A DNA stretch of 50,663 nucleotides from a virus. Taxonomy: Duplodnaviria > Caudoviricetes. The position numbers and the translations under genes were made by a program. Under the pieces are notes generated by a model. The model saw only the letters and a program-made list of their open reading frames with translations. It made no database searches and was not told the origin of the DNA. Where the stretch lies: positions 1-50,663 of IMG/VR virus record IMGVR_UViG_3300006169_000031; one strand, written 5' to 3'. Below are positions 1 through 50,663 of the stretch, piece by piece (the first letter of the stretch is position 1; each line of letters begins with the position of its first letter).

Positions 1-48
1 GCCCTGAAGCTGCCCAAGGACGGTGGACCCCCGGAGACCCTACGCTGA
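1..48 (+). CDS. 3' end of an upstream gene (partial)
   Basis: Open frame 1 (ALKLPKDGGPPETLR) ends in TGA 46-48, overlapping the polymerase ATG (TGATG coupling). Confidence 0.55.
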   Translation, partial: ALKLPKDGGPPETLR

Positions 49-2021
49 TGCTCCTCTGGGACGACCACAAGATCGTCGCGCATGACCTCGAGACCTCGGG
101 CGAGATCACGCACACCGACATCGACACCGGCAAGCCGACCTCGGCCTACGCTCTGCAGCCGTGGCGGCTGAAGCAGGGCAAGGGCTGGGTCACGTCGGCG
201 TCGGCGATCCGGTTCGACACACAGCAAGGCCTTGTGGCGCATCTCAGCCAGCTCATGCCGACCAAGGAGGTGCTGAAGCGCTTCCTCGAGGACGCCATCG
301 CCAACGACTGGATCGTGCTCGGCTGGAACATCACTTTCGACGTGTCCTGGCTGATGGCGTTCGGCCGCGACATGGAGGACCTCTGCCTGCGCGTCCGCTG
401 GCTCGACGGCCACCTGATGTGGCGCCACCTCGAGATCGAGCCCGAATACGAGTTCTCCTCGCAGCGCCACAAGAAACGGCGCTACCGGCTCAAGCCCGAA
501 GCCGTGGACCAGTGGATACCGACGTTCGCAGGGCTCGACGAGGACGTGGACTTCCACGACCCCAGCCCCGAGGCGCGAGCCAAGCTGCAGCGCTACAACG
601 ACCGGGACAACGTCCGCTGCTGGACGATCTCGAAGATGATCTGGGGGAAGCTCACGCCGGCACAGCGCAAAGCCGTGCTGATCGAGGCCGAGGCCATCCC
701 CATGGTCGCCCAGGCGAACCTCCACGGCCTGCCGATCGACCGTCTGACGGTGCATCACCTGTCGGCCAAGCTCGACCTCGACGCCGCGGCGCGCCTCGCC
801 GAGCTGGCTCCCGACGGCATGCGTGAGGACATCGTGCGCTCGCCGACCAAGCTCGCCGAGCTGATGTTCGACCAGTGGCAGCTCCCGGTGCTGAAGGAGA
901 ACAAGTCCAAGGTCGAAGGCAAGCCCAACAGCCGTTCGACCGACAAGGAGGTGCTCCACGAGCTGGCCTTCATCGACGGCCGGGCGAAGAAAGTGAAAGA
1001 ATACCGCGAGGCGCTCAACGCCAAGGGCAAGTTCTGCAACAGCGTGCTGATGAGCCTCGACTACAACGAGACCGGCCGGTCGCATCCCGTCGCTGGCATC
1101 TTCCGCACCTACACCGGCCGCATGACGGTGGACAGCAGCCAAGGTCGGGGCAAGAACGCCTGCCAGATCGGCTTCGCGCTGCACCAGATGAAGCGCGAGG
1201 AGGAGTTCCGCGAGATCGTCTGCACGGCCGAGCCCGACGAATACGCCCCCGAGGGCTACGACATCGTCGAGTTCGACGCCGCCGGCCAGGAATTCCGCTG
1301 GATGGCCATCGCCAGCGGCGATCCCACCATGCTGCGCCTGTGCATGCCCGGCGAGGACGCGCACAGCTACATGGGTGCGAGGATCGTCGGTGTCGACTAC
1401 CACCAGCTCGTGCGCGACAACGCGGCGGGCGACAAGGGCGCGAAGCAGAACCGCTATCTGGGCAAGTTCGCCAACCTGTCGCTGCAGTATCGCACCTCGG
1501 CGCGCAAGCTCAGGGTCAAGGCGCGGGTGGACTACAACATCCCGCTCGAGATGCCCGAGGCGCACCGCATCCACAAGACCTATCAGGAGGCCTACCCGGG
1601 CGTGCCCCAATACTGGGAGCGCCAGATCGCGCTCGTCAAGCAGCTCGGCTACGTGGAGACCTTCGGCGGCAACCGGATCAACGTCACCGGAGACTGGAAC
1701 GGCAACTGGGGCTGGTCGATGGGCTCGACCGCGATCAACGCTCGCATCCAGGGCACCGGCGCTGACCAGAAGCACCTCGCGATGGCGGTCATCAAGGATT
1801 ACCTGCGCCAGATCGGCGGCCGGTTCCTGTTCGACCTGCACGACGGCCTTTACTTACTGATCCCGAGTGTTATACGTCCAAAGGCAGTCATCGAAATGAA
1901 GCGCATGTTGGATAACCTACCATACCAGCAAGCGTGGGGCTTCAGCCCGCCGATCCCGATGCCGTGGGACTGCAAAGTCGGCAAGGCATGGGGCCGGCTC
2001 AAGGAAGTGAAATTCGACTAA
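48..2021 (+). CDS. Phage family A DNA polymerase with N-terminal 3'-5' exonuclease domain
   Basis: Exo motifs HDLET, GWNITFD, YNDRD; polymerase motifs TYTGR, A (VEFDAAGQEFRWMA), B (RYLGKFANLSLQY), IQGTGAD, C (DLHDGLY). Confidence 0.95.
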   Translation: MLLWDDHKIVAHDLETSGEITHTDIDTGKPTSAYALQPWRLKQGKGWVTSASAIRFDTQQGLVAHLSQLMPTKEVLKRFLEDAIANDWIVLGWNITFDVSWLMAFGRDMEDLCLRVRWLDGHLMWRHLEIEPEYEFSSQRHKKRRYRLKPEAVDQWIPTFAGLDEDVDFHDPSPEARAKLQRYNDRDNVRCWTISKMIWGKLTPAQRKAVLIEAEAIPMVAQANLHGLPIDRLTVHHLSAKLDLDAAARLAELAPDGMREDIVRSPTKLAELMFDQWQLPVLKENKSKVEGKPNSRSTDKEVLHELAFIDGRAKKVKEYREALNAKGKFCNSVLMSLDYNETGRSHPVAGIFRTYTGRMTVDSSQGRGKNACQIGFALHQMKREEEFREIVCTAEPDEYAPEGYDIVEFDAAGQEFRWMAIASGDPTMLRLCMPGEDAHSYMGARIVGVDYHQLVRDNAAGDKGAKQNRYLGKFANLSLQYRTSARKLRVKARVDYNIPLEMPEAHRIHKTYQEAYPGVPQYWERQIALVKQLGYVETFGGNRINVTGDWNGNWGWSMGSTAINARIQGTGADQKHLAMAVIKDYLRQIGGRFLFDLHDGLYLLIPSVIRPKAVIEMKRMLDNLPYQQAWGFSPPIPMPWDCKVGKAWGRLKEVKFD

Positions 2022-2030
2022 GGAGCTGAC

Positions 2031-2540
2031 ATGGCAACCTATTATGAGCACCCGCAGACCGGCAAGCGCTACGTCGTGGTGTCGGAAGACGCGGAGAAGG
2101 GCACGATCCGCCTCAAGGGCGAGCACGCCGAGTTCGACGAGCCCAACGACGACAAGCACTTCGAGCGCATGGGCTACGTGAAGCGCGAGGGCGACCCCGC
2201 TGCGGACAACAAGCTCGGCGGCGGCGCCCCTGCCGCGCCATCCACGCCCGCCGCTCCCCCGCCTGCCCCGGAGACCGCCAGTGCCGCACCTCCCGCTCCG
2301 CCTGCAGCGCCTGTCGCTGAACCTGCAGCTCAAGTTCCACCGCCGCCTCCGGCAGGAGCTGTCCCTAGTGCCCCGCCCGCCCCACCGGCTGCTCCTCCGG
2401 CACCGCCTGTGGCTGCTGCTGGGTCTGCTGGCGGTGTGCCTCCTGCTCCTCCGGCGGCCCCACCTGCGCCACCTGCTGCGCCCGTAGCGCCGCCCGCGCC
2501 TCCGGCTCCGCCGGTCCCCCCTCCTCCCCCGGCCGCCTGA
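2031..2540 (+). CDS. Hypothetical protein, small N-terminal domain plus about 105-aa Pro/Ala low-complexity tail
   Basis: AAGGAG RBS before ATG; globular-looking first 60 aa, then APPAPP repeats. Confidence 0.8.
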   Translation: MATYYEHPQTGKRYVVVSEDAEKGTIRLKGEHAEFDEPNDDKHFERMGYVKREGDPAADNKLGGGAPAAPSTPAAPPPAPETASAAPPAPPAAPVAEPAAQVPPPPPAGAVPSAPPAPPAAPPAPPVAAAGSAGGVPPAPPAAPPAPPAAPVAPPAPPAPPVPPPPPAA

Positions 2541-2542
2541 TC

Positions 2543-2794
2543 GTGGCCCGGGAGCGCGTAAACCCGTTCGACCAGGGCACCGCCGAGCGGGTCCTGTTCG
2601 ACCGCTGGCGCAAGGCGTCGTCGGAGGCCCAGCAGCTCGAGCGTGACGCGGCGCTGACGATGACCGAGGCTCGCGCCAAGCGCGCGGCGGCGGATCGTTA
2701 CGCGGAAGCGTTGCGAGCGCTCGGGCATGGGGATAAGGTGCCCGGGCAACCGGCGCTCCCAGACTACGCGTCGGTGGGGTCATCGAACACGTAG
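2543..2794 (+). CDS. Hypothetical helical protein
   Basis: GTG start 2 nt after the previous stop; phage-like codon usage. Confidence 0.7.
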   Translation: MARERVNPFDQGTAERVLFDRWRKASSEAQQLERDAALTMTEARAKRAAADRYAEALRALGHGDKVPGQPALPDYASVGSSNT

Positions 2795-2807
2795 GGGGAT
2801 CACCACC

Positions 2808-3095
2808 ATGCCCAGCTCGCCCGGCTACCGTCGCGATTACAAGCAGGAGCGCAAGACCGCCATCCGCCGCGGGGAGACCCTCGGCTCCGACAGCGGCAAC
2901 GCGAAGCGCAAGCGCCTGCGGCGAGCGATGGAGAAGGAGGGCAGGGTCCACAAGGGCGACGGCAAGGACGTCGACCACAAGGTTGCGCTGTCGAAGGGCG
3001 GCGCGAACTCGACCAAGAACGCACGCGTGGTCTCGGCCAGCGACAACCGCAGCTTCCCCCGCACCAAGACCGGGGCGATGAAAAGGAACAAGTGA
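2808..3095 (+). CDS. HNH endonuclease-like protein
   Basis: DVDHKVALSKGG...N....SASDNRS HNH motif; GGGGG RBS-like run before ATG 2808. Confidence 0.85.
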   Translation: MPSSPGYRRDYKQERKTAIRRGETLGSDSGNAKRKRLRRAMEKEGRVHKGDGKDVDHKVALSKGGANSTKNARVVSASDNRSFPRTKTGAMKRNK

Positions 3096-3637
3096 TGGCC
3101 AAGCACGTGATGGCTGACCTCGAGACGCTCAGCACCGCCGACAACGCCCTTCTCCTCTCGATCGGCGGTGTGCTGTTCGACGGCGAGACGATCCTCGACA
3201 AGTTCCACGTCGGGATCGACCCGGTGGACGCCGAGCGTTACGGCCTCAAGGTCGACGCGGCGACCGCGTGGAATTATTGGGCTGACCCGAAGCGAGACGA
3301 GGCCCGCAAGCGCCTGTTCGAGCTGCCCAAGGTGGACCTGTTCGCCGCGCTCGACGGCTTCTCGATCTGGGTCAACGAGACGCCGGTCGACGAGCGCGGA
3401 TCGCTCTGGGGCAACGGTGCGACGTTCAACAATGTGCTGATCAAGAACGCCTTCGCCGCCGTCGGCCTGCCGAGCCCGTTCACCTACAAGCAGCAGGAGT
3501 GCTACCGCACACTCAAGAACCGCTGCCCGGAGATCGCCTACACCCAGATCGGCGTCGCGCACGACGCGCTCGACGACGCCGAGAGCCAAGCAGTCCACCT
3601 GCAGGCGATCTGCAAGCACCTCGGCATCACCCTCTGA
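3092..3637 (+). CDS. DEDDh 3'-5' exonuclease (phage RNase T-like family)
   Basis: DLETLST, LSIG, WGNGATF, HDALDDA motifs. Confidence 0.85.
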   Translation: MMAKHVMADLETLSTADNALLLSIGGVLFDGETILDKFHVGIDPVDAERYGLKVDAATAWNYWADPKRDEARKRLFELPKVDLFAALDGFSIWVNETPVDERGSLWGNGATFNNVLIKNAFAAVGLPSPFTYKQQECYRTLKNRCPEIAYTQIGVAHDALDDAESQAVHLQAICKHLGITL

Positions 3638-4317
3638 TGAAGCCCGCCGCATGGTCGCACTCGGCGCTCGACGCCTACGAGAACTGCCCCCGGCAGTATC
3701 ACGCGGTCAAGGTCGAGAAGCGCTTCCCCTTCGTCGACACCAAGGAGATCGCGTGGGGCCGTGAGGTCCACAAGCACTTCGAGGATTTCCTCGTCCACGG
3801 CACCCCGCTGCCGGCCGATCTCGCGATGCACCACGACTTCCTCGCCGGCTTCAAGGCCCAGCCAGGGGAGCTGGCCGGAGAGGAGCGGATCGCGCTCGAC
3901 ACCCAGATGCGGCGGTGCCAGTATTTCGACAAGCAGGTGCAGGTCTGGTATCGCGGTCAGGTGGACGCTCGGAAGCGGGACCGCGCCGCCGGCTACAGCC
4001 ATATCCTCGACCACAAGACCGGCAAGGTGAAGAACGACTACACGCAGCTCAAGGGCTTCGCGATGTGGGAGTTCCTGACCCAGCCGGACATCCACACCTG
4101 CAAGGTTGAGTTCTACTGGACCCAGATCAGGGGCACGAACGGCGAGACCTATCACCGCGAGCAGCTCCCCGAGATCATCCGGTTCTTCGCCGGCAAGCTG
4201 CACCGCTTCGCCGACGCCTACATCAACGATCACTGGCCGCCCAGGCAGTCGGGTCTCTGCAACGGCTGGTGCCCGGTCACCGACTGTGAGTTCTGGCGCC
4301 CCAAGAGGAAGCCCTGA
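3637..4317 (+). CDS. PD-(D/E)XK exonuclease, Cas4/RecB-like
   Basis: WSHSALDAYENCPRQY, G..VH, GQVD, DHKTGK, QL, C-terminal LCNGWCPVTDC; TGATG-coupled start. Confidence 0.88.
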   Translation: MKPAAWSHSALDAYENCPRQYHAVKVEKRFPFVDTKEIAWGREVHKHFEDFLVHGTPLPADLAMHHDFLAGFKAQPGELAGEERIALDTQMRRCQYFDKQVQVWYRGQVDARKRDRAAGYSHILDHKTGKVKNDYTQLKGFAMWEFLTQPDIHTCKVEFYWTQIRGTNGETYHREQLPEIIRFFAGKLHRFADAYINDHWPPRQSGLCNGWCPVTDCEFWRPKRKP

Positions 4318-4679
4318 TGGCCGAGATCGACTGGACGAAGCACAAGGTGTGGAGCGCCGAGATGATCGTCGCCGAGCGCGAGCGGCTCACCGAGCTGGAA
4401 TACGGGCGCTGGGGCCGCGCGATCGAGGTCGAGACCCACCGGCGCATCCGGCTCTGCGTCGCCACCTACGCCTACGAGATCGCCGACGATCCGATCTGGC
4501 CCGACAGCCAGTGGGATATGATCGCTCAGCAAATCAACCCGAAGCTCGGAACCTGTCATCCGATAGTCGACGAGTTCTTCGCAGCAGAATTCTCTCCGAT
4601 GACGGGCATGTGGATACACAATCACCCCGAACTCGAGGGAATAAAACGGCTCTACGAGAAGTATAGCCGCCGCAAATAG
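4317..4679 (+). CDS. Stand-alone NAD-dependent DNA ligase subdomain Ia-like protein
   Basis: YAYEIADDPIWPDSQWD resembles the LigA Ia motif YY..D.P...D..YD; no adenylation domain follows. Confidence 0.65.
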   Translation: MAEIDWTKHKVWSAEMIVAERERLTELEYGRWGRAIEVETHRRIRLCVATYAYEIADDPIWPDSQWDMIAQQINPKLGTCHPIVDEFFAAEFSPMTGMWIHNHPELEGIKRLYEKYSRRK

Positions 4680-4689
4680 AGGACCCACC

Positions 4690-4929
4690 ATGAAGATTAC
4701 GAAGCGAAGGACCGGATACACCATCCGCTGCAACCCCAGCGAGTTCGAGATGCTCGACAAGCTGCTGGGTGCCACGCCGCCGGACGCCGCCCGCCGGATG
4801 CTCAGCGGCAACGCGAAGAACGCCCACAGCCGCCGGCTGAAAAAGACCAACGGCGACCTGCTGGCGGTGGACAACGACATCAGCGACCGGCCGCTCGCCG
4901 GCAGCGCAGGACGTCTCAAAGCAGCCTGA
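4690..4929 (+). CDS. Hypothetical protein
   Basis: AGAGGA RBS before ATG; codon usage. Confidence 0.75.
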   Translation: MKITKRRTGYTIRCNPSEFEMLDKLLGATPPDAARRMLSGNAKNAHSRRLKKTNGDLLAVDNDISDRPLAGSAGRLKAA

Positions 4930-4946
4930 TCGAATACCAAAACGCA

Positions 4947-4969
4947 CCCGGCTCCCGCGTGGAGCCGGG
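4947..4969. terminator. GC-rich intergenic hairpin (terminator or processing site)
   Basis: CCCGGCTCC-cgcgt-GGAGCCGGG; no clear U tract on +. Confidence 0.4.
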
Positions 4970-4984
4970 GCTTCGGGGGTAACC

Positions 4985-5806
4985 ATGAAAGATACGCGCA
5001 GCCACATGCGGCTCGCCTCGAAGGCGGCCGGCGATGACATCACGTTCTCCCGCTACGTCCGCCTTGACGGCCATGGCACCCAGCACGGCAAGCAGCGCCA
5101 GATGCGCATCCCCGGGCTCGAGCTGCCGGCGATCCGCGAGGGGCGGTCGTTCTTCCAGAAAAGCGTCAGGTCACCTGACGACATGAAGCACCTGCTGGTC
5201 TCCGGCCACTCGAACATGAAGGTTGGCCGAGACTGCCGCATCGGCAAGCTCAAGGGCTACTGGATTTACACGCTGTCTCTCGAGGAGCGAAAGACGTGTC
5301 CGAGGAGCTGCCACCACTGGCAGACCTGCTACGGCAACGGCATGCCCTACGCGAAGCGGATCGACCACACCGCGCCGAGCTTCCTCCCGCGCCTCGAGGC
5401 GCAGATCGTCGCGCTGCTGAAGCAGGCCGCCAAGCGCCCGGGCTCGCCGGGGATCATCATCCGGCTGCACGCCCTGGGCGACTTCTACAGCCCTGCCTAC
5501 GTGGCCTTCTGGGACCGCATGCTGCGCGAGCACCCGAAGCTGGTCCTGTTCGGCTACACTGCGTGGCTGTCCGGCACCGCGATCGGCTGGGCGGTCAACG
5601 AGCTGATCAACGCATGGCCCGGCCGGGCGATGATCCGCTTCAGCGACGGCGGCTATGCGACGCGCTCTACTGTGCCGATCGTCGACGCAGCCGACTGCCC
5701 GCCGGGCGCGTTCGTGTGCCCCGAGCAGACCGGCAAGGTGGATGGCTGCGGGAAGTGCGGCATCTGCTGGTCGACCCTCAAGAACGTGGCGTTCATGGCC
5801 CACTGA
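4985..5806 (+). CDS. GP88-like Cys-rich protein (possible Fe-S/radical-SAM-related fold)
   Basis: TCPRSCHHWQTCY, IRLHALGDF, FGYT and C-terminal CPEQ...CGKCGICW are typical of phage GP88-family proteins. Confidence 0.7.
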   Translation: MKDTRSHMRLASKAAGDDITFSRYVRLDGHGTQHGKQRQMRIPGLELPAIREGRSFFQKSVRSPDDMKHLLVSGHSNMKVGRDCRIGKLKGYWIYTLSLEERKTCPRSCHHWQTCYGNGMPYAKRIDHTAPSFLPRLEAQIVALLKQAAKRPGSPGIIIRLHALGDFYSPAYVAFWDRMLREHPKLVLFGYTAWLSGTAIGWAVNELINAWPGRAMIRFSDGGYATRSTVPIVDAADCPPGAFVCPEQTGKVDGCGKCGICWSTLKNVAFMAH

Positions 5807-5807
5807 G

Positions 5808-6329
5808 ATGGAGCTGCGGCGGGGGCATAAGGGGCGGCTGATCAGGCCGGTGACGCCGGAGCTGGTGTCCTCGGCGCTCGAGCGGTTCCGGTCGTACTGC
5901 CGCTTCCAGCCGGAGACCGGCTGCGTGGTCTGGACAGGAGGTGTGCGGATGGGCCGAGGCCACCATGTGCCCTACGCAAACTTCTGGTTCAACGGGCTCA
6001 ACTGGCATGGCCACCGCTGGGCGGCGAAGTATATCCATGGCCAGGACATCGACGGCTTCCAGACGGACCACTGCTGCCCGCACATTCCAATCCCTAACAC
6101 GTTATGCGTTGAGCACGTCCAGTCGCTGACACCGCGGGAGAACCGCCTGCTGCAGCACGAGCGCCGGAAGAACTTCATCCACCTGCAGGTGGGCCTGATC
6201 CAGTATGAGGAGATGTATCAGCACCCGCCCGAACCGGCGCCGCTCGAGGCCGACGCCTTCCCATTCTTCACTCCGCCGAGCTGGCTCGGCATCCCCGAAA
6301 GGACCTACGATGGACATTGCCCCTTCTGA
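5808..6329 (+). CDS. HNH endonuclease (homing-endonuclease-like)
   Basis: GCVVWTG...HRWAAKY...TDHCC...CVEHVQSLTPREN. Confidence 0.85.
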   Translation: MELRRGHKGRLIRPVTPELVSSALERFRSYCRFQPETGCVVWTGGVRMGRGHHVPYANFWFNGLNWHGHRWAAKYIHGQDIDGFQTDHCCPHIPIPNTLCVEHVQSLTPRENRLLQHERRKNFIHLQVGLIQYEEMYQHPPEPAPLEADAFPFFTPPSWLGIPERTYDGHCPF

Positions 6330-6771
6330 GACCCCCAGCGTCACCATCCCGGCGAAGCTGCACCCTCCGATCAACGTCAGCCGCGTGGAGAACGAGAACG
6401 GCGTGAAGGCGCTGATCAAGGAGCTGTTCGACGCGCACGGCTGGTTCCACTTCGCACCCGGTGGCAACTCGTTCGGCCAGCAAGGGATCGGCGACCGGCT
6501 GGCTATCAAAAATGGTGTGTTTTTGAGCATCGAGGCCAAATTTGGATACAACAAGCCGAAGCCGCTGCAGAAGGGCTTCGCTGCCCAGATCATGGCGAAC
6601 GACGGCTTTGCTTTCTGTGTCAACGAGCGTAACATCGACCACCTCGCATGGTGGCTCGAGAGCTTCGAGATCGCAACGCAGTGCCAGCAGCGCGGCCAGG
6701 AAGTGCCCGCAGAGCACGGATCGCGGATGCTCAACGCCATCAGCGCGCTGACTGACCCGTTCGCGGAGTAA
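6310..6771 (+). CDS. VRR-NUC / Holliday-junction-resolvase-like nuclease
   Basis: ENGVK...GIGDRLAIKNGVFLSIEAK...KPKPLQ. Confidence 0.82.
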   Translation: MDIAPSETPSVTIPAKLHPPINVSRVENENGVKALIKELFDAHGWFHFAPGGNSFGQQGIGDRLAIKNGVFLSIEAKFGYNKPKPLQKGFAAQIMANDGFAFCVNERNIDHLAWWLESFEIATQCQQRGQEVPAEHGSRMLNAISALTDPFAE

Positions 6772-6773
6772 CG

Positions 6774-8351
6774 ATGCCCGACGTCCTCGTAGATGGCCGC
6801 ACCGAGAGCGTGGTGCTCCGGGCGGCCGACCCCTTCATGTTGCGCGACCTGCTGCCCCGCAGCAGGACGTTGCCGCACCCCGACTGGAACCTCGCGGTCC
6901 AGCATACGCTCGAGAGCACCAAGGTTCTTCGCAACCTCGGCTTCCGGGTGCCGGCGCCGATCCGCTTCCAATACGACTGGCCAGGGCGCTTCAGGCCGTT
7001 CGACCACCAGATCGAGATGGCCGAGTTCCTGACGATGCACCGGCGGTGCTTCAACCTGTCCGAGATGGGCACGATGAAGACCAACGGCTCGCTCTGGGCT
7101 GCGGACTGGCTGATGGCCACAGGCCGCGTGCGCAAGGCGCTGGTGATGTCGCCGCTGTCCACCCTCGAGAGCGTGTGGGCGAACGACATCTTCGACACCC
7201 TGCCGCACCGGACCTGCGCCGTGCTCCACGGCACGCAGGAGCGCCGGCTGAAATATCTCGGGATCGACGCCGACTTCTACATCCTCAACCATGACGGCAT
7301 CAAGATCGCCAAGCTGTTCGACGCGATCCTGAAGCGCCCGGACATCGACCTGCTGGTGGTCGACGAGGCCGGCATGTTCCGCAACCCGTCGAGCGGCAAA
7401 TACAAGGCGCTGGCGAAGCTGCTGAAGGCCCGCCCGGACCTGCGGCTATGGCTGATGACCGGCACGCCCTGCCCGAACGCGCCGACCGACGCGTGGTCGC
7501 TCGCGCGCCTCGTCGACCCGAGCCGGGTGCCGCAGTATGCCGGCGCGTTCAAGCGCGACACGATGATGCAGGTCTCGAGCTTCAAGTGGGTCCCGCGGAT
7601 CGACGCATTCGAGAAGGCCTATCAGGCGATGCAGCCAGCCATCCGCTTCAAGAAAAAGGACTGCATCGACCTGCCGCCGGTGACCACGCGCGATCTCGGC
7701 GCCGGGCTGACCAAGGCCCAGGCGGACGCGGTGAAGCAGCTCAAGGAGCACATGGTCACCAAGGCCGCGAACGGGGTCAAGGTGACCGCGGCGAACGCCG
7801 CCGACCAGATCAACAAGATCAGGCAGGTGCTGTGCGGCGCGCTGAAGGACCCGATGACTGGGGTCTACCACCCGCTGCCGCACCAGCCGCGCACGCAGGC
7901 GCTGATCGAGACGATCCAGCAGGCCTCGGCCAAGGTGCTGGTGGTCGTGCCGTTTAAGGGCATCATCCGGCTCCTCGAGCAGGAGCTGATCAAGCAGGGG
8001 ATCACCTGCGCGGTGGTCAACGGCGACGTGCCGATGGCCAAGCGCACCGAGATATTCAAGGCCTTCAAGACGCAGCCCGACCCTCACGTGCTGCTCTGCC
8101 ACCCGGCGGTGATGGCCCACGGTCTCAACCTGACCGAAGCTGACATGCTGATCTTCTACGCGCCGATCTACTCGAACGACGAGGTCGAGCAGGTCAACGA
8201 GCGCTTCAACCGCGCCGGCCAGACCCGCAAGATGACGATCGTGCGGATCGGCTGTCACCCGCTCGAGTGGGCGATCTACAAGCTGACGGACACGAGGAAA
8301 GAGGCCCAGAACTCGATCCTCGACCTCTACGACGAGGTCATGCACAGTTGA
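6774..8351 (+). CDS. SNF2-family (SF2) DNA helicase
   Basis: PFDHQ, EMGTMKT, VVDEA, MTGTP, HGLNLT, QVNERFNRAGQ. Confidence 0.93.
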   Translation: MPDVLVDGRTESVVLRAADPFMLRDLLPRSRTLPHPDWNLAVQHTLESTKVLRNLGFRVPAPIRFQYDWPGRFRPFDHQIEMAEFLTMHRRCFNLSEMGTMKTNGSLWAADWLMATGRVRKALVMSPLSTLESVWANDIFDTLPHRTCAVLHGTQERRLKYLGIDADFYILNHDGIKIAKLFDAILKRPDIDLLVVDEAGMFRNPSSGKYKALAKLLKARPDLRLWLMTGTPCPNAPTDAWSLARLVDPSRVPQYAGAFKRDTMMQVSSFKWVPRIDAFEKAYQAMQPAIRFKKKDCIDLPPVTTRDLGAGLTKAQADAVKQLKEHMVTKAANGVKVTAANAADQINKIRQVLCGALKDPMTGVYHPLPHQPRTQALIETIQQASAKVLVVVPFKGIIRLLEQELIKQGITCAVVNGDVPMAKRTEIFKAFKTQPDPHVLLCHPAVMAHGLNLTEADMLIFYAPIYSNDEVEQVNERFNRAGQTRKMTIVRIGCHPLEWAIYKLTDTRKEAQNSILDLYDEVMHS

Positions 8352-8375
8352 CTTAGCGAGTGGCAGATATACAAC
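8348..8375 (+). promoter_or_regulatory. Putative sigma70-type promoter
   Basis: TTGACT-N16-TACAAC; TTGACTTAG also found at 44377 and 47006. Confidence 0.6.
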
Positions 8376-8401
8376 ATAGACATCAATCAAAGGATAGCCT
8401 A

Positions 8402-8929
8402 ATGCAAGCCGCCATGCAGCGCCCCACCGACCCCTCCCACATCGCCTACGCCGGCACGGCGAACGAGATGTGGTGGAGCGGCGAGCAGCAGGAGTGGGTC
8501 GCCGCGCCGAAGACCGCGATGCCGGCGAACCTGAGCAAGATCGTCCAGGCCTACAGCGCGATCCGCGACGCGCGCACCGCCAAGCGCCATGCGTGGGAGG
8601 CCGAGGACCTCGCGCTCGAGGAGGACCAGCACAAGCTCAAGGTCATCATGCTGGACCTGCTCAACGCGACCGGAGCCAAGTCGATCAACACCGACTACGG
8701 CACCGTCTACCGCAGCGAGAAGATCAAGCCGAGCGCGGCCGACTGGACCGCGATCTACGGCTGGATCGCAGAAAATCCCGAGCGGTTCGAGCTGCTCGAG
8801 AAGCGTCTCAAGTCCACCTTCGTGAAGGAATTCATGGAGGAGAACGAGGGGGCAATCCCGCCGGGCGTCAACGTCCACCGGGAATTCGAGGTATCGGTGC
8901 GGCGTCCCAACGTCGCCTCCGAGAAATAA
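8402..8929 (+). CDS. Conserved phage hypothetical protein (coiled-coil, GTVY...DW...PPGV)
   Basis: AAGGA RBS before ATG 8402; motif pattern seen in proteins next to phage SSB genes. Confidence 0.75.
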   Translation: MQAAMQRPTDPSHIAYAGTANEMWWSGEQQEWVAAPKTAMPANLSKIVQAYSAIRDARTAKRHAWEAEDLALEEDQHKLKVIMLDLLNATGAKSINTDYGTVYRSEKIKPSAADWTAIYGWIAENPERFELLEKRLKSTFVKEFMEENEGAIPPGVNVHREFEVSVRRPNVASEK

Positions 8930-8956
8930 CCACCAACACCCTAGAGGGAGAAGTCC

Positions 8957-10453
8957 ATGACCGAGAACGCCATCGTCCAGTGGGACCCGAATTCGGGCGC
9001 CGCTCTCCCCGCCCACATCGCCGACGCGCTCGGTGGCATGGGCTCCAACATCCAAGACCGCATGACGGTCCCGTCGCTCTCCTACGAGGGCAAGACGTGG
9101 ACGATCGTCAAGGACGGCAACAAGACCAAGCTGCAGTCGGCCAACGCCGACGGCGACGTGGTGCCGATCCCGGTCATGCGGATGGTCATCCTCAACTACA
9201 ACCCCGACCGCGGCCGGGCCTACTACCCGGGCGTCTACAACCCGAGCCAGACCGCGCAGCCGGACTGCTGGTCGGCGAACGGCAAGGAGCCGGACCCCAG
9301 CTCGAAGAACCGCCAGAGCACCCAGTGCAACGGATGCCCGATGTCGGTGAAGGGCTCCAAGGTGCAGGACGGCAAGGAGATGGTCGCGTGCGGCTCCCAC
9401 CGCATGATCGCCATCGCGCCGGCCTTCGAGATCGCGGGTGATCCGCTGCGCCTGAAGATCGCCGTGACGTCCGACTACGACAAGGAAGTCGTCGAGCACG
9501 GCTGGTTCGCCTTCCGGCAATACACCGACTTCCTGAAGTCGCGCGGCATCAGCCACACCGCGCTCGTGGTGACCAAGGTCAAGTTCGACCCCAACACCGC
9601 GTTCCCGAAGCTGCTGTTCGCGCTCGAGCGGCTGCTCACCCCCGAGGAAGTCGCCCAGGTCAAGGTGGCGCTCGCCAACCCCAAGGTCGAGGAGCTGCTC
9701 GCCGAGAAGTGGTCGGCCGCCGGCACCAGCGGCACCGACACCGCCGACAAGGACATCCGTCCCCACGGTCTCGAGGGTGCCTACGCCGACGGCTGGACTG
9801 CGCACCCGGACGCCGCCGGCTTCTCCTACAAGGGGCAGGAAGTCGTCGCCAACGACGAGCTGGCCGCGCGCTATCCTGCGCCGGCTCCGGCCGCCACGCC
9901 GTCGGCACCTCCGCCGCCCGCCTCCCAGCAGATCGTCGACCAGACCCCGACGAACACCGTCATCGAGGACAAGCCGGTGCTGGGCGGTCTCTCCGCTGCC
10001 GTCGCGGACGGCTGGACGCCGCACCCTGAGGCGCCCGGCTACCACTACAAGGGGCAGGAAGTCGTTGCCGACGCGGACCTCGAGGCGCGCTACCCGTCCG
10101 CGCCTCCGGTCCAGCCGACGCCTCCGACGCCGCCTGCTCCTCCGCCGGTGGCCGCCCACGACCCGATCGCTGCGGCCGAGGCTGACGGCTGGGTCAAGCA
10201 CCCGGACGCCGAGGGCTACCACTACAAGGGGCAGGAGGTCGTGGCGACGGGTGATCTCGCCGCCAAGTACCCTCCTGCGAGCGGGGCCACTGGCGCCGCT
10301 GGGAGTGGCGCAGCAACATCTTCGCCGGGAGCGCCGGCTGGGGATGGGTCTGGCCAGACTGCGACGAGCGGTGCATCCCCTTCTAGCCCGGCCCCGAGCG
10401 GCTCGGCGGAAATCCCGGCCGATGTGCAGGACCTGCTGAACAAGTGGGGCTGA
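8957..10453 (+). CDS. SSB/annealing-like protein with Cys-rich core and three C-terminal 31-aa repeats
   Basis: PDCWS...C..CP...GS...C core; three ADGW..HP.A.G..YKGQEVVA repeats in Pro/Ala linkers; acidic-to-W C-terminus; lies between helicase and primase. Confidence 0.65.
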   Translation: MTENAIVQWDPNSGAALPAHIADALGGMGSNIQDRMTVPSLSYEGKTWTIVKDGNKTKLQSANADGDVVPIPVMRMVILNYNPDRGRAYYPGVYNPSQTAQPDCWSANGKEPDPSSKNRQSTQCNGCPMSVKGSKVQDGKEMVACGSHRMIAIAPAFEIAGDPLRLKIAVTSDYDKEVVEHGWFAFRQYTDFLKSRGISHTALVVTKVKFDPNTAFPKLLFALERLLTPEEVAQVKVALANPKVEELLAEKWSAAGTSGTDTADKDIRPHGLEGAYADGWTAHPDAAGFSYKGQEVVANDELAARYPAPAPAATPSAPPPPASQQIVDQTPTNTVIEDKPVLGGLSAAVADGWTPHPEAPGYHYKGQEVVADADLEARYPSAPPVQPTPPTPPAPPPVAAHDPIAAAEADGWVKHPDAEGYHYKGQEVVATGDLAAKYPPASGATGAAGSGAATSSPGAPAGDGSGQTATSGASPSSPAPSGSAEIPADVQDLLNKWG

Positions 10454-10468
10454 TCTAGCGTCTCGGTC

Positions 10469-10551
10469 CCCGCCCGGCACACCACATCTCGTGGCTTGCC
10501 GGGCGGGTCTGATTTACGCATATTCGTGACCCCTCCCCGCGAGAGGAGGGG
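10469..10551 (+). other. Two intergenic stem-loops upstream of the primase gene
   Basis: CCCGCCCGGCA(10469-10479)/TGCCGGGCGGG(10497-10507) and CCCCTCC(10530-10536)/GGAGGGG(10545-10551). Confidence 0.55.
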
Positions 10552-10598
10552 CAGGCGGGGGTCCCCATGAAACCAGCATTTTCGGCCGAGGCGTCTGC

Positions 10599-13500
10599 AT
10601 GACGCCCGGCAAATTCCTCCGACTTCTGTGGCCCGAGCAGGGACCCTACTGCATCGCGCACCCGTTCAAGCCGGCCGGATCACCCACCACCGTCTACGCG
10701 CACAAGGTCTTCGCGACGATCTCCGAGGCGGTGACCCACGTCCACGAGCAGGCCAACCTGCAGGACGTCTATTTCGCGGTGCTCTCGCTCGAGCAGGACC
10801 GGGTGTGGGACCCGGAGAAGACCGACTACAAGACCGGCCAGAAAGGCGCGTGGGCCGTCCGCCTGCAGTCGAACATGGCCAAGTCCAAGGCGCTGTTCTT
10901 CGACCTCGACGTGGGTAAGGAGCCCACCAAGTTCGACACCCAGCAGGACGCCTTGCGCGCGCTCGCCGACTTCCTCGTGAAGACCAAGCTGCCGGTTCCG
11001 ACCTTGGTCTCGTCCGGCGGCGGCGTCCACGTCTACTGGCACATCTCCGAGGCGATCGAGCGCGAGGAGTGCCGCCAGATGCAGTGGCACATGCGCCAGC
11101 TCGCCGAGGGCCTCGGGCTCAAGGTGGACCCGCAGCGCACGACCGATATGTCCTCGGTGCTGCGCGTGCCCGACACCTTCAACTGGAAGGACCGCAACAA
11201 CCCGCGTCCGGTCACGGTGCTCGGCGGCACCCAGGGTGCGGTCACGCCGCACGCGACGTTGAAGCAGCTCATCTCGGATGCGATGATCGCCCACAGCATC
11301 GTCGCCACCGACGCGCCGATCACCCGCGCCGCGGTGCCGCACGTGCCCAACCCGCTGGGCGAGCAGGCCGCGTTCAATGACTTCGGCCCGCCGCCGACGC
11401 TGGGCGAGCTGGGCGACGCGTGCGCGCAGGTCCGGGAGATCGTCCGCAGCCAGACCGACCGTAACCATCCGCACTACGGGCCGCTCGACAACACCGCGTG
11501 GTATCGCGGCATGCTGGCGACCCTGAAGCACGTCGAGGACGGCGACAACCTGTGCCGGAAGCTGACCGCGATCCACCCGCGCTCGGTCGCCGACATCGAA
11601 GCCAAGCTCCTGCAGCTCGAGCGGTTCGCCCCGGCGAAGTGCGAGACCCTGCAGCAGTTCATGCCGTGGAAGGACAGCCCATGCCAAGGATGCCCGCACC
11701 GGGGCCGGGTGCCCAACCCGTTCGTCGCGGCCCGCAAGACTACGCCGGCACCACCCCCGATGGCTGGCGGACCTGCATCGGAGACGTCATCTGCTCCGCC
11801 ACCGCCGCCTGCGTCTTCTGCGGGCGCGACGCCGATGCAGCTCATGGCGCCGAACGCGATCCTCGCCCAGGCGGCGATCCCTAACCCCCCGAAGCCCTAC
11901 GAGCGGCTGAAGGCGGGCGGGATCAGCGTGACCCGCACCGACAAGGACGGCAACCAGACCGTGACCGTGATCTTCCCCCACGACCTCTATCCGCTCAAGC
12001 GGCTGGTCAACGAGGGTGAGCAGCGCGAACAACAGGTCTGGCGGGTCACCCTGCCGCGCTCGGGCGCTCGGGACTTCACCATCGACGCCGACGTGCTGTA
12101 TGATGGCCGGAAGTTCGCCAGCGCCCTCGCCCACAACGGGGTTTACCCCAACAAAGCCGATCTCCCGGCACTGCAGGACTACATGGTCGCCTACATCTCC
12201 CAGCTTCAGAAGACGCTCGATGCCGACGCCCAGGCGAACCACCTCGGGTGGGCTCGCGAATACCAGCAGTTCGTGCTGCCGGACAAGACGCTCCTCGCCG
12301 ACGGCTCGGTCAAATCCTCGACCCTGTCGATCGCCGCCGAGCGCGCGGCGCAGCACATCAAAAAGACCGGCGACGCCAACATCCAGCGTGGTCTCCTGAG
12401 CTTCTACGACCGGCCGGAATACATCGCCAACCAGTTCGTGATCCTCTCGAGCCTCGCGTCGATCATCTTCGACATGACCGGCCACCACGGCATCGTGGTC
12501 AACTGCTCGGGCGATGCTGGCGCGTCAAAGTCTACGACGCTATACGTTGCCGCCGGGCTCTGGGGCGATCCGGTGCTCTGGCCGATCAACGGCACCAACC
12601 GCGGCGCGACGGCCAACGCGCGCATGCAGCGCATCGTCACCAACGCCAACCTGCCGACCTGCGTCGACGAAATCACGCACATGCCGGCGCGTGAGGCGAT
12701 CGACCTCGTGATGGGCATCACCCAGCCTGGGCACCGCCTGCGGCTCACGACCGAGGGCGTCGAGCGCAAGGTCGAGGACGGCTACAAGTCGGCGATCATG
12801 ATCGCCACCGCGAACAGCTCGCTGCACTCGCTGATCAGCCAGGACAGCGCCGCCGGCACCGCCGGCTCGATGCGCGTGTTCGAGATCAAGTTCCCGATCC
12901 CGCACGTCCACACCAAGGCCGAGGCGGACGACTTCCTGCGCCAGATCAAGGCCCACTACGGGCACATCGGCGAGCTGTTCGCCCACTTCGTGATCCGCAA
13001 CCGCGACGCCGTCGCCAAGCGCGTCCACGCGGTCATGGCGGAGATCGACAACGAGGCCTCGATCCGCAGCTCCGAGCGCTTCTGGTCGGCCGTGATCGCG
13101 GTCGTGGTGGTCACCGCGGAAATCTGCGAGGCGCTGAAGCTGCTGCCCTACTCGGCCGAGGCGATCCGCAAGTGGGCAGTCGAGGAGCAGGTCCCCTACA
13201 TGCGTGGGATCGTGAAGGAGGAATACCGCGATCCGCTGGCGGTCCTGACCGACTACATCGCCGAGAAGCACGGCAACATCGTGGTGATCGACAAGGCCAC
13301 CTCGATCGGCGCCAACACCGCCGGGCAGGCTGTCGCGGGAGAGACCGCCTTCGCGGTCAGGGAGCCGCACGGCGCGTTGCTCGGCCACTACGACCTCAAG
13401 GCCGGCACGCTCCTCCTTATGCACAACGCGTTCAAGGAGCACTGCTCGCGGATCGGCGCCAGCACGTCGAAAATCCTCGAGGAGCTGAGCACCGACAAGG

Positions 13501-13676
13501 ACCCGGTCGTGCTCAAGCGGCAGGTCCGCCGCACGCTGGGCGCCGGCACCAACCTCGCCAAAGGGCAGGTCTGGTGCATCCTCGTCAACATGAACCACCC
13601 CGAGGTCGCTGGCGTGAAGCCGACGCTCGCGGTGTCCAACCCCACCCCGGCCAACGATGTCGCGGTGGCAAGCTAG
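10599..13676 (+). CDS. Primase-helicase fusion (RepB/AEP-type primase, PriCT-like/Zn region, DUF927-like P-loop domain)
   Basis: FFDLDVG, SSGGGVHVYW, VLRVP, C..CP, Walker A-like GDAGASKST, Walker B CVDEIT. Confidence 0.88.
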   Translation: MTPGKFLRLLWPEQGPYCIAHPFKPAGSPTTVYAHKVFATISEAVTHVHEQANLQDVYFAVLSLEQDRVWDPEKTDYKTGQKGAWAVRLQSNMAKSKALFFDLDVGKEPTKFDTQQDALRALADFLVKTKLPVPTLVSSGGGVHVYWHISEAIEREECRQMQWHMRQLAEGLGLKVDPQRTTDMSSVLRVPDTFNWKDRNNPRPVTVLGGTQGAVTPHATLKQLISDAMIAHSIVATDAPITRAAVPHVPNPLGEQAAFNDFGPPPTLGELGDACAQVREIVRSQTDRNHPHYGPLDNTAWYRGMLATLKHVEDGDNLCRKLTAIHPRSVADIEAKLLQLERFAPAKCETLQQFMPWKDSPCQGCPHRGRVPNPFVAARKTTPAPPPMAGGPASETSSAPPPPPASSAGATPMQLMAPNAILAQAAIPNPPKPYERLKAGGISVTRTDKDGNQTVTVIFPHDLYPLKRLVNEGEQREQQVWRVTLPRSGARDFTIDADVLYDGRKFASALAHNGVYPNKADLPALQDYMVAYISQLQKTLDADAQANHLGWAREYQQFVLPDKTLLADGSVKSSTLSIAAERAAQHIKKTGDANIQRGLLSFYDRPEYIANQFVILSSLASIIFDMTGHHGIVVNCSGDAGASKSTTLYVAAGLWGDPVLWPINGTNRGATANARMQRIVTNANLPTCVDEITHMPAREAIDLVMGITQPGHRLRLTTEGVERKVEDGYKSAIMIATANSSLHSLISQDSAAGTAGSMRVFEIKFPIPHVHTKAEADDFLRQIKAHYGHIGELFAHFVIRNRDAVAKRVHAVMAEIDNEASIRSSERFWSAVIAVVVVTAEICEALKLLPYSAEAIRKWAVEEQVPYMRGIVKEEYRDPLAVLTDYIAEKHGNIVVIDKATSIGANTAGQAVAGETAFAVREPHGALLGHYDLKAGTLLLMHNAFKEHCSRIGASTSKILEELSTDKDPVVLKRQVRRTLGAGTNLAKGQVWCILVNMNHPEVAGVKPTLAVSNPTPANDVAVAS

Positions 13677-13685
13677 GAGAAGGCC

Positions 13686-14042
13686 ATGGAGTTCAAGTCG
13701 TTCTCGGACGTCAACCGGGACCGCTGCGTCGCCAAGGACGGCTTCGACCACCCGCTCGAGCTGTGGAGCCTGTCCGACTGGATGGTGGCTGCGACGGGCG
13801 AGCTGGGCGAAGCAGCGAACATCCTGAAGAAAATGAACCGGGTGCGGGACAACATCGACGCGCCCAACGACCCGGAGCTGGTCCTGCTCAAGGAGATGTT
13901 CGCCAAGGAGCTGGCCGACACCTACTGCTACCTCGATCTACTCGCCCAGGCGGCCGGTATCGACCTCGAGCAGGCGGTGATCGCCAAGTTCGACGAGGTC
14001 TCGGAGCGTATCGGCTATCCGCTGCGCCTGCGCGGCCTGTGA
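13686..14042 (+). CDS. MazG-like nucleotide pyrophosphohydrolase
   Basis: GELGEAANILKK...KELADTYCYL...KF; AGGAG RBS. Confidence 0.85.
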   Translation: MEFKSFSDVNRDRCVAKDGFDHPLELWSLSDWMVAATGELGEAANILKKMNRVRDNIDAPNDPELVLLKEMFAKELADTYCYLDLLAQAAGIDLEQAVIAKFDEVSERIGYPLRLRGL

Positions 14043-14323
14043 GCCATCCCTGCGCCATCCCGGGCTGCACGCGCCCGGCGAAGGACCACCAGCTCATGTG
14101 CTGGCCGCACTGGTGCCGGGTGCCCAAGGTCCTCAACCGGGCGATCTTCGCCACCGTCCACGATCGGCCGCGCACCGAGTATCGCAAGCACGTCGCCGAC
14201 GCCATCGCCGCGGTCGTGGCCAAGGAGGAAGCCGGAGGGCCGACACCGACAGCGACCTGCATCATCCCCAACTGCCGGAAGCGCGCGCCCGCTGCCGAGC
14301 CCTTCTGCACGGAGCACCGATAA
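14039..14323 (+). CDS. Hypothetical protein with two C-x4-C-x10-C-x2-H Zn-finger-like motifs
   Basis: GTGA-coupled start; CAIPGC...MCWPH and CIIPNC...FCTEH. Confidence 0.7.
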   Translation: MSHPCAIPGCTRPAKDHQLMCWPHWCRVPKVLNRAIFATVHDRPRTEYRKHVADAIAAVVAKEEAGGPTPTATCIIPNCRKRAPAAEPFCTEHR

Positions 14324-14544
14324 TGACCAACCAGCAACGCGTTGAGGCGTGGCATCAGGAATGGCTCGAGAGCAATGAGCCGCACTGGGGTGATCGGATC
14401 AACTGGACCACGGCCGACGACATCGCCCGGCGTCTGGACGAGGCCGGCGCCACCAAGGCCGAGAGCTGCGACGTCCCGCCGGAGGGTTGGTATTGCACGC
14501 GTCCGAAGGGGCACGACGGCCCCTGCGCGGCGCATCCGGCTTAG
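14323..14544 (+). CDS. Hypothetical protein with C-terminal Cys/His motif
   Basis: TAATG-coupled start; CDVPPEGWYCTRPKGHDGPC. Confidence 0.65.
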   Translation: MTNQQRVEAWHQEWLESNEPHWGDRINWTTADDIARRLDEAGATKAESCDVPPEGWYCTRPKGHDGPCAAHPA

Positions 14545-15053
14545 AAGCCGTTAATCCGATCGAGGTATGCGGCGTAGCTTTCACCGGGCCGCCGCGGCGT
14601 CTCCGCCGGCAGGCGCGTGAAGCTCGAGCTGGACGGGACGATGTCGCCCAGCGTGAACGGCTGGGAAGCCCGCTGCAGCCGCACCGCGTCGCGCACCGGC
14701 GGCGCCAGGGCACTCTCGTCGCCGAGGCCGGTGTAGCGCAGCACCCCGTTCTGGGTCGTGGTGTAGGCCGTCTGGGCGTCCGCCGCGCGGATGCGTGCTT
14801 GGCTCTCCGGGACCACGATCGAGGCCTGCTGGCCGGTGAGGTTCGCCTGGGCGTTGGTCAGCCCGATGTTCGCCGCACTCTCCGCCGGCAGCAGCCGGGT
14901 CCGCACGCGGTCGAGCGCAGCAGCCGCTTCGCCGGTGAGCGCCGCCGTGGCCGCGTTCCGGGTCGTGGCCGCCGCATTGACATCGGCAGTATTGGCCTGC
15001 TGCTGCAGGATGTCATACTTCCGGTTGAGGAAGTAGTTGAAGTCCACCGCCAT
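14541..15053 (-). CDS. Putative virion protein (last gene of the late operon)
   Basis: Ala/Gln/Thr-rich; operon position. Confidence 0.65.
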   Translation of the reverse strand: MAVDFNYFLNRKYDILQQQANTADVNAAATTRNAATAALTGEAAAALDRVRTRLLPAESAANIGLTNAQANLTGQQASIVVPESQARIRAADAQTAYTTTQNGVLRYTGLGDESALAPPVRDAVRLQRASQPFTLGDIVPSSSSFTRLPAETPRRPGESYAAYLDRINGF

Positions 15054-15055
15054 GG

Positions 15056-16951
15056 CTAGACACTCGCGCTGTAGTTGTAGTTCGTGTTGTTGCTCGTCGA
15101 ATTGCTGTCGCTCGTCGCGTTGTTGTCGCTCGAGCTGTTGCTCTCGTTGTAGCTGGTCGAGGCCGCCACGCTGGCCGACAGGTTCATCGTGTTGAGCGCG
15201 GCGGCACCGATCTGCGCCGATACCTGCGCCCCCACCTTGGCCGCGTCAAGGGCCAGCGAGCGCGTGGTCATGAACAGCTCGGCGTTCGCCTTGGCGGTGT
15301 TGATCCCGATCTCGGACACGCGCTGCGCCTGATCGAGACTGACCTGCCACTGCTTGGTGAGCGTCTCGTTGAATGCGCTGATGCCGGTGACCTCCGAACG
15401 GTAGGCGTCGGCGGTGGCGCTGTTGATCTGCGCGTAGGCGCCCACCCGCTTCGCTTCGGCATCGGTCTGGGACTTGTAGGCCTCCCAGCGCGAGTTGCTG
15501 GCGTCGATCCGGCCGCGATACGCGGCGACGCGGGCTTCCACCTGCCGGGCGCTGGCGTTGACGCGCGCGGCGAACGCCTCGACCTGCGACTGGTAGAGCT
15601 GGGCCTTGGTCTTCTCACCCTCGAGCTGGGCGCGGAAGCCCTCCACCTGCGCGGTGTAGGCGTTGACCTGGGCGCTGAAGCCGCGCACCTGCTCGCCGAA
15701 CACCATCACCTTCGTTTTCTCGATGTCGGCCTTGGCCTGGATGCCGGCGATCTCGGCCTCGTAGACGCGGATGCTCGACAGCGCCGCATCGACCTGCGCG
15801 CGATACTGATCGACCAGGGCGCGGTTGACGTTGGCCTTGGCTTCCTCGGCAGCGATCTCCGCGCGGTAGGCATCGACACGGCTTACCTCAGCGCGGACCT
15901 GAGCCTCATACGCCGCGATCTTCGCGCGGTAGATGTCCACCATGGCGGCGTAGGCCTGCACCTTGGCGTTGTAGATCGAGACGCCGGCCTCGGTGGCGTA
16001 ACGAGCCGCCTCGAACACGCGCTGCTCGACAGCGTTGTTGGCGTCGATGAGCTGGCCCTCGAGCTGCGTCGCGGTGGTCAGGGCGTGCTTGACGTTGTCC
16101 AGCTCGAGCCGCGCGCTCTCGATCATCACTTCCCGGCTGTGGCCGCGCTCGGCGTAGTCGGTTTCGGTGATGATCTTGATCCGGGCATCCACGTAGCCGC
16201 CGGGCGGCAGCATGTAGCCGAGGGCCTCCATCTGCTCGAGCTTGTCGATCGCGTCCTGCGACGAACGGGCCTCGCGTTCCTTGCCGCGCTCCCACAGCGC
16301 GGTCTCCGCCTGCTGGCCGAGGCCAGTCCCGCCGCCGGAGATGCGGTCCTCGAGCGACGTCTGCAGCGCCGTCAGCAGCGCCGAGTTATAGGTCGATCCG
16401 GGCACGTATTCGCGGATCGACGGCTCGACGATATTCAGCTCCGGCGCCACCGCGTTGAGCGTGGGCAGGTTAAGGCCGCTGAAGGGAGAGACGTTGATCG
16501 ACAGCAGATCGGGCACCGCCGGCAGGTTGACCACCAGCGTGGGGTCGTCGAAGTTGAGGTTGACCGTTGGCGCGTCGGGCAGATCGCCCTGGAACTGGGC
16601 CGGCGGCGAGAAGTAGGTGATCGTCGGCGGATCGTCGTCGAAGGGCTCCACGTCGAGATCGCCCGTCTCGAGCACCTCGGTGAACTCGGCCGGAAGGCCC
16701 GGAGCAGTCCACACCGGCACCGGCATGTCGGGCATGTCAGGGACCGCGAGCGCGGGCGCAACGCCGCCATCGGGGAACACTGCCGAGATCACCGGCGGCA
16801 CCAGGGACGCGGTCAGAGCGCCGAGGTCCGAGATATACATCTCGGCGGTGGCGACGTAGCCCGGAGCGGTGTTGGCCACCGCGGTGACGGCGCTGATCGT
16901 GCCGCTCGGGTCGACCGCGTTTCCGTCCGTGATGTAGCCGCCCCAACCCAT
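15056..16951 (-). CDS. Putative virion protein with long coiled coil (tail or ejection)
   Basis: Pro-rich N-half, Ala/Tyr heptad-like C-half, Ser/Asn-rich end. Confidence 0.7.
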   Translation of the reverse strand: MGWGGYITDGNAVDPSGTISAVTAVANTAPGYVATAEMYISDLGALTASLVPPVISAVFPDGGVAPALAVPDMPDMPVPVWTAPGLPAEFTEVLETGDLDVEPFDDDPPTITYFSPPAQFQGDLPDAPTVNLNFDDPTLVVNLPAVPDLLSINVSPFSGLNLPTLNAVAPELNIVEPSIREYVPGSTYNSALLTALQTSLEDRISGGGTGLGQQAETALWERGKEREARSSQDAIDKLEQMEALGYMLPPGGYVDARIKIITETDYAERGHSREVMIESARLELDNVKHALTTATQLEGQLIDANNAVEQRVFEAARYATEAGVSIYNAKVQAYAAMVDIYRAKIAAYEAQVRAEVSRVDAYRAEIAAEEAKANVNRALVDQYRAQVDAALSSIRVYEAEIAGIQAKADIEKTKVMVFGEQVRGFSAQVNAYTAQVEGFRAQLEGEKTKAQLYQSQVEAFAARVNASARQVEARVAAYRGRIDASNSRWEAYKSQTDAEAKRVGAYAQINSATADAYRSEVTGISAFNETLTKQWQVSLDQAQRVSEIGINTAKANAELFMTTRSLALDAAKVGAQVSAQIGAAALNTMNLSASVAASTSYNESNSSSDNNATSDSNSTSNNTNYNYSASV

Positions 16952-16991
16952 TCATGCCCTCCGTGCGTGCCCGCGCCCTAGCGGTATCACA

Positions 16992-18743
16992 TCACTCTGC
17001 CGGTTTGAAGGCGAAAGCGCCCTGCTCTTGGAAGAACGTCAGCCGGCCGAGGTATTGCCCGCTGCCCGGATTTTCCGGCACGGTCTCGTTGGTGATCACC
17101 AGCTCGGGGACCGCATCGTTCGGCACCAGCGGCCCGGTCTCGAACCGATCTGGATACTTGTCCTCGATCTCCCACTGAGCATACTGCAGCGCCTGTCCGC
17201 CGAGGCTTTCCCACAGATCGCTGAAGCTGTCGGCTCGATGCTTCGACCACTTCCACACCGCGCCGGTGCCCTCGAAGCCGAAGCCGCGAAACGCCGAGGC
17301 CTTGACCGTCGCCTCGGTCTGGACGAAGTCCGGCGCCGTGGTCGCCGTGAGCCGATAAACGTAGGTGTTGTAGACCTGCCCCCAGCCGAAGATTTCCGCG
17401 TAAACCGATCCGGTGTCGGGCGTTCCGGTGACGTTAGGCGGCGCTCCCGAGCTGAGTTCCCCGGCGCCGCCGTAGTCGGCGAACCAGTCCTCCGCCGGCA
17501 GGTTGTCACCGTCGTAATACCAGAACGGGTCGCCCCGCTGGGTCACAGCGCCGATCCCTGGCACGTTGAACGGCAGCGGCAGGGTCTCGCCGGAAGCCGA
17601 GCCCGAGATGCCGTCGAACGTCGCTTTCCACGCGGGCATGTCGGCGCCGCTGGTCCACGAACCAACAGCCCACGAGTAAGGCGAGCTGAAGCCGACATTC
17701 GACCACTGCCCGGAGTTGGTCGCGCCCCACAGATGCTGGACGAAGATGTCGGCGTTGTTCTTGATCCATTCGGCGCCCGGGGAGTGCAGTGCGGTCGTCG
17801 CGATGGGCGGCGAGAACGCGCTGTTGTCGAGCAGAACCTCCTCCGGCACGTTGGTGCGGTCGTAGGGATAGGGCATCAACGTGTCGAGGTTCGACGGCGG
17901 AGACATCGCTTGGTTCGAGGTAATCTGCGAGCTGAGCGCCGGGTAGTTCGTGGCGATGTAGGTCAGCATGCTGCCGATGTAGAAGCAGCGCGTGTCCCCG
18001 ACCCCGCTGCGCACCGAGCGGACCAGCACCGCAGCCATCTCCTTGCCGATCCCGTAGGGGTCGAGCCGGGCGTAGATGTCCAGCTCGATCACCGGCAGCG
18101 TGTGGTAGGGCCGGATGTCCACCAGCAGCGAGGAGACCTGCTTGTCCTCCTCGTCGGTCGTGGTGCCGATCTGCTCCGCGCGCGAGGCGCCGCCGAACTG
18201 CAACATGGGCTCGTCGCCGGCCGACTGCTGCAGGTCGCTGTCGAATAGCTGCTGGTCGAGTGCCTGAGGGATGTCCTCCGGGTCCGAGGCGCCGGGAGTG
18301 ACCATGCGCGCCGCGGTGAACAGCCTCGAGGCGCGTTCGGTCGGCTTCTCCGCATAGCCGGTCGACCAGACAGGCACCTCGATGTCCACCAGCAGGAAGT
18401 CCCACTCCCAGCCTTTCTTCTCCTCGCCACCCTCCTGCTTGGTCACAGTGTCGGAGACCTCCACGAACACGGCCTCGACGCCCTGGTTGTTGCTGTAGCG
18501 CAGCTTCATGCCGGGGACCTGCATCTGCATCGCCGTCACGTCGACGATCCCCAGCGCGTGCTGCTGGGCGGCCTTCAGGTAGAACTTGTTGATGACGCCC
18601 TGGTTGCGCTCGTAGACGCGCTGAGCCGCAGCCCGATCCGCCGACGGCGGAACGGTCATCACCACCTTGACCGGGACCTTCGTCGTCTCCGGGAAGACCT
18701 CGGTGCCCTTCTGGGTGGGGAGCTGCCAGGGGACCCTAGACAC
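16992..18743 (-). CDS. Putative tail/receptor-binding-associated virion protein
   Basis: Follows the tail fibre gene; Trp/Gly/Ser/Thr-rich central segment. Confidence 0.6.
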   Translation of the reverse strand: MSRVPWQLPTQKGTEVFPETTKVPVKVVMTVPPSADRAAAQRVYERNQGVINKFYLKAAQQHALGIVDVTAMQMQVPGMKLRYSNNQGVEAVFVEVSDTVTKQEGGEEKKGWEWDFLLVDIEVPVWSTGYAEKPTERASRLFTAARMVTPGASDPEDIPQALDQQLFDSDLQQSAGDEPMLQFGGASRAEQIGTTTDEEDKQVSSLLVDIRPYHTLPVIELDIYARLDPYGIGKEMAAVLVRSVRSGVGDTRCFYIGSMLTYIATNYPALSSQITSNQAMSPPSNLDTLMPYPYDRTNVPEEVLLDNSAFSPPIATTALHSPGAEWIKNNADIFVQHLWGATNSGQWSNVGFSSPYSWAVGSWTSGADMPAWKATFDGISGSASGETLPLPFNVPGIGAVTQRGDPFWYYDGDNLPAEDWFADYGGAGELSSGAPPNVTGTPDTGSVYAEIFGWGQVYNTYVYRLTATTAPDFVQTEATVKASAFRGFGFEGTGAVWKWSKHRADSFSDLWESLGGQALQYAQWEIEDKYPDRFETGPLVPNDAVPELVITNETVPENPGSGQYLGRLTFFQEQGAFAFKPAE

Positions 18744-21426
18744 GCCGCTGGACCACGATCGGCACGAACTCGAGCGTGTCGAGATCGAAGTCGTGGCCGT
18801 CGGTGCTGATCAGCTCGAAGGCGAAGTAGCGCGCCCGCTGGCCCTTGCCCATGTGGACCTTGGTCGAGCGCATGTTCCGGGTCGAGGTGGTGTAGTTGTA
18901 GACCGCGCCGTCGCCGGTTTCGATCCGCAGCACGAAGTCACCCTCGCCGCGCGTCGCGATGTAAGCGGCCTTGAGCCTCGAGAGGTGGGTGCTCCCGAAC
19001 TGCATGAAGCCGCCCTTGATCCGGGTGCCGATGTCCACGCCGTCGTCATCGTCTCCGAACAGCTCGTAGAGCCCGCCATCCGAGGCGCCGATATACGTGT
19101 CGCCGATCCGGGCGAAGCTGTTGAACGCGTAGTTGGTGTATTCGGTGACCGCGCCGGTGCGCGTGTTCATTGCCCACGTGGTGAAGCCGCCGTTGGGCTC
19201 GAAATATCCGCCGGCCAGCTCAACCGTCTCGTCGACGACCGGCGCGAACAGCATCTGCAGGGCCTGCTCGGCGGTCAGGTCCACGCTCTCGTTGAGCACG
19301 GCACGCAGGACCCACAGCGGCGTCGCCGCGGCGTCCAGCTCGAGCGTCTCCAAGATCACCCCGCTCGCAAGCGCGGTGGCGGTCATCGGGTCGATCATCT
19401 CGATCGCGTCGAGGATGTCACCGCTCAGGAAGCGCCCCAGCGCGTCGAGCACGCGCAGGCTGTCGACGAGCGATCGGCCGAAGATCGCCTGCCCCACAAG
19501 TTGCGGAGCGATCTCGAGCGCCTCGAGGACCTGCAGCGCCTGCAGCGCATCCGTCACGGCGTCGGCGATCACCTCCTCGGCAACGTCCACCGACACGCCG
19601 GCACGGATCAGGTCCTGCAGCGCGATGCTCTGGATCAGCGCCAGATTGTAGGTCACCGCCGGAGCGGCCAGGGCGGCGAGAAGCACCGCATCGCGCACCA
19701 GCACGCCCCAGATTGTCGTGGGCACGTCCTCGAACTCGGCGGTATCCGTGAGCGAGCGCAGGAACGCCCGGGCCGCCAGCAGCTCGGAGTTGGAGACCAC
19801 CATGTTCTGGGTCAGCGTGCGCGAGAACGGCTTCAGTGTCGTCTGGGTCATGGAGATGTTGATCGTGTCGGCCAGCACCTGCAGAATGAAGTTGATGCTG
19901 TCGGCCGCGTCGTCGAGCGCCAACATCTCGGTGAAGGTCTCATCGTAGATCGTGGGACCACCACCGCCAGAACCACGGTCGAACGCATCCGTCGGAGCCA
20001 CGAAACCGCCGTCATTGGCGTAGCGGGCAGTGCCGATGGTTAGGCGGAACTCGTCAACGTAACCGCCCAGGCTGTCGCTGTCGTCGGCATCATAATCGGT
20101 GTCGGTGTCGGCGCTGGTGAACGTCACACCGCCGATCGTCAGCGGAAACCCGGAAGCCGTAGGAGCAAGAGCACCCGTCGTCTTGTCGACCATCACGCCA
20201 TTGACGTAGAACCGATAGTCGGTCCCGTCGTAATCGCAGGTGATAAAATACCACGTGTCAGCAACGAAAGGGGTGAACCCGGTAGAATACCCCGCCGTGG
20301 AGAAGTCGCTGTCCAGAGACAGGCCCATATACCACGTGCCGTCTCCGTTATCGTAGGTATCGAGCAACCACCCAAGACTGTCGCTGTAGTTGTAGCAAGC
20401 AGCCAACTCGGTGTAGCCAGAAGAAATTACATCGGCGTTGAACTGAAACCACCCCTCGATGGTGAAGTTGTTCGATCCCAGCTCGTAAGCCGCGTTCGGC
20501 AAGAACATAAGACAGCCGCCCGTAGGAGCAGTATTGCCCCCGGGCATCGAGAGCGATTTGGTCCCGAATTTTGGCTCGTCGGTCGTGACGCTGACGTTAT
20601 TCGAGCGCGTGCCGATACCGCCGACTGCAGCCAGATCGCTCTCGTCCGTGACCGTGGTCGCTGTGTCAAAAGTCCACCGCAGCACGACATCGTCCCAGTC
20701 GGGATCGGTGCCGTCGATCGGGTAAGGATCGGTCGGGACCGTAAGGCCTGCGTCGCTCGCATAGCGGGCAGTGCCGACCGTGACCCGAACATCGTCGACG
20801 ATCAGCGGCGCAGCACCTCCCCAGGGGCTGGCGTTCCCGCCATCCGTGCGTCCACCGAAGAACATCGGCAGCGAGGAGGCGAAGATCGAGCTGGACGCCG
20901 TCGTGCTGTCGACCATCGCGCCGTTCGCGTAGAGCCGATACTTCGTGCCGTCGAAGTCGATTACGATGTGGTGCCACGTCGAAATCGCCAGCGCCAGTGC
21001 GGTGGCGGTGAACATCGTCGCGTCGGCAGTGTTGCCGCCGTCGTTACTGATATTCAGCCGGAAGTAATTGATACCTGAAGCGTCGTTGTTGCAGGTGACC
21101 CACCAAGCCCCAACAGTCTGCCCCCACTGACCGCAGACATCGCGCGTGCCGGTCGTCGGGTTAGCCCGCAGGTAGCACCAGAACTCGACGGTGAACGGCG
21201 TCGTCCCGCTCAGGAACGCCGCGTTGTAGGGGACGTTGAAGCCCCCCATTTTGTCGAGGTGAAAGCCGTAAGCACCGAACTTGCTGTAGCCAAGCCGGAA
21301 CGCAGCCTGATCGTCAGGGAACGACACATCCTGAGCCAGTGGGCTCTGCTCGGCGAACGAGGCGGGCTCCGAACTCTCGAAGCCCGCCAAGCAAACGACG
21401 TCATCCCAGAACGGATCACCCGGCAC
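18736..21426 (-). CDS. Tail fibre/tail protein with two N-terminal LamG (concanavalin A-like) domains
   Basis: Two copies of FT(V/I)E.W...W(H/Y)(H/F)I...YR.Y.NG...D(D/E).R.T.GTARY. Confidence 0.85.
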   Translation of the reverse strand: MPGDPFWDDVVCLAGFESSEPASFAEQSPLAQDVSFPDDQAAFRLGYSKFGAYGFHLDKMGGFNVPYNAAFLSGTTPFTVEFWCYLRANPTTGTRDVCGQWGQTVGAWWVTCNNDASGINYFRLNISNDGGNTADATMFTATALALAISTWHHIVIDFDGTKYRLYANGAMVDSTTASSSIFASSLPMFFGGRTDGGNASPWGGAAPLIVDDVRVTVGTARYASDAGLTVPTDPYPIDGTDPDWDDVVLRWTFDTATTVTDESDLAAVGGIGTRSNNVSVTTDEPKFGTKSLSMPGGNTAPTGGCLMFLPNAAYELGSNNFTIEGWFQFNADVISSGYTELAACYNYSDSLGWLLDTYDNGDGTWYMGLSLDSDFSTAGYSTGFTPFVADTWYFITCDYDGTDYRFYVNGVMVDKTTGALAPTASGFPLTIGGVTFTSADTDTDYDADDSDSLGGYVDEFRLTIGTARYANDGGFVAPTDAFDRGSGGGGPTIYDETFTEMLALDDAADSINFILQVLADTINISMTQTTLKPFSRTLTQNMVVSNSELLAARAFLRSLTDTAEFEDVPTTIWGVLVRDAVLLAALAAPAVTYNLALIQSIALQDLIRAGVSVDVAEEVIADAVTDALQALQVLEALEIAPQLVGQAIFGRSLVDSLRVLDALGRFLSGDILDAIEMIDPMTATALASGVILETLELDAAATPLWVLRAVLNESVDLTAEQALQMLFAPVVDETVELAGGYFEPNGGFTTWAMNTRTGAVTEYTNYAFNSFARIGDTYIGASDGGLYELFGDDDDGVDIGTRIKGGFMQFGSTHLSRLKAAYIATRGEGDFVLRIETGDGAVYNYTTSTRNMRSTKVHMGKGQRARYFAFELISTDGHDFDLDTLEFVPIVVQRRV

Positions 21427-21440
21427 TCAGGCCTCCTGGC

Positions 21441-21974
21441 TTAGCTCGAGGCGGCGCCGATCGTGTAGGTGAGCAGGAGCTGATCGTCGTCCACGACGGC
21501 CTTCGACGAGGAGAAGCGTGCGGCCGAGAACAGCGTGCCCGAGGTCGCCGACTTGGCCGAGGCCGACACGAGGAACGCGCCGTAGATGGTCTTGGTCGCG
21601 TTGAACGTGAAGGTCGCCTTGTTCGCCGAGTTCGTGATCGACTGCGAAGCCGCAGCGGCCTCGTTATACTCGACGCGCGCCGTCTCGTCGTAGGCGGTGC
21701 ATTCGGTGCTGTCGGCGGTGATGCTTGCCGCGGTGACGGTCGCGACGGGGGTGTAGTTGCCCTCGAAGACGCCGACATACCACGTGCCGATCTGGGTCGA
21801 GCCGTGGAACATGATGTTGAGCAGGCTGTTGAGGCCCTCGTTGACGACGAGGTTGTGGTCTTCCCACTCGTCGATCACCTCGCCGCCGCGGATGTGCTGG
21901 CCGTGGAAGCTGCCCCCGAGAATGAGGTCGTTCTTCGGCATCAGGATGCCACCAGCGCTGCGTTCGTAGTTCAT
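21441..21974 (-). CDS. Virion structural protein
   Basis: HNLVVNEGLNSLL...ATFTFNATKTIYGAFL...GTLFSAARF pattern typical of phage tail-associated proteins. Confidence 0.7.
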   Translation of the reverse strand: MNYERSAGGILMPKNDLILGGSFHGQHIRGGEVIDEWEDHNLVVNEGLNSLLNIMFHGSTQIGTWYVGVFEGNYTPVATVTAASITADSTECTAYDETARVEYNEAAAASQSITNSANKATFTFNATKTIYGAFLVSASAKSATSGTLFSAARFSSSKAVVDDDQLLLTYTIGAASS

Positions 21975-21976
21975 GC

Positions 21977-23032
21977 CTAGCCCCCTTGAGATGCCCGGAC
22001 GATTTCGGCGTCCACATAGTCTCCGATCCGCGCGTTGGCGCTCGGTCCTCCGGCGCTATCGGTCACGGCAACGTAACTGTTAGCACCTTGGTCTTCGCGA
22101 TACAACGCCGCAGCGCGCACCGCCTCCGGGAATACCACCCGCTTGCGCGTCAGGTTGATCACCTGCCCGTCGTCGAGACCGACGCAAATGCCCTGGCCGG
22201 TCAGGAAAACGGGCGAATTGCTCTCCGGCACAGTGTCGCTCTCGCGCGCCTGCGGATGAACATCGGCAGTCGGCACCACCACGGCCGAGCCGGGGATTAC
22301 CGGGCTCTCGAGCACGACCGAGCGCTTGAAGCCCTCCGAGAGCGTGCCCTGCAGGAACAGGAGCTGCGCCGTCGTGCCGACGAACAGGCCGCTGTCGACC
22401 GCGCGCACCATCGTGATGTCGTGCTCGAACTGCAGGTAGTTCTTCGTCCGATCCACAAGGTCGTAGAGATAAAGCTCGGTGGCCCACAGCCAACGCTCGC
22501 TGGCGAGGTAGATGCGGCCCTTGTAGCTCTCGATCTCGGTCGCCAGCGGCGGCGGTCCCAGCAACTTGCCGGAAATAGCACCCAGCGTCTCGGTCGGGCG
22601 GATTACCGGCGACAGCCACTGGCCCTCTCCGCCGGTCTGGCCCCACGGCAGCACCGCGTCGTCGACGATCTTGCCCGAGGCCGAGCGCGACGAGAAGTAG
22701 ACGGTCTCGCCGACAGCGGTGTAGCTGAGCGGGTCCGGGCCGATCCCCGTCACCAGCGGAACGATCAGGTAGTCCTGCTGCAGGATGCCCAGGTCGTCGC
22801 GGTAGACGATCAGCGCGCGCCCGTCGGGCATGGACCACAAGCTGTGGCAGTAGCCTGCGAGTTTCTGGTCATATCCCCGGCGGCGGCGGAGCTGCCCGGC
22901 GTCGTCGATGTCCACGTTGACCGCGGCTTCCAGCTCGCCGACCTTCAGCCGTTCGCGCGAGACCGTGTTCTTGATCCCGGAGAACTGGCCGACGATGATG
23001 CTCTCGGGCGGCTCGTTGGGGTTGCTGGCCAT
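21977..23032 (-). CDS. Putative tail/nozzle protein
   Basis: FSGIKN...AVNVDIDDAGQLRRRRG N-terminus; beta-rich; structural operon. Confidence 0.6.
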   Translation of the reverse strand: MASNPNEPPESIIVGQFSGIKNTVSRERLKVGELEAAVNVDIDDAGQLRRRRGYDQKLAGYCHSLWSMPDGRALIVYRDDLGILQQDYLIVPLVTGIGPDPLSYTAVGETVYFSSRSASGKIVDDAVLPWGQTGGEGQWLSPVIRPTETLGAISGKLLGPPPLATEIESYKGRIYLASERWLWATELYLYDLVDRTKNYLQFEHDITMVRAVDSGLFVGTTAQLLFLQGTLSEGFKRSVVLESPVIPGSAVVVPTADVHPQARESDTVPESNSPVFLTGQGICVGLDDGQVINLTRKRVVFPEAVRAAALYREDQGANSYVAVTDSAGGPSANARIGDYVDAEIVRASQGG

Positions 23033-23042
23033 CTGTGCCTCC

Positions 23043-26000
23043 TCAGAAATTCGCGTAGCTGGTCATCTGCTGACCTGCAACGTCCTTCAGGGAGACCCCG
23101 GTGGGCGTCGTGAGCGCCCGCGACTGAGCCGCGTTGCGCGACTGCCGCTCGAACGAGGCCGAGATGCTCGGGATCACCGCAAAGCCCGGGTTGTCCTGGT
23201 CGAACTTCATCGCCTCGGCAATCAGGTCCCGGGCGCCGGCATTGTCCCCGGTGCGCAGCGCGCGGACGATCTGCTGCCGAAGCGAGCTGGCCCGGCGGGT
23301 GATCTCGCCGCGCCGCGCCGCCTGATCGGATCGAGCCTCGCCATACTCGGCCTTGGCCGAGGGGCTGAAGCCAAGGAGCTGCCACAGGTAGGAAGCCGCC
23401 GTGGGCGACAGCGGGAGCTTGTTGCCCTTCGTGTCGATGTAGCCCTCGTTCGTCATGCGGTAGGCCTCGAGCGGGCTCTTGAACGCCACCGGCAGCATCG
23501 TCTTGGCGCCGCCCAGGTAGTCGCCGTCGGCGATCTGGCCGCCGCCGTCGAGCACGTTCTGCAACATGCTGGGGACCGCGCCGAGCGAGCGGCCGGCGCT
23601 ATTGGCCACGGCTTCCTTCCAACTCCGGCGGTCGGCCAGGAACTCGCTGAAGGGCAGCAGGTTCTGCTCGCCCGCACGCGCCGAGATGTCGAAGCCGGCG
23701 ACGCGCGGCGCGCCTCGAGCCAGCACTTCCGCGACATCCTTGCCGAACACCGACGCGAGGAAGTTGCGGTAGGCGCTGGTCGCATCGAACGGCTCGTCGT
23801 CATCGTCCAGCGCGTCCACCATGCGCTCGAGCGCCGTGGCGAACACGGTGGCGAAGGGCAGGCCCAGCGTGCCGGCGAGAGCTGTCACCGCCGCGAGGTG
23901 GCCGCCGATGAACCGGCGCGCCTCGGTGCGGCGCTGCTTGGCCTGCGCCTCGCTCTCGCCCGGCCGGGCGCGCTGAAACGCGTCGAGAGCCTCGCTGTAG
24001 AGCTTCTCGGTGATCTGCACTTGGTAGGACATGAACTGGGTCAGCAGCGGCGTCACCGGGCCGAGGAAGCCTTTCTTGCCGAGCTGTCGCGCCGTGTTCC
24101 AGTTCTGGTAGTCGAACATCGAGTTCGACACCGTGCTGGTGGCGTAGTCCTGTGCCGCCTTGTCGTAGCCGCCATGCAGCTCGCGCGCGGACAGGGCCGT
24201 CACCAGCCGGCTGAACGTCTCGGTATAGAGCCCGATCGCCGAGGAGAGCTTGAGGTAGGTCTCCGTCGCTCCCCCGACGCCCTTGTTGTCGGCCACCTGC
24301 CCCAGCGAGCGCGCCATCGAGCCGATGTCGATCGTGCCGGTGGCGAGCATGTGCTGCAGGAAGTTGCGGGTCTTGTCGTCGAGACCGGCTTTCTTCAGCA
24401 CGTCCTCGGTGATCGCCACGTCGCCCCAATGGCGCCAGCCGAGCTTGCCGGCCTCCGAGCTGACCGCCTTGACGATCGCCAGCGCCTGCGTGGACGCGCG
24501 CCGCATCGCATGGAACGAGTTGCGGTAGCCATACTTTTTCGCCAGCTCCGGCAGCGTGACGACGCCGAGCTGGGTCATGTTGATCAGGCCGTAGGCCGGG
24601 CTGAAGCCGAGGAAGTAGCTGTGCGCATAGCCGCGCAGCTTGTCGAACGTGTCGGCCGTCTCGTTCACCGGGTTCTTGGCGTCGCGCAGCTTCAGCTCCG
24701 CCATGACGTCCTGCACGGTGAACGGATCGGCCGGCGAGAGCTGCTCGCCGTTCGGACCCTTCCGGTTGGCGACGAGCGCCTCGTTATACTGCGCCCGCAT
24801 GTTGGTAAAGGCGCGGTTGAACTTCGGCGCCGAGGCCACGTTGGCGATGTTGATCGAGCCCACGCGCCAGCGGTGCGCGAAGTTGCGGATCATGTCCTTG
24901 TTGTAGCCGGGCACGGTGTAGCGTTTCGAGAGCACCTTGCTGATCGAGCTGTCCGGCTGGCTCTCGATCCACGTGTCCCGGGCGAGGTTGATCGTGTCCT
25001 GCTTCAGCTTTTCGAGTGCGGCGCGGTCGTCCGGGCTCATGCTCTCGTCCGCGGCGAACATCGGGCTCGCCTCGAGGTTCGAGATGTAGCTGGCGACGAA
25101 CTGGGGTAGACCGTCGGCCGTGCCGTAGTTGTCCGTGCGGTTGCGCGGGCCGACCTTGATCTCGTCGTCCGAGAGGAGCCCCTGCCGCTGAAGCTGCAGC
25201 GCCACCTGCCGGAAGCGCATGGCCTGATCTACTGTGTCGAACCGGAGCATGAAGCGCGGCTTGGTGCTGTCGGCGCTGATCTGCGCGTCGGTAAAGCCGG
25301 CCGCTTCGAGCGCCTCGGCCACCTTGCGCTGGGCCGCCGGGTCCACGTTGCCGTCCTCGCCCTTGCGGATCACCGCCGAGCCGAAGTTGTCGCCGAAGCG
25401 ACCCCGGTGGAAGTAGGGCGCTTTCGCCATCGCGGCCTTGGCCTCGTGGATGGCGTCGACCTGCATCTCGATCGGCGAGAGGTGCTGGTTCATCGCGCGC
25501 TGGTCGCTGGCGCTGCCGGCAGCGGCCTCACCTTTCTTCTGGCGCACGAACGCCGTCGCCGCGGCGACCTGTGCGTCCAGAGCCTGCGACCAGTGGTCCC
25601 GGATCGAAGACGGCGAGCTGAGCCCCTCGGCGCGCATGAACTGGTCAGCCGGGTTGGCCCAGCTATTCTCGATGCCCATGGCCAGCTCGGGGTCGGTGGC
25701 CACGAGGCCGTGCAGCCCGACGGCCATGCGCGCGAAGTTCTGCGCTTCGTTGAGGTGCCGGAAGTCCTGATAAGACGCCCAGCCGGCGCCGTCGCCGCGC
25801 TTGAGGTCGTTGGCCAGCTTGACCGCGTCGCCATGCAGTCGCTTCAGGTTCGCCGCGTTCGCGTCGTCATGCAGCCACGTGTGCTGCTCCCAGGTCTTGT
25901 CCGGGTCGATCTGGAACTCGGTCGTGGTGGCCATGAGCTGGCCGACACGCTCGGCGGTCTTCGGGTTGGCCCTCTCGAGCTGCTCGAAGCGCTGATATGC

Positions 26001-29000
26001 GTCCTCGCCCATCTGCTCGAACCGGCTGCGGATGGCCACGCGTTCGCGGTGCGCATCGCTGTGCTCGATCGTCGCGGGGATTTGGTCCCCATACTGGCGG
26101 TCGATCTGGTTGTGGCTCAGCCAGCCCAGCATGACCCGGCGGGTCTTCGCCGCCTTGTCGCGCAGGTTGAGGTTGTTGACGAAGGTCTCGGCCGCCTGGG
26201 CGAACCGCTGGGTCGTCTCGTTGCTGGCCTCGGCGGTGCGGTTCTGCGCGCTCACGGCGGCGTCGTTGAGCGGTGCTACCAGCGCCGCCTCCTTGAAGCC
26301 CTCGGGCCAGTTCATCTGATACATCGACCGAAGCTCGCCCTGGCCGGTGCCGGTGATCTGCTCCGACACCCGCAGCAGCTCGGTCAGCGCCGTGTCGTAT
26401 TTCGCGTCGAGCCCCAGCACGTTGCGCAGCAGCTCCACGAGACGGCTGAACACTGACTGCTTCGGCTTGTATTCGATCGACGCGAGGTAGCGCTGCATGT
26501 CGGGGTTGGTGAGCCCCCACGCGAGGATTTCGTCCACGTTGTCGAGCGCGTTGTTGTCGCCGTGGAGGAAGGCGCGCTCGAACGGCGAGAGGTTTCCGGC
26601 CTCGCGCCGCGCGATGAAGTGGTCGGCGATGGCGTGCTGCAGATCGTAGAGATCGCGCACCGCGCGGCCGAGCTTGGTGTTGCCGTAGACCCCGGGGGTG
26701 TTGCCGTGCTGCAGCAGGCCCATCGTCACCGCGTGGATCATCTCGTGCGCGGCGATCTGGTAGTTCATGCCGGCATGGTCGCCCATGTCGGCGCTCTGCA
26801 GATAGACCGTCGCTCCCGGCGGCTCGCGCCGCATCGTGACGAACGCGCGGGTCAGACCGTCCTGCATCGCCGCCGGCACCGCGTCACCCGGCTTGATGAC
26901 CTTGAACTGCAGGTCGTAGCCCTGCTTCTGCAGCCCCTGCGCCAGCTCGCGCACACGCGACATGATCTCGCGGTGGTAAGCGCTCGGCGCGTGGTCGACC
27001 ATGTGGTTGAGGGCGCCCATGAAGTCCTTGCCGGACACGAACTGCTCGAACTGCGGGTCCACGTCGCCCGAGGTGCGGGCTTCAGCGAGGAAGTTCTTCA
27101 TCGAGCTGGCGACCTGATCGACCTTGCCCTCGTCGAGGAGCTGGTGGAGCCTGTCGGCCCGCGCCTTGGTGATGCCCTTCTCGGCGAGCGCGAAGTTGAT
27201 GAGGCTGCGCATCTCGAACGCACGCACCGCCGTGTCGGTCTCGGCCCGCTGGACCGTCTTGGCGGAAGCCACCTGGGTGTTCATTTCCTTGAACAGCGGC
27301 TGCGCACGCCGCGCCGGCCGCGCAGGCGCCATCTCGGTCTGGGTGGTCGCCGGCTGCTCGAACAGCGTCCGGCCGCTCTGCACCCGCTGCAACGCCTGAC
27401 CGACCTCGTCGGGGTTGGCGCCGTTGCGCACCATCTGACGCAGCGTGGCCACGTCGGTATCGTTGATGCCGCGCAGGTCGGCGGCGTCGATCAGCCGGTT
27501 CATCGCCTGCTGCTGGACCTGCTGCGGAGCCAGCTCGAGACGCGTCTGCTCGCGCGGCACCGCGGTGCCGGTCGTGCGGCCTTCCTGCCGCGCGCGGATC
27601 GCTTCCGTCTGCGCCGCCGTGCGCGTCTCGGCGTTCTCGACGAAGTCCTGCGCCCAGACCTGCCCAGCCTGATAGGCCGCCATATCGCCGAAATCGGAGA
27701 ACGTCGGCGGCGCCACCGCTTCGCCAGCAATCTGAGCCTGCACCCCGCGGTCGAAAATCGAAGCTCGCGCGCCGGTGTAGCCCTGTTGCTGTGCTGCAAG
27801 AACGGTCTCCTGAAGGCCCTCCGGCGTCGACAGGAACGCCTGCCGGCCGAGCGGGGTGACATCCATCGCATCGTCGTCGGTGACGAGGCCCATCTTGCGG
27901 GCCACCTTCTCGACCTGCGACACCTCGGCATTCGAGGTGTCGTTGGCGAGCGCGCGGAAAATCTGCGCCCGGGCCTGCTCGATGTTGGCCGGCGTCCGGT
28001 CGAGAACGCCCTGGCCGCCACGCGTGCGCTTGATCCCGGCGTCCTGCTTGATCTGGTTCCACTGCGCCTCGAACGTCGGGTCGTTGGTGACCTGCGGCGT
28101 CATGCGCGGGGAACCGGGCGTCTCGACGGCAGTTCCTGCACTGTCGTCAGCGCCCGCGGTCTCCCGCGTGACAGGAGATAGAGGAGCAGGCGTGGAGGTC
28201 CCCGTCCCCGGCGCCTGCTCCTCGACCGCAGCGGCATTGCGCGCGGTCTCAACGTATTGCGCCAGCTCGGTGGGCTGCAGGTTCTCATCCAGCAGGCCCA
28301 GCCGCTGCGCGAATTTCGCGGTGTTGGCCCGGCTGTCCTGCTCGACGAACACCTGATTGTAGACCTTGCCGAGAAGGTCCATCTCGTCGGTCGCCTGGAC
28401 CTGCTGCACGAAGCCGCCACGCAGGCCTTTCTTCTGCTCGGCGAGGAAGGTGTCGAACGGGATTTCGGCGCCTGTCACCGGGTTGACGCGTGGTGCACCC
28501 GGCACGGCCATCGGCGGCACCACCTGCTCGGAGGACAGCGGCGTGAACGGCTCCGGGGGCTCGAGGTGCGTGCCTTGCAGGCCACGGCTGAGAGCGGTCG
28601 ATCCGGTCAGCGGGACGTTGACCGGCGGCGTCGCCTGATCGAGCGCGGCCTGCACCTCGGGCGTGACATTGCCGATGAAGGTGTTCTGCAGCACCTGCGG
28701 CTGGTTCTGGTCGATCGCCAGCGCGCGTTCGCCCTCGGGACCCGGCGGCACGGCGCGGCCCTCGGCATCGACGATGAAGTCCGGCGGCGCGTTCTGCACG
28801 CCTGGACCCTGCACGATCGGCTCACTCGCGGAGACCTCGGGACCGCCGGGCTCCCGGCCGAACGACTGCGGCGACGGGAGCGCACGGAGAGAGCCGTCGA
28901 GGATACCATCGACCTTGGCGTTCATGTCGTCGACGGTGACCATGTCGGCGGGCTTGGCATCGGAGATGTGCCGGCGGAAACCACCACCGGCACCCAGCAC

Positions 29001-29783
29001 GCCGCCGAGCGCGAAAGCGGTCACCGCCGCGTTCACATATTCGCCGGCCGCGTCGGCATCGTTGAGCTTCAGCCCGGCCGCGTAGCGCTCGCCCACCTGC
29101 TGCGCCGCCTCGGTCACGGCCTCGGTCCCGGCCGCCTCGAGCATCGACATTGCGGTGCGCCGCAGGAAACCCCCGCTCTGGTGGGCGGCCAGATCGCCAA
29201 GCACCTTGCCCGCGCCGGGCAGGAAGCGCGCGATGGCGGCGTCCGAAGCCGACTGGAAGGGTGCCACGGCAAGGGCTCGAGCAGCCGCCGCGTTGGTGAG
29301 CGATCCCTGCTCCTGCACGGCTCGATCGACGTTCTGGGCCGAGAACTGCGGAGTGCCGCCGGCAACAGCGCCGATGACCGCGCCGGTGGCGCCGCCACGA
29401 GCGTAGCCGAGCGCGCCGCCGACAACCGACCCGGCCATGTAGGGCAGCGACGCAGCGAGGTTCTCGCCGATGAACCGGCCGAAACCCACGCGTCCCGAGG
29501 TCAGGTCCGAGACGCTGGCCGGCGCCGCCGCGTTGCCGACCGCGTCAGCTTCCGCGAGCCCCTGCTGATAGCGCTGCTCCGCCTCCGGCGTCAGCGTGCC
29601 GGTGAGCTTGGCGGCCTGATAGGGCAGGCCGTAGCGGAGCTGGCCGTAGGTGTTCTGCGCGGCGGCGCCAAGAACATCGAGGAAGCCGGGACGAGGAGCT
29701 TCCGCCGCGGCTCGAGCCTCGGCAGCGCGCGACAGGGAGGATACGACGTCGTCGGAGACCTCGACGTTACCGATGCGGGGCAC
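23043..29783 (-). CDS. Large (2246 aa) internal virion / DNA-ejection polyvalent protein with HExxH motif
   Basis: Size; Gly/Ala hydrophobic N-terminal segment; AAHEMIHAVT plus downstream DEILAWGL; helical C-terminal region. Confidence 0.75.
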   Translation of the reverse strand: MPRIGNVEVSDDVVSSLSRAAEARAAAEAPRPGFLDVLGAAAQNTYGQLRYGLPYQAAKLTGTLTPEAEQRYQQGLAEADAVGNAAAPASVSDLTSGRVGFGRFIGENLAASLPYMAGSVVGGALGYARGGATGAVIGAVAGGTPQFSAQNVDRAVQEQGSLTNAAAARALAVAPFQSASDAAIARFLPGAGKVLGDLAAHQSGGFLRRTAMSMLEAAGTEAVTEAAQQVGERYAAGLKLNDADAAGEYVNAAVTAFALGGVLGAGGGFRRHISDAKPADMVTVDDMNAKVDGILDGSLRALPSPQSFGREPGGPEVSASEPIVQGPGVQNAPPDFIVDAEGRAVPPGPEGERALAIDQNQPQVLQNTFIGNVTPEVQAALDQATPPVNVPLTGSTALSRGLQGTHLEPPEPFTPLSSEQVVPPMAVPGAPRVNPVTGAEIPFDTFLAEQKKGLRGGFVQQVQATDEMDLLGKVYNQVFVEQDSRANTAKFAQRLGLLDENLQPTELAQYVETARNAAAVEEQAPGTGTSTPAPLSPVTRETAGADDSAGTAVETPGSPRMTPQVTNDPTFEAQWNQIKQDAGIKRTRGGQGVLDRTPANIEQARAQIFRALANDTSNAEVSQVEKVARKMGLVTDDDAMDVTPLGRQAFLSTPEGLQETVLAAQQQGYTGARASIFDRGVQAQIAGEAVAPPTFSDFGDMAAYQAGQVWAQDFVENAETRTAAQTEAIRARQEGRTTGTAVPREQTRLELAPQQVQQQAMNRLIDAADLRGINDTDVATLRQMVRNGANPDEVGQALQRVQSGRTLFEQPATTQTEMAPARPARRAQPLFKEMNTQVASAKTVQRAETDTAVRAFEMRSLINFALAEKGITKARADRLHQLLDEGKVDQVASSMKNFLAEARTSGDVDPQFEQFVSGKDFMGALNHMVDHAPSAYHREIMSRVRELAQGLQKQGYDLQFKVIKPGDAVPAAMQDGLTRAFVTMRREPPGATVYLQSADMGDHAGMNYQIAAHEMIHAVTMGLLQHGNTPGVYGNTKLGRAVRDLYDLQHAIADHFIARREAGNLSPFERAFLHGDNNALDNVDEILAWGLTNPDMQRYLASIEYKPKQSVFSRLVELLRNVLGLDAKYDTALTELLRVSEQITGTGQGELRSMYQMNWPEGFKEAALVAPLNDAAVSAQNRTAEASNETTQRFAQAAETFVNNLNLRDKAAKTRRVMLGWLSHNQIDRQYGDQIPATIEHSDAHRERVAIRSRFEQMGEDAYQRFEQLERANPKTAERVGQLMATTTEFQIDPDKTWEQHTWLHDDANAANLKRLHGDAVKLANDLKRGDGAGWASYQDFRHLNEAQNFARMAVGLHGLVATDPELAMGIENSWANPADQFMRAEGLSSPSSIRDHWSQALDAQVAAATAFVRQKKGEAAAGSASDQRAMNQHLSPIEMQVDAIHEAKAAMAKAPYFHRGRFGDNFGSAVIRKGEDGNVDPAAQRKVAEALEAAGFTDAQISADSTKPRFMLRFDTVDQAMRFRQVALQLQRQGLLSDDEIKVGPRNRTDNYGTADGLPQFVASYISNLEASPMFAADESMSPDDRAALEKLKQDTINLARDTWIESQPDSSISKVLSKRYTVPGYNKDMIRNFAHRWRVGSINIANVASAPKFNRAFTNMRAQYNEALVANRKGPNGEQLSPADPFTVQDVMAELKLRDAKNPVNETADTFDKLRGYAHSYFLGFSPAYGLINMTQLGVVTLPELAKKYGYRNSFHAMRRASTQALAIVKAVSSEAGKLGWRHWGDVAITEDVLKKAGLDDKTRNFLQHMLATGTIDIGSMARSLGQVADNKGVGGATETYLKLSSAIGLYTETFSRLVTALSARELHGGYDKAAQDYATSTVSNSMFDYQNWNTARQLGKKGFLGPVTPLLTQFMSYQVQITEKLYSEALDAFQRARPGESEAQAKQRRTEARRFIGGHLAAVTALAGTLGLPFATVFATALERMVDALDDDDEPFDATSAYRNFLASVFGKDVAEVLARGAPRVAGFDISARAGEQNLLPFSEFLADRRSWKEAVANSAGRSLGAVPSMLQNVLDGGGQIADGDYLGGAKTMLPVAFKSPLEAYRMTNEGYIDTKGNKLPLSPTAASYLWQLLGFSPSAKAEYGEARSDQAARRGEITRRASSLRQQIVRALRTGDNAGARDLIAEAMKFDQDNPGFAVIPSISASFERQSRNAAQSRALTTPTGVSLKDVAGQQMTSYANF

Positions 29784-29786
29784 CGT

Positions 29787-30698
29787 CTACTCCTCCGCTC
29801 CCGCTCCGGCCTGCGCCATGAGCGCAGCCAGCGCCTGCTTGGAGGGGTCCACACCCAGCGTCTCGAGGAGGTTGCGCCGATAGTTCTCGGTCGCCTGCAG
29901 GACCGCCTGATCCTTGGCGTCTCCGGTGAGCTTGCCCGCCTGCTCGAGTTCGGCCTGGTAGAGCGTGTCGGCGATGCCCGACGCCGCGCCGAACACCTTG
30001 TCGCGGTTGGTCTGCTTGGTCGACACCGCTGCCACCCCGGGCAGGGCTCCGGTGGCCGCCTGGAACTCCTGCAGCGTGTGCGGACGAGAGAGGATCGAGT
30101 TGATCGCGCTCAGGGCGCGGTCCTGTGCCGTGACCGGCGCAGCAGCAGGCGTGGACGTCAGCGCCTCGTTCACCGCCGCGGTGGTGGTCGCCGGAGCCGG
30201 CTTGGCAGCAGCCGCGGGCGTGTCTTCCTGCCGGCCGGCAGCGGACAGACCGAGCAGCCCGAGGATGCCGGCGCCCTTGGCGAGTGCCATGCGCGAGACC
30301 GGCGCAGCAGCCGGGACAAGACCCGGGCCGGCAGTGCCGGTAAGGTAGCGGAGAGCCGTGGCCGGGCCGGCGGTGCTGGCCAGCTCCACAGCAGCCGGAG
30401 CGGCGCGCACGGCGTTGATGCCCCCGCGAGCGAGGTTGAGCACGCCCTTGCCGCCGTAGACCATGCCTCCGACGTTGGCCACGTCTCCGGCAAGGCCAGC
30501 GCGGACACGCTGCTCACGCTCGTAGTCGGCGACCTGCTGGTCCGACGCGCCGGTCATCCACTGCGCGAACCGATTGGCCCCTCCGAAGCTCAGGGCGTTG
30601 CCGGCGATCGACGCGATGTCCTTCGCCGCGATGCCGAGCTTGGCCAGCGGGCTCTTGGCGTCGTATTCGGCCATGATCTGCGCGTTGGTCTTGGCCAT
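29787..30698 (-). CDS. Putative internal virion/ejection protein
   Basis: TGATG-coupled start at 30698; Ala/Gly-rich with hydrophobic stretch; precedes the giant gene. Confidence 0.65.
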   Translation of the reverse strand: MAKTNAQIMAEYDAKSPLAKLGIAAKDIASIAGNALSFGGANRFAQWMTGASDQQVADYEREQRVRAGLAGDVANVGGMVYGGKGVLNLARGGINAVRAAPAAVELASTAGPATALRYLTGTAGPGLVPAAAPVSRMALAKGAGILGLLGLSAAGRQEDTPAAAAKPAPATTTAAVNEALTSTPAAAPVTAQDRALSAINSILSRPHTLQEFQAATGALPGVAAVSTKQTNRDKVFGAASGIADTLYQAELEQAGKLTGDAKDQAVLQATENYRRNLLETLGVDPSKQALAALMAQAGAGAEE

Positions 30699-31486
30699 CA
30701 GTTGTTGCTCCAACTAAACCCGCCGCGCCCGAAGCCCCACTGCATCGGTGCGAACAGCTTGCGCATCGCCGTTGCCTTGGCCTCCTGCACATGGCTCTCG
30801 AAGGTCTGGGCGAACTCGGCGGCACGCTTCGGCGCCCCGGCGTCGTCGTCGACAATCCGTAGCGCGAGATAGGCGGCCCAGTCCAGCATTTCGATGTGGT
30901 GATCCTCCGGGATTTCCGGCGAGGGCTGATCCTCGGGGTCCAGATCGAGATCGTCAGCCGTGAAGACCACCAGCGGCTTGCGCACGACACGCAGCTTGAT
31001 CGTCTTGCCGGCGACCGCGGCCGAGGGCTTCGGATAGACCCTCAGGGTGACCACGGACAGGCTGGTGCCGTCGCCGTAGCTCAACTCCTCGTCAGTCGAG
31101 AAAGCAAGCGACGCGCCGTCAGGCAGGCTGGTGAAGTAGTTCGGGTCCATCCACGTGTCGGACGGCGCGCGGTAGGCGTTGAGCAGGCTGTGGCCCACGC
31201 GGTTGAGGTCGGCCTGCTGGTCGCTCATCTTGGCCGAGATCACGGCCAGGACGGACGGGTGCAGCTCGTAGGTGTCGACGCCTTCCAGCAGCTCGACCTC
31301 GGTCACGGCCGGCGTGGACCCGTCACGCAGAACGAGGCCCCGCACCGCGAACCGGCGCTGGGCCTCGTTGATGTAGGTCACGAGGGTGCTGTCTTCCCAG
31401 AGGTAGTCGGACGTCCCGGAGACCCGGTCGGTTCGATCGTTGAGGATGGACCCTCGCAGAAGCTGTAGCAGTTCTCCGAGGATCAT
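30698..31486 (-). CDS. Putative head-tail adaptor protein
   Basis: L.D.......W....L..YINEAQ N-terminus and PEIPE.HH...LDWAAY.AL...D C-terminus. Confidence 0.7.
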   Translation of the reverse strand: MILGELLQLLRGSILNDRTDRVSGTSDYLWEDSTLVTYINEAQRRFAVRGLVLRDGSTPAVTEVELLEGVDTYELHPSVLAVISAKMSDQQADLNRVGHSLLNAYRAPSDTWMDPNYFTSLPDGASLAFSTDEELSYGDGTSLSVVTLRVYPKPSAAVAGKTIKLRVVRKPLVVFTADDLDLDPEDQPSPEIPEDHHIEMLDWAAYLALRIVDDDAGAPKRAAEFAQTFESHVQEAKATAMRKLFAPMQWGFGRGGFSWSNN

Positions 31487-31506
31487 CCCCTGTTACCCCC
31501 GCGCGA

Positions 31507-32232
31507 TTACACCTTGCGGTAAGGGTAACGCATCCGGTTGCGGTAGCCAAGGACCTTCTGGGTCTTGCTGTCCACGACAGGCGAGGACATCACCGCGTCG
31601 TTGAGCACGCCGAGCAGGAAGTTCGGCACGTCGACTTCCTCGCCGGGGACGATGACATAGCCACGTCCGTTGTGGCCCAGGAACAAGCCGGTCGGCGGGA
31701 TGGTCTCGTTCTCCTCGAGGACGATCCGGGTCGTCTCGATGCCGAGGCGCTTCAGCTCGGCCTTGGCCTTGTCGTCGAGCACGCCGTCGAACTTGCGGGG
31801 CACGCCGGCCGGGACCTTGCTCGCGGGCGGGGGCGGAACGGCGCCGCCGTCGGTCTTGACGGTCTTGACCTGCAGCTCCTGCTCGGCAGCGTTGGCGCGC
31901 GTGTCGCTCTCGAGACGCGCGGCCTGCTCCTCGGCGAGGGCGCCCTGCGTTTCGGCGAGCTGCGCCTTGAGCTTGGCCAGCTTGTCGGCGTCGGCGCTCT
32001 GCTGGTTGGCGAGCGCGGTGTCGAGCGGCGGCTGGCCCTGCATCGCGCCTTGGTCGGTGGCACCCTGGTCGGTGCCGCTCTTGAGGCTGTTGGCCAGCTC
32101 CTGAGCGCGCGCGTCGGCGGTTTCCTTGCCTTGGGCCTTCTCGGGCTCCGAGAGGCTGCTGTGACTGATCTCATACCAGCCGCCCCCGGTGGGGGTGACC
32201 GTTACGCCGTCGATCTGATAGGCGTCGCTCAT
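31507..32232 (-). CDS. Conserved hypothetical protein of the head module
   Basis: LFLGHNGRGYVIVPGEEVDVP...VLNDA...RYPY C-terminal domain. Confidence 0.7.
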   Translation of the reverse strand: MSDAYQIDGVTVTPTGGGWYEISHSSLSEPEKAQGKETADARAQELANSLKSGTDQGATDQGAMQGQPPLDTALANQQSADADKLAKLKAQLAETQGALAEEQAARLESDTRANAAEQELQVKTVKTDGGAVPPPPASKVPAGVPRKFDGVLDDKAKAELKRLGIETTRIVLEENETIPPTGLFLGHNGRGYVIVPGEEVDVPNFLLGVLNDAVMSSPVVDSKTQKVLGYRNRMRYPYRKV

Positions 32233-32489
32233 GCCTTCATGGCCTCCTTAGCCAGCTTGTCGAAAGCCGACGAGTATTCGTCAGCGGGGAGAGCAATATC
32301 CATGGCCTTCGTGAGGAAGGCAAGCACTTGCTCCTTGGTGTCGAATTGGAACTCGACGCTCGGGTCCTTCCACTCGGAGGGACCGTCGTCGTTGCGGCGC
32401 TTGTTGTTCGCCTCGACGATTGCGGGATCGGTGGCGTTGACGGAGAAGCCGTTGCGCTCGCGCTCGATGCGGATGCAGTTGTATCCCAT
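32229..32489 (-). CDS. Hypothetical protein
   Basis: ATG 32489 (MGYNCIRIER) downstream of GAGGGGAG; ATGA overlap with the next gene. Confidence 0.65.
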   Translation of the reverse strand: MGYNCIRIERERNGFSVNATDPAIVEANNKRRNDDGPSEWKDPSVEFQFDTKEQVLAFLTKAMDIALPADEYSSAFDKLAKEAMKA

Positions 32490-32523
32490 GGAACAGACCG
32501 GCTCCCCTCTGTAGCCCACCGGC

Positions 32524-32754
32524 TTACTCGCCGGAGAGGCGAGCGATCAGGTCGTTGAAGTTGGCCTTCAGCTCGTTCGCCAGCGCCCACACGGTCGCGT
32601 CGTCGGTGGCGTCGGCGGCGGTCACCTCGAGGTCCGAGAAGTCGGCGCCAGGGGCACCCGGAGCCGCATACAGCTCTTTGAACATCTCGTCGATCTTGGC
32701 GATCTGCTGGCCGGCGTCAGCGTTGAGGGTCTTGTCCAGCTTGCGGCGTGCCAT
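32524..32754 (-). CDS. Small putative head-decoration/fibre protein
   Basis: AGGGG RBS; LANELKANFNDLIARL C-terminal motif. Confidence 0.6.
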   Translation of the reverse strand: MARRKLDKTLNADAGQQIAKIDEMFKELYAAPGAPGADFSDLEVTAADATDDATVWALANELKANFNDLIARLSGE

Positions 32755-32784
32755 GTTCGTGTTCCCCTGTTGCGTCTAGGAAGT

Positions 32785-32808
32785 GGGCGGAGCCTCTCAG
32801 CTCCGCCC
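32785..32808 (-). terminator. Intergenic hairpin (terminator-like)
   Basis: GGGCGGAGC-ctctca-GCTCCGCCC, followed by ACTT on the minus strand. Confidence 0.55.
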
Positions 32809-32826
32809 GGCCCCCGCACCCCCGGC

Positions 32827-33156
32827 TCAGCCGAAAGCGATGTAGTGGATGACCTTGGCGTTGCCCGCCGCGGCGGCCGACAGCGCGAAGCCGCGGAAGT
32901 CGCCGTCCGGGCCGCCGTGCGCCACGATCGCCGACGTGGTGTCGTCGGTGATGGTGCCGGCTGCGACCGTCTTGAGCGTGTGGGTCGCGGCCATGTCGTA
33001 GGTCCACTCCCACACGATCTTGTCGGTGAGGTTGATGACCTTGACGTAGCGCGGCTTGAAGCCGGTGTTGACGTTCACCGCGGTGTTGTCGCTGGTGAAC
33101 GAGCCGACAGCGAGGTTCGAGACGCCGCCGTCCTGGGTAGTTGCGATGTCGTCCAT
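32827..33156 (-). CDS. Putative capsid-associated structural protein
   Basis: AAGGA RBS; GFKPRYVKVINLT; directly downstream of the major capsid gene. Confidence 0.7.
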   Translation of the reverse strand: MDDIATTQDGGVSNLAVGSFTSDNTAVNVNTGFKPRYVKVINLTDKIVWEWTYDMAATHTLKTVAAGTITDDTTSAIVAHGGPDGDFRGFALSAAAAGNAKVIHYIAFG

Positions 33157-33189
33157 CTTCCGAATTCCTTGTTCAAGAGCAAGCCGAAG

Positions 33190-33211
33190 TGGGGGAGCCG
33201 AAGCTCCCCCA
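33190..33211 (-). terminator. Hairpin after the major capsid gene (UUCG loop)
   Basis: Minus strand TGGGGGAGC-TTCG-GCTCCCCCA then CTTCGGCTT. Confidence 0.7.
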
Positions 33212-33220
33212 GCGCGACGA

Positions 33221-34255
33221 TTACTCGGTGGCGCCGACCTCGAGGCGGACCATGAAGGCCTCCTGCAGGATGACCGTGGCGGTCCACAGCTTCCAGCCGA
33301 CCGTGCCGCGCTGCGCGAGCGGGTCGCCCGGCGCCGGCTTCGGGTTGACGACCATCGGCGTCATCGAGGACTTGCCCTTCAGCGGCACGATCCCGAAGGC
33401 GTCGCGCGCGAAGTAGAGGACCGGGTAGACGTCGATGTTGACGCCGCCGGTGGAGCGGAGCCCGCTCGAGCCGACAGCGGCACCCGCGTTGATGAACGGC
33501 TTCGCCACCGTGGTCGCGATGTAGCGGACCTGCTCGACCGAGCCGATCTCGCCTTCCCACGGCGTGGTGTGCGGGCCGTAGTCCGACACCGGCTTGAAGC
33601 CCGTCATCTCGCGGATGTCGGTCTCGAGGTCCGGGTGGACCACCGCGACGTAGGCCGCTTCGACCGACTTCGTGTTGAAGTCGGCGCTCGAGGCCACGAT
33701 GTTGGTGATCTTTTTCGCGTTCTGGCGGTTGAGCGCCGTGGTGACGCGCCGCTGGTCCTCGAGGGAGATCGCGGTGATCACGTCGCTGCGGCCGGCGACC
33801 TGATTGGCGTAGAACACGTTGGTGCCCGCCTTCAGGACGTTGTAGCGCAGGGTCTCGACGGTCTCGGCCGCGTTCTCACCGAGGATGTCGGTCGCTTCCG
33901 CCAGGATGTTGTCCGGGTGGGTGTCGTTCACGACGTCGGTGATAGTGATGTAGTCACCATACTGCTGCAGGGTGACCGTGTAGTCCTGGTTGGACAGGCT
34001 GCGGCCTTCGGGCGTGACACCCTCGACCAGCGGCGTGGTCGCCAGCGGCGTGTAGAAGTCGCCGGTTCCGTTGCCCGCGGCGCCGGTGGCGCCCGAGAGG
34101 AAGTAGCGGCGGAACTTCGCGGTCTGCGTCGAGTTCGTCGGCAGCGGGTAGGTCTGCCCGAACTTCTCGAACACGAGCAGCGGCAGAGCGCGCTTCAGCA
34201 TGCGCACGACGGCCCAGGCCGCTACTGCCGGAGAGATGTCGCCATAAGTGATCAT
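33221..34255 (-). CDS. Major capsid protein, N4-gp56 family
   Basis: YGDISP, PLVEGVTP, LQQYGD, GEIGSVEQVRY, DPLAQRGTVGWK. Confidence 0.93.
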   Translation of the reverse strand: MITYGDISPAVAAWAVVRMLKRALPLLVFEKFGQTYPLPTNSTQTAKFRRYFLSGATGAAGNGTGDFYTPLATTPLVEGVTPEGRSLSNQDYTVTLQQYGDYITITDVVNDTHPDNILAEATDILGENAAETVETLRYNVLKAGTNVFYANQVAGRSDVITAISLEDQRRVTTALNRQNAKKITNIVASSADFNTKSVEAAYVAVVHPDLETDIREMTGFKPVSDYGPHTTPWEGEIGSVEQVRYIATTVAKPFINAGAAVGSSGLRSTGGVNIDVYPVLYFARDAFGIVPLKGKSSMTPMVVNPKPAPGDPLAQRGTVGWKLWTATVILQEAFMVRLEVGATE

Positions 34256-34289
34256 TGTCTTCGCCCCCTAGCGTGGTTGGCCCTAAAAA

Positions 34290-35420
34290 TCAGCCACCGG
34301 CCGTAGCGTATTTCGCAAATGCGGTGTCGAAGTCCTGGGTGTCCTCACCCTGCGGAACCGCACTACGATCGCCACTGACTGGGGCTAGGCTCTCGGCCGC
34401 TTGCTTGGCCGCGCTAGACAGCTCAGTTTTGACAGGGGCCGCCGCCGGTGCCGGAGTTCCCGCCGCGGGCGCCTGGGCGGCCGGAGCCGCGGGTGCCGAT
34501 GCTGCGGGGGCCGTTCCGGTGGCCGCCCTGTAACGCCCGATGAGGTCAGCAACCTCGTCCGATGTCCCGGTCTGCATAACCTGCTTGAACGCAGCTTGCA
34601 AGTAGGCAGGCTGAGTATCCACCCACGCAGCGACACTGCTCTCCAAATCCTCCGAATATTCGGGGACCTTGGATACCAGCTCCTGCGTGTGGAGGGTGTT
34701 GCCGACGGTCTTCATCTGCTCGAACAGCGGCGCAACGTAGTTGGCCACCTCGGTGAATACGAACTTGAAGACATCGGCGTATTCGGCCCGGCGCTTGAGC
34801 GCCTCGGCGGCCGACACGTCGGGCCAGTTCTTCTCGTATTCGGTGAGCGTGGCCTGCTCCGCCTCGGTGAACATCGGCGGCTGCTGGGGCTGCTCTCCAC
34901 CACCGGCGGCCGGAGCAGCCGGCGCTTCGCCCGGCTTGACCAGCTTCGCCAGATTTTCGAGGATTTGCTCGGGCGTCAGGCCTGCAGGCTGCTCTCCCGC
35001 TGGCGGCGTTGCCGCCGGAGCTTCAGCAGCCTTGCCACCCTTGCCAGCGTCGGCCGGCGCCGCGCCGCCATCCGCTTCACCGCCAGCATCTCCTGCAGGG
35101 GCGGCAGCGCCCGGCTGGGCAGCTTCGCCCTCGCCTGCAGGCTTCTCACCACCCTCAGCAGGAGCCGCCGCTTCGCCTCCCTCTCCGGGCGCTGCCGGAG
35201 GAGCTTCCGCGCCACCTTCAGCGGGTGCGGCAGGCTCGGCGGCGTTTTCTGCGAAGGCAGCATCGAAAGCATCCTGTGCGGTAGGTTCCGGCGTCGGCGT
35301 GGGCGTCGGAGCGGGGGCTGGGTGTCCTTCTCCGTCGCGGATGAAGCGGCCGAGGCGCTGCTCGCTGGCGGTCATCCCGCCGAACGCGCCGCTGGCGAGA
35401 AGGGTGCTCTTGAGGTTCAT
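34290..35420 (-). CDS. Putative capsid scaffolding protein
   Basis: Lies between portal and capsid genes; acidic and Pro/Ala-rich; DF..AF motifs at both ends. Confidence 0.7.
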   Translation of the reverse strand: MNLKSTLLASGAFGGMTASEQRLGRFIRDGEGHPAPAPTPTPTPEPTAQDAFDAAFAENAAEPAAPAEGGAEAPPAAPGEGGEAAAPAEGGEKPAGEGEAAQPGAAAPAGDAGGEADGGAAPADAGKGGKAAEAPAATPPAGEQPAGLTPEQILENLAKLVKPGEAPAAPAAGGGEQPQQPPMFTEAEQATLTEYEKNWPDVSAAEALKRRAEYADVFKFVFTEVANYVAPLFEQMKTVGNTLHTQELVSKVPEYSEDLESSVAAWVDTQPAYLQAAFKQVMQTGTSDEVADLIGRYRAATGTAPAASAPAAPAAQAPAAGTPAPAAAPVKTELSSAAKQAAESLAPVSGDRSAVPQGEDTQDFDTAFAKYATAGG

Positions 35421-35668
35421 GCAGGGGCTCCTGGCGTGATATTCGGAGGCGCGGTGGTCAGGTCCCGGTGCAGCTTCTGCAGGTGCCGAGCCGCGCCTTG
35501 CAAACGATGTATATCGTTCCCCTCTGCGCTGACAAGGCTTTCCTTCACGTCTTCGTGGGATAGTCGCACCAGTTCGACAACTGCGCTGGCTATCGGATCG
35601 TGGAGCTTGGCAGCGTCCCTGATCCGACCCACCAGCTCATCCACCTTGGCCTTGCTGTTCGTTGCCAC
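35417..35668 (-). CDS. Small head-assembly protein
   Basis: AGGAG RBS; LVSA....IHRLQGAAR.L..L motif typical of the gene after a podoviral portal. Confidence 0.7.
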   Translation of the reverse strand: MATNSKAKVDELVGRIRDAAKLHDPIASAVVELVRLSHEDVKESLVSAEGNDIHRLQGAARHLQKLHRDLTTAPPNITPGAPA

Positions 35669-37823
35669 TGGGCTCTCCTGCGGTGATCATGTCGGTTGCC
35701 GCCTTGACCTGCGTCGCGTCGGCGTTGGCCGTGTTCTTCTGGCCCTGCGAGACGTTCTTGAACGCGTTCGAGGCGACTTCCCTGATCTGCGCCTCGGTCA
35801 TGCGGTTCGCCTGCTCGGCCTGCCGTGCGGCTTCCTCGGCGCGACCGGCCTTGCGGCGATCGGCCTCGTCCTCGCTGACGAGCATGCTCTGCAGGTCGCG
35901 CGAAGCGAACTTGGCCTCGACGAACTTGCGCTCGTTGACGTGGTCCCGCTCGTCGGGCGTGAGGGTCTGGCTGAGCATGTCGATCTGCGCGCCCCGGACT
36001 TCCTTGGCGATGAGGCTGGTGGCCCCACGCGGGATCACGTCGTAGTCGCCCTCGGGCGCCTCGTCCGGGTTGAATTTCTTGTTGAACTGGACCAGCGACC
36101 AGATCACCGACTGGGTGAAGCTGTCGTAGTTGCGGACGATGTCCTTGAAGGGCAGCGCCGCGTCGCCCCGCAGCATGCTCGCGCCTGCTGCCGTGCGCAT
36201 CGGCTCCGAGGGCATCTTCTGGAAGTCGCCGCCGGTCGCCGGGCCGATGAAGGTCTCCATGTCGGCGAACTCGAGGAACATCTTCACGAGCCCCTGCAGC
36301 TCGCCCAGGTGCCCGTCGATCTCGATGCGCCGCACCGCGGGGAATTGCGCGCTCGGGCCGTCGTCGTCCCGATACCAGATTTTGTAGGGCTGGACCGAGG
36401 TCAGGTCCTGATCCGCCCGGCACAGCCGGGTGTTGACCTCGAGGTTCGGCCCGCAGGTCACCGAGGCGTTGTCGAGCGTCATGCGCGTAGCCGCGGCGAT
36501 CGAGAGCTGGCTGTCGCGCACGATGCCGGGCAGGCCCTGCCCGATCGGCGAAGTGTCGTCCTCGTCGAAGTTGAACACGTGCGCCTGCCGAACGTCCACG
36601 CCCAGCTTGCGCCAGGGGTTGATCTCGGCCTTGATCACGTAGTTGTCGACGATCCACAGCTCGGCGTCCACGTCGTCGGCGCGCATGTTCTCGGGCACGT
36701 CGGCACCGGCCTCCATCAGCGTATTCGCGCTGACCGGGCCGGTCCAGATGATGATCTCGTATTTCTCGCGGCCGGTCGACGCGGTCGTGGTGCTATCGGC
36801 CTGGATCGAGAGCCCCATCGTGCGCAGCTCGGTCTCCCAGGACTTCTGCCGGTAGTTGCCGCCGGGGAACTGGGTCAGGACCTGCTTGATCGGCCGCTCG
36901 AAGAAATCGGCCCGGTTGGCGAGCTTGCGCAGCGCCGCGCGGCCGAGCACCTTGCGCTTGAAGTAGCCCTCTCCGGGCGCCTTGCGCGCGCTCATGTCGG
37001 GGTAGAAGTCCCACACCGGCAGGTGTTCATACATCGGCTTGTAGATGTCGCGCGTGACCGGCTTGAAGCCCCCCGGGCTGACCGAACCGTCAGGTGCCTG
37101 CTGCGCCTGCGCCTGCAGCATCCAGCCGGAGGTCTGGACCTTGCGGACATACGGACCCTCGAGCACGCCGATGCCATACTTGATCCCGCTGTCGATCACC
37201 GCGCGGTTGAGCGCGATCCAGTCGAGCGTCTGATCTCCACCCAGCTCGGTGAGCTGGTCCTTGATCAGGTTGGTGAGCTGCCCGGCCTGCTTCTCGGCCA
37301 GGGCACGCACCGCCTCGTCGACCAGCTCCTGCGTAAGCGCTACCTGCTGGCCGCCGCCCTGCAGCTTGGTCATCAGCTCCGAGACGGCGTCGGCGACCGC
37401 CTCGGGGGACATCTCCGGCGAGGGCGACGCGTTCAGCTCCCAGTTGTCCTCGTTGCCCGGGAACATCAGGTTCATTAGGCGCGAGAGCATCGCGATGCAC
37501 TTGATCCGCGTCAGCCGCGGGTAGGCGCGCGAGCGGTTCGGCGGCAGCATGCGCTCGATCTCGGGGTCGTAGACACCCAGATACTGCCGCAGGTTCTTGA
37601 GCCACTTCTGCTCGGCGGGGATGCGCTCGCTCGCGTAGCGGTCGAACAGGGCCTTGTATTTGGCCCCGAGCTGGCGGAGCACGCCGTCGTTGAGCTTGCG
37701 CACCGGCGCATCGCCCTCGACAGTCACCGACACCGCGGTGTTGGCGTCTTCGGGCAGCACCTGCCCGATCGCCGGCAGGCTGGCGTTGGCCGTGTTCCCT
37801 AGCTGATTTGCCCGAGCCGCCAT
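35637..37823 (-). CDS. Portal protein
   Basis: 728 aa directly after terminase; W..NLRQY.G.Y, WDFYPD, G.GLP..VRDSQ, RTAAGASML, Gln/Ala helical C-terminus. Confidence 0.9.
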   Translation of the reverse strand: MAARANQLGNTANASLPAIGQVLPEDANTAVSVTVEGDAPVRKLNDGVLRQLGAKYKALFDRYASERIPAEQKWLKNLRQYLGVYDPEIERMLPPNRSRAYPRLTRIKCIAMLSRLMNLMFPGNEDNWELNASPSPEMSPEAVADAVSELMTKLQGGGQQVALTQELVDEAVRALAEKQAGQLTNLIKDQLTELGGDQTLDWIALNRAVIDSGIKYGIGVLEGPYVRKVQTSGWMLQAQAQQAPDGSVSPGGFKPVTRDIYKPMYEHLPVWDFYPDMSARKAPGEGYFKRKVLGRAALRKLANRADFFERPIKQVLTQFPGGNYRQKSWETELRTMGLSIQADSTTTASTGREKYEIIIWTGPVSANTLMEAGADVPENMRADDVDAELWIVDNYVIKAEINPWRKLGVDVRQAHVFNFDEDDTSPIGQGLPGIVRDSQLSIAAATRMTLDNASVTCGPNLEVNTRLCRADQDLTSVQPYKIWYRDDDGPSAQFPAVRRIEIDGHLGELQGLVKMFLEFADMETFIGPATGGDFQKMPSEPMRTAAGASMLRGDAALPFKDIVRNYDSFTQSVIWSLVQFNKKFNPDEAPEGDYDVIPRGATSLIAKEVRGAQIDMLSQTLTPDERDHVNERKFVEAKFASRDLQSMLVSEDEADRRKAGRAEEAARQAEQANRMTEAQIREVASNAFKNVSQGQKNTANADATQVKAATDMITAGEPSGNEQQGQGG

Positions 37824-37832
37824 CTAGTCCCC

Positions 37833-39326
37833 CTAGCGGAAGTGGTAGTTGCCGCCGAACGTCTTGGGCGGCGTGAAGGCCGGAGCCCCGCCAGGACCGT
37901 ATGAGGCATTTCGCTCGGCTTGTCGATGGAAGTAGCGCGCGAGGTAGCCGAAGCCGTCACCCGGATGGCTGTAGGCGTTCTTCTCCGGCTGCGCATTGCC
38001 ACCGCCCCTGATCTGCTCTTTGCTGTCCAGCGCATAGCGCCAGCCGCCCTTCAGGGCGCGCACGAGGATCGGGCAGTGGCGCTCGTCGATCAGGAGCCCG
38101 GGCAGGCCGAACGGTGAGTGGGTGCAGAAGTGGTCGATCGCGTCGAGCCGCAGCGGGAGCCGGTTGTTGCTCTCGATCGACACCGGGAAGTAGCGCTTCA
38201 GCGTCGAGACGATGGTGTTCTCGTCGTTGGCGTTGCGGTTGTTCGCCGCGGGGTCTGGCGCGATGGTGAAGCCGCCCTGCGGCATGTCGGGGAACCGCGA
38301 GGACAGGTAGGGCCGCAGCCGCTCGTTGACGAACCGCGAGGCGCCGACGCCGGACGTGATGATCTCCCCGAGCACGTAGAGCCGGCCCTCGAGGTCCTGC
38401 TGGCCGAAGATCATCGCCGCGCCGCCGAGACCGGGGTCGAAGCCACCCACGAGGTGCAGGTTGGGATCGTAGCGCAGCGGCGTCTTGGAGACGTGGACCT
38501 TGGGGTTAAAGGCTTGCACGACCGGCTTGCCGGACACGCTGAAGCCCCACTCCGCCTCGATGAACTGCTTGATCCAGGCCTCGCTCTTGTTCTTCGCCGC
38601 GGACACGTAATAGTCCTTGCCGCCGGGCAGGTTGTCGACGTTCTCGGCGAAGGGCGAGAAGCCGCTCGGCTGCAGGAAATAGCGGGTGTTGCGCGTATCG
38701 CCCTCGCCGGCCTTGTAGAGCGCGACCCCCTCGCCGGGCTGGATCACGCCGCCTGCGTTGTGCAGGTAGTCGAACCACCAGTTGTCCTCGGTCGACGGGT
38801 TGCTCGAGCCCCACATGCCCCAGTTCGTCGCACCGCCCATCACGGACGACGGGTAGCGCCCGCAGCGGGCGGCCAGGGCGTCGATGATCGCCTGCGGGAT
38901 TTCCACGAACTCGTCGACGATCGCGAAGGTGACCTCGAGCGAGAGCACGCGGCTGATGTCCTGCGGGGTGTCGAGCGGGCGGAACAGGACCTCGCACTCG
39001 ACGTCGGCGAAGCGCAGGGTGAAGCGCTTGTTGGTGATCTCCCAGGTGCCTGCCTGACCCGGCTTGAACCACGTGAACCACGAATTCAGCGTCGTATCCT
39101 GAAGCTGCTGGCTGGTGTTGCGCACGATCACGGCGCGGGACCGACGGATGCCGTCGGGTCCCTTCGCCTGCATCTGCGCCATCACGATCAGCTTCATGAA
39201 GATGCCGGTGGTCTTGCCCGAGCCGACCGGGCCGACGATCCAGTCGTAGAACAGCTCATGCGGCCGGTAGTCCTTGATGAACCGGCTGATCGTGTCGGGC
39301 GGGGTGTAGTTGATCGACGCGGCCAT
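37833..39326 (-). CDS. terL: Terminase large subunit
   Basis: Walker A GPVGSGKT, Walker B FAIVDE, SNP, nuclease GFDPG and HPGDGFGY; likely start ATG 39326. Confidence 0.93.
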   Translation of the reverse strand: MAASINYTPPDTISRFIKDYRPHELFYDWIVGPVGSGKTTGIFMKLIVMAQMQAKGPDGIRRSRAVIVRNTSQQLQDTTLNSWFTWFKPGQAGTWEITNKRFTLRFADVECEVLFRPLDTPQDISRVLSLEVTFAIVDEFVEIPQAIIDALAARCGRYPSSVMGGATNWGMWGSSNPSTEDNWWFDYLHNAGGVIQPGEGVALYKAGEGDTRNTRYFLQPSGFSPFAENVDNLPGGKDYYVSAAKNKSEAWIKQFIEAEWGFSVSGKPVVQAFNPKVHVSKTPLRYDPNLHLVGGFDPGLGGAAMIFGQQDLEGRLYVLGEIITSGVGASRFVNERLRPYLSSRFPDMPQGGFTIAPDPAANNRNANDENTIVSTLKRYFPVSIESNNRLPLRLDAIDHFCTHSPFGLPGLLIDERHCPILVRALKGGWRYALDSKEQIRGGGNAQPEKNAYSHPGDGFGYLARYFHRQAERNASYGPGGAPAFTPPKTFGGNYHFR

Positions 39327-39333
39327 TAACGTC

Positions 39334-39573
39334 TCAGTGCCTGAAGTGGATGAACTCGCGTCCATCCCACGAGTTGTGCGCCCAGTTGTCCGGCGCCTGC
39401 ATGTCCTCGACCGGGTGGCAGGCACACGTTTCCGCTGCCTGATGTGGCCGTAAGTCATTGGTCGGCAGCAGGTGGCGCTGGTGGTGTCCCTGCGGGGTCA
39501 CGACGTCGAACGCGCGCCAGCCGAAGAACGTCGCCGTCGCTACACGCGGCATCGGTACGATCGGCTCTCTCAC
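39334..39573 (-). CDS. Hypothetical His/Cys-rich protein
   Basis: GTGA-coupled start; HLLP.NDLRPH...CACHP...HNSWDGRE. Confidence 0.65.
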   Translation of the reverse strand: MREPIVPMPRVATATFFGWRAFDVVTPQGHHQRHLLPTNDLRPHQAAETCACHPVEDMQAPDNWAHNSWDGREFIHFRH

Positions 39574-39719
39574 TTGCGCTTGTCCCTCCGTGTTCCGCCC
39601 TTCAGCAGCTTGCCCTCGCGCTTCAGCGCCGAGGTCGCAATCGCCCAGGCCCGGCTCTCCGGCATGTCCGGGTTGGATCGCCGGATCGCCTTGACCCGGT
39701 CCTCGAGCACCTTGGGCAT
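39570..39719 (-). CDS. Small basic protein (49 aa), weakly ChaB-like; not in ORF track
   Basis: MPKVLEDRVKAIRRSNPDMPESRAWAIATSALKREGKLLKGGTRRDKRK fills the gap with coupled ends. Confidence 0.65.
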   Translation of the reverse strand: MPKVLEDRVKAIRRSNPDMPESRAWAIATSALKREGKLLKGGTRRDKRK

Positions 39720-39720
39720 G

Positions 39721-40203
39721 TCAGCCGCCGGGCACCAGACCCCGCTCGCGCGTCGCCTCGGACACGAACTGGTCCCAGTCGTGCTGCGGGAAGACTGCCT
39801 CGACCGTCTCGCCGGCCTTGGTATAGCCCTCGCGCTCCGCGGTTGCCGGCACCTCGACGGGCTCGCCGCGCATGGTCACGACAGCATTGCCGTCCTCGAA
39901 CCGGATGTTGATGAAGGCCGGGAAGCTGTCCGGCAAGACGTTGGTGTGCGCTGCCATCTGTCGTTTCTCCTGTTCGGCCATGAGCCGGTCGAATTCCTCG
40001 TCGAACTCGGGGTTGGCGAGCCACTCGATCTCAGGGCTCATGTGGTCCTCGAACGACGTCGCCACGTAGAGCGGGCCGGGCTGAAGATAGACGTTGCCGT
40101 TGATCTGCGCAACGAGGTCGTCTTCCTCCGCGGCGCTCAGCAGCATGTCAGCGAACCGGCACTCGGAGCAGGTGCATTCGTCGCCCGTATCCCGTCCGTC
40201 CAC
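39721..40203 (-). CDS. Hypothetical protein (possible internal start at 39957)
   Basis: GGAGG before GTG 40203; second RBS AGGAG before in-frame ATG 39957. Confidence 0.55.
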   Translation of the reverse strand: MDGRDTGDECTCSECRFADMLLSAAEEDDLVAQINGNVYLQPGPLYVATSFEDHMSPEIEWLANPEFDEEFDRLMAEQEKRQMAAHTNVLPDSFPAFINIRFEDGNAVVTMRGEPVEVPATAEREGYTKAGETVEAVFPQHDWDQFVSEATRERGLVPGG

Positions 40204-40308
40204 TTCAGCCTCCCAGCCACCCGTACAGAACCAGCAGCGTGACGTAGCCCGACGCCAGCATGAGCACGACCGCCAGGAACTCTCGTGCCGTCTCGACCAG
40301 CCGCCGGA

Positions 40309-40464
40309 TCAGGACCTCCCGCCGAACTTGCCCGACAGCTCCTTGAGCTTGCGCCGGTCCCGCCGGGTGCCTTTCTTGTTGGCACTCGTGCGCTCGACCG
40401 GCGTGGACTTGTCGCCCGGCGCCGGTCCTCGCATGTCGCGGCGGTAGCCCCCGCTAGGCTTCAT
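40309..40464 (-). CDS. Small basic hypothetical protein (51 aa)
   Basis: MKPSGGYRRDMRGPAPGDKSTPVERTSANKKGTRRDRRKLKELSGKFGGRS; fills the operon gap. Confidence 0.45.
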   Translation of the reverse strand: MKPSGGYRRDMRGPAPGDKSTPVERTSANKKGTRRDRRKLKELSGKFGGRS

Positions 40465-40729
40465 CGCCCTGGACCGCCGGCTCCTCGACCGTCTTGGTCG
40501 GCATGACCATGATCGTCGCCGTGGTCTCCTCGAAGTTGTCCGCGTCGGCGCTGAAGACGTGGCCGTAGGCGGTGATGTCGATCGCCACCATCGAGTCGTA
40601 CTTGCGCTGCAGGTTCGCGATCCCGACCTCGAGGAAGCTCTTGATGCTGGCGGGCAGCATCGCGTCGGTCGCGACGTCGGTCGCCGCTTCCGCGGCCGGC
40701 ATGTTGTTGCGGTAGAAGCTGAAGCTCAT
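40454..40729 (-). CDS. Hypothetical protein
   Basis: ATG 40729 2 nt after the terS stop; MSFSFYRNN... Confidence 0.65.
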   Translation of the reverse strand: MSFSFYRNNMPAAEAATDVATDAMLPASIKSFLEVGIANLQRKYDSMVAIDITAYGHVFSADADNFEETTATIMVMPTKTVEEPAVQGDEA

Positions 40730-40731
40730 GG

Positions 40732-41178
40732 CTAGTATCCGTCTCCAAGGTTGATCTGAATTTGTAGCGTGTTCGCGACCAGGGCGCCACCACCTTGTCC
40801 CTCCTCGCCGTTGGTCCGCGGATCGAAGCCCGCCCACCGGGCTGTCAGCTCGATCAGCTTGCCACGCACCTGCGCCGGGCACTGGGGGTCGCGCGTCAGC
40901 CGGAAGACCTCCTTCAGGTTCTCCTCGGCGATCAGCTTGGCCTTGAGCTTGAAGCTCATGCCCTCCTGCCGCACCAGCTCGCACGCGCCGGCCAGCTCCG
41001 ACAGGAACACCGGATTGGTCCGCAGCGCCTGCCATTCCTCGTCGGTGTAGCCGTACTCGGTGCGCAGCTCGCCGGGCGAGGCCGTCTTCAGCGCCAGCTC
41101 GATCGGCAGCGTCGGCGGCCAGACGAGGCTCGTGGGGTCCTTGCTGTCGCGCTCGAGGAAGGTGGTGAGGGCGTTCAT
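40732..41178 (-). CDS. Putative terminase small subunit
   Basis: First gene of the late operon; helical; ends LQIQINLG as in many TerS proteins. Confidence 0.65.
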   Translation of the reverse strand: MNALTTFLERDSKDPTSLVWPPTLPIELALKTASPGELRTEYGYTDEEWQALRTNPVFLSELAGACELVRQEGMSFKLKAKLIAEENLKEVFRLTRDPQCPAQVRGKLIELTARWAGFDPRTNGEEGQGGGALVANTLQIQINLGDGY

Positions 41179-41184
41179 GGTGCT

Positions 41185-41213
41185 AAGCTATACCGTGAGA
41201 GATAGCCATGCAA
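41185..41213 (-). promoter_or_regulatory. Putative promoter giving a leaderless late transcript
   Basis: TTGCAT-N17-TAGCTT-N6-ATG; no RBS before the ATG. Confidence 0.5.
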
Positions 41214-41263
41214 GGGGTGGCCTCCGGCAAGGCGGGCCGGAAATCTCACCGGAGGCCGTCGGC

Positions 41264-41560
41264 TCAGAGGTCGTATTTCGCGACCGTCGCGCCGTGCTCG
41301 TTCATCACGTAGAGGGTGGGCCGCGGTGCCGGCTGCTGTCCGGGCTCCCAATCGGGCGACTTGTGCGGTCCCCACGTGCATCCTGGGATGCCACCCTCGC
41401 GGTGTCCGTGGACCACGATGCAGCCGTCCTCGATCTCCTGCGAGATGAACTCGTAGTCACCGCTGATCTGCTCCACGCGGTCGTAGAACCTTGGCGAGCC
41501 GGGCTCGGCGTTCTGGGTGGCGGACAGGTTGTAGGTGCAGAATTTGACCGTGAAGGCCGT
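41264..41560 (-). CDS. Hypothetical protein with apparent ACG start
   Basis: AAGGAG-N7-ACG GCC TTC ACG GTC AAA, in frame with the 70-aa ORF ending LYVMNEHGATVAKYDL. Confidence 0.6.
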   Translation of the reverse strand, partial: TAFTVKFCTYNLSATQNAEPGSPRFYDRVEQISGDYEFISQEIEDGCIVVHGHREGGIPGCTWGPHKSPDWEPGQQPAPRPTLYVMNEHGATVAKYDL

Positions 41561-41899
41561 GGTGCTTCTCCTTGTGCTTCGTCTTCGTCGGGCCGGGTGA
41601 CCCGGCGACCGCAGATCGCTCTACGGCCTGGACGTGATCTCACGAAAGAAACCCCGGGTCAACTCGCGTCGGCCCGGGGCGGAAGTTTGGGAGAGGATGC
41701 CATGAAAGGCAGGAGCTGGATACCAGAGGTGATAATTTTGGAAAACCATAAAATTTGGATAGGCCGAAAATTTTCGGGAAATCCTTTGCGAGCGACCGTG
41801 TAAGCACCCACCCCATGCTCGATCGAAATCCCCCTCGGGGCTCCTCCGCCGGGGAAAGAATTCTTCCCTGCCTGCCGCCCGGGTATCTCTCCCTAACGT

Positions 41900-41928
41900 G
41901 TGACAGTGTGTTTCGCTTCGGCTATAAC
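41900..41928 (+). promoter_or_regulatory. Putative early promoter
   Basis: GTGACA-N17-TATAAC upstream of the leader cassette and ORF 42005. Confidence 0.55.
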
Positions 41929-41966
41929 TATCCACAGAGAGGCAATCCCGCCGCTCTATCCAATGC

Positions 41967-41981
41967 GTCAGGTAACCTGAC
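41967..41981. repeat. 15-bp palindrome GTCAGGTNACCTGAC (leader cassette copy)
   Basis: GTCAGGTAACCTGAC; other copies at 5165, 42871, 43828, 44520, 46656, 47216, 47823, 49606. Confidence 0.95.
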
Positions 41982-42004
41982 AGCATCTATCGAAGGAAAC
42001 GAAC

Positions 42005-42781
42005 ATGACTGCCATTGCTACCGAAACCGTTCGCGTCTCTGTCGCTCCCGTCATTCGCCTGAAGGGGCGCGGCAAGGCCCAGCGCGAACTCGCCTACATG
42101 CAGATTGCGCCCCTCTCGTTCGTCGAGAATATCAGCCGCGTCGAGAGCATCGCCAACCTGCGCGCCGCGCTCGGCGCTTCGCCTTCGGAAGCGGAGGTGA
42201 AGACTGCCCAGACCGAATGGTCTATCGGCCGCGTCGCTTCGCGCCTTCCCGCCGGGGAATTCCCGAAGGGCTGCACGGATGACATGGCCAAGCTCGACTT
42301 CGCGCGTGACCTCGTGCTGCACTATGCGGCGCCCGCGCAAGAGGGGAAGCAGGCCCGCAAGCTCCGCGCCGGGCAGAAGGGCCGCCGTAACGTCGTGCAG
42401 CACAAGGTTTGCCGCGCGGCCGATGAGGCATGGTCGCAGGTCAAGGCCGAACTCGGGATCGGGCAGGCCCAAACGCAAGCCGAGCGCAACAAGGCCAAGC
42501 GCTCGACGAACAACAACCCGAAGCGCGGCGACGGCAAAGGCAAGGCTCCGAGCCATGCCGAGCTTGTCCAGCCGGCGGCTCCGGTCACGTCTGACGACTA
42601 CGTGCAGTTCATGCAGACGCAGCTCAGCACGTTGTGCGCCTACGACGCGAAGCACGCGAAGAAGCGGCCCACGACGCACGGCGCCTTCGCCGAAGCGCTC
42701 ATGGCGCTGAAGACGCTGGCGAACAAGGCCGCCAACGAATACGAGGTGCGCAAGGCCGAAGCGCTCGCCAAGGCCAAGTAA
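42005..42781 (+). CDS. Hypothetical basic early protein
   Basis: GAAGGA RBS; own promoter and terminator; Ala/Lys/Arg-rich. Confidence 0.85.
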   Translation: MTAIATETVRVSVAPVIRLKGRGKAQRELAYMQIAPLSFVENISRVESIANLRAALGASPSEAEVKTAQTEWSIGRVASRLPAGEFPKGCTDDMAKLDFARDLVLHYAAPAQEGKQARKLRAGQKGRRNVVQHKVCRAADEAWSQVKAELGIGQAQTQAERNKAKRSTNNNPKRGDGKGKAPSHAELVQPAAPVTSDDYVQFMQTQLSTLCAYDAKHAKKRPTTHGAFAEALMALKTLANKAANEYEVRKAEALAKAK

Positions 42782-42798
42782 CCTGCAACGTCCTACTG

Positions 42799-42831
42799 GG
42801 CGCCGCTCCAATCGGAGCGGCGCCTATTTTT
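42799..42831 (+). terminator. Rho-independent terminator
   Basis: GGCGCCGCTCC-aatc-GGAGCGGCGCC-TATTTTT. Confidence 0.9.
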
Positions 42832-42839
42832 GTGTCCGC

Positions 42840-43550
42840 AATCCGTGACGCGTGACCGTGCGCCGATCCTGTCAGGTGACCTGACGCTTTCCGCCTGGGA
42901 TCGAGCGCACGCGATCGACACAGTAGTACCGCTGCTAACGTGTGCGTGGATAGTTCGGGCTCGAAACGCGATGGATAGTGTGGCTTTTCGGCAACTGTAA
43001 ATTATCGACACAGTAGTAGCTGACGGTTGGATAGCTCATCGTGGCAACGCGTTGGCTGGTTGATGGTGTTTACATTTTCCTCGGATTTGAGGGGCCGATG
43101 GTGAGGCTTGCGTGCAACACTATCCACAAACGTCTTGTTGTGCGCAGTTATTTGCTATCCACGAGCAGTGGATTATCCACCGGATAGCAACTCGGATACC
43201 ACAGACTTGAGGATTTCTGCGGTGTTGCTGGGGTATCTATCATCCATATCCAACTATCTGGTCATAAAAATAGACCCCTATGGCTAATTCGGACTATCCA
43301 CACGAGAGCGATATTCCGCCGACGCAGCGTGCCAAAGCGCAGAACTATCCAAACCACAGCCATACAGTAAATTATTCTCTCCCCGTAAAGGCATGTTCAT
43401 TTCTGACCTGCTAGTTGGATATGGATGATTTGCCTGCCGCCGCACCGCGTGTTTCCGGGCGCTTCTGTTATCCGGCACTGAACATGCTCCGCTGATAGCT
43501 GGCTTGTTGACAGTTCTATCCATCTTCGTGTATTTACCTGACCACACAAT
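42840..43550. other. AT-enriched non-coding region with CTATCCA iteron-like repeats (candidate replication origin)
   Basis: At least 8 CTATCCA/TGGATAG copies, palindrome GTGGATTATCCAC, 15-bp direct repeat ATCGACACAGTAGTA. Confidence 0.6.
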
Positions 43551-43561
43551 CGGAGTTAAGC

Positions 43562-44380
43562 ATGACCATCCTCGCCCTTCACTCCCTCTCCGCGATCCGG
43601 GCCAAGTCCGGCCTGACCAAGCGCAACATCGCCGACCTGACCGCCGCGGCGAACCGCAAGCACGGCCCCATCACCATCGACCGCCTGCGCGAGCTTGAGA
43701 ACGGCCCGATCCGCGCAGAACCTTGGCTCGATGAGGCAACCGACCTTGCCCGCATCCTCCTCCTCCCGGGCGTCGTCTCGATGATGTGGGATGAGAAGGC
43801 CGGCGTCGACGCCCAAGCTCAGATAACGTCAGGTGACCTGACACGCTTCGATCTCGGCCACGAGATGCCTGACGAGGTGGACATGCTGCTGCGCGGTGTG
43901 CGCCTGCCCCTGAGCATGGCTTGCCGGTTGGCTGTCCGCTTCGGCCTCACCGATCCGACGCAGCTCGAGCAGCTCCCGATCCACCAGCAGATATGGGCCA
44001 CGCTCGAGGCCAACGAGCGCGGAGCCGCCCCGGGCGAATGTCCGTGGTGTCGTGCGCCGGGCGGCCAGCACCTGCCCACCTGCCTGCCGGCGAACATCTG
44101 GTCGACCCGATCGACGGCGCCTTACGCTACGACCACCGCGCCTCAACCGGCCAAGCCGGGCGGGCGAGGGCTGGCACGCATGGCCAAGGGCCTGAAGGCT
44201 GCGCGCAAGGCGACCCAGCTCACCCAGGCACAGGTTGCCAGCAGCATCGGGATGCACCCGAACTATCTCGCGCGGATCGAGCAGCTCAAGCACCCGCTGT
44301 CCGACGCGCACGCGATCAACATCGCGCGCATCCTCGGCTGCACTGTCGAGGACCTGTTCGGCGCCAGCAGCGAGGATTGA
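43562..44380 (+). CDS. Multi-HTH transcriptional regulator (C-terminal XRE HTH, N-terminal HTH-like region, central CxxC...H...C)
   Basis: LKAARKATQLTQAQVASSIGMHPNYLARIEQ...IARILGCTVEDLF; LSAIRAKSGLTKRNIA...RLRELENG; GGAG RBS. Confidence 0.85.
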   Translation: MTILALHSLSAIRAKSGLTKRNIADLTAAANRKHGPITIDRLRELENGPIRAEPWLDEATDLARILLLPGVVSMMWDEKAGVDAQAQITSGDLTRFDLGHEMPDEVDMLLRGVRLPLSMACRLAVRFGLTDPTQLEQLPIHQQIWATLEANERGAAPGECPWCRAPGGQHLPTCLPANIWSTRSTAPYATTTAPQPAKPGGRGLARMAKGLKAARKATQLTQAQVASSIGMHPNYLARIEQLKHPLSDAHAINIARILGCTVEDLFGASSED

Positions 44381-44404
44381 CTTAGGGTCTGGCTGGTCCA
44401 GACT
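44377..44404 (+). promoter_or_regulatory. Putative promoter
   Basis: TTGACT-N16-CAGACT (TTGACTTAG family). Confidence 0.55.
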
Positions 44405-44409
44405 AGAGG

Positions 44410-44513
44410 CTCAATGTTCGTGGTTCCTTCGGGTCGCACCGAAGGGGGTGGGGCTGGCGCGGTGCCCTTCCAGACCGTTGCCGCGTCGGTCCCACCCATC
44501 CACGAGCATCGAG
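44410..44513 (+). ncRNA. Candidate structured RNA / 5' leader (three-way junction)
   Basis: P1 44410-44423/44500-44513, P2 44426-44432/44439-44445, P3 44446-44464/44479-44497 with several G-U pairs. Confidence 0.6.
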
Positions 44514-44519
44514 AAAAGC

Positions 44520-44534
44520 GTCAGGTAACCTGAC
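44520..44534. repeat. 15-bp palindrome (leader cassette copy)
   Basis: GTCAGGTAACCTGAC, 23 nt before ATG 44558. Confidence 0.95.
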
Positions 44535-44557
44535 AGCATCTACCAAAGGAAACGGCC

Positions 44558-44854
44558 ATGTCGAAGTTCTTCATGCCCATCGAGCTGCACGATCCCAAGC
44601 TGCCAGTCGCGCAGCGCTGGTTCTTCCTCGAGATCGAGGCGGTCGACGAGTACAACGCGTTGCTCAAGGGCAACCGTATCGCCCCGAAGATGATCTCCCG
44701 CGGCGTCAACTACTCACGGTGGGCGTGCCACCGTGAGATGCCGAGCAACGAGTACATGCAGGCCCTGTCCGACGGCATGCGCAAGAGCCGCGGCAAGTCG
44801 CCCAGGGTGCGCAACGCCATGATCGACGCCGAGCTGGCGCGGGTGGCCGCGTGA
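44558..44854 (+). CDS. Hypothetical early protein
   Basis: AAAGGA RBS in the cassette. Confidence 0.8.
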   Translation: MSKFFMPIELHDPKLPVAQRWFFLEIEAVDEYNALLKGNRIAPKMISRGVNYSRWACHREMPSNEYMQALSDGMRKSRGKSPRVRNAMIDAELARVAA

Positions 44855-45000
44855 GCCGCGTCATCTCCGGCTGGGTCGTCAGCCGCAACCGCGAGCCGGG
44901 GCAGAGCCTGCCCTGGCGCGCATGGAGGTCCGGCGAGCTGCCGCTCGTGGCCGACAGCTACCGTGGCCTGCTGGCCCTCATCAGGGAGGCGAAGTCGTGA
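44851..45000 (+). CDS. Small hypothetical protein (49 aa)
   Basis: GTGA coupling at both ends; MSRVISGWVVSRNREPGQSLPWRAW... Confidence 0.55.
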   Translation: MSRVISGWVVSRNREPGQSLPWRAWRSGELPLVADSYRGLLALIREAKS

Positions 45001-45191
45001 CCAAGGAGCAGCAACGCGCCGAGACCGAGGCCCTCGTTCGCAAGGCCCGCTTCGGCAAGGCCAAGCTGTCCATCACCCGCTGCCCGCCGGGCATGCGCCA
45101 GTGGGACAGCAACATCAACTACCGGCACGGCGGGGTGCTGCCCGCACACCTCAACCCGGTGACCATGGGAGAGCATGATGCTGGCTTCTGA
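44997..45191 (+). CDS. Small hypothetical protein
   Basis: GGAGG RBS, GTG start; ITRCPPG motif. Confidence 0.6.
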   Translation: MTKEQQRAETEALVRKARFGKAKLSITRCPPGMRQWDSNINYRHGGVLPAHLNPVTMGEHDAGF

Positions 45192-45318
45192 AGCCCTGTT
45201 CGTCGGGGCGCACTTCGCCCATGTCGTGGCCTTCGAGGAGCGGCAGCGCGAGCGCCGCATCCGGGAGCAGATGCGTCTCATCGAGCGGCGCATGGGTGGT
45301 GACAGGAGGCGCCTGTGA
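45175..45318 (+). CDS. Small hypothetical protein (47 aa)
   Basis: GGGAG RBS; overlapping tiling with neighbours. Confidence 0.5.
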   Translation: MMLASEALFVGAHFAHVVAFEERQRERRIREQMRLIERRMGGDRRRL

Positions 45319-45464
45319 GCAGGCTCGAATGGCTGGCGATCCGGGCGATCTGGCTCGGCATGGCCGTGCTCGTCACCCTGGCCTTCGATTACGGCATGGA
45401 GCGCGATGCAGATCGGCTTTGTGCTTCGGACGCCACCGCCTACCCGGAGTGCGCCGATCGGTAA
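45315..45464 (+). CDS. Small putative membrane protein (49 aa)
   Basis: AGGAGG RBS, GTGA coupling; hydrophobic IWLGMAVLVTLAF. Confidence 0.6.
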   Translation: MSRLEWLAIRAIWLGMAVLVTLAFDYGMERDADRLCASDATAYPECADR

Positions 45465-45510
45465 CGATCGGTAACGATTGGTCAACCATTAGCACGCTAT
45501 TGGGAGAGAC

Positions 45511-45696
45511 ATGATGCCCATCAGCGACCTACCCCAGCGCGAGCTGGACAAGATGACCCCGCAGCAGATTGCCGATCTGGCGCTCGCCGCGGACATGGAG
45601 CGCCGCCGGCTCGAGCGTGCGGGCGACAACACCGGAGCTGCGAGCTGGGACCGCGAGAGCGAGCGGCTGGCGGCTGCTTTCAGGAGGACCGCATGA
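45511..45696 (+). CDS. Hypothetical protein
   Basis: GGGAG RBS; ORF track. Confidence 0.65.
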   Translation: MMPISDLPQRELDKMTPQQIADLALAADMERRRLERAGDNTGAASWDRESERLAAAFRRTA

Positions 45697-45950
45697 AGTG
45701 CCCGTTCATGACCCGAAACGCCGACGTGATGAAGCATCTCGTCGGCAAGGCCACGCCCGAGCAACGCGCTGCGCTCAAGGAGCATGCTGCGAAGAACGGC
45801 GGGGCTGAGAACCTCGCCCATCCTGCACGCCGTGCGTACTTCGTCGTCGGCTGGCTGCGCATTCTTGGGGAGGACCCGTCGAAGTGGTCGCCCAGCAACC
45901 CCAAGCAGGTGGAGCGCACGTTGGCGCAGCATCGGGAGAACATCGCATGA
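45693..45950 (+). CDS. Hypothetical protein
   Basis: AGGAGG RBS, ATGA coupling. Confidence 0.7.
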   Translation: MKCPFMTRNADVMKHLVGKATPEQRAALKEHAAKNGGAENLAHPARRAYFVVGWLRILGEDPSKWSPSNPKQVERTLAQHRENIA

Positions 45951-46120
45951 CCTGCATTCTGGTCTACCTCATCATCGGCTGGGTGCTCGCCGTCGTCGCC
46001 TACTTCGGCGCCGGGCAGTACGCACCCGATCGTCCCGGCCTGCCCAAGTGGGTGACGGTGCTGCTCATCGTGCTCCTATGGCCAGTGCTGGTCATCGCCA
46101 TCGTCAGGAGCAAGCCGTGA
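45947..46120 (+). CDS. Small two-transmembrane protein
   Basis: ILVYLIIGWVLAVVAYF and WVTVLLIVLLWPVLVIAIV. Confidence 0.7.
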   Translation: MTCILVYLIIGWVLAVVAYFGAGQYAPDRPGLPKWVTVLLIVLLWPVLVIAIVRSKP

Positions 46121-46497
46121 CCCAGGAAATCGACCTGTTCGACGACATCGTCGACGACGCCAGCGTGGTGGAGATGCGTGTCGGCCAGATCGGCACGGTG
46201 AAGGGCAAGCTCGAGAACATCCGCTATGGCGGAGCCGAGCGCACCGCCCGGGGCGAGAAGCAAAATCCGAACTGGGCGGACCCCTCGCTCTGCATCGCCT
46301 TCGCCGACTGGGGCATGCTCTCGATCACGATCCGCGACTACGCCACGGCCAAGGGCATCCGCATCCCGCTCGGGACCTACGTGTGCGTCAAGGTGCAGTG
46401 CATCAGCGAGGATGCCGAAGTCATGGCGCTCGCCATCTGGGAGATGGGCAAAGGCAACGTGCAGCCGCTCGGTGAGCCGATGGGTGCCAACCCGTAA
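46117..46497 (+). CDS. Hypothetical protein (beta-rich, possibly OB-fold)
   Basis: AGGAG RBS, GTGA coupling. Confidence 0.65.
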   Translation: MTQEIDLFDDIVDDASVVEMRVGQIGTVKGKLENIRYGGAERTARGEKQNPNWADPSLCIAFADWGMLSITIRDYATAKGIRIPLGTYVCVKVQCISEDAEVMALAIWEMGKGNVQPLGEPMGANP

Positions 46498-46521
46498 CGT
46501 ACTACTGTGTCGGAGGCCGAC

Positions 46522-46674
46522 ATGCAGCTTGAATGCAACGCCTGCGGGAAGCGCTTTCGGTCGATGCTGGCCGAGGCGCGCCACCGCCACAACTTCCCTG
46601 CGCTTTGCACCCGCAACAAGCGGTTCGCTGAGTTCGTCGAGAAGCACTCGAAATCGTCAGGTCACCTGACATGA
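46522..46674 (+). CDS. Small zinc-finger-like protein (50 aa); not in ORF track
   Basis: GGAGG RBS; MQLECNACGKRFRSMLAEARHRHNFPALC...; ATGA coupling to the next gene. Confidence 0.65.
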   Translation: MQLECNACGKRFRSMLAEARHRHNFPALCTRNKRFAEFVEKHSKSSGHLT

Positions 46675-47009
46675 TCGAGAAGGCGCCGGGCCGCGGCATC
46701 ATCATGCCCGGCAACCTGTTCCTGCGTCACGATCCCGAAGATCGAAGCTACCGTTGGTCCCTCTGGCGCCGGGACGAGGACAAGGCCAGCCGGTGCGACA
46801 CGCTCGTGGTCAACTGGCGGGGGCTCCTCCCCAACCCGGTAGAGGAGACGACCCGGTGCGACGGTGTCGACATGGAGGCCCGTCAGCGCTTCCACGTGTG
46901 GGAGTGCGATCAGGAGCTGGCCGCCTCGATCGAGATGGCCGCGCGGCTTGGGATCAATGGGGACCGCTGGTTCGCGCTAATCGAAAAGCACATCCCCGAC
47001 GCACATTGA
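46671..47009 (+). CDS. Hypothetical protein
   Basis: ATG abuts palindrome 46656-46670; ORF track. Confidence 0.7.
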   Translation: MIEKAPGRGIIMPGNLFLRHDPEDRSYRWSLWRRDEDKASRCDTLVVNWRGLLPNPVEETTRCDGVDMEARQRFHVWECDQELAASIEMAARLGINGDRWFALIEKHIPDAH

Positions 47010-47047
47010 CTTAGCAGCAGGGTCAAATAAACTCTAACGTGTTAGAG
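47006..47047 (+). promoter_or_regulatory. Putative promoter with overlapping palindromic operator
   Basis: TTGACT-N16-TAAACT followed by CTCTAAC-GT-GTTAGAG. Confidence 0.65.
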
Positions 47048-47060
47048 GTTGGAGGTAGTA

Positions 47061-47870
47061 ATGGCGACGCAACTGCACTGGGAGTATCAGAACTCCGCAA
47101 GCATTCCCGAATATCGGGCCGAGTATAAGGGCCTCGTTATTCGCGCGATCAACGACCAGCACCCGAGCAATCCATTCGAGGATCAGGACGGGCATTTTCC
47201 CATGTCGGTCTGGGTGTCAGGTGACCTGACAGATTACGACAAGGCCGATGGCGGTCATGCTCGCAACCCGCTCCATCGCTTCACGGACGAGGCGCTGGTC
47301 CACAACCAAATTCACATCGCCCTGACTCTCAAGAGCACGGTGCCCGACCTGATCGAGTGCTACGGCACCGAGGAGCCGGTCAAGTACAGCCGCGATCCCG
47401 GGCTGCTGCGCGACGTGTTCACACAGGCCTTCGAGGACAATCAGGGCTTCATGGCCACGCTCGACCTGTGCGTGCCGTTCTACGAGATGCTCGGCATCCC
47501 CTGCCTGCGGCACTCGAGCCGCGGCTATTCGCAGAGCGACTGGGCCGAGGTGCTGATCGTCGCCACGCCCGAGGCGTGCAAGGAGTTCGGCGTCGAGCCC
47601 AACGTCGAGATGCTGAAGGAGCAGGCCAAGCTCTACGACGCGTGGGCGTGGGGTGACGTCTACGGCTACCAGATCGCGCGGCCGGTGCTCGACGAGGACG
47701 GCGAGGACACAGGCGAGGTCGAGGATGTCGACGACGTGGAGGGGTCCTGCTGGGGCTTCTACGGCTCCGACTTCGACTGGTCCGGGCTCGAGGAGCAGGC
47801 GATCTCGTCGGCCGACTATTTCGTCAGGTCACCTGACACAATCGAGGAGGCAGACCATGCCCAGGTATGA
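47061..47870 (+). CDS. Acidic hypothetical early protein
   Basis: GGAGG RBS before ATG 47061; RGYSQSDW, W.WGDVYGY, SCWGFYG motifs. Confidence 0.8.
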   Translation: MATQLHWEYQNSASIPEYRAEYKGLVIRAINDQHPSNPFEDQDGHFPMSVWVSGDLTDYDKADGGHARNPLHRFTDEALVHNQIHIALTLKSTVPDLIECYGTEEPVKYSRDPGLLRDVFTQAFEDNQGFMATLDLCVPFYEMLGIPCLRHSSRGYSQSDWAEVLIVATPEACKEFGVEPNVEMLKEQAKLYDAWAWGDVYGYQIARPVLDEDGEDTGEVEDVDDVEGSCWGFYGSDFDWSGLEEQAISSADYFVRSPDTIEEADHAQV

Positions 47871-48132
47871 GATCGAGTTCTACCGTGAAGTTACGGTCAG
47901 CGAGTGGGTGAAGCGGGTCATCGAAGCTCCCGATCAGGAAGCTGCGCTGGACCACGCTCGGGAGATGGCGAGCGACTTCAACATGGACTGCCCGGACGAT
48001 GTGGCCGGCGACCAGATCGTCGACTGCAAGGACTGGGAAGTCGATCACGACAACGTGGTCGAGACTACCAAGCCGGCCGATGAGGTCGTCGAGGGTGACG
48101 AGGAGGAAGACGATGGCAGCAATCCCGAGTGA
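47857..48132 (+). CDS. Small highly acidic protein
   Basis: GAGGAGG RBS; MPRYEIE...IEAPDQEAALDHA. Confidence 0.75.
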   Translation: MPRYEIEFYREVTVSEWVKRVIEAPDQEAALDHAREMASDFNMDCPDDVAGDQIVDCKDWEVDHDNVVETTKPADEVVEGDEEEDDGSNPE

Positions 48133-48700
48133 CCTCGACAACGAGGCGCGCCCCGAGAAGTGGCTGTTCGCCCCGCACGGCTACCCCATCCACTACGTCC
48201 AGACGCGGGGTTGGCAGAGCCAGGAGCTCAAGTTCGACAAGGACGGGACCATCATCGGCACCGAGTGCGACCAGTTCCCTGAGATGCAAGCGTTCGAGAC
48301 GCCCGGTGGCGACATCGTGCTGGACGACGACTACAACGATTTCCTCGTTGACCACTGCCGCATCGTCGAGGTCTACGAGGGCTTCACCCGGTGGGATTAC
48401 GACAGCACCACCGAGCCGGCGATCGAGCCGTGGCCTGACCACATCGTCAAGGCGTGCATGCGCGTTGCGACGCTGCAGACCGTGGCGGCCAACATCGGTG
48501 AGGCGCGCGGCTGGTTGCCGAGGGAATACAGCGACGACTTCCCGTTCAACGCCGCGATCGACAACATCGTGCTCGGCCGGCTGAAGGGCGAGATCGCTGC
48601 GCTCGAGGCGGAGATCGCCGAGTTCCGCAAGGGGCGCGTCGAGCCGACACGATTGGAGGAGGACGACGTACAGCCGGCGACCGACCATGCAGAAGCATGA
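48113..48700 (+). CDS. Hypothetical protein
   Basis: GAGGAGG RBS before ATG 48113. Confidence 0.7.
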   Translation: MAAIPSDLDNEARPEKWLFAPHGYPIHYVQTRGWQSQELKFDKDGTIIGTECDQFPEMQAFETPGGDIVLDDDYNDFLVDHCRIVEVYEGFTRWDYDSTTEPAIEPWPDHIVKACMRVATLQTVAANIGEARGWLPREYSDDFPFNAAIDNIVLGRLKGEIAALEAEIAEFRKGRVEPTRLEEDDVQPATDHAEA

Positions 48701-48923
48701 GCGGGAAGCCCTGCGCGTCGCCCAGCACGAGGCCGCCAAGCACGGCCTGACCGTGACCATCTGCGAGCCGGCCGGCGCCGTTCCCAAGCGCCGGCTGCTG
48801 CTCCGCAACGGCAGCGCCGAGCGTCACTACACGATCGCGTCGAGCCCGAGGGACCGGGACGCTTGCATCTCGCAGGTCCGGCAGTGGGTCCGGCGCACAG
48901 CCAAGGAGATCAAGCATGGCTGA
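48687..48923 (+). CDS. Hypothetical protein
   Basis: Overlap tiling; IASSPRD motif. Confidence 0.6.
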   Translation: MQKHEREALRVAQHEAAKHGLTVTICEPAGAVPKRRLLLRNGSAERHYTIASSPRDRDACISQVRQWVRRTAKEIKHG

Positions 48924-49290
48924 GAGAGCCTTCACCTACGATCACGTCGATGCCGCCATGTGCATCTGGGAGGAGATGACCAATCCCAAGCTCAAGGAGG
49001 CCGATCAGCCGTGGACGGCGCACCGAGAGAAGTGGGGCGCCGCCGGCCTGCGCGACGTCGTGATCACCAAGCTGGCATGGCCTTGCCACGAGGCATGGGA
49101 GCGGGCGATGGCGCGCTACGAGGGCAACGACGACCCGAACGACACCGATCCCGGCAGCTTCGATTGGGAGTTCGTACCCCTGTGGATCAGGCAGTGCGTC
49201 GACTGGTCCGGCGAGCATCCCCGGGTGCGCGGAGGCGTTGGCGTCAACGAGCACACGCTCGCCCATTTCCGGGAGGGACTACCGGCATGA
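48916..49290 (+). CDS. Hypothetical protein
   Basis: AAGGAG RBS; Trp-rich. Confidence 0.75.
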   Translation: MAERAFTYDHVDAAMCIWEEMTNPKLKEADQPWTAHREKWGAAGLRDVVITKLAWPCHEAWERAMARYEGNDDPNDTDPGSFDWEFVPLWIRQCVDWSGEHPRVRGGVGVNEHTLAHFREGLPA

Positions 49291-49586
49291 TCGAAACTAC
49301 TGTGTCGAGGCAGGTGCTCGAGCAGGTCGCCGACGGCTTTCACTAGCTCATCGCGCTCAAGGCGGAGCAGCAGGCCACCCAGGCGGAGATGATCCGCGGT
49401 TGTGTCGCCGCGATCCGGCGCGAACCGCGCGGTCATTTCGACTGGCAGAAGGCCCGGGACGAGCGGAAGCAGATCGAGCACGAGCGCGCGCTGGCGCTGC
49501 TTCACCGCGAATGGCTGGCGACCAGCTTGGAGCGCGACGCCGGGATTGACATAGCCCCGGCACCCGTCATCATCAGCACTCCCTAA
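49287..49586 (+). pseudogene. Hypothetical gene interrupted by in-frame TAG (49344-49346)
   Basis: GGAGG RBS and ATGA coupling; MIETTVSRQVLEQVADGFH*LIALKAEQQATQAEMIRG... continues in frame. Confidence 0.65.
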
Positions 49587-49596
49587 CACGTTAGGG
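49546..49596 (+). promoter_or_regulatory. Putative promoter followed by palindromic operator
   Basis: TTGACA-N16-CATCAT then CCCTAAC-AC-GTTAGGG. Confidence 0.55.
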
Positions 49597-49605
49597 GATG
49601 AAAGC

Positions 49606-49620
49606 GTCAGGTCACCTGAC
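49606..49620. repeat. 15-bp palindrome (leader cassette copy)
   Basis: GTCAGGTCACCTGAC, 23 nt before ATG 49644. Confidence 0.95.
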
Positions 49621-49643
49621 AGCATCGAACGAAGGAACCGACC

Positions 49644-50534
49644 ATGTACATGGGCGTCAAGAACCACCACACCCTGCCGCGTGTCACCAGCTACGAGGAC
49701 GCGCAGCGCGCTCTCGCCGTCTGGGAGAGCAAGACCCGCCGCGGCAAGCAGGTCACTCAGGTGCTCAGCCACGGCAGCGCCATCGCCTTCCGCCTCTACG
49801 AGACCGACGTGGTCACGTGGGAAGCGGACAACAGCGTCCACGTCGACAACTACGGGACGACCACGACCTCGAGCTTCGCTCACCAGTTCCTGCCGGCAGG
49901 CATCCACCTGCACTACCCGGTCGAGCGGCGCGGATGCAGCGGTGGCAGCAACACGATCGGCTTCCGGGCGCACCCCGACGGCACGCCGCTGTCGTGGCAG
50001 GAGCGCTATCACGTCTGCCAGGGCGCCGTCGTGCGCTTCACCGAGCAGGACGGCGTCTGGTTGCCCGACGAGGACACGTGCTACGACATCACCCTGCCCA
50101 AGGGCGTCGAGCGCAAGAAAAGCCGGGAGCTGGCGAAGACGTACCACTTCGCCGAGTTCGAGAGCTGGCTGCAGATGGGGCCGCTGATCCTCGGCGACGT
50201 CGAGCACAGCGAGTGGGACCTGCAGGAGTGCATGGACGCGCTCGAGAAGCGCGACTGGCGGCAGGCGGCGATGTTCATGCCGACGATCAAGGAGAGCGGT
50301 TCGTTCGGTCACGAACAGCGCGCCAAGCCGCTGCCGATCTCGTGCGAGCACGGTCACTACATCTCGCTCGGCTGTCTCGCCAAGCTGAAGCTCGCTATCT
50401 GGGACTGGCACGGCTTCCTCATCGTCGACACGGCGAAGACGTGGCCGCGCGGCGAGTTCGACCGCCGGATGCAGCGGGTGAAGGAAATGGAGGCGCTCGG
50501 CCTCAACACGCACGGAATGGGGCCGCTGATATGA
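49644..50534 (+). CDS. Hypothetical early protein
   Basis: GAAGGA RBS in the cassette; 296-aa ORF. Confidence 0.85.
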   Translation: MYMGVKNHHTLPRVTSYEDAQRALAVWESKTRRGKQVTQVLSHGSAIAFRLYETDVVTWEADNSVHVDNYGTTTTSSFAHQFLPAGIHLHYPVERRGCSGGSNTIGFRAHPDGTPLSWQERYHVCQGAVVRFTEQDGVWLPDEDTCYDITLPKGVERKKSRELAKTYHFAEFESWLQMGPLILGDVEHSEWDLQECMDALEKRDWRQAAMFMPTIKESGSFGHEQRAKPLPISCEHGHYISLGCLAKLKLAIWDWHGFLIVDTAKTWPRGEFDRRMQRVKEMEALGLNTHGMGPLI

Positions 50535-50663
50535 CCGACGTACCTCCGCCGCCCGGCCTGCCGCAGGCGCCGCTCGCCAACGCGGAAAGCCTCAAGGTCG
50601 GCGACGTGGTGCAGATCGCCGTGCAGCGGGAGGACCGGATGCACGGCGGCCACTACTGGCAGA
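50531..50663 (+). CDS. 5' part of the next gene (partial)
   Basis: ATGA coupling; frame open to the window end. Confidence 0.5.
   Translation, partial: MTDVPPPPGLPQAPLANAESLKVGDVVQIAVQREDRMHGGHYWQ

Follow-up and report, generated by a model that had tools for sequence, protein, structure and literature searches.

The early messages of the phage described here and of its relatives begin, in nearly all of the cassette leaders that were found, with a stem predicted to close at or next to the first nucleotide, and the modelled folds indicate that it is the paired 5′ end that is conserved, neither its shape nor its sequence. The largest of these leaders, which is predicted to fold into a 104-nt three-way junction at positions 44410–44513, is most likely the enlargement, in one lineage, of a common cassette design, and not a conserved RNA family. 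Its outer helix may guard the early mRNA against 5′-end-dependent decay, a reading drawn from predicted structures to which we would give about an even chance. This is the simplest reading of the locus, i.e., a 5′-terminal stem that nearly all cassettes have in common by position, not by sequence, and it was missed by the earlier note on this DNA.

The window, that is, the whole stretch of DNA that was analysed, is the record IMGVR_UViG_3300006169_000031, with 50,663 bases and a completeness of ~80%, ~20% of the genome being absent. The terminase (37833–39458) and the capsid head genes lie on the − strand and the replication genes on the + strand, and the site of the junction RNA is in the + strand early region, with an HTH gene (43562–44380) upstream and an orphan gene for 98 aa (from 44558) downstream. 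The closest named terminases are those of Pseudomonas phage Rollin (44%) and of Rhizobium phages (35%), together with Burkholderia phages, and the phage that carries the junction is podovirus-like and non-T4. A tyrosine integrase was found neither in the window nor in any of five relatives.

The predicted fold and its promoter

The three-way junction is returned by RNAfold as the minimum-free-energy and the centroid structure alike (−66.8 kcal/mol, z −7.45), and all of the pairings in P1, P2, and P3 that the earlier note had read from the letters were recovered at their coordinates. The 5′ strand of P1 (44410–44423, + strand; pair probabilities 0.96–1.0), which holds the nucleotides with which the transcript is predicted to begin, pairs with the 3′ strand (44500–44513, + strand) over 14 positions, among them an A·C mismatch and a single U·G pair. 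Enclosed by P1 on the same strand are the P2 hairpin (44426–44445), with 7 bp (44426–44432/44439–44445) and a 6-nt loop, and the P3 hairpin (44446–44497), with 18–19 bp (44446–44464/44479–44497), 4–5 G·U pairs, no mismatches, and a loop of 14–16 nt; by sequence, P3 has 19 unbroken pairs with five G·U, and RNAfold opens the last, loop-closing G·U to leave 18 bp. Given that P2 abuts P3 with no linker at all, the two helices are predicted to stack coaxially in a T shape, and the two 2-nt junction strands could provide P1 with an extra U·U and U-A.

None of 200 dinucleotide shuffles was as stable as the junction, whose pair probabilities range from 0.92 to 1.0. The − strand reaches only −52.9 kcal/mol, ~14 kcal/mol weaker than the + strand, in line with G·U pairs being usable on one strand only, and this difference upholds the claim that the structure exists at the level of the RNA. 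When the junction is set beside 5,056 grid windows from the same record, its GC-corrected z is −5.2 and that of the best grid window −3.7, although the boundaries of the grid windows were not optimised. The raw energy is not unique, as a coding window at 44825 (76% GC) reaches −67.0 kcal/mol. When both strands of the record were searched for uninterrupted stems, with G·U permitted and loops of ≤30 nt, P3 was the longest, at 19 bp, followed by a runner-up of 14 bp. The presence in P3 of five G·U pairs and no mismatches suggests selection for an RNA duplex, and across P1 and P3 the ratio of 6 G·U to 1 A·C gives p ~0.06, by an estimate of our own that assumes both transitions to be equally likely. 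The fold persists at 70 °C in silico, and a cotranscriptional folding series ends in the three-way junction, with the ribosome site free of any competing trap and with P1 closing only at nt 103.

The junction begins where transcription is expected to begin. A −35 box TTGACT (44377–44382, + strand), which overlaps the stop codon of the HTH gene and has a TTGACA or TTGACT counterpart, at the orthologous position, in the relatives L066, L073/L083, L074, and L126, is separated by a 16-nt spacer from a −10 box CAGACT (44399–44404, + strand), which would put the +1 near 44411, and the start of the junction thus coincides with the predicted start of this sigma70-type promoter, as had been claimed. 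The spacer is likewise of 16 nt in L066, and the arrangement of the hexamer, 6 nt, and TCA was found again in L066, L073, and L126. A stricter consensus scan did not list the 44377 promoter. Starts anywhere from 44408 to 44416 would leave the 5′ end paired, with 0–2 free nt in the in silico folds. Within the spacer, and overlapping the −10 box, lies an inverted repeat with 6-bp arms and a 5-nt gap (44387–44403), which occurs once in the window. Its 3′ arm, CCAGAC, reappears in the P3 loop (44470–44475), a recurrence that may be due to chance; the hexamer occurs 16 times on the + strand.

On these models, the predicted fold is genuine and uncatalogued. The novelty that the earlier note had proposed with respect to Rfam stood, as no family of Rfam 15 matched the window at the gathering thresholds, and the sub-threshold matches were five miRNA hairpins only, at 15–20 bits against cut-offs of 45–78. 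A tRNA or tRNA mimic was rejected, given that ARAGORN found no tRNA genes and that the T-loop motif is absent. A BLASTN search of named phages and plasmids yielded chance-level matches only, and five short sequence strings were found in no paper of the literature searched. Strings from the window had no match in the searched part of the PMC10690425 supplement, so the element may be listed as a candidate viral RNA in another part of it. The P1/P2 pattern was found at at least 119 viral loci (57/64 parts) and at least 120 genome loci (31/64 parts), and none of the top-scoring among these 239 matches resembles P3 or the P1 3′ strand. A covariance model made from the one sequence had the element itself as its sole match in 859 kb; with the filters off, the best score in 97 kb was 24.6 bits, and none of 23 whole records held a match.

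Early cassettes and orthologous leaders

A terminase scan gave 91 loci, 80 of which were retained, and five of these (L066, L073, L083, L074, and L126) hold the HTH gene with a gap downstream; L073 and L083 are near-identical, which leaves four distinct lineages, with HTH proteins 32–35% identical to that of the window. Among the whole records searched, the HTH gene is present in 6 of 36. The nearest HTH relatives (86%, 64%, 63%, and 60% identical) are known as proteins only. Scans based on the HTH found nothing in viral contigs and one metagenome contig, which ends within the gene, degenerate codon patterns added no new leaders, and a terminase scan of cellular genomes found none. A look through listed sequencing runs brought up no RNA run, and two DNA runs contain pieces of relatives, none of which spans 44254–44559.

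The TTGAC(A/T) promoter, the leader, the palindrome that follows it, and an AAGGA ribosome site are all kept in the four related lineages (4/4), and the three-way junction of the window is absent from all four of the orthologous leaders. These leaders have 77, 56, 77, and 41 nt, against 109 in the window, and fold as two adjacent hairpins in L073 and L126, as a loose enclosed structure in L066, and as one weak hairpin in L074, with stems at +1 of ≤11 bp. Two of the four were weak at the first boundaries (z −1.9 and −1.4) and have z of −2.8 and −1.7 at those of the cassette call. A conserved family of three-way junctions, which the earlier note had entertained, finds no support in these folds or in the searches above, which turned up no copy of the element.

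The hairpins of L073 and L126 indicate how the junction may have arisen. Their 5′ hairpins (11 bp) align in register with the P1 5′ strand, sharing TCAA and GTGGTT, and P1, read from the outside in, matches these stems with two pairs more, enclosing 76 nt, against 7 and 5. Given this alignment, P2 and P3 look inserted in the loop of such a hairpin, and the likely history is that an ancestral 5′ hairpin received them there as a lineage-specific addition. The TCA is also found at the +1 of one stemless promoter, and may thus be a feature of the promoter. Between L073 and L126, all of the nine alignable pairs are preserved (9/9), with one two-sided and three one-sided changes, and the hairpin of the first promoter of the window has one two-sided change with respect to the L057 hairpin, although these two-sequence pair counts are no better than those of column shuffles (251/500 and 232/500). 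A weak look-alike of P3 lies at 7787–7862 of L425 (record G034), in a leader at 7752 behind a non-orthologous promoter, with similar arms and an exact 10-nt tail like that of the P3/P1 junction. Its pattern, which was made after the look-alike had been seen, turns up at three separate places across 1.19 Mb (uncorrected p 0.004). The look-alike is left unranked by the covariance model, and to enclose it in an outer stem would cost 7 kcal/mol. This case is a lead only, hinting at leader modules that move between promoters.

The paired 5′ end extends well beyond these orthologs. A rule-based search found 17 promoter-leader-palindrome cassettes in 7 related records; the promoter pattern, written after inspecting these sequences, had 41 matches, from which 24 were excluded as free of a palindrome within 140 nt. 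No more than 3 nt are unpaired at the start of the leader in 16 of the 17 cassettes, a condition also seen in 25–83% of the shuffles, and 15 of the 17 leaders beat their shuffles at p ≤ 0.05. The pairing of nt 1–8 is above that of the shuffles in every cassette (17/17), with a mean of 0.80 against 0.40. Given that the cassettes fall in few orthologous groups and that the rule is post hoc, the combined p of 3e-14 is overstated. The + strand folds better in only 10 of the 17 leaders. The hairpins of the cassettes are unrelated in sequence and in size, even within a single phage, the junction of the window being the largest of the 17 leaders, and they stand 1–17 nt (median 9) from the palindrome. 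An 18th cassette, at 2164 in G034, which falls outside the strict palindrome rule, also has a stem at its start (z −4.15), and the stem is absent from four promoters that have the ribosome site directly after the +1. At palindromes in general, the mean z of the leader fold is −1.9 where there is a promoter (12 sites), against −0.7 (26 sites) and −0.5 (22 sites) where there is none.

Palindromes and neighbouring genes

The gap of 6 nt between the end of P1 and the palindrome at 44520 had been counted correctly in the earlier note. This perfect 15-bp palindrome (7-1-7, 44520–44534) is one of nine exact copies in the window (5165, 41967, 42871, 43828, 44520, 46656, 47216, 47823, and 49606), which lie in the early/replication region, and it is likely the operator for a phage dimer. 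The family to which it belongs, GTC-xyz-TNA-z′y′x′-GAC, has 7–14 copies in the early and replication region of each phage and none in the late region examined, and its inner triplet is phage-specific (AGG, ACG, AGA, and GGA, across the window and L083/L423, L421/L422, L424, L425, L057, and L063), which looks like diverging operator specificity. A second palindrome, CTAAC-N2-GTTAG, stands at the +1 region of two other early promoters (47034–47045 and 49583–49594), with half sites at 41893 and 42935. L077, L098, and L103, whose terminases are 57–61% identical, have repeated 15-bp palindromes of their own, with another sequence and 3–5 copies in the stretches covered. Chi-like octamers had no telling enrichment.

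The candidate binder of the palindrome is the protein of the upstream HTH gene (43562–44380, + strand), which has 272 aa and a C-terminal Cro/C1-type HTH (Pfam HTH_3, E 4e-11; repressors in PHROGs), and belongs to a family of ~100 clusters in which a C-x2-C...H-x3-C motif, likely a zinc site, is invariant. One palindrome copy (43828–43842) lies inside this gene, where it encodes S-G-D-L-T, and many of 106 homologs have S-G-[DN]-L-T or S-D-H-L-T, S-D-N-L-T, and S-C-D-L-T at that place; the palindrome of each phage may be readable from its HTH protein.

On the downstream side, a Shine-Dalgarno-like AAAGGA (44545–44550, + strand), part of the repeated cassette (repeat family D6), precedes the first gene of the operon (44558–44854, + strand), a family-less orphan of 98 aa with no matches in either Pfam or PHROGs. 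Its protein has one 83% homolog (JGI contig) and a 32% homolog at the equivalent place in L126, and its Atlas matches are all under 0.9. Two other stretches of the window are worth recording. The segment 42790–43560 has a lower GC, few genes, short repeats, and a 30-bp inverted repeat (43239–43268/43400–43429), the matching region of record G001 (L063 8133–8249) has a long near-perfect inverted repeat, and the segment is possibly a replication origin or a genome-end signal. At 49238–49549, a probable gene (start near 49288) is seemingly broken by an in-frame TAG at ~49345, beyond which the frame is open; the TAG may be a sequencing error or the mark of a broken gene.

Readings of the 5′ stem

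The best explanation of the junction is that of a protective 5′ stem, for which the 5′-terminal stabilising stem-loop of E. coli ompA is a familiar example. RppH and RNase E require single-stranded 5′ ends, which is the basis of stabilisation by 5′ structure (PMC3997798), and, given that the paired 5′ end is conserved, P1 is read as a stem of this type. The host RNA polymerase would start near 44411, and, as synthesis proceeds, P2 would close first, P3 second, and P1 last; once closed, P1 would keep the 5′ triphosphate out of reach of RppH as well as of RNase E or J, and the message would run on through the palindrome and reach its ribosome site at 44545. As in other stems of the ompA/papA type, the stem stands 0–3 nt from the predicted start, leaves the ribosome site free, and is unconstrained in sequence, whereas the leader of the window differs in being a 104-nt three-way junction of a repeated early-cassette design, in which stabilisation is predicted. 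PMC3997798 also reports that the loss of RppH affects only ~10% of the mRNAs of E. coli. Protection requires P1 alone, and it leaves the perfect pairing of P3 unexplained; P3 may have a job of its own, e.g., as an RNase III site or as a released small RNA.

The closest parallel in layout is found in the PeSL cassettes of T4-type phages (Arbiol et al. 2010, PMC2839356), which also repeat a sigma70 promoter, a stem-loop, and a Shine-Dalgarno before small orphan early genes, and in which the first gene past an orthologous promoter likewise varies among relatives. However, the PeSL stems lie mostly between the −35 and −10 boxes or over the −10 and terminate upstream transcription, whereas the stem here is past the +1, even though a small inverted repeat does overlap the −10 box, and an operator-like palindrome comes next, in a non-T4 phage. 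Membership of the PeSL class was rejected on the position of the junction downstream of the +1 and on its non-T4 terminase relatives.

Some of the alternatives give a role to the enlarged part of the junction. The early leaders of T7 and lambda are precedents for processing by RNase III, and P3, or P2 stacked on P3 (~25 bp), could be a site at which this enzyme shortens the leader and governs how stable the early message is or how well it is translated, which we consider unlikely. The stem of 18–19 bp, the longest uninterrupted one in the record, is above the 34-nt minimal E. coli substrate (PMC1540722), and its G·U pairs without mismatches would suit a selected RNA duplex, but the same paper names G-C pairs as antideterminants in the proximal box and UA/UG as the best distal box, which suggests that the very G-C rich P3 carries antideterminants, and the orthologous leaders have +1 stems of only ≤11 bp. 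The junction might also be released as a ~105–110-nt RNA, through stalling at a palindrome-bound protein or through processing, to serve as a trans-acting decoy for an RNA-binding or defence protein of the host. This is a distinctly improbable reading: a U-tract is absent after P1, the hairpin-palindrome gap (1–17 nt, median 9) is under the roughly 20 nt that a hairpin terminator would need at a roadblock, the phage targets of the P3 loop are no better than those of shuffled loops (−24.2 against −23.3 to −27.1), and the junction is not conserved. Nevertheless, it has its own promoter, ends sealed by P1, high stability, and the largest leader among the 17 cassettes, and the palindromes fall between and inside early genes, like mycobacteriophage stoperators (PMC9934374). 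A further proposal, that the T-shaped junction is a lineage-specific ~105-nt early sRNA, or an RNA held by the polymerase, that decoys RNase III or a dsRNA-sensing defence protein and is gated by a protein on the palindrome 6 nt downstream, is also unlikely.

Other alternatives would have the leader bind a protein or change its fold. The HTH domains of Aca1 and Aca2 recognise hairpins in the 5′ UTR as well as an inverted repeat in the DNA, which represses translation, and the Aca1 RNA motif lies directly after the transcript start and ends ~20 nt before the start codon (PMC13551039). A protein-binding leader of this type, made of the 5′ stem and the palindrome, would fit the HTH gene immediately upstream and the presence of +1 stems ahead of palindromes but not at promoters with short leaders, but it is very improbable, as the Aca RNA motifs keep conserved base pairs, the 5′ stems here have no shared sequence within one phage, and the palindrome is a better candidate site than the junction. 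The stoperators (PMC9934374) and the Aca leaders (PMC13551039) resemble the palindromes in their many early-region copies near gene starts and in the nearby HTH gene, although stoperators keep one orientation to transcription, the sites here are perfectly palindromic and differ from phage to phage in the inner triplet, and an acr gene, as in the Aca systems, was not found. Even less probable is a cis antiterminator that binds the host RNA polymerase, like put of HK022, which suppresses pausing and termination via the beta′ zinc domain (PMC9378689). The junction does follow an early promoter directly, at the head of a long operon, as put does, and the two adjacent hairpins of L073 and L126 loosely resemble its V-shaped, two-stem form; on the other hand, put is sequence-specific and has ~73 nt, with specific nucleotides and a two-stem shape that are both required, and neither is conserved around the enclosed 104-nt junction, in which P1 closes at nt 103, too late for an early fold. 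The earlier note had raised this antitermination, for which the analysis offers no positive evidence: terminator-like sites are at chance (7 against 5.1 and 8 against 9.1), and downstream on the + strand of the ~80% complete record there is one weak 5-bp intragenic site and no strong terminator, with 0/8 sites on + in 1–15000. The least probable, and hardly to be credited, is a conformational switch or attenuator, perhaps driven by a 39-codon ORF (44414–44533) that spans the fold from an ATG ~3 nt past the predicted start. The complementarities that it would use are present (CCCTTC/GAAGGG, TTCCTT/ribosome site, and GTGGTT/start-codon region), as the earlier note had seen for the first of them, but forcing that one weakens the fold, from −83.8 to −56.6 kcal/mol, which makes it unusable, and the loop/GAAGGG, anti-Shine-Dalgarno, and start-codon pairings cost 27, 19, and 15 kcal/mol, respectively. 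The ribosome site has the same accessibility, 0.56, whether the junction is present or absent; the junction holds even at 70 °C in silico, and the ATG at 44414 is missing from the four orthologous leaders; the switch is thus not borne out, and membership of the riboswitch or attenuator class was rejected on the cost of the competing folds (15–27 kcal/mol) and the unaltered accessibility.

If the reading of a protective 5′ stem is true, this group of phages would seal nearly every long early leader at its 5′ end while leaving the sequence of the stem free, and a stem of this type would be able to grow into a branched RNA of 104 nt, a plausible route by which simple protective hairpins may give rise to new structured RNAs. 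The case also advises caution, in that a striking fold seen in one genome does not by itself make a conserved RNA family. The palindrome family, with its changing inner triplet, may prove to be the more tractable finding, and, if P3 does have a job of its own, the junction would be an undescribed early RNA of phages.
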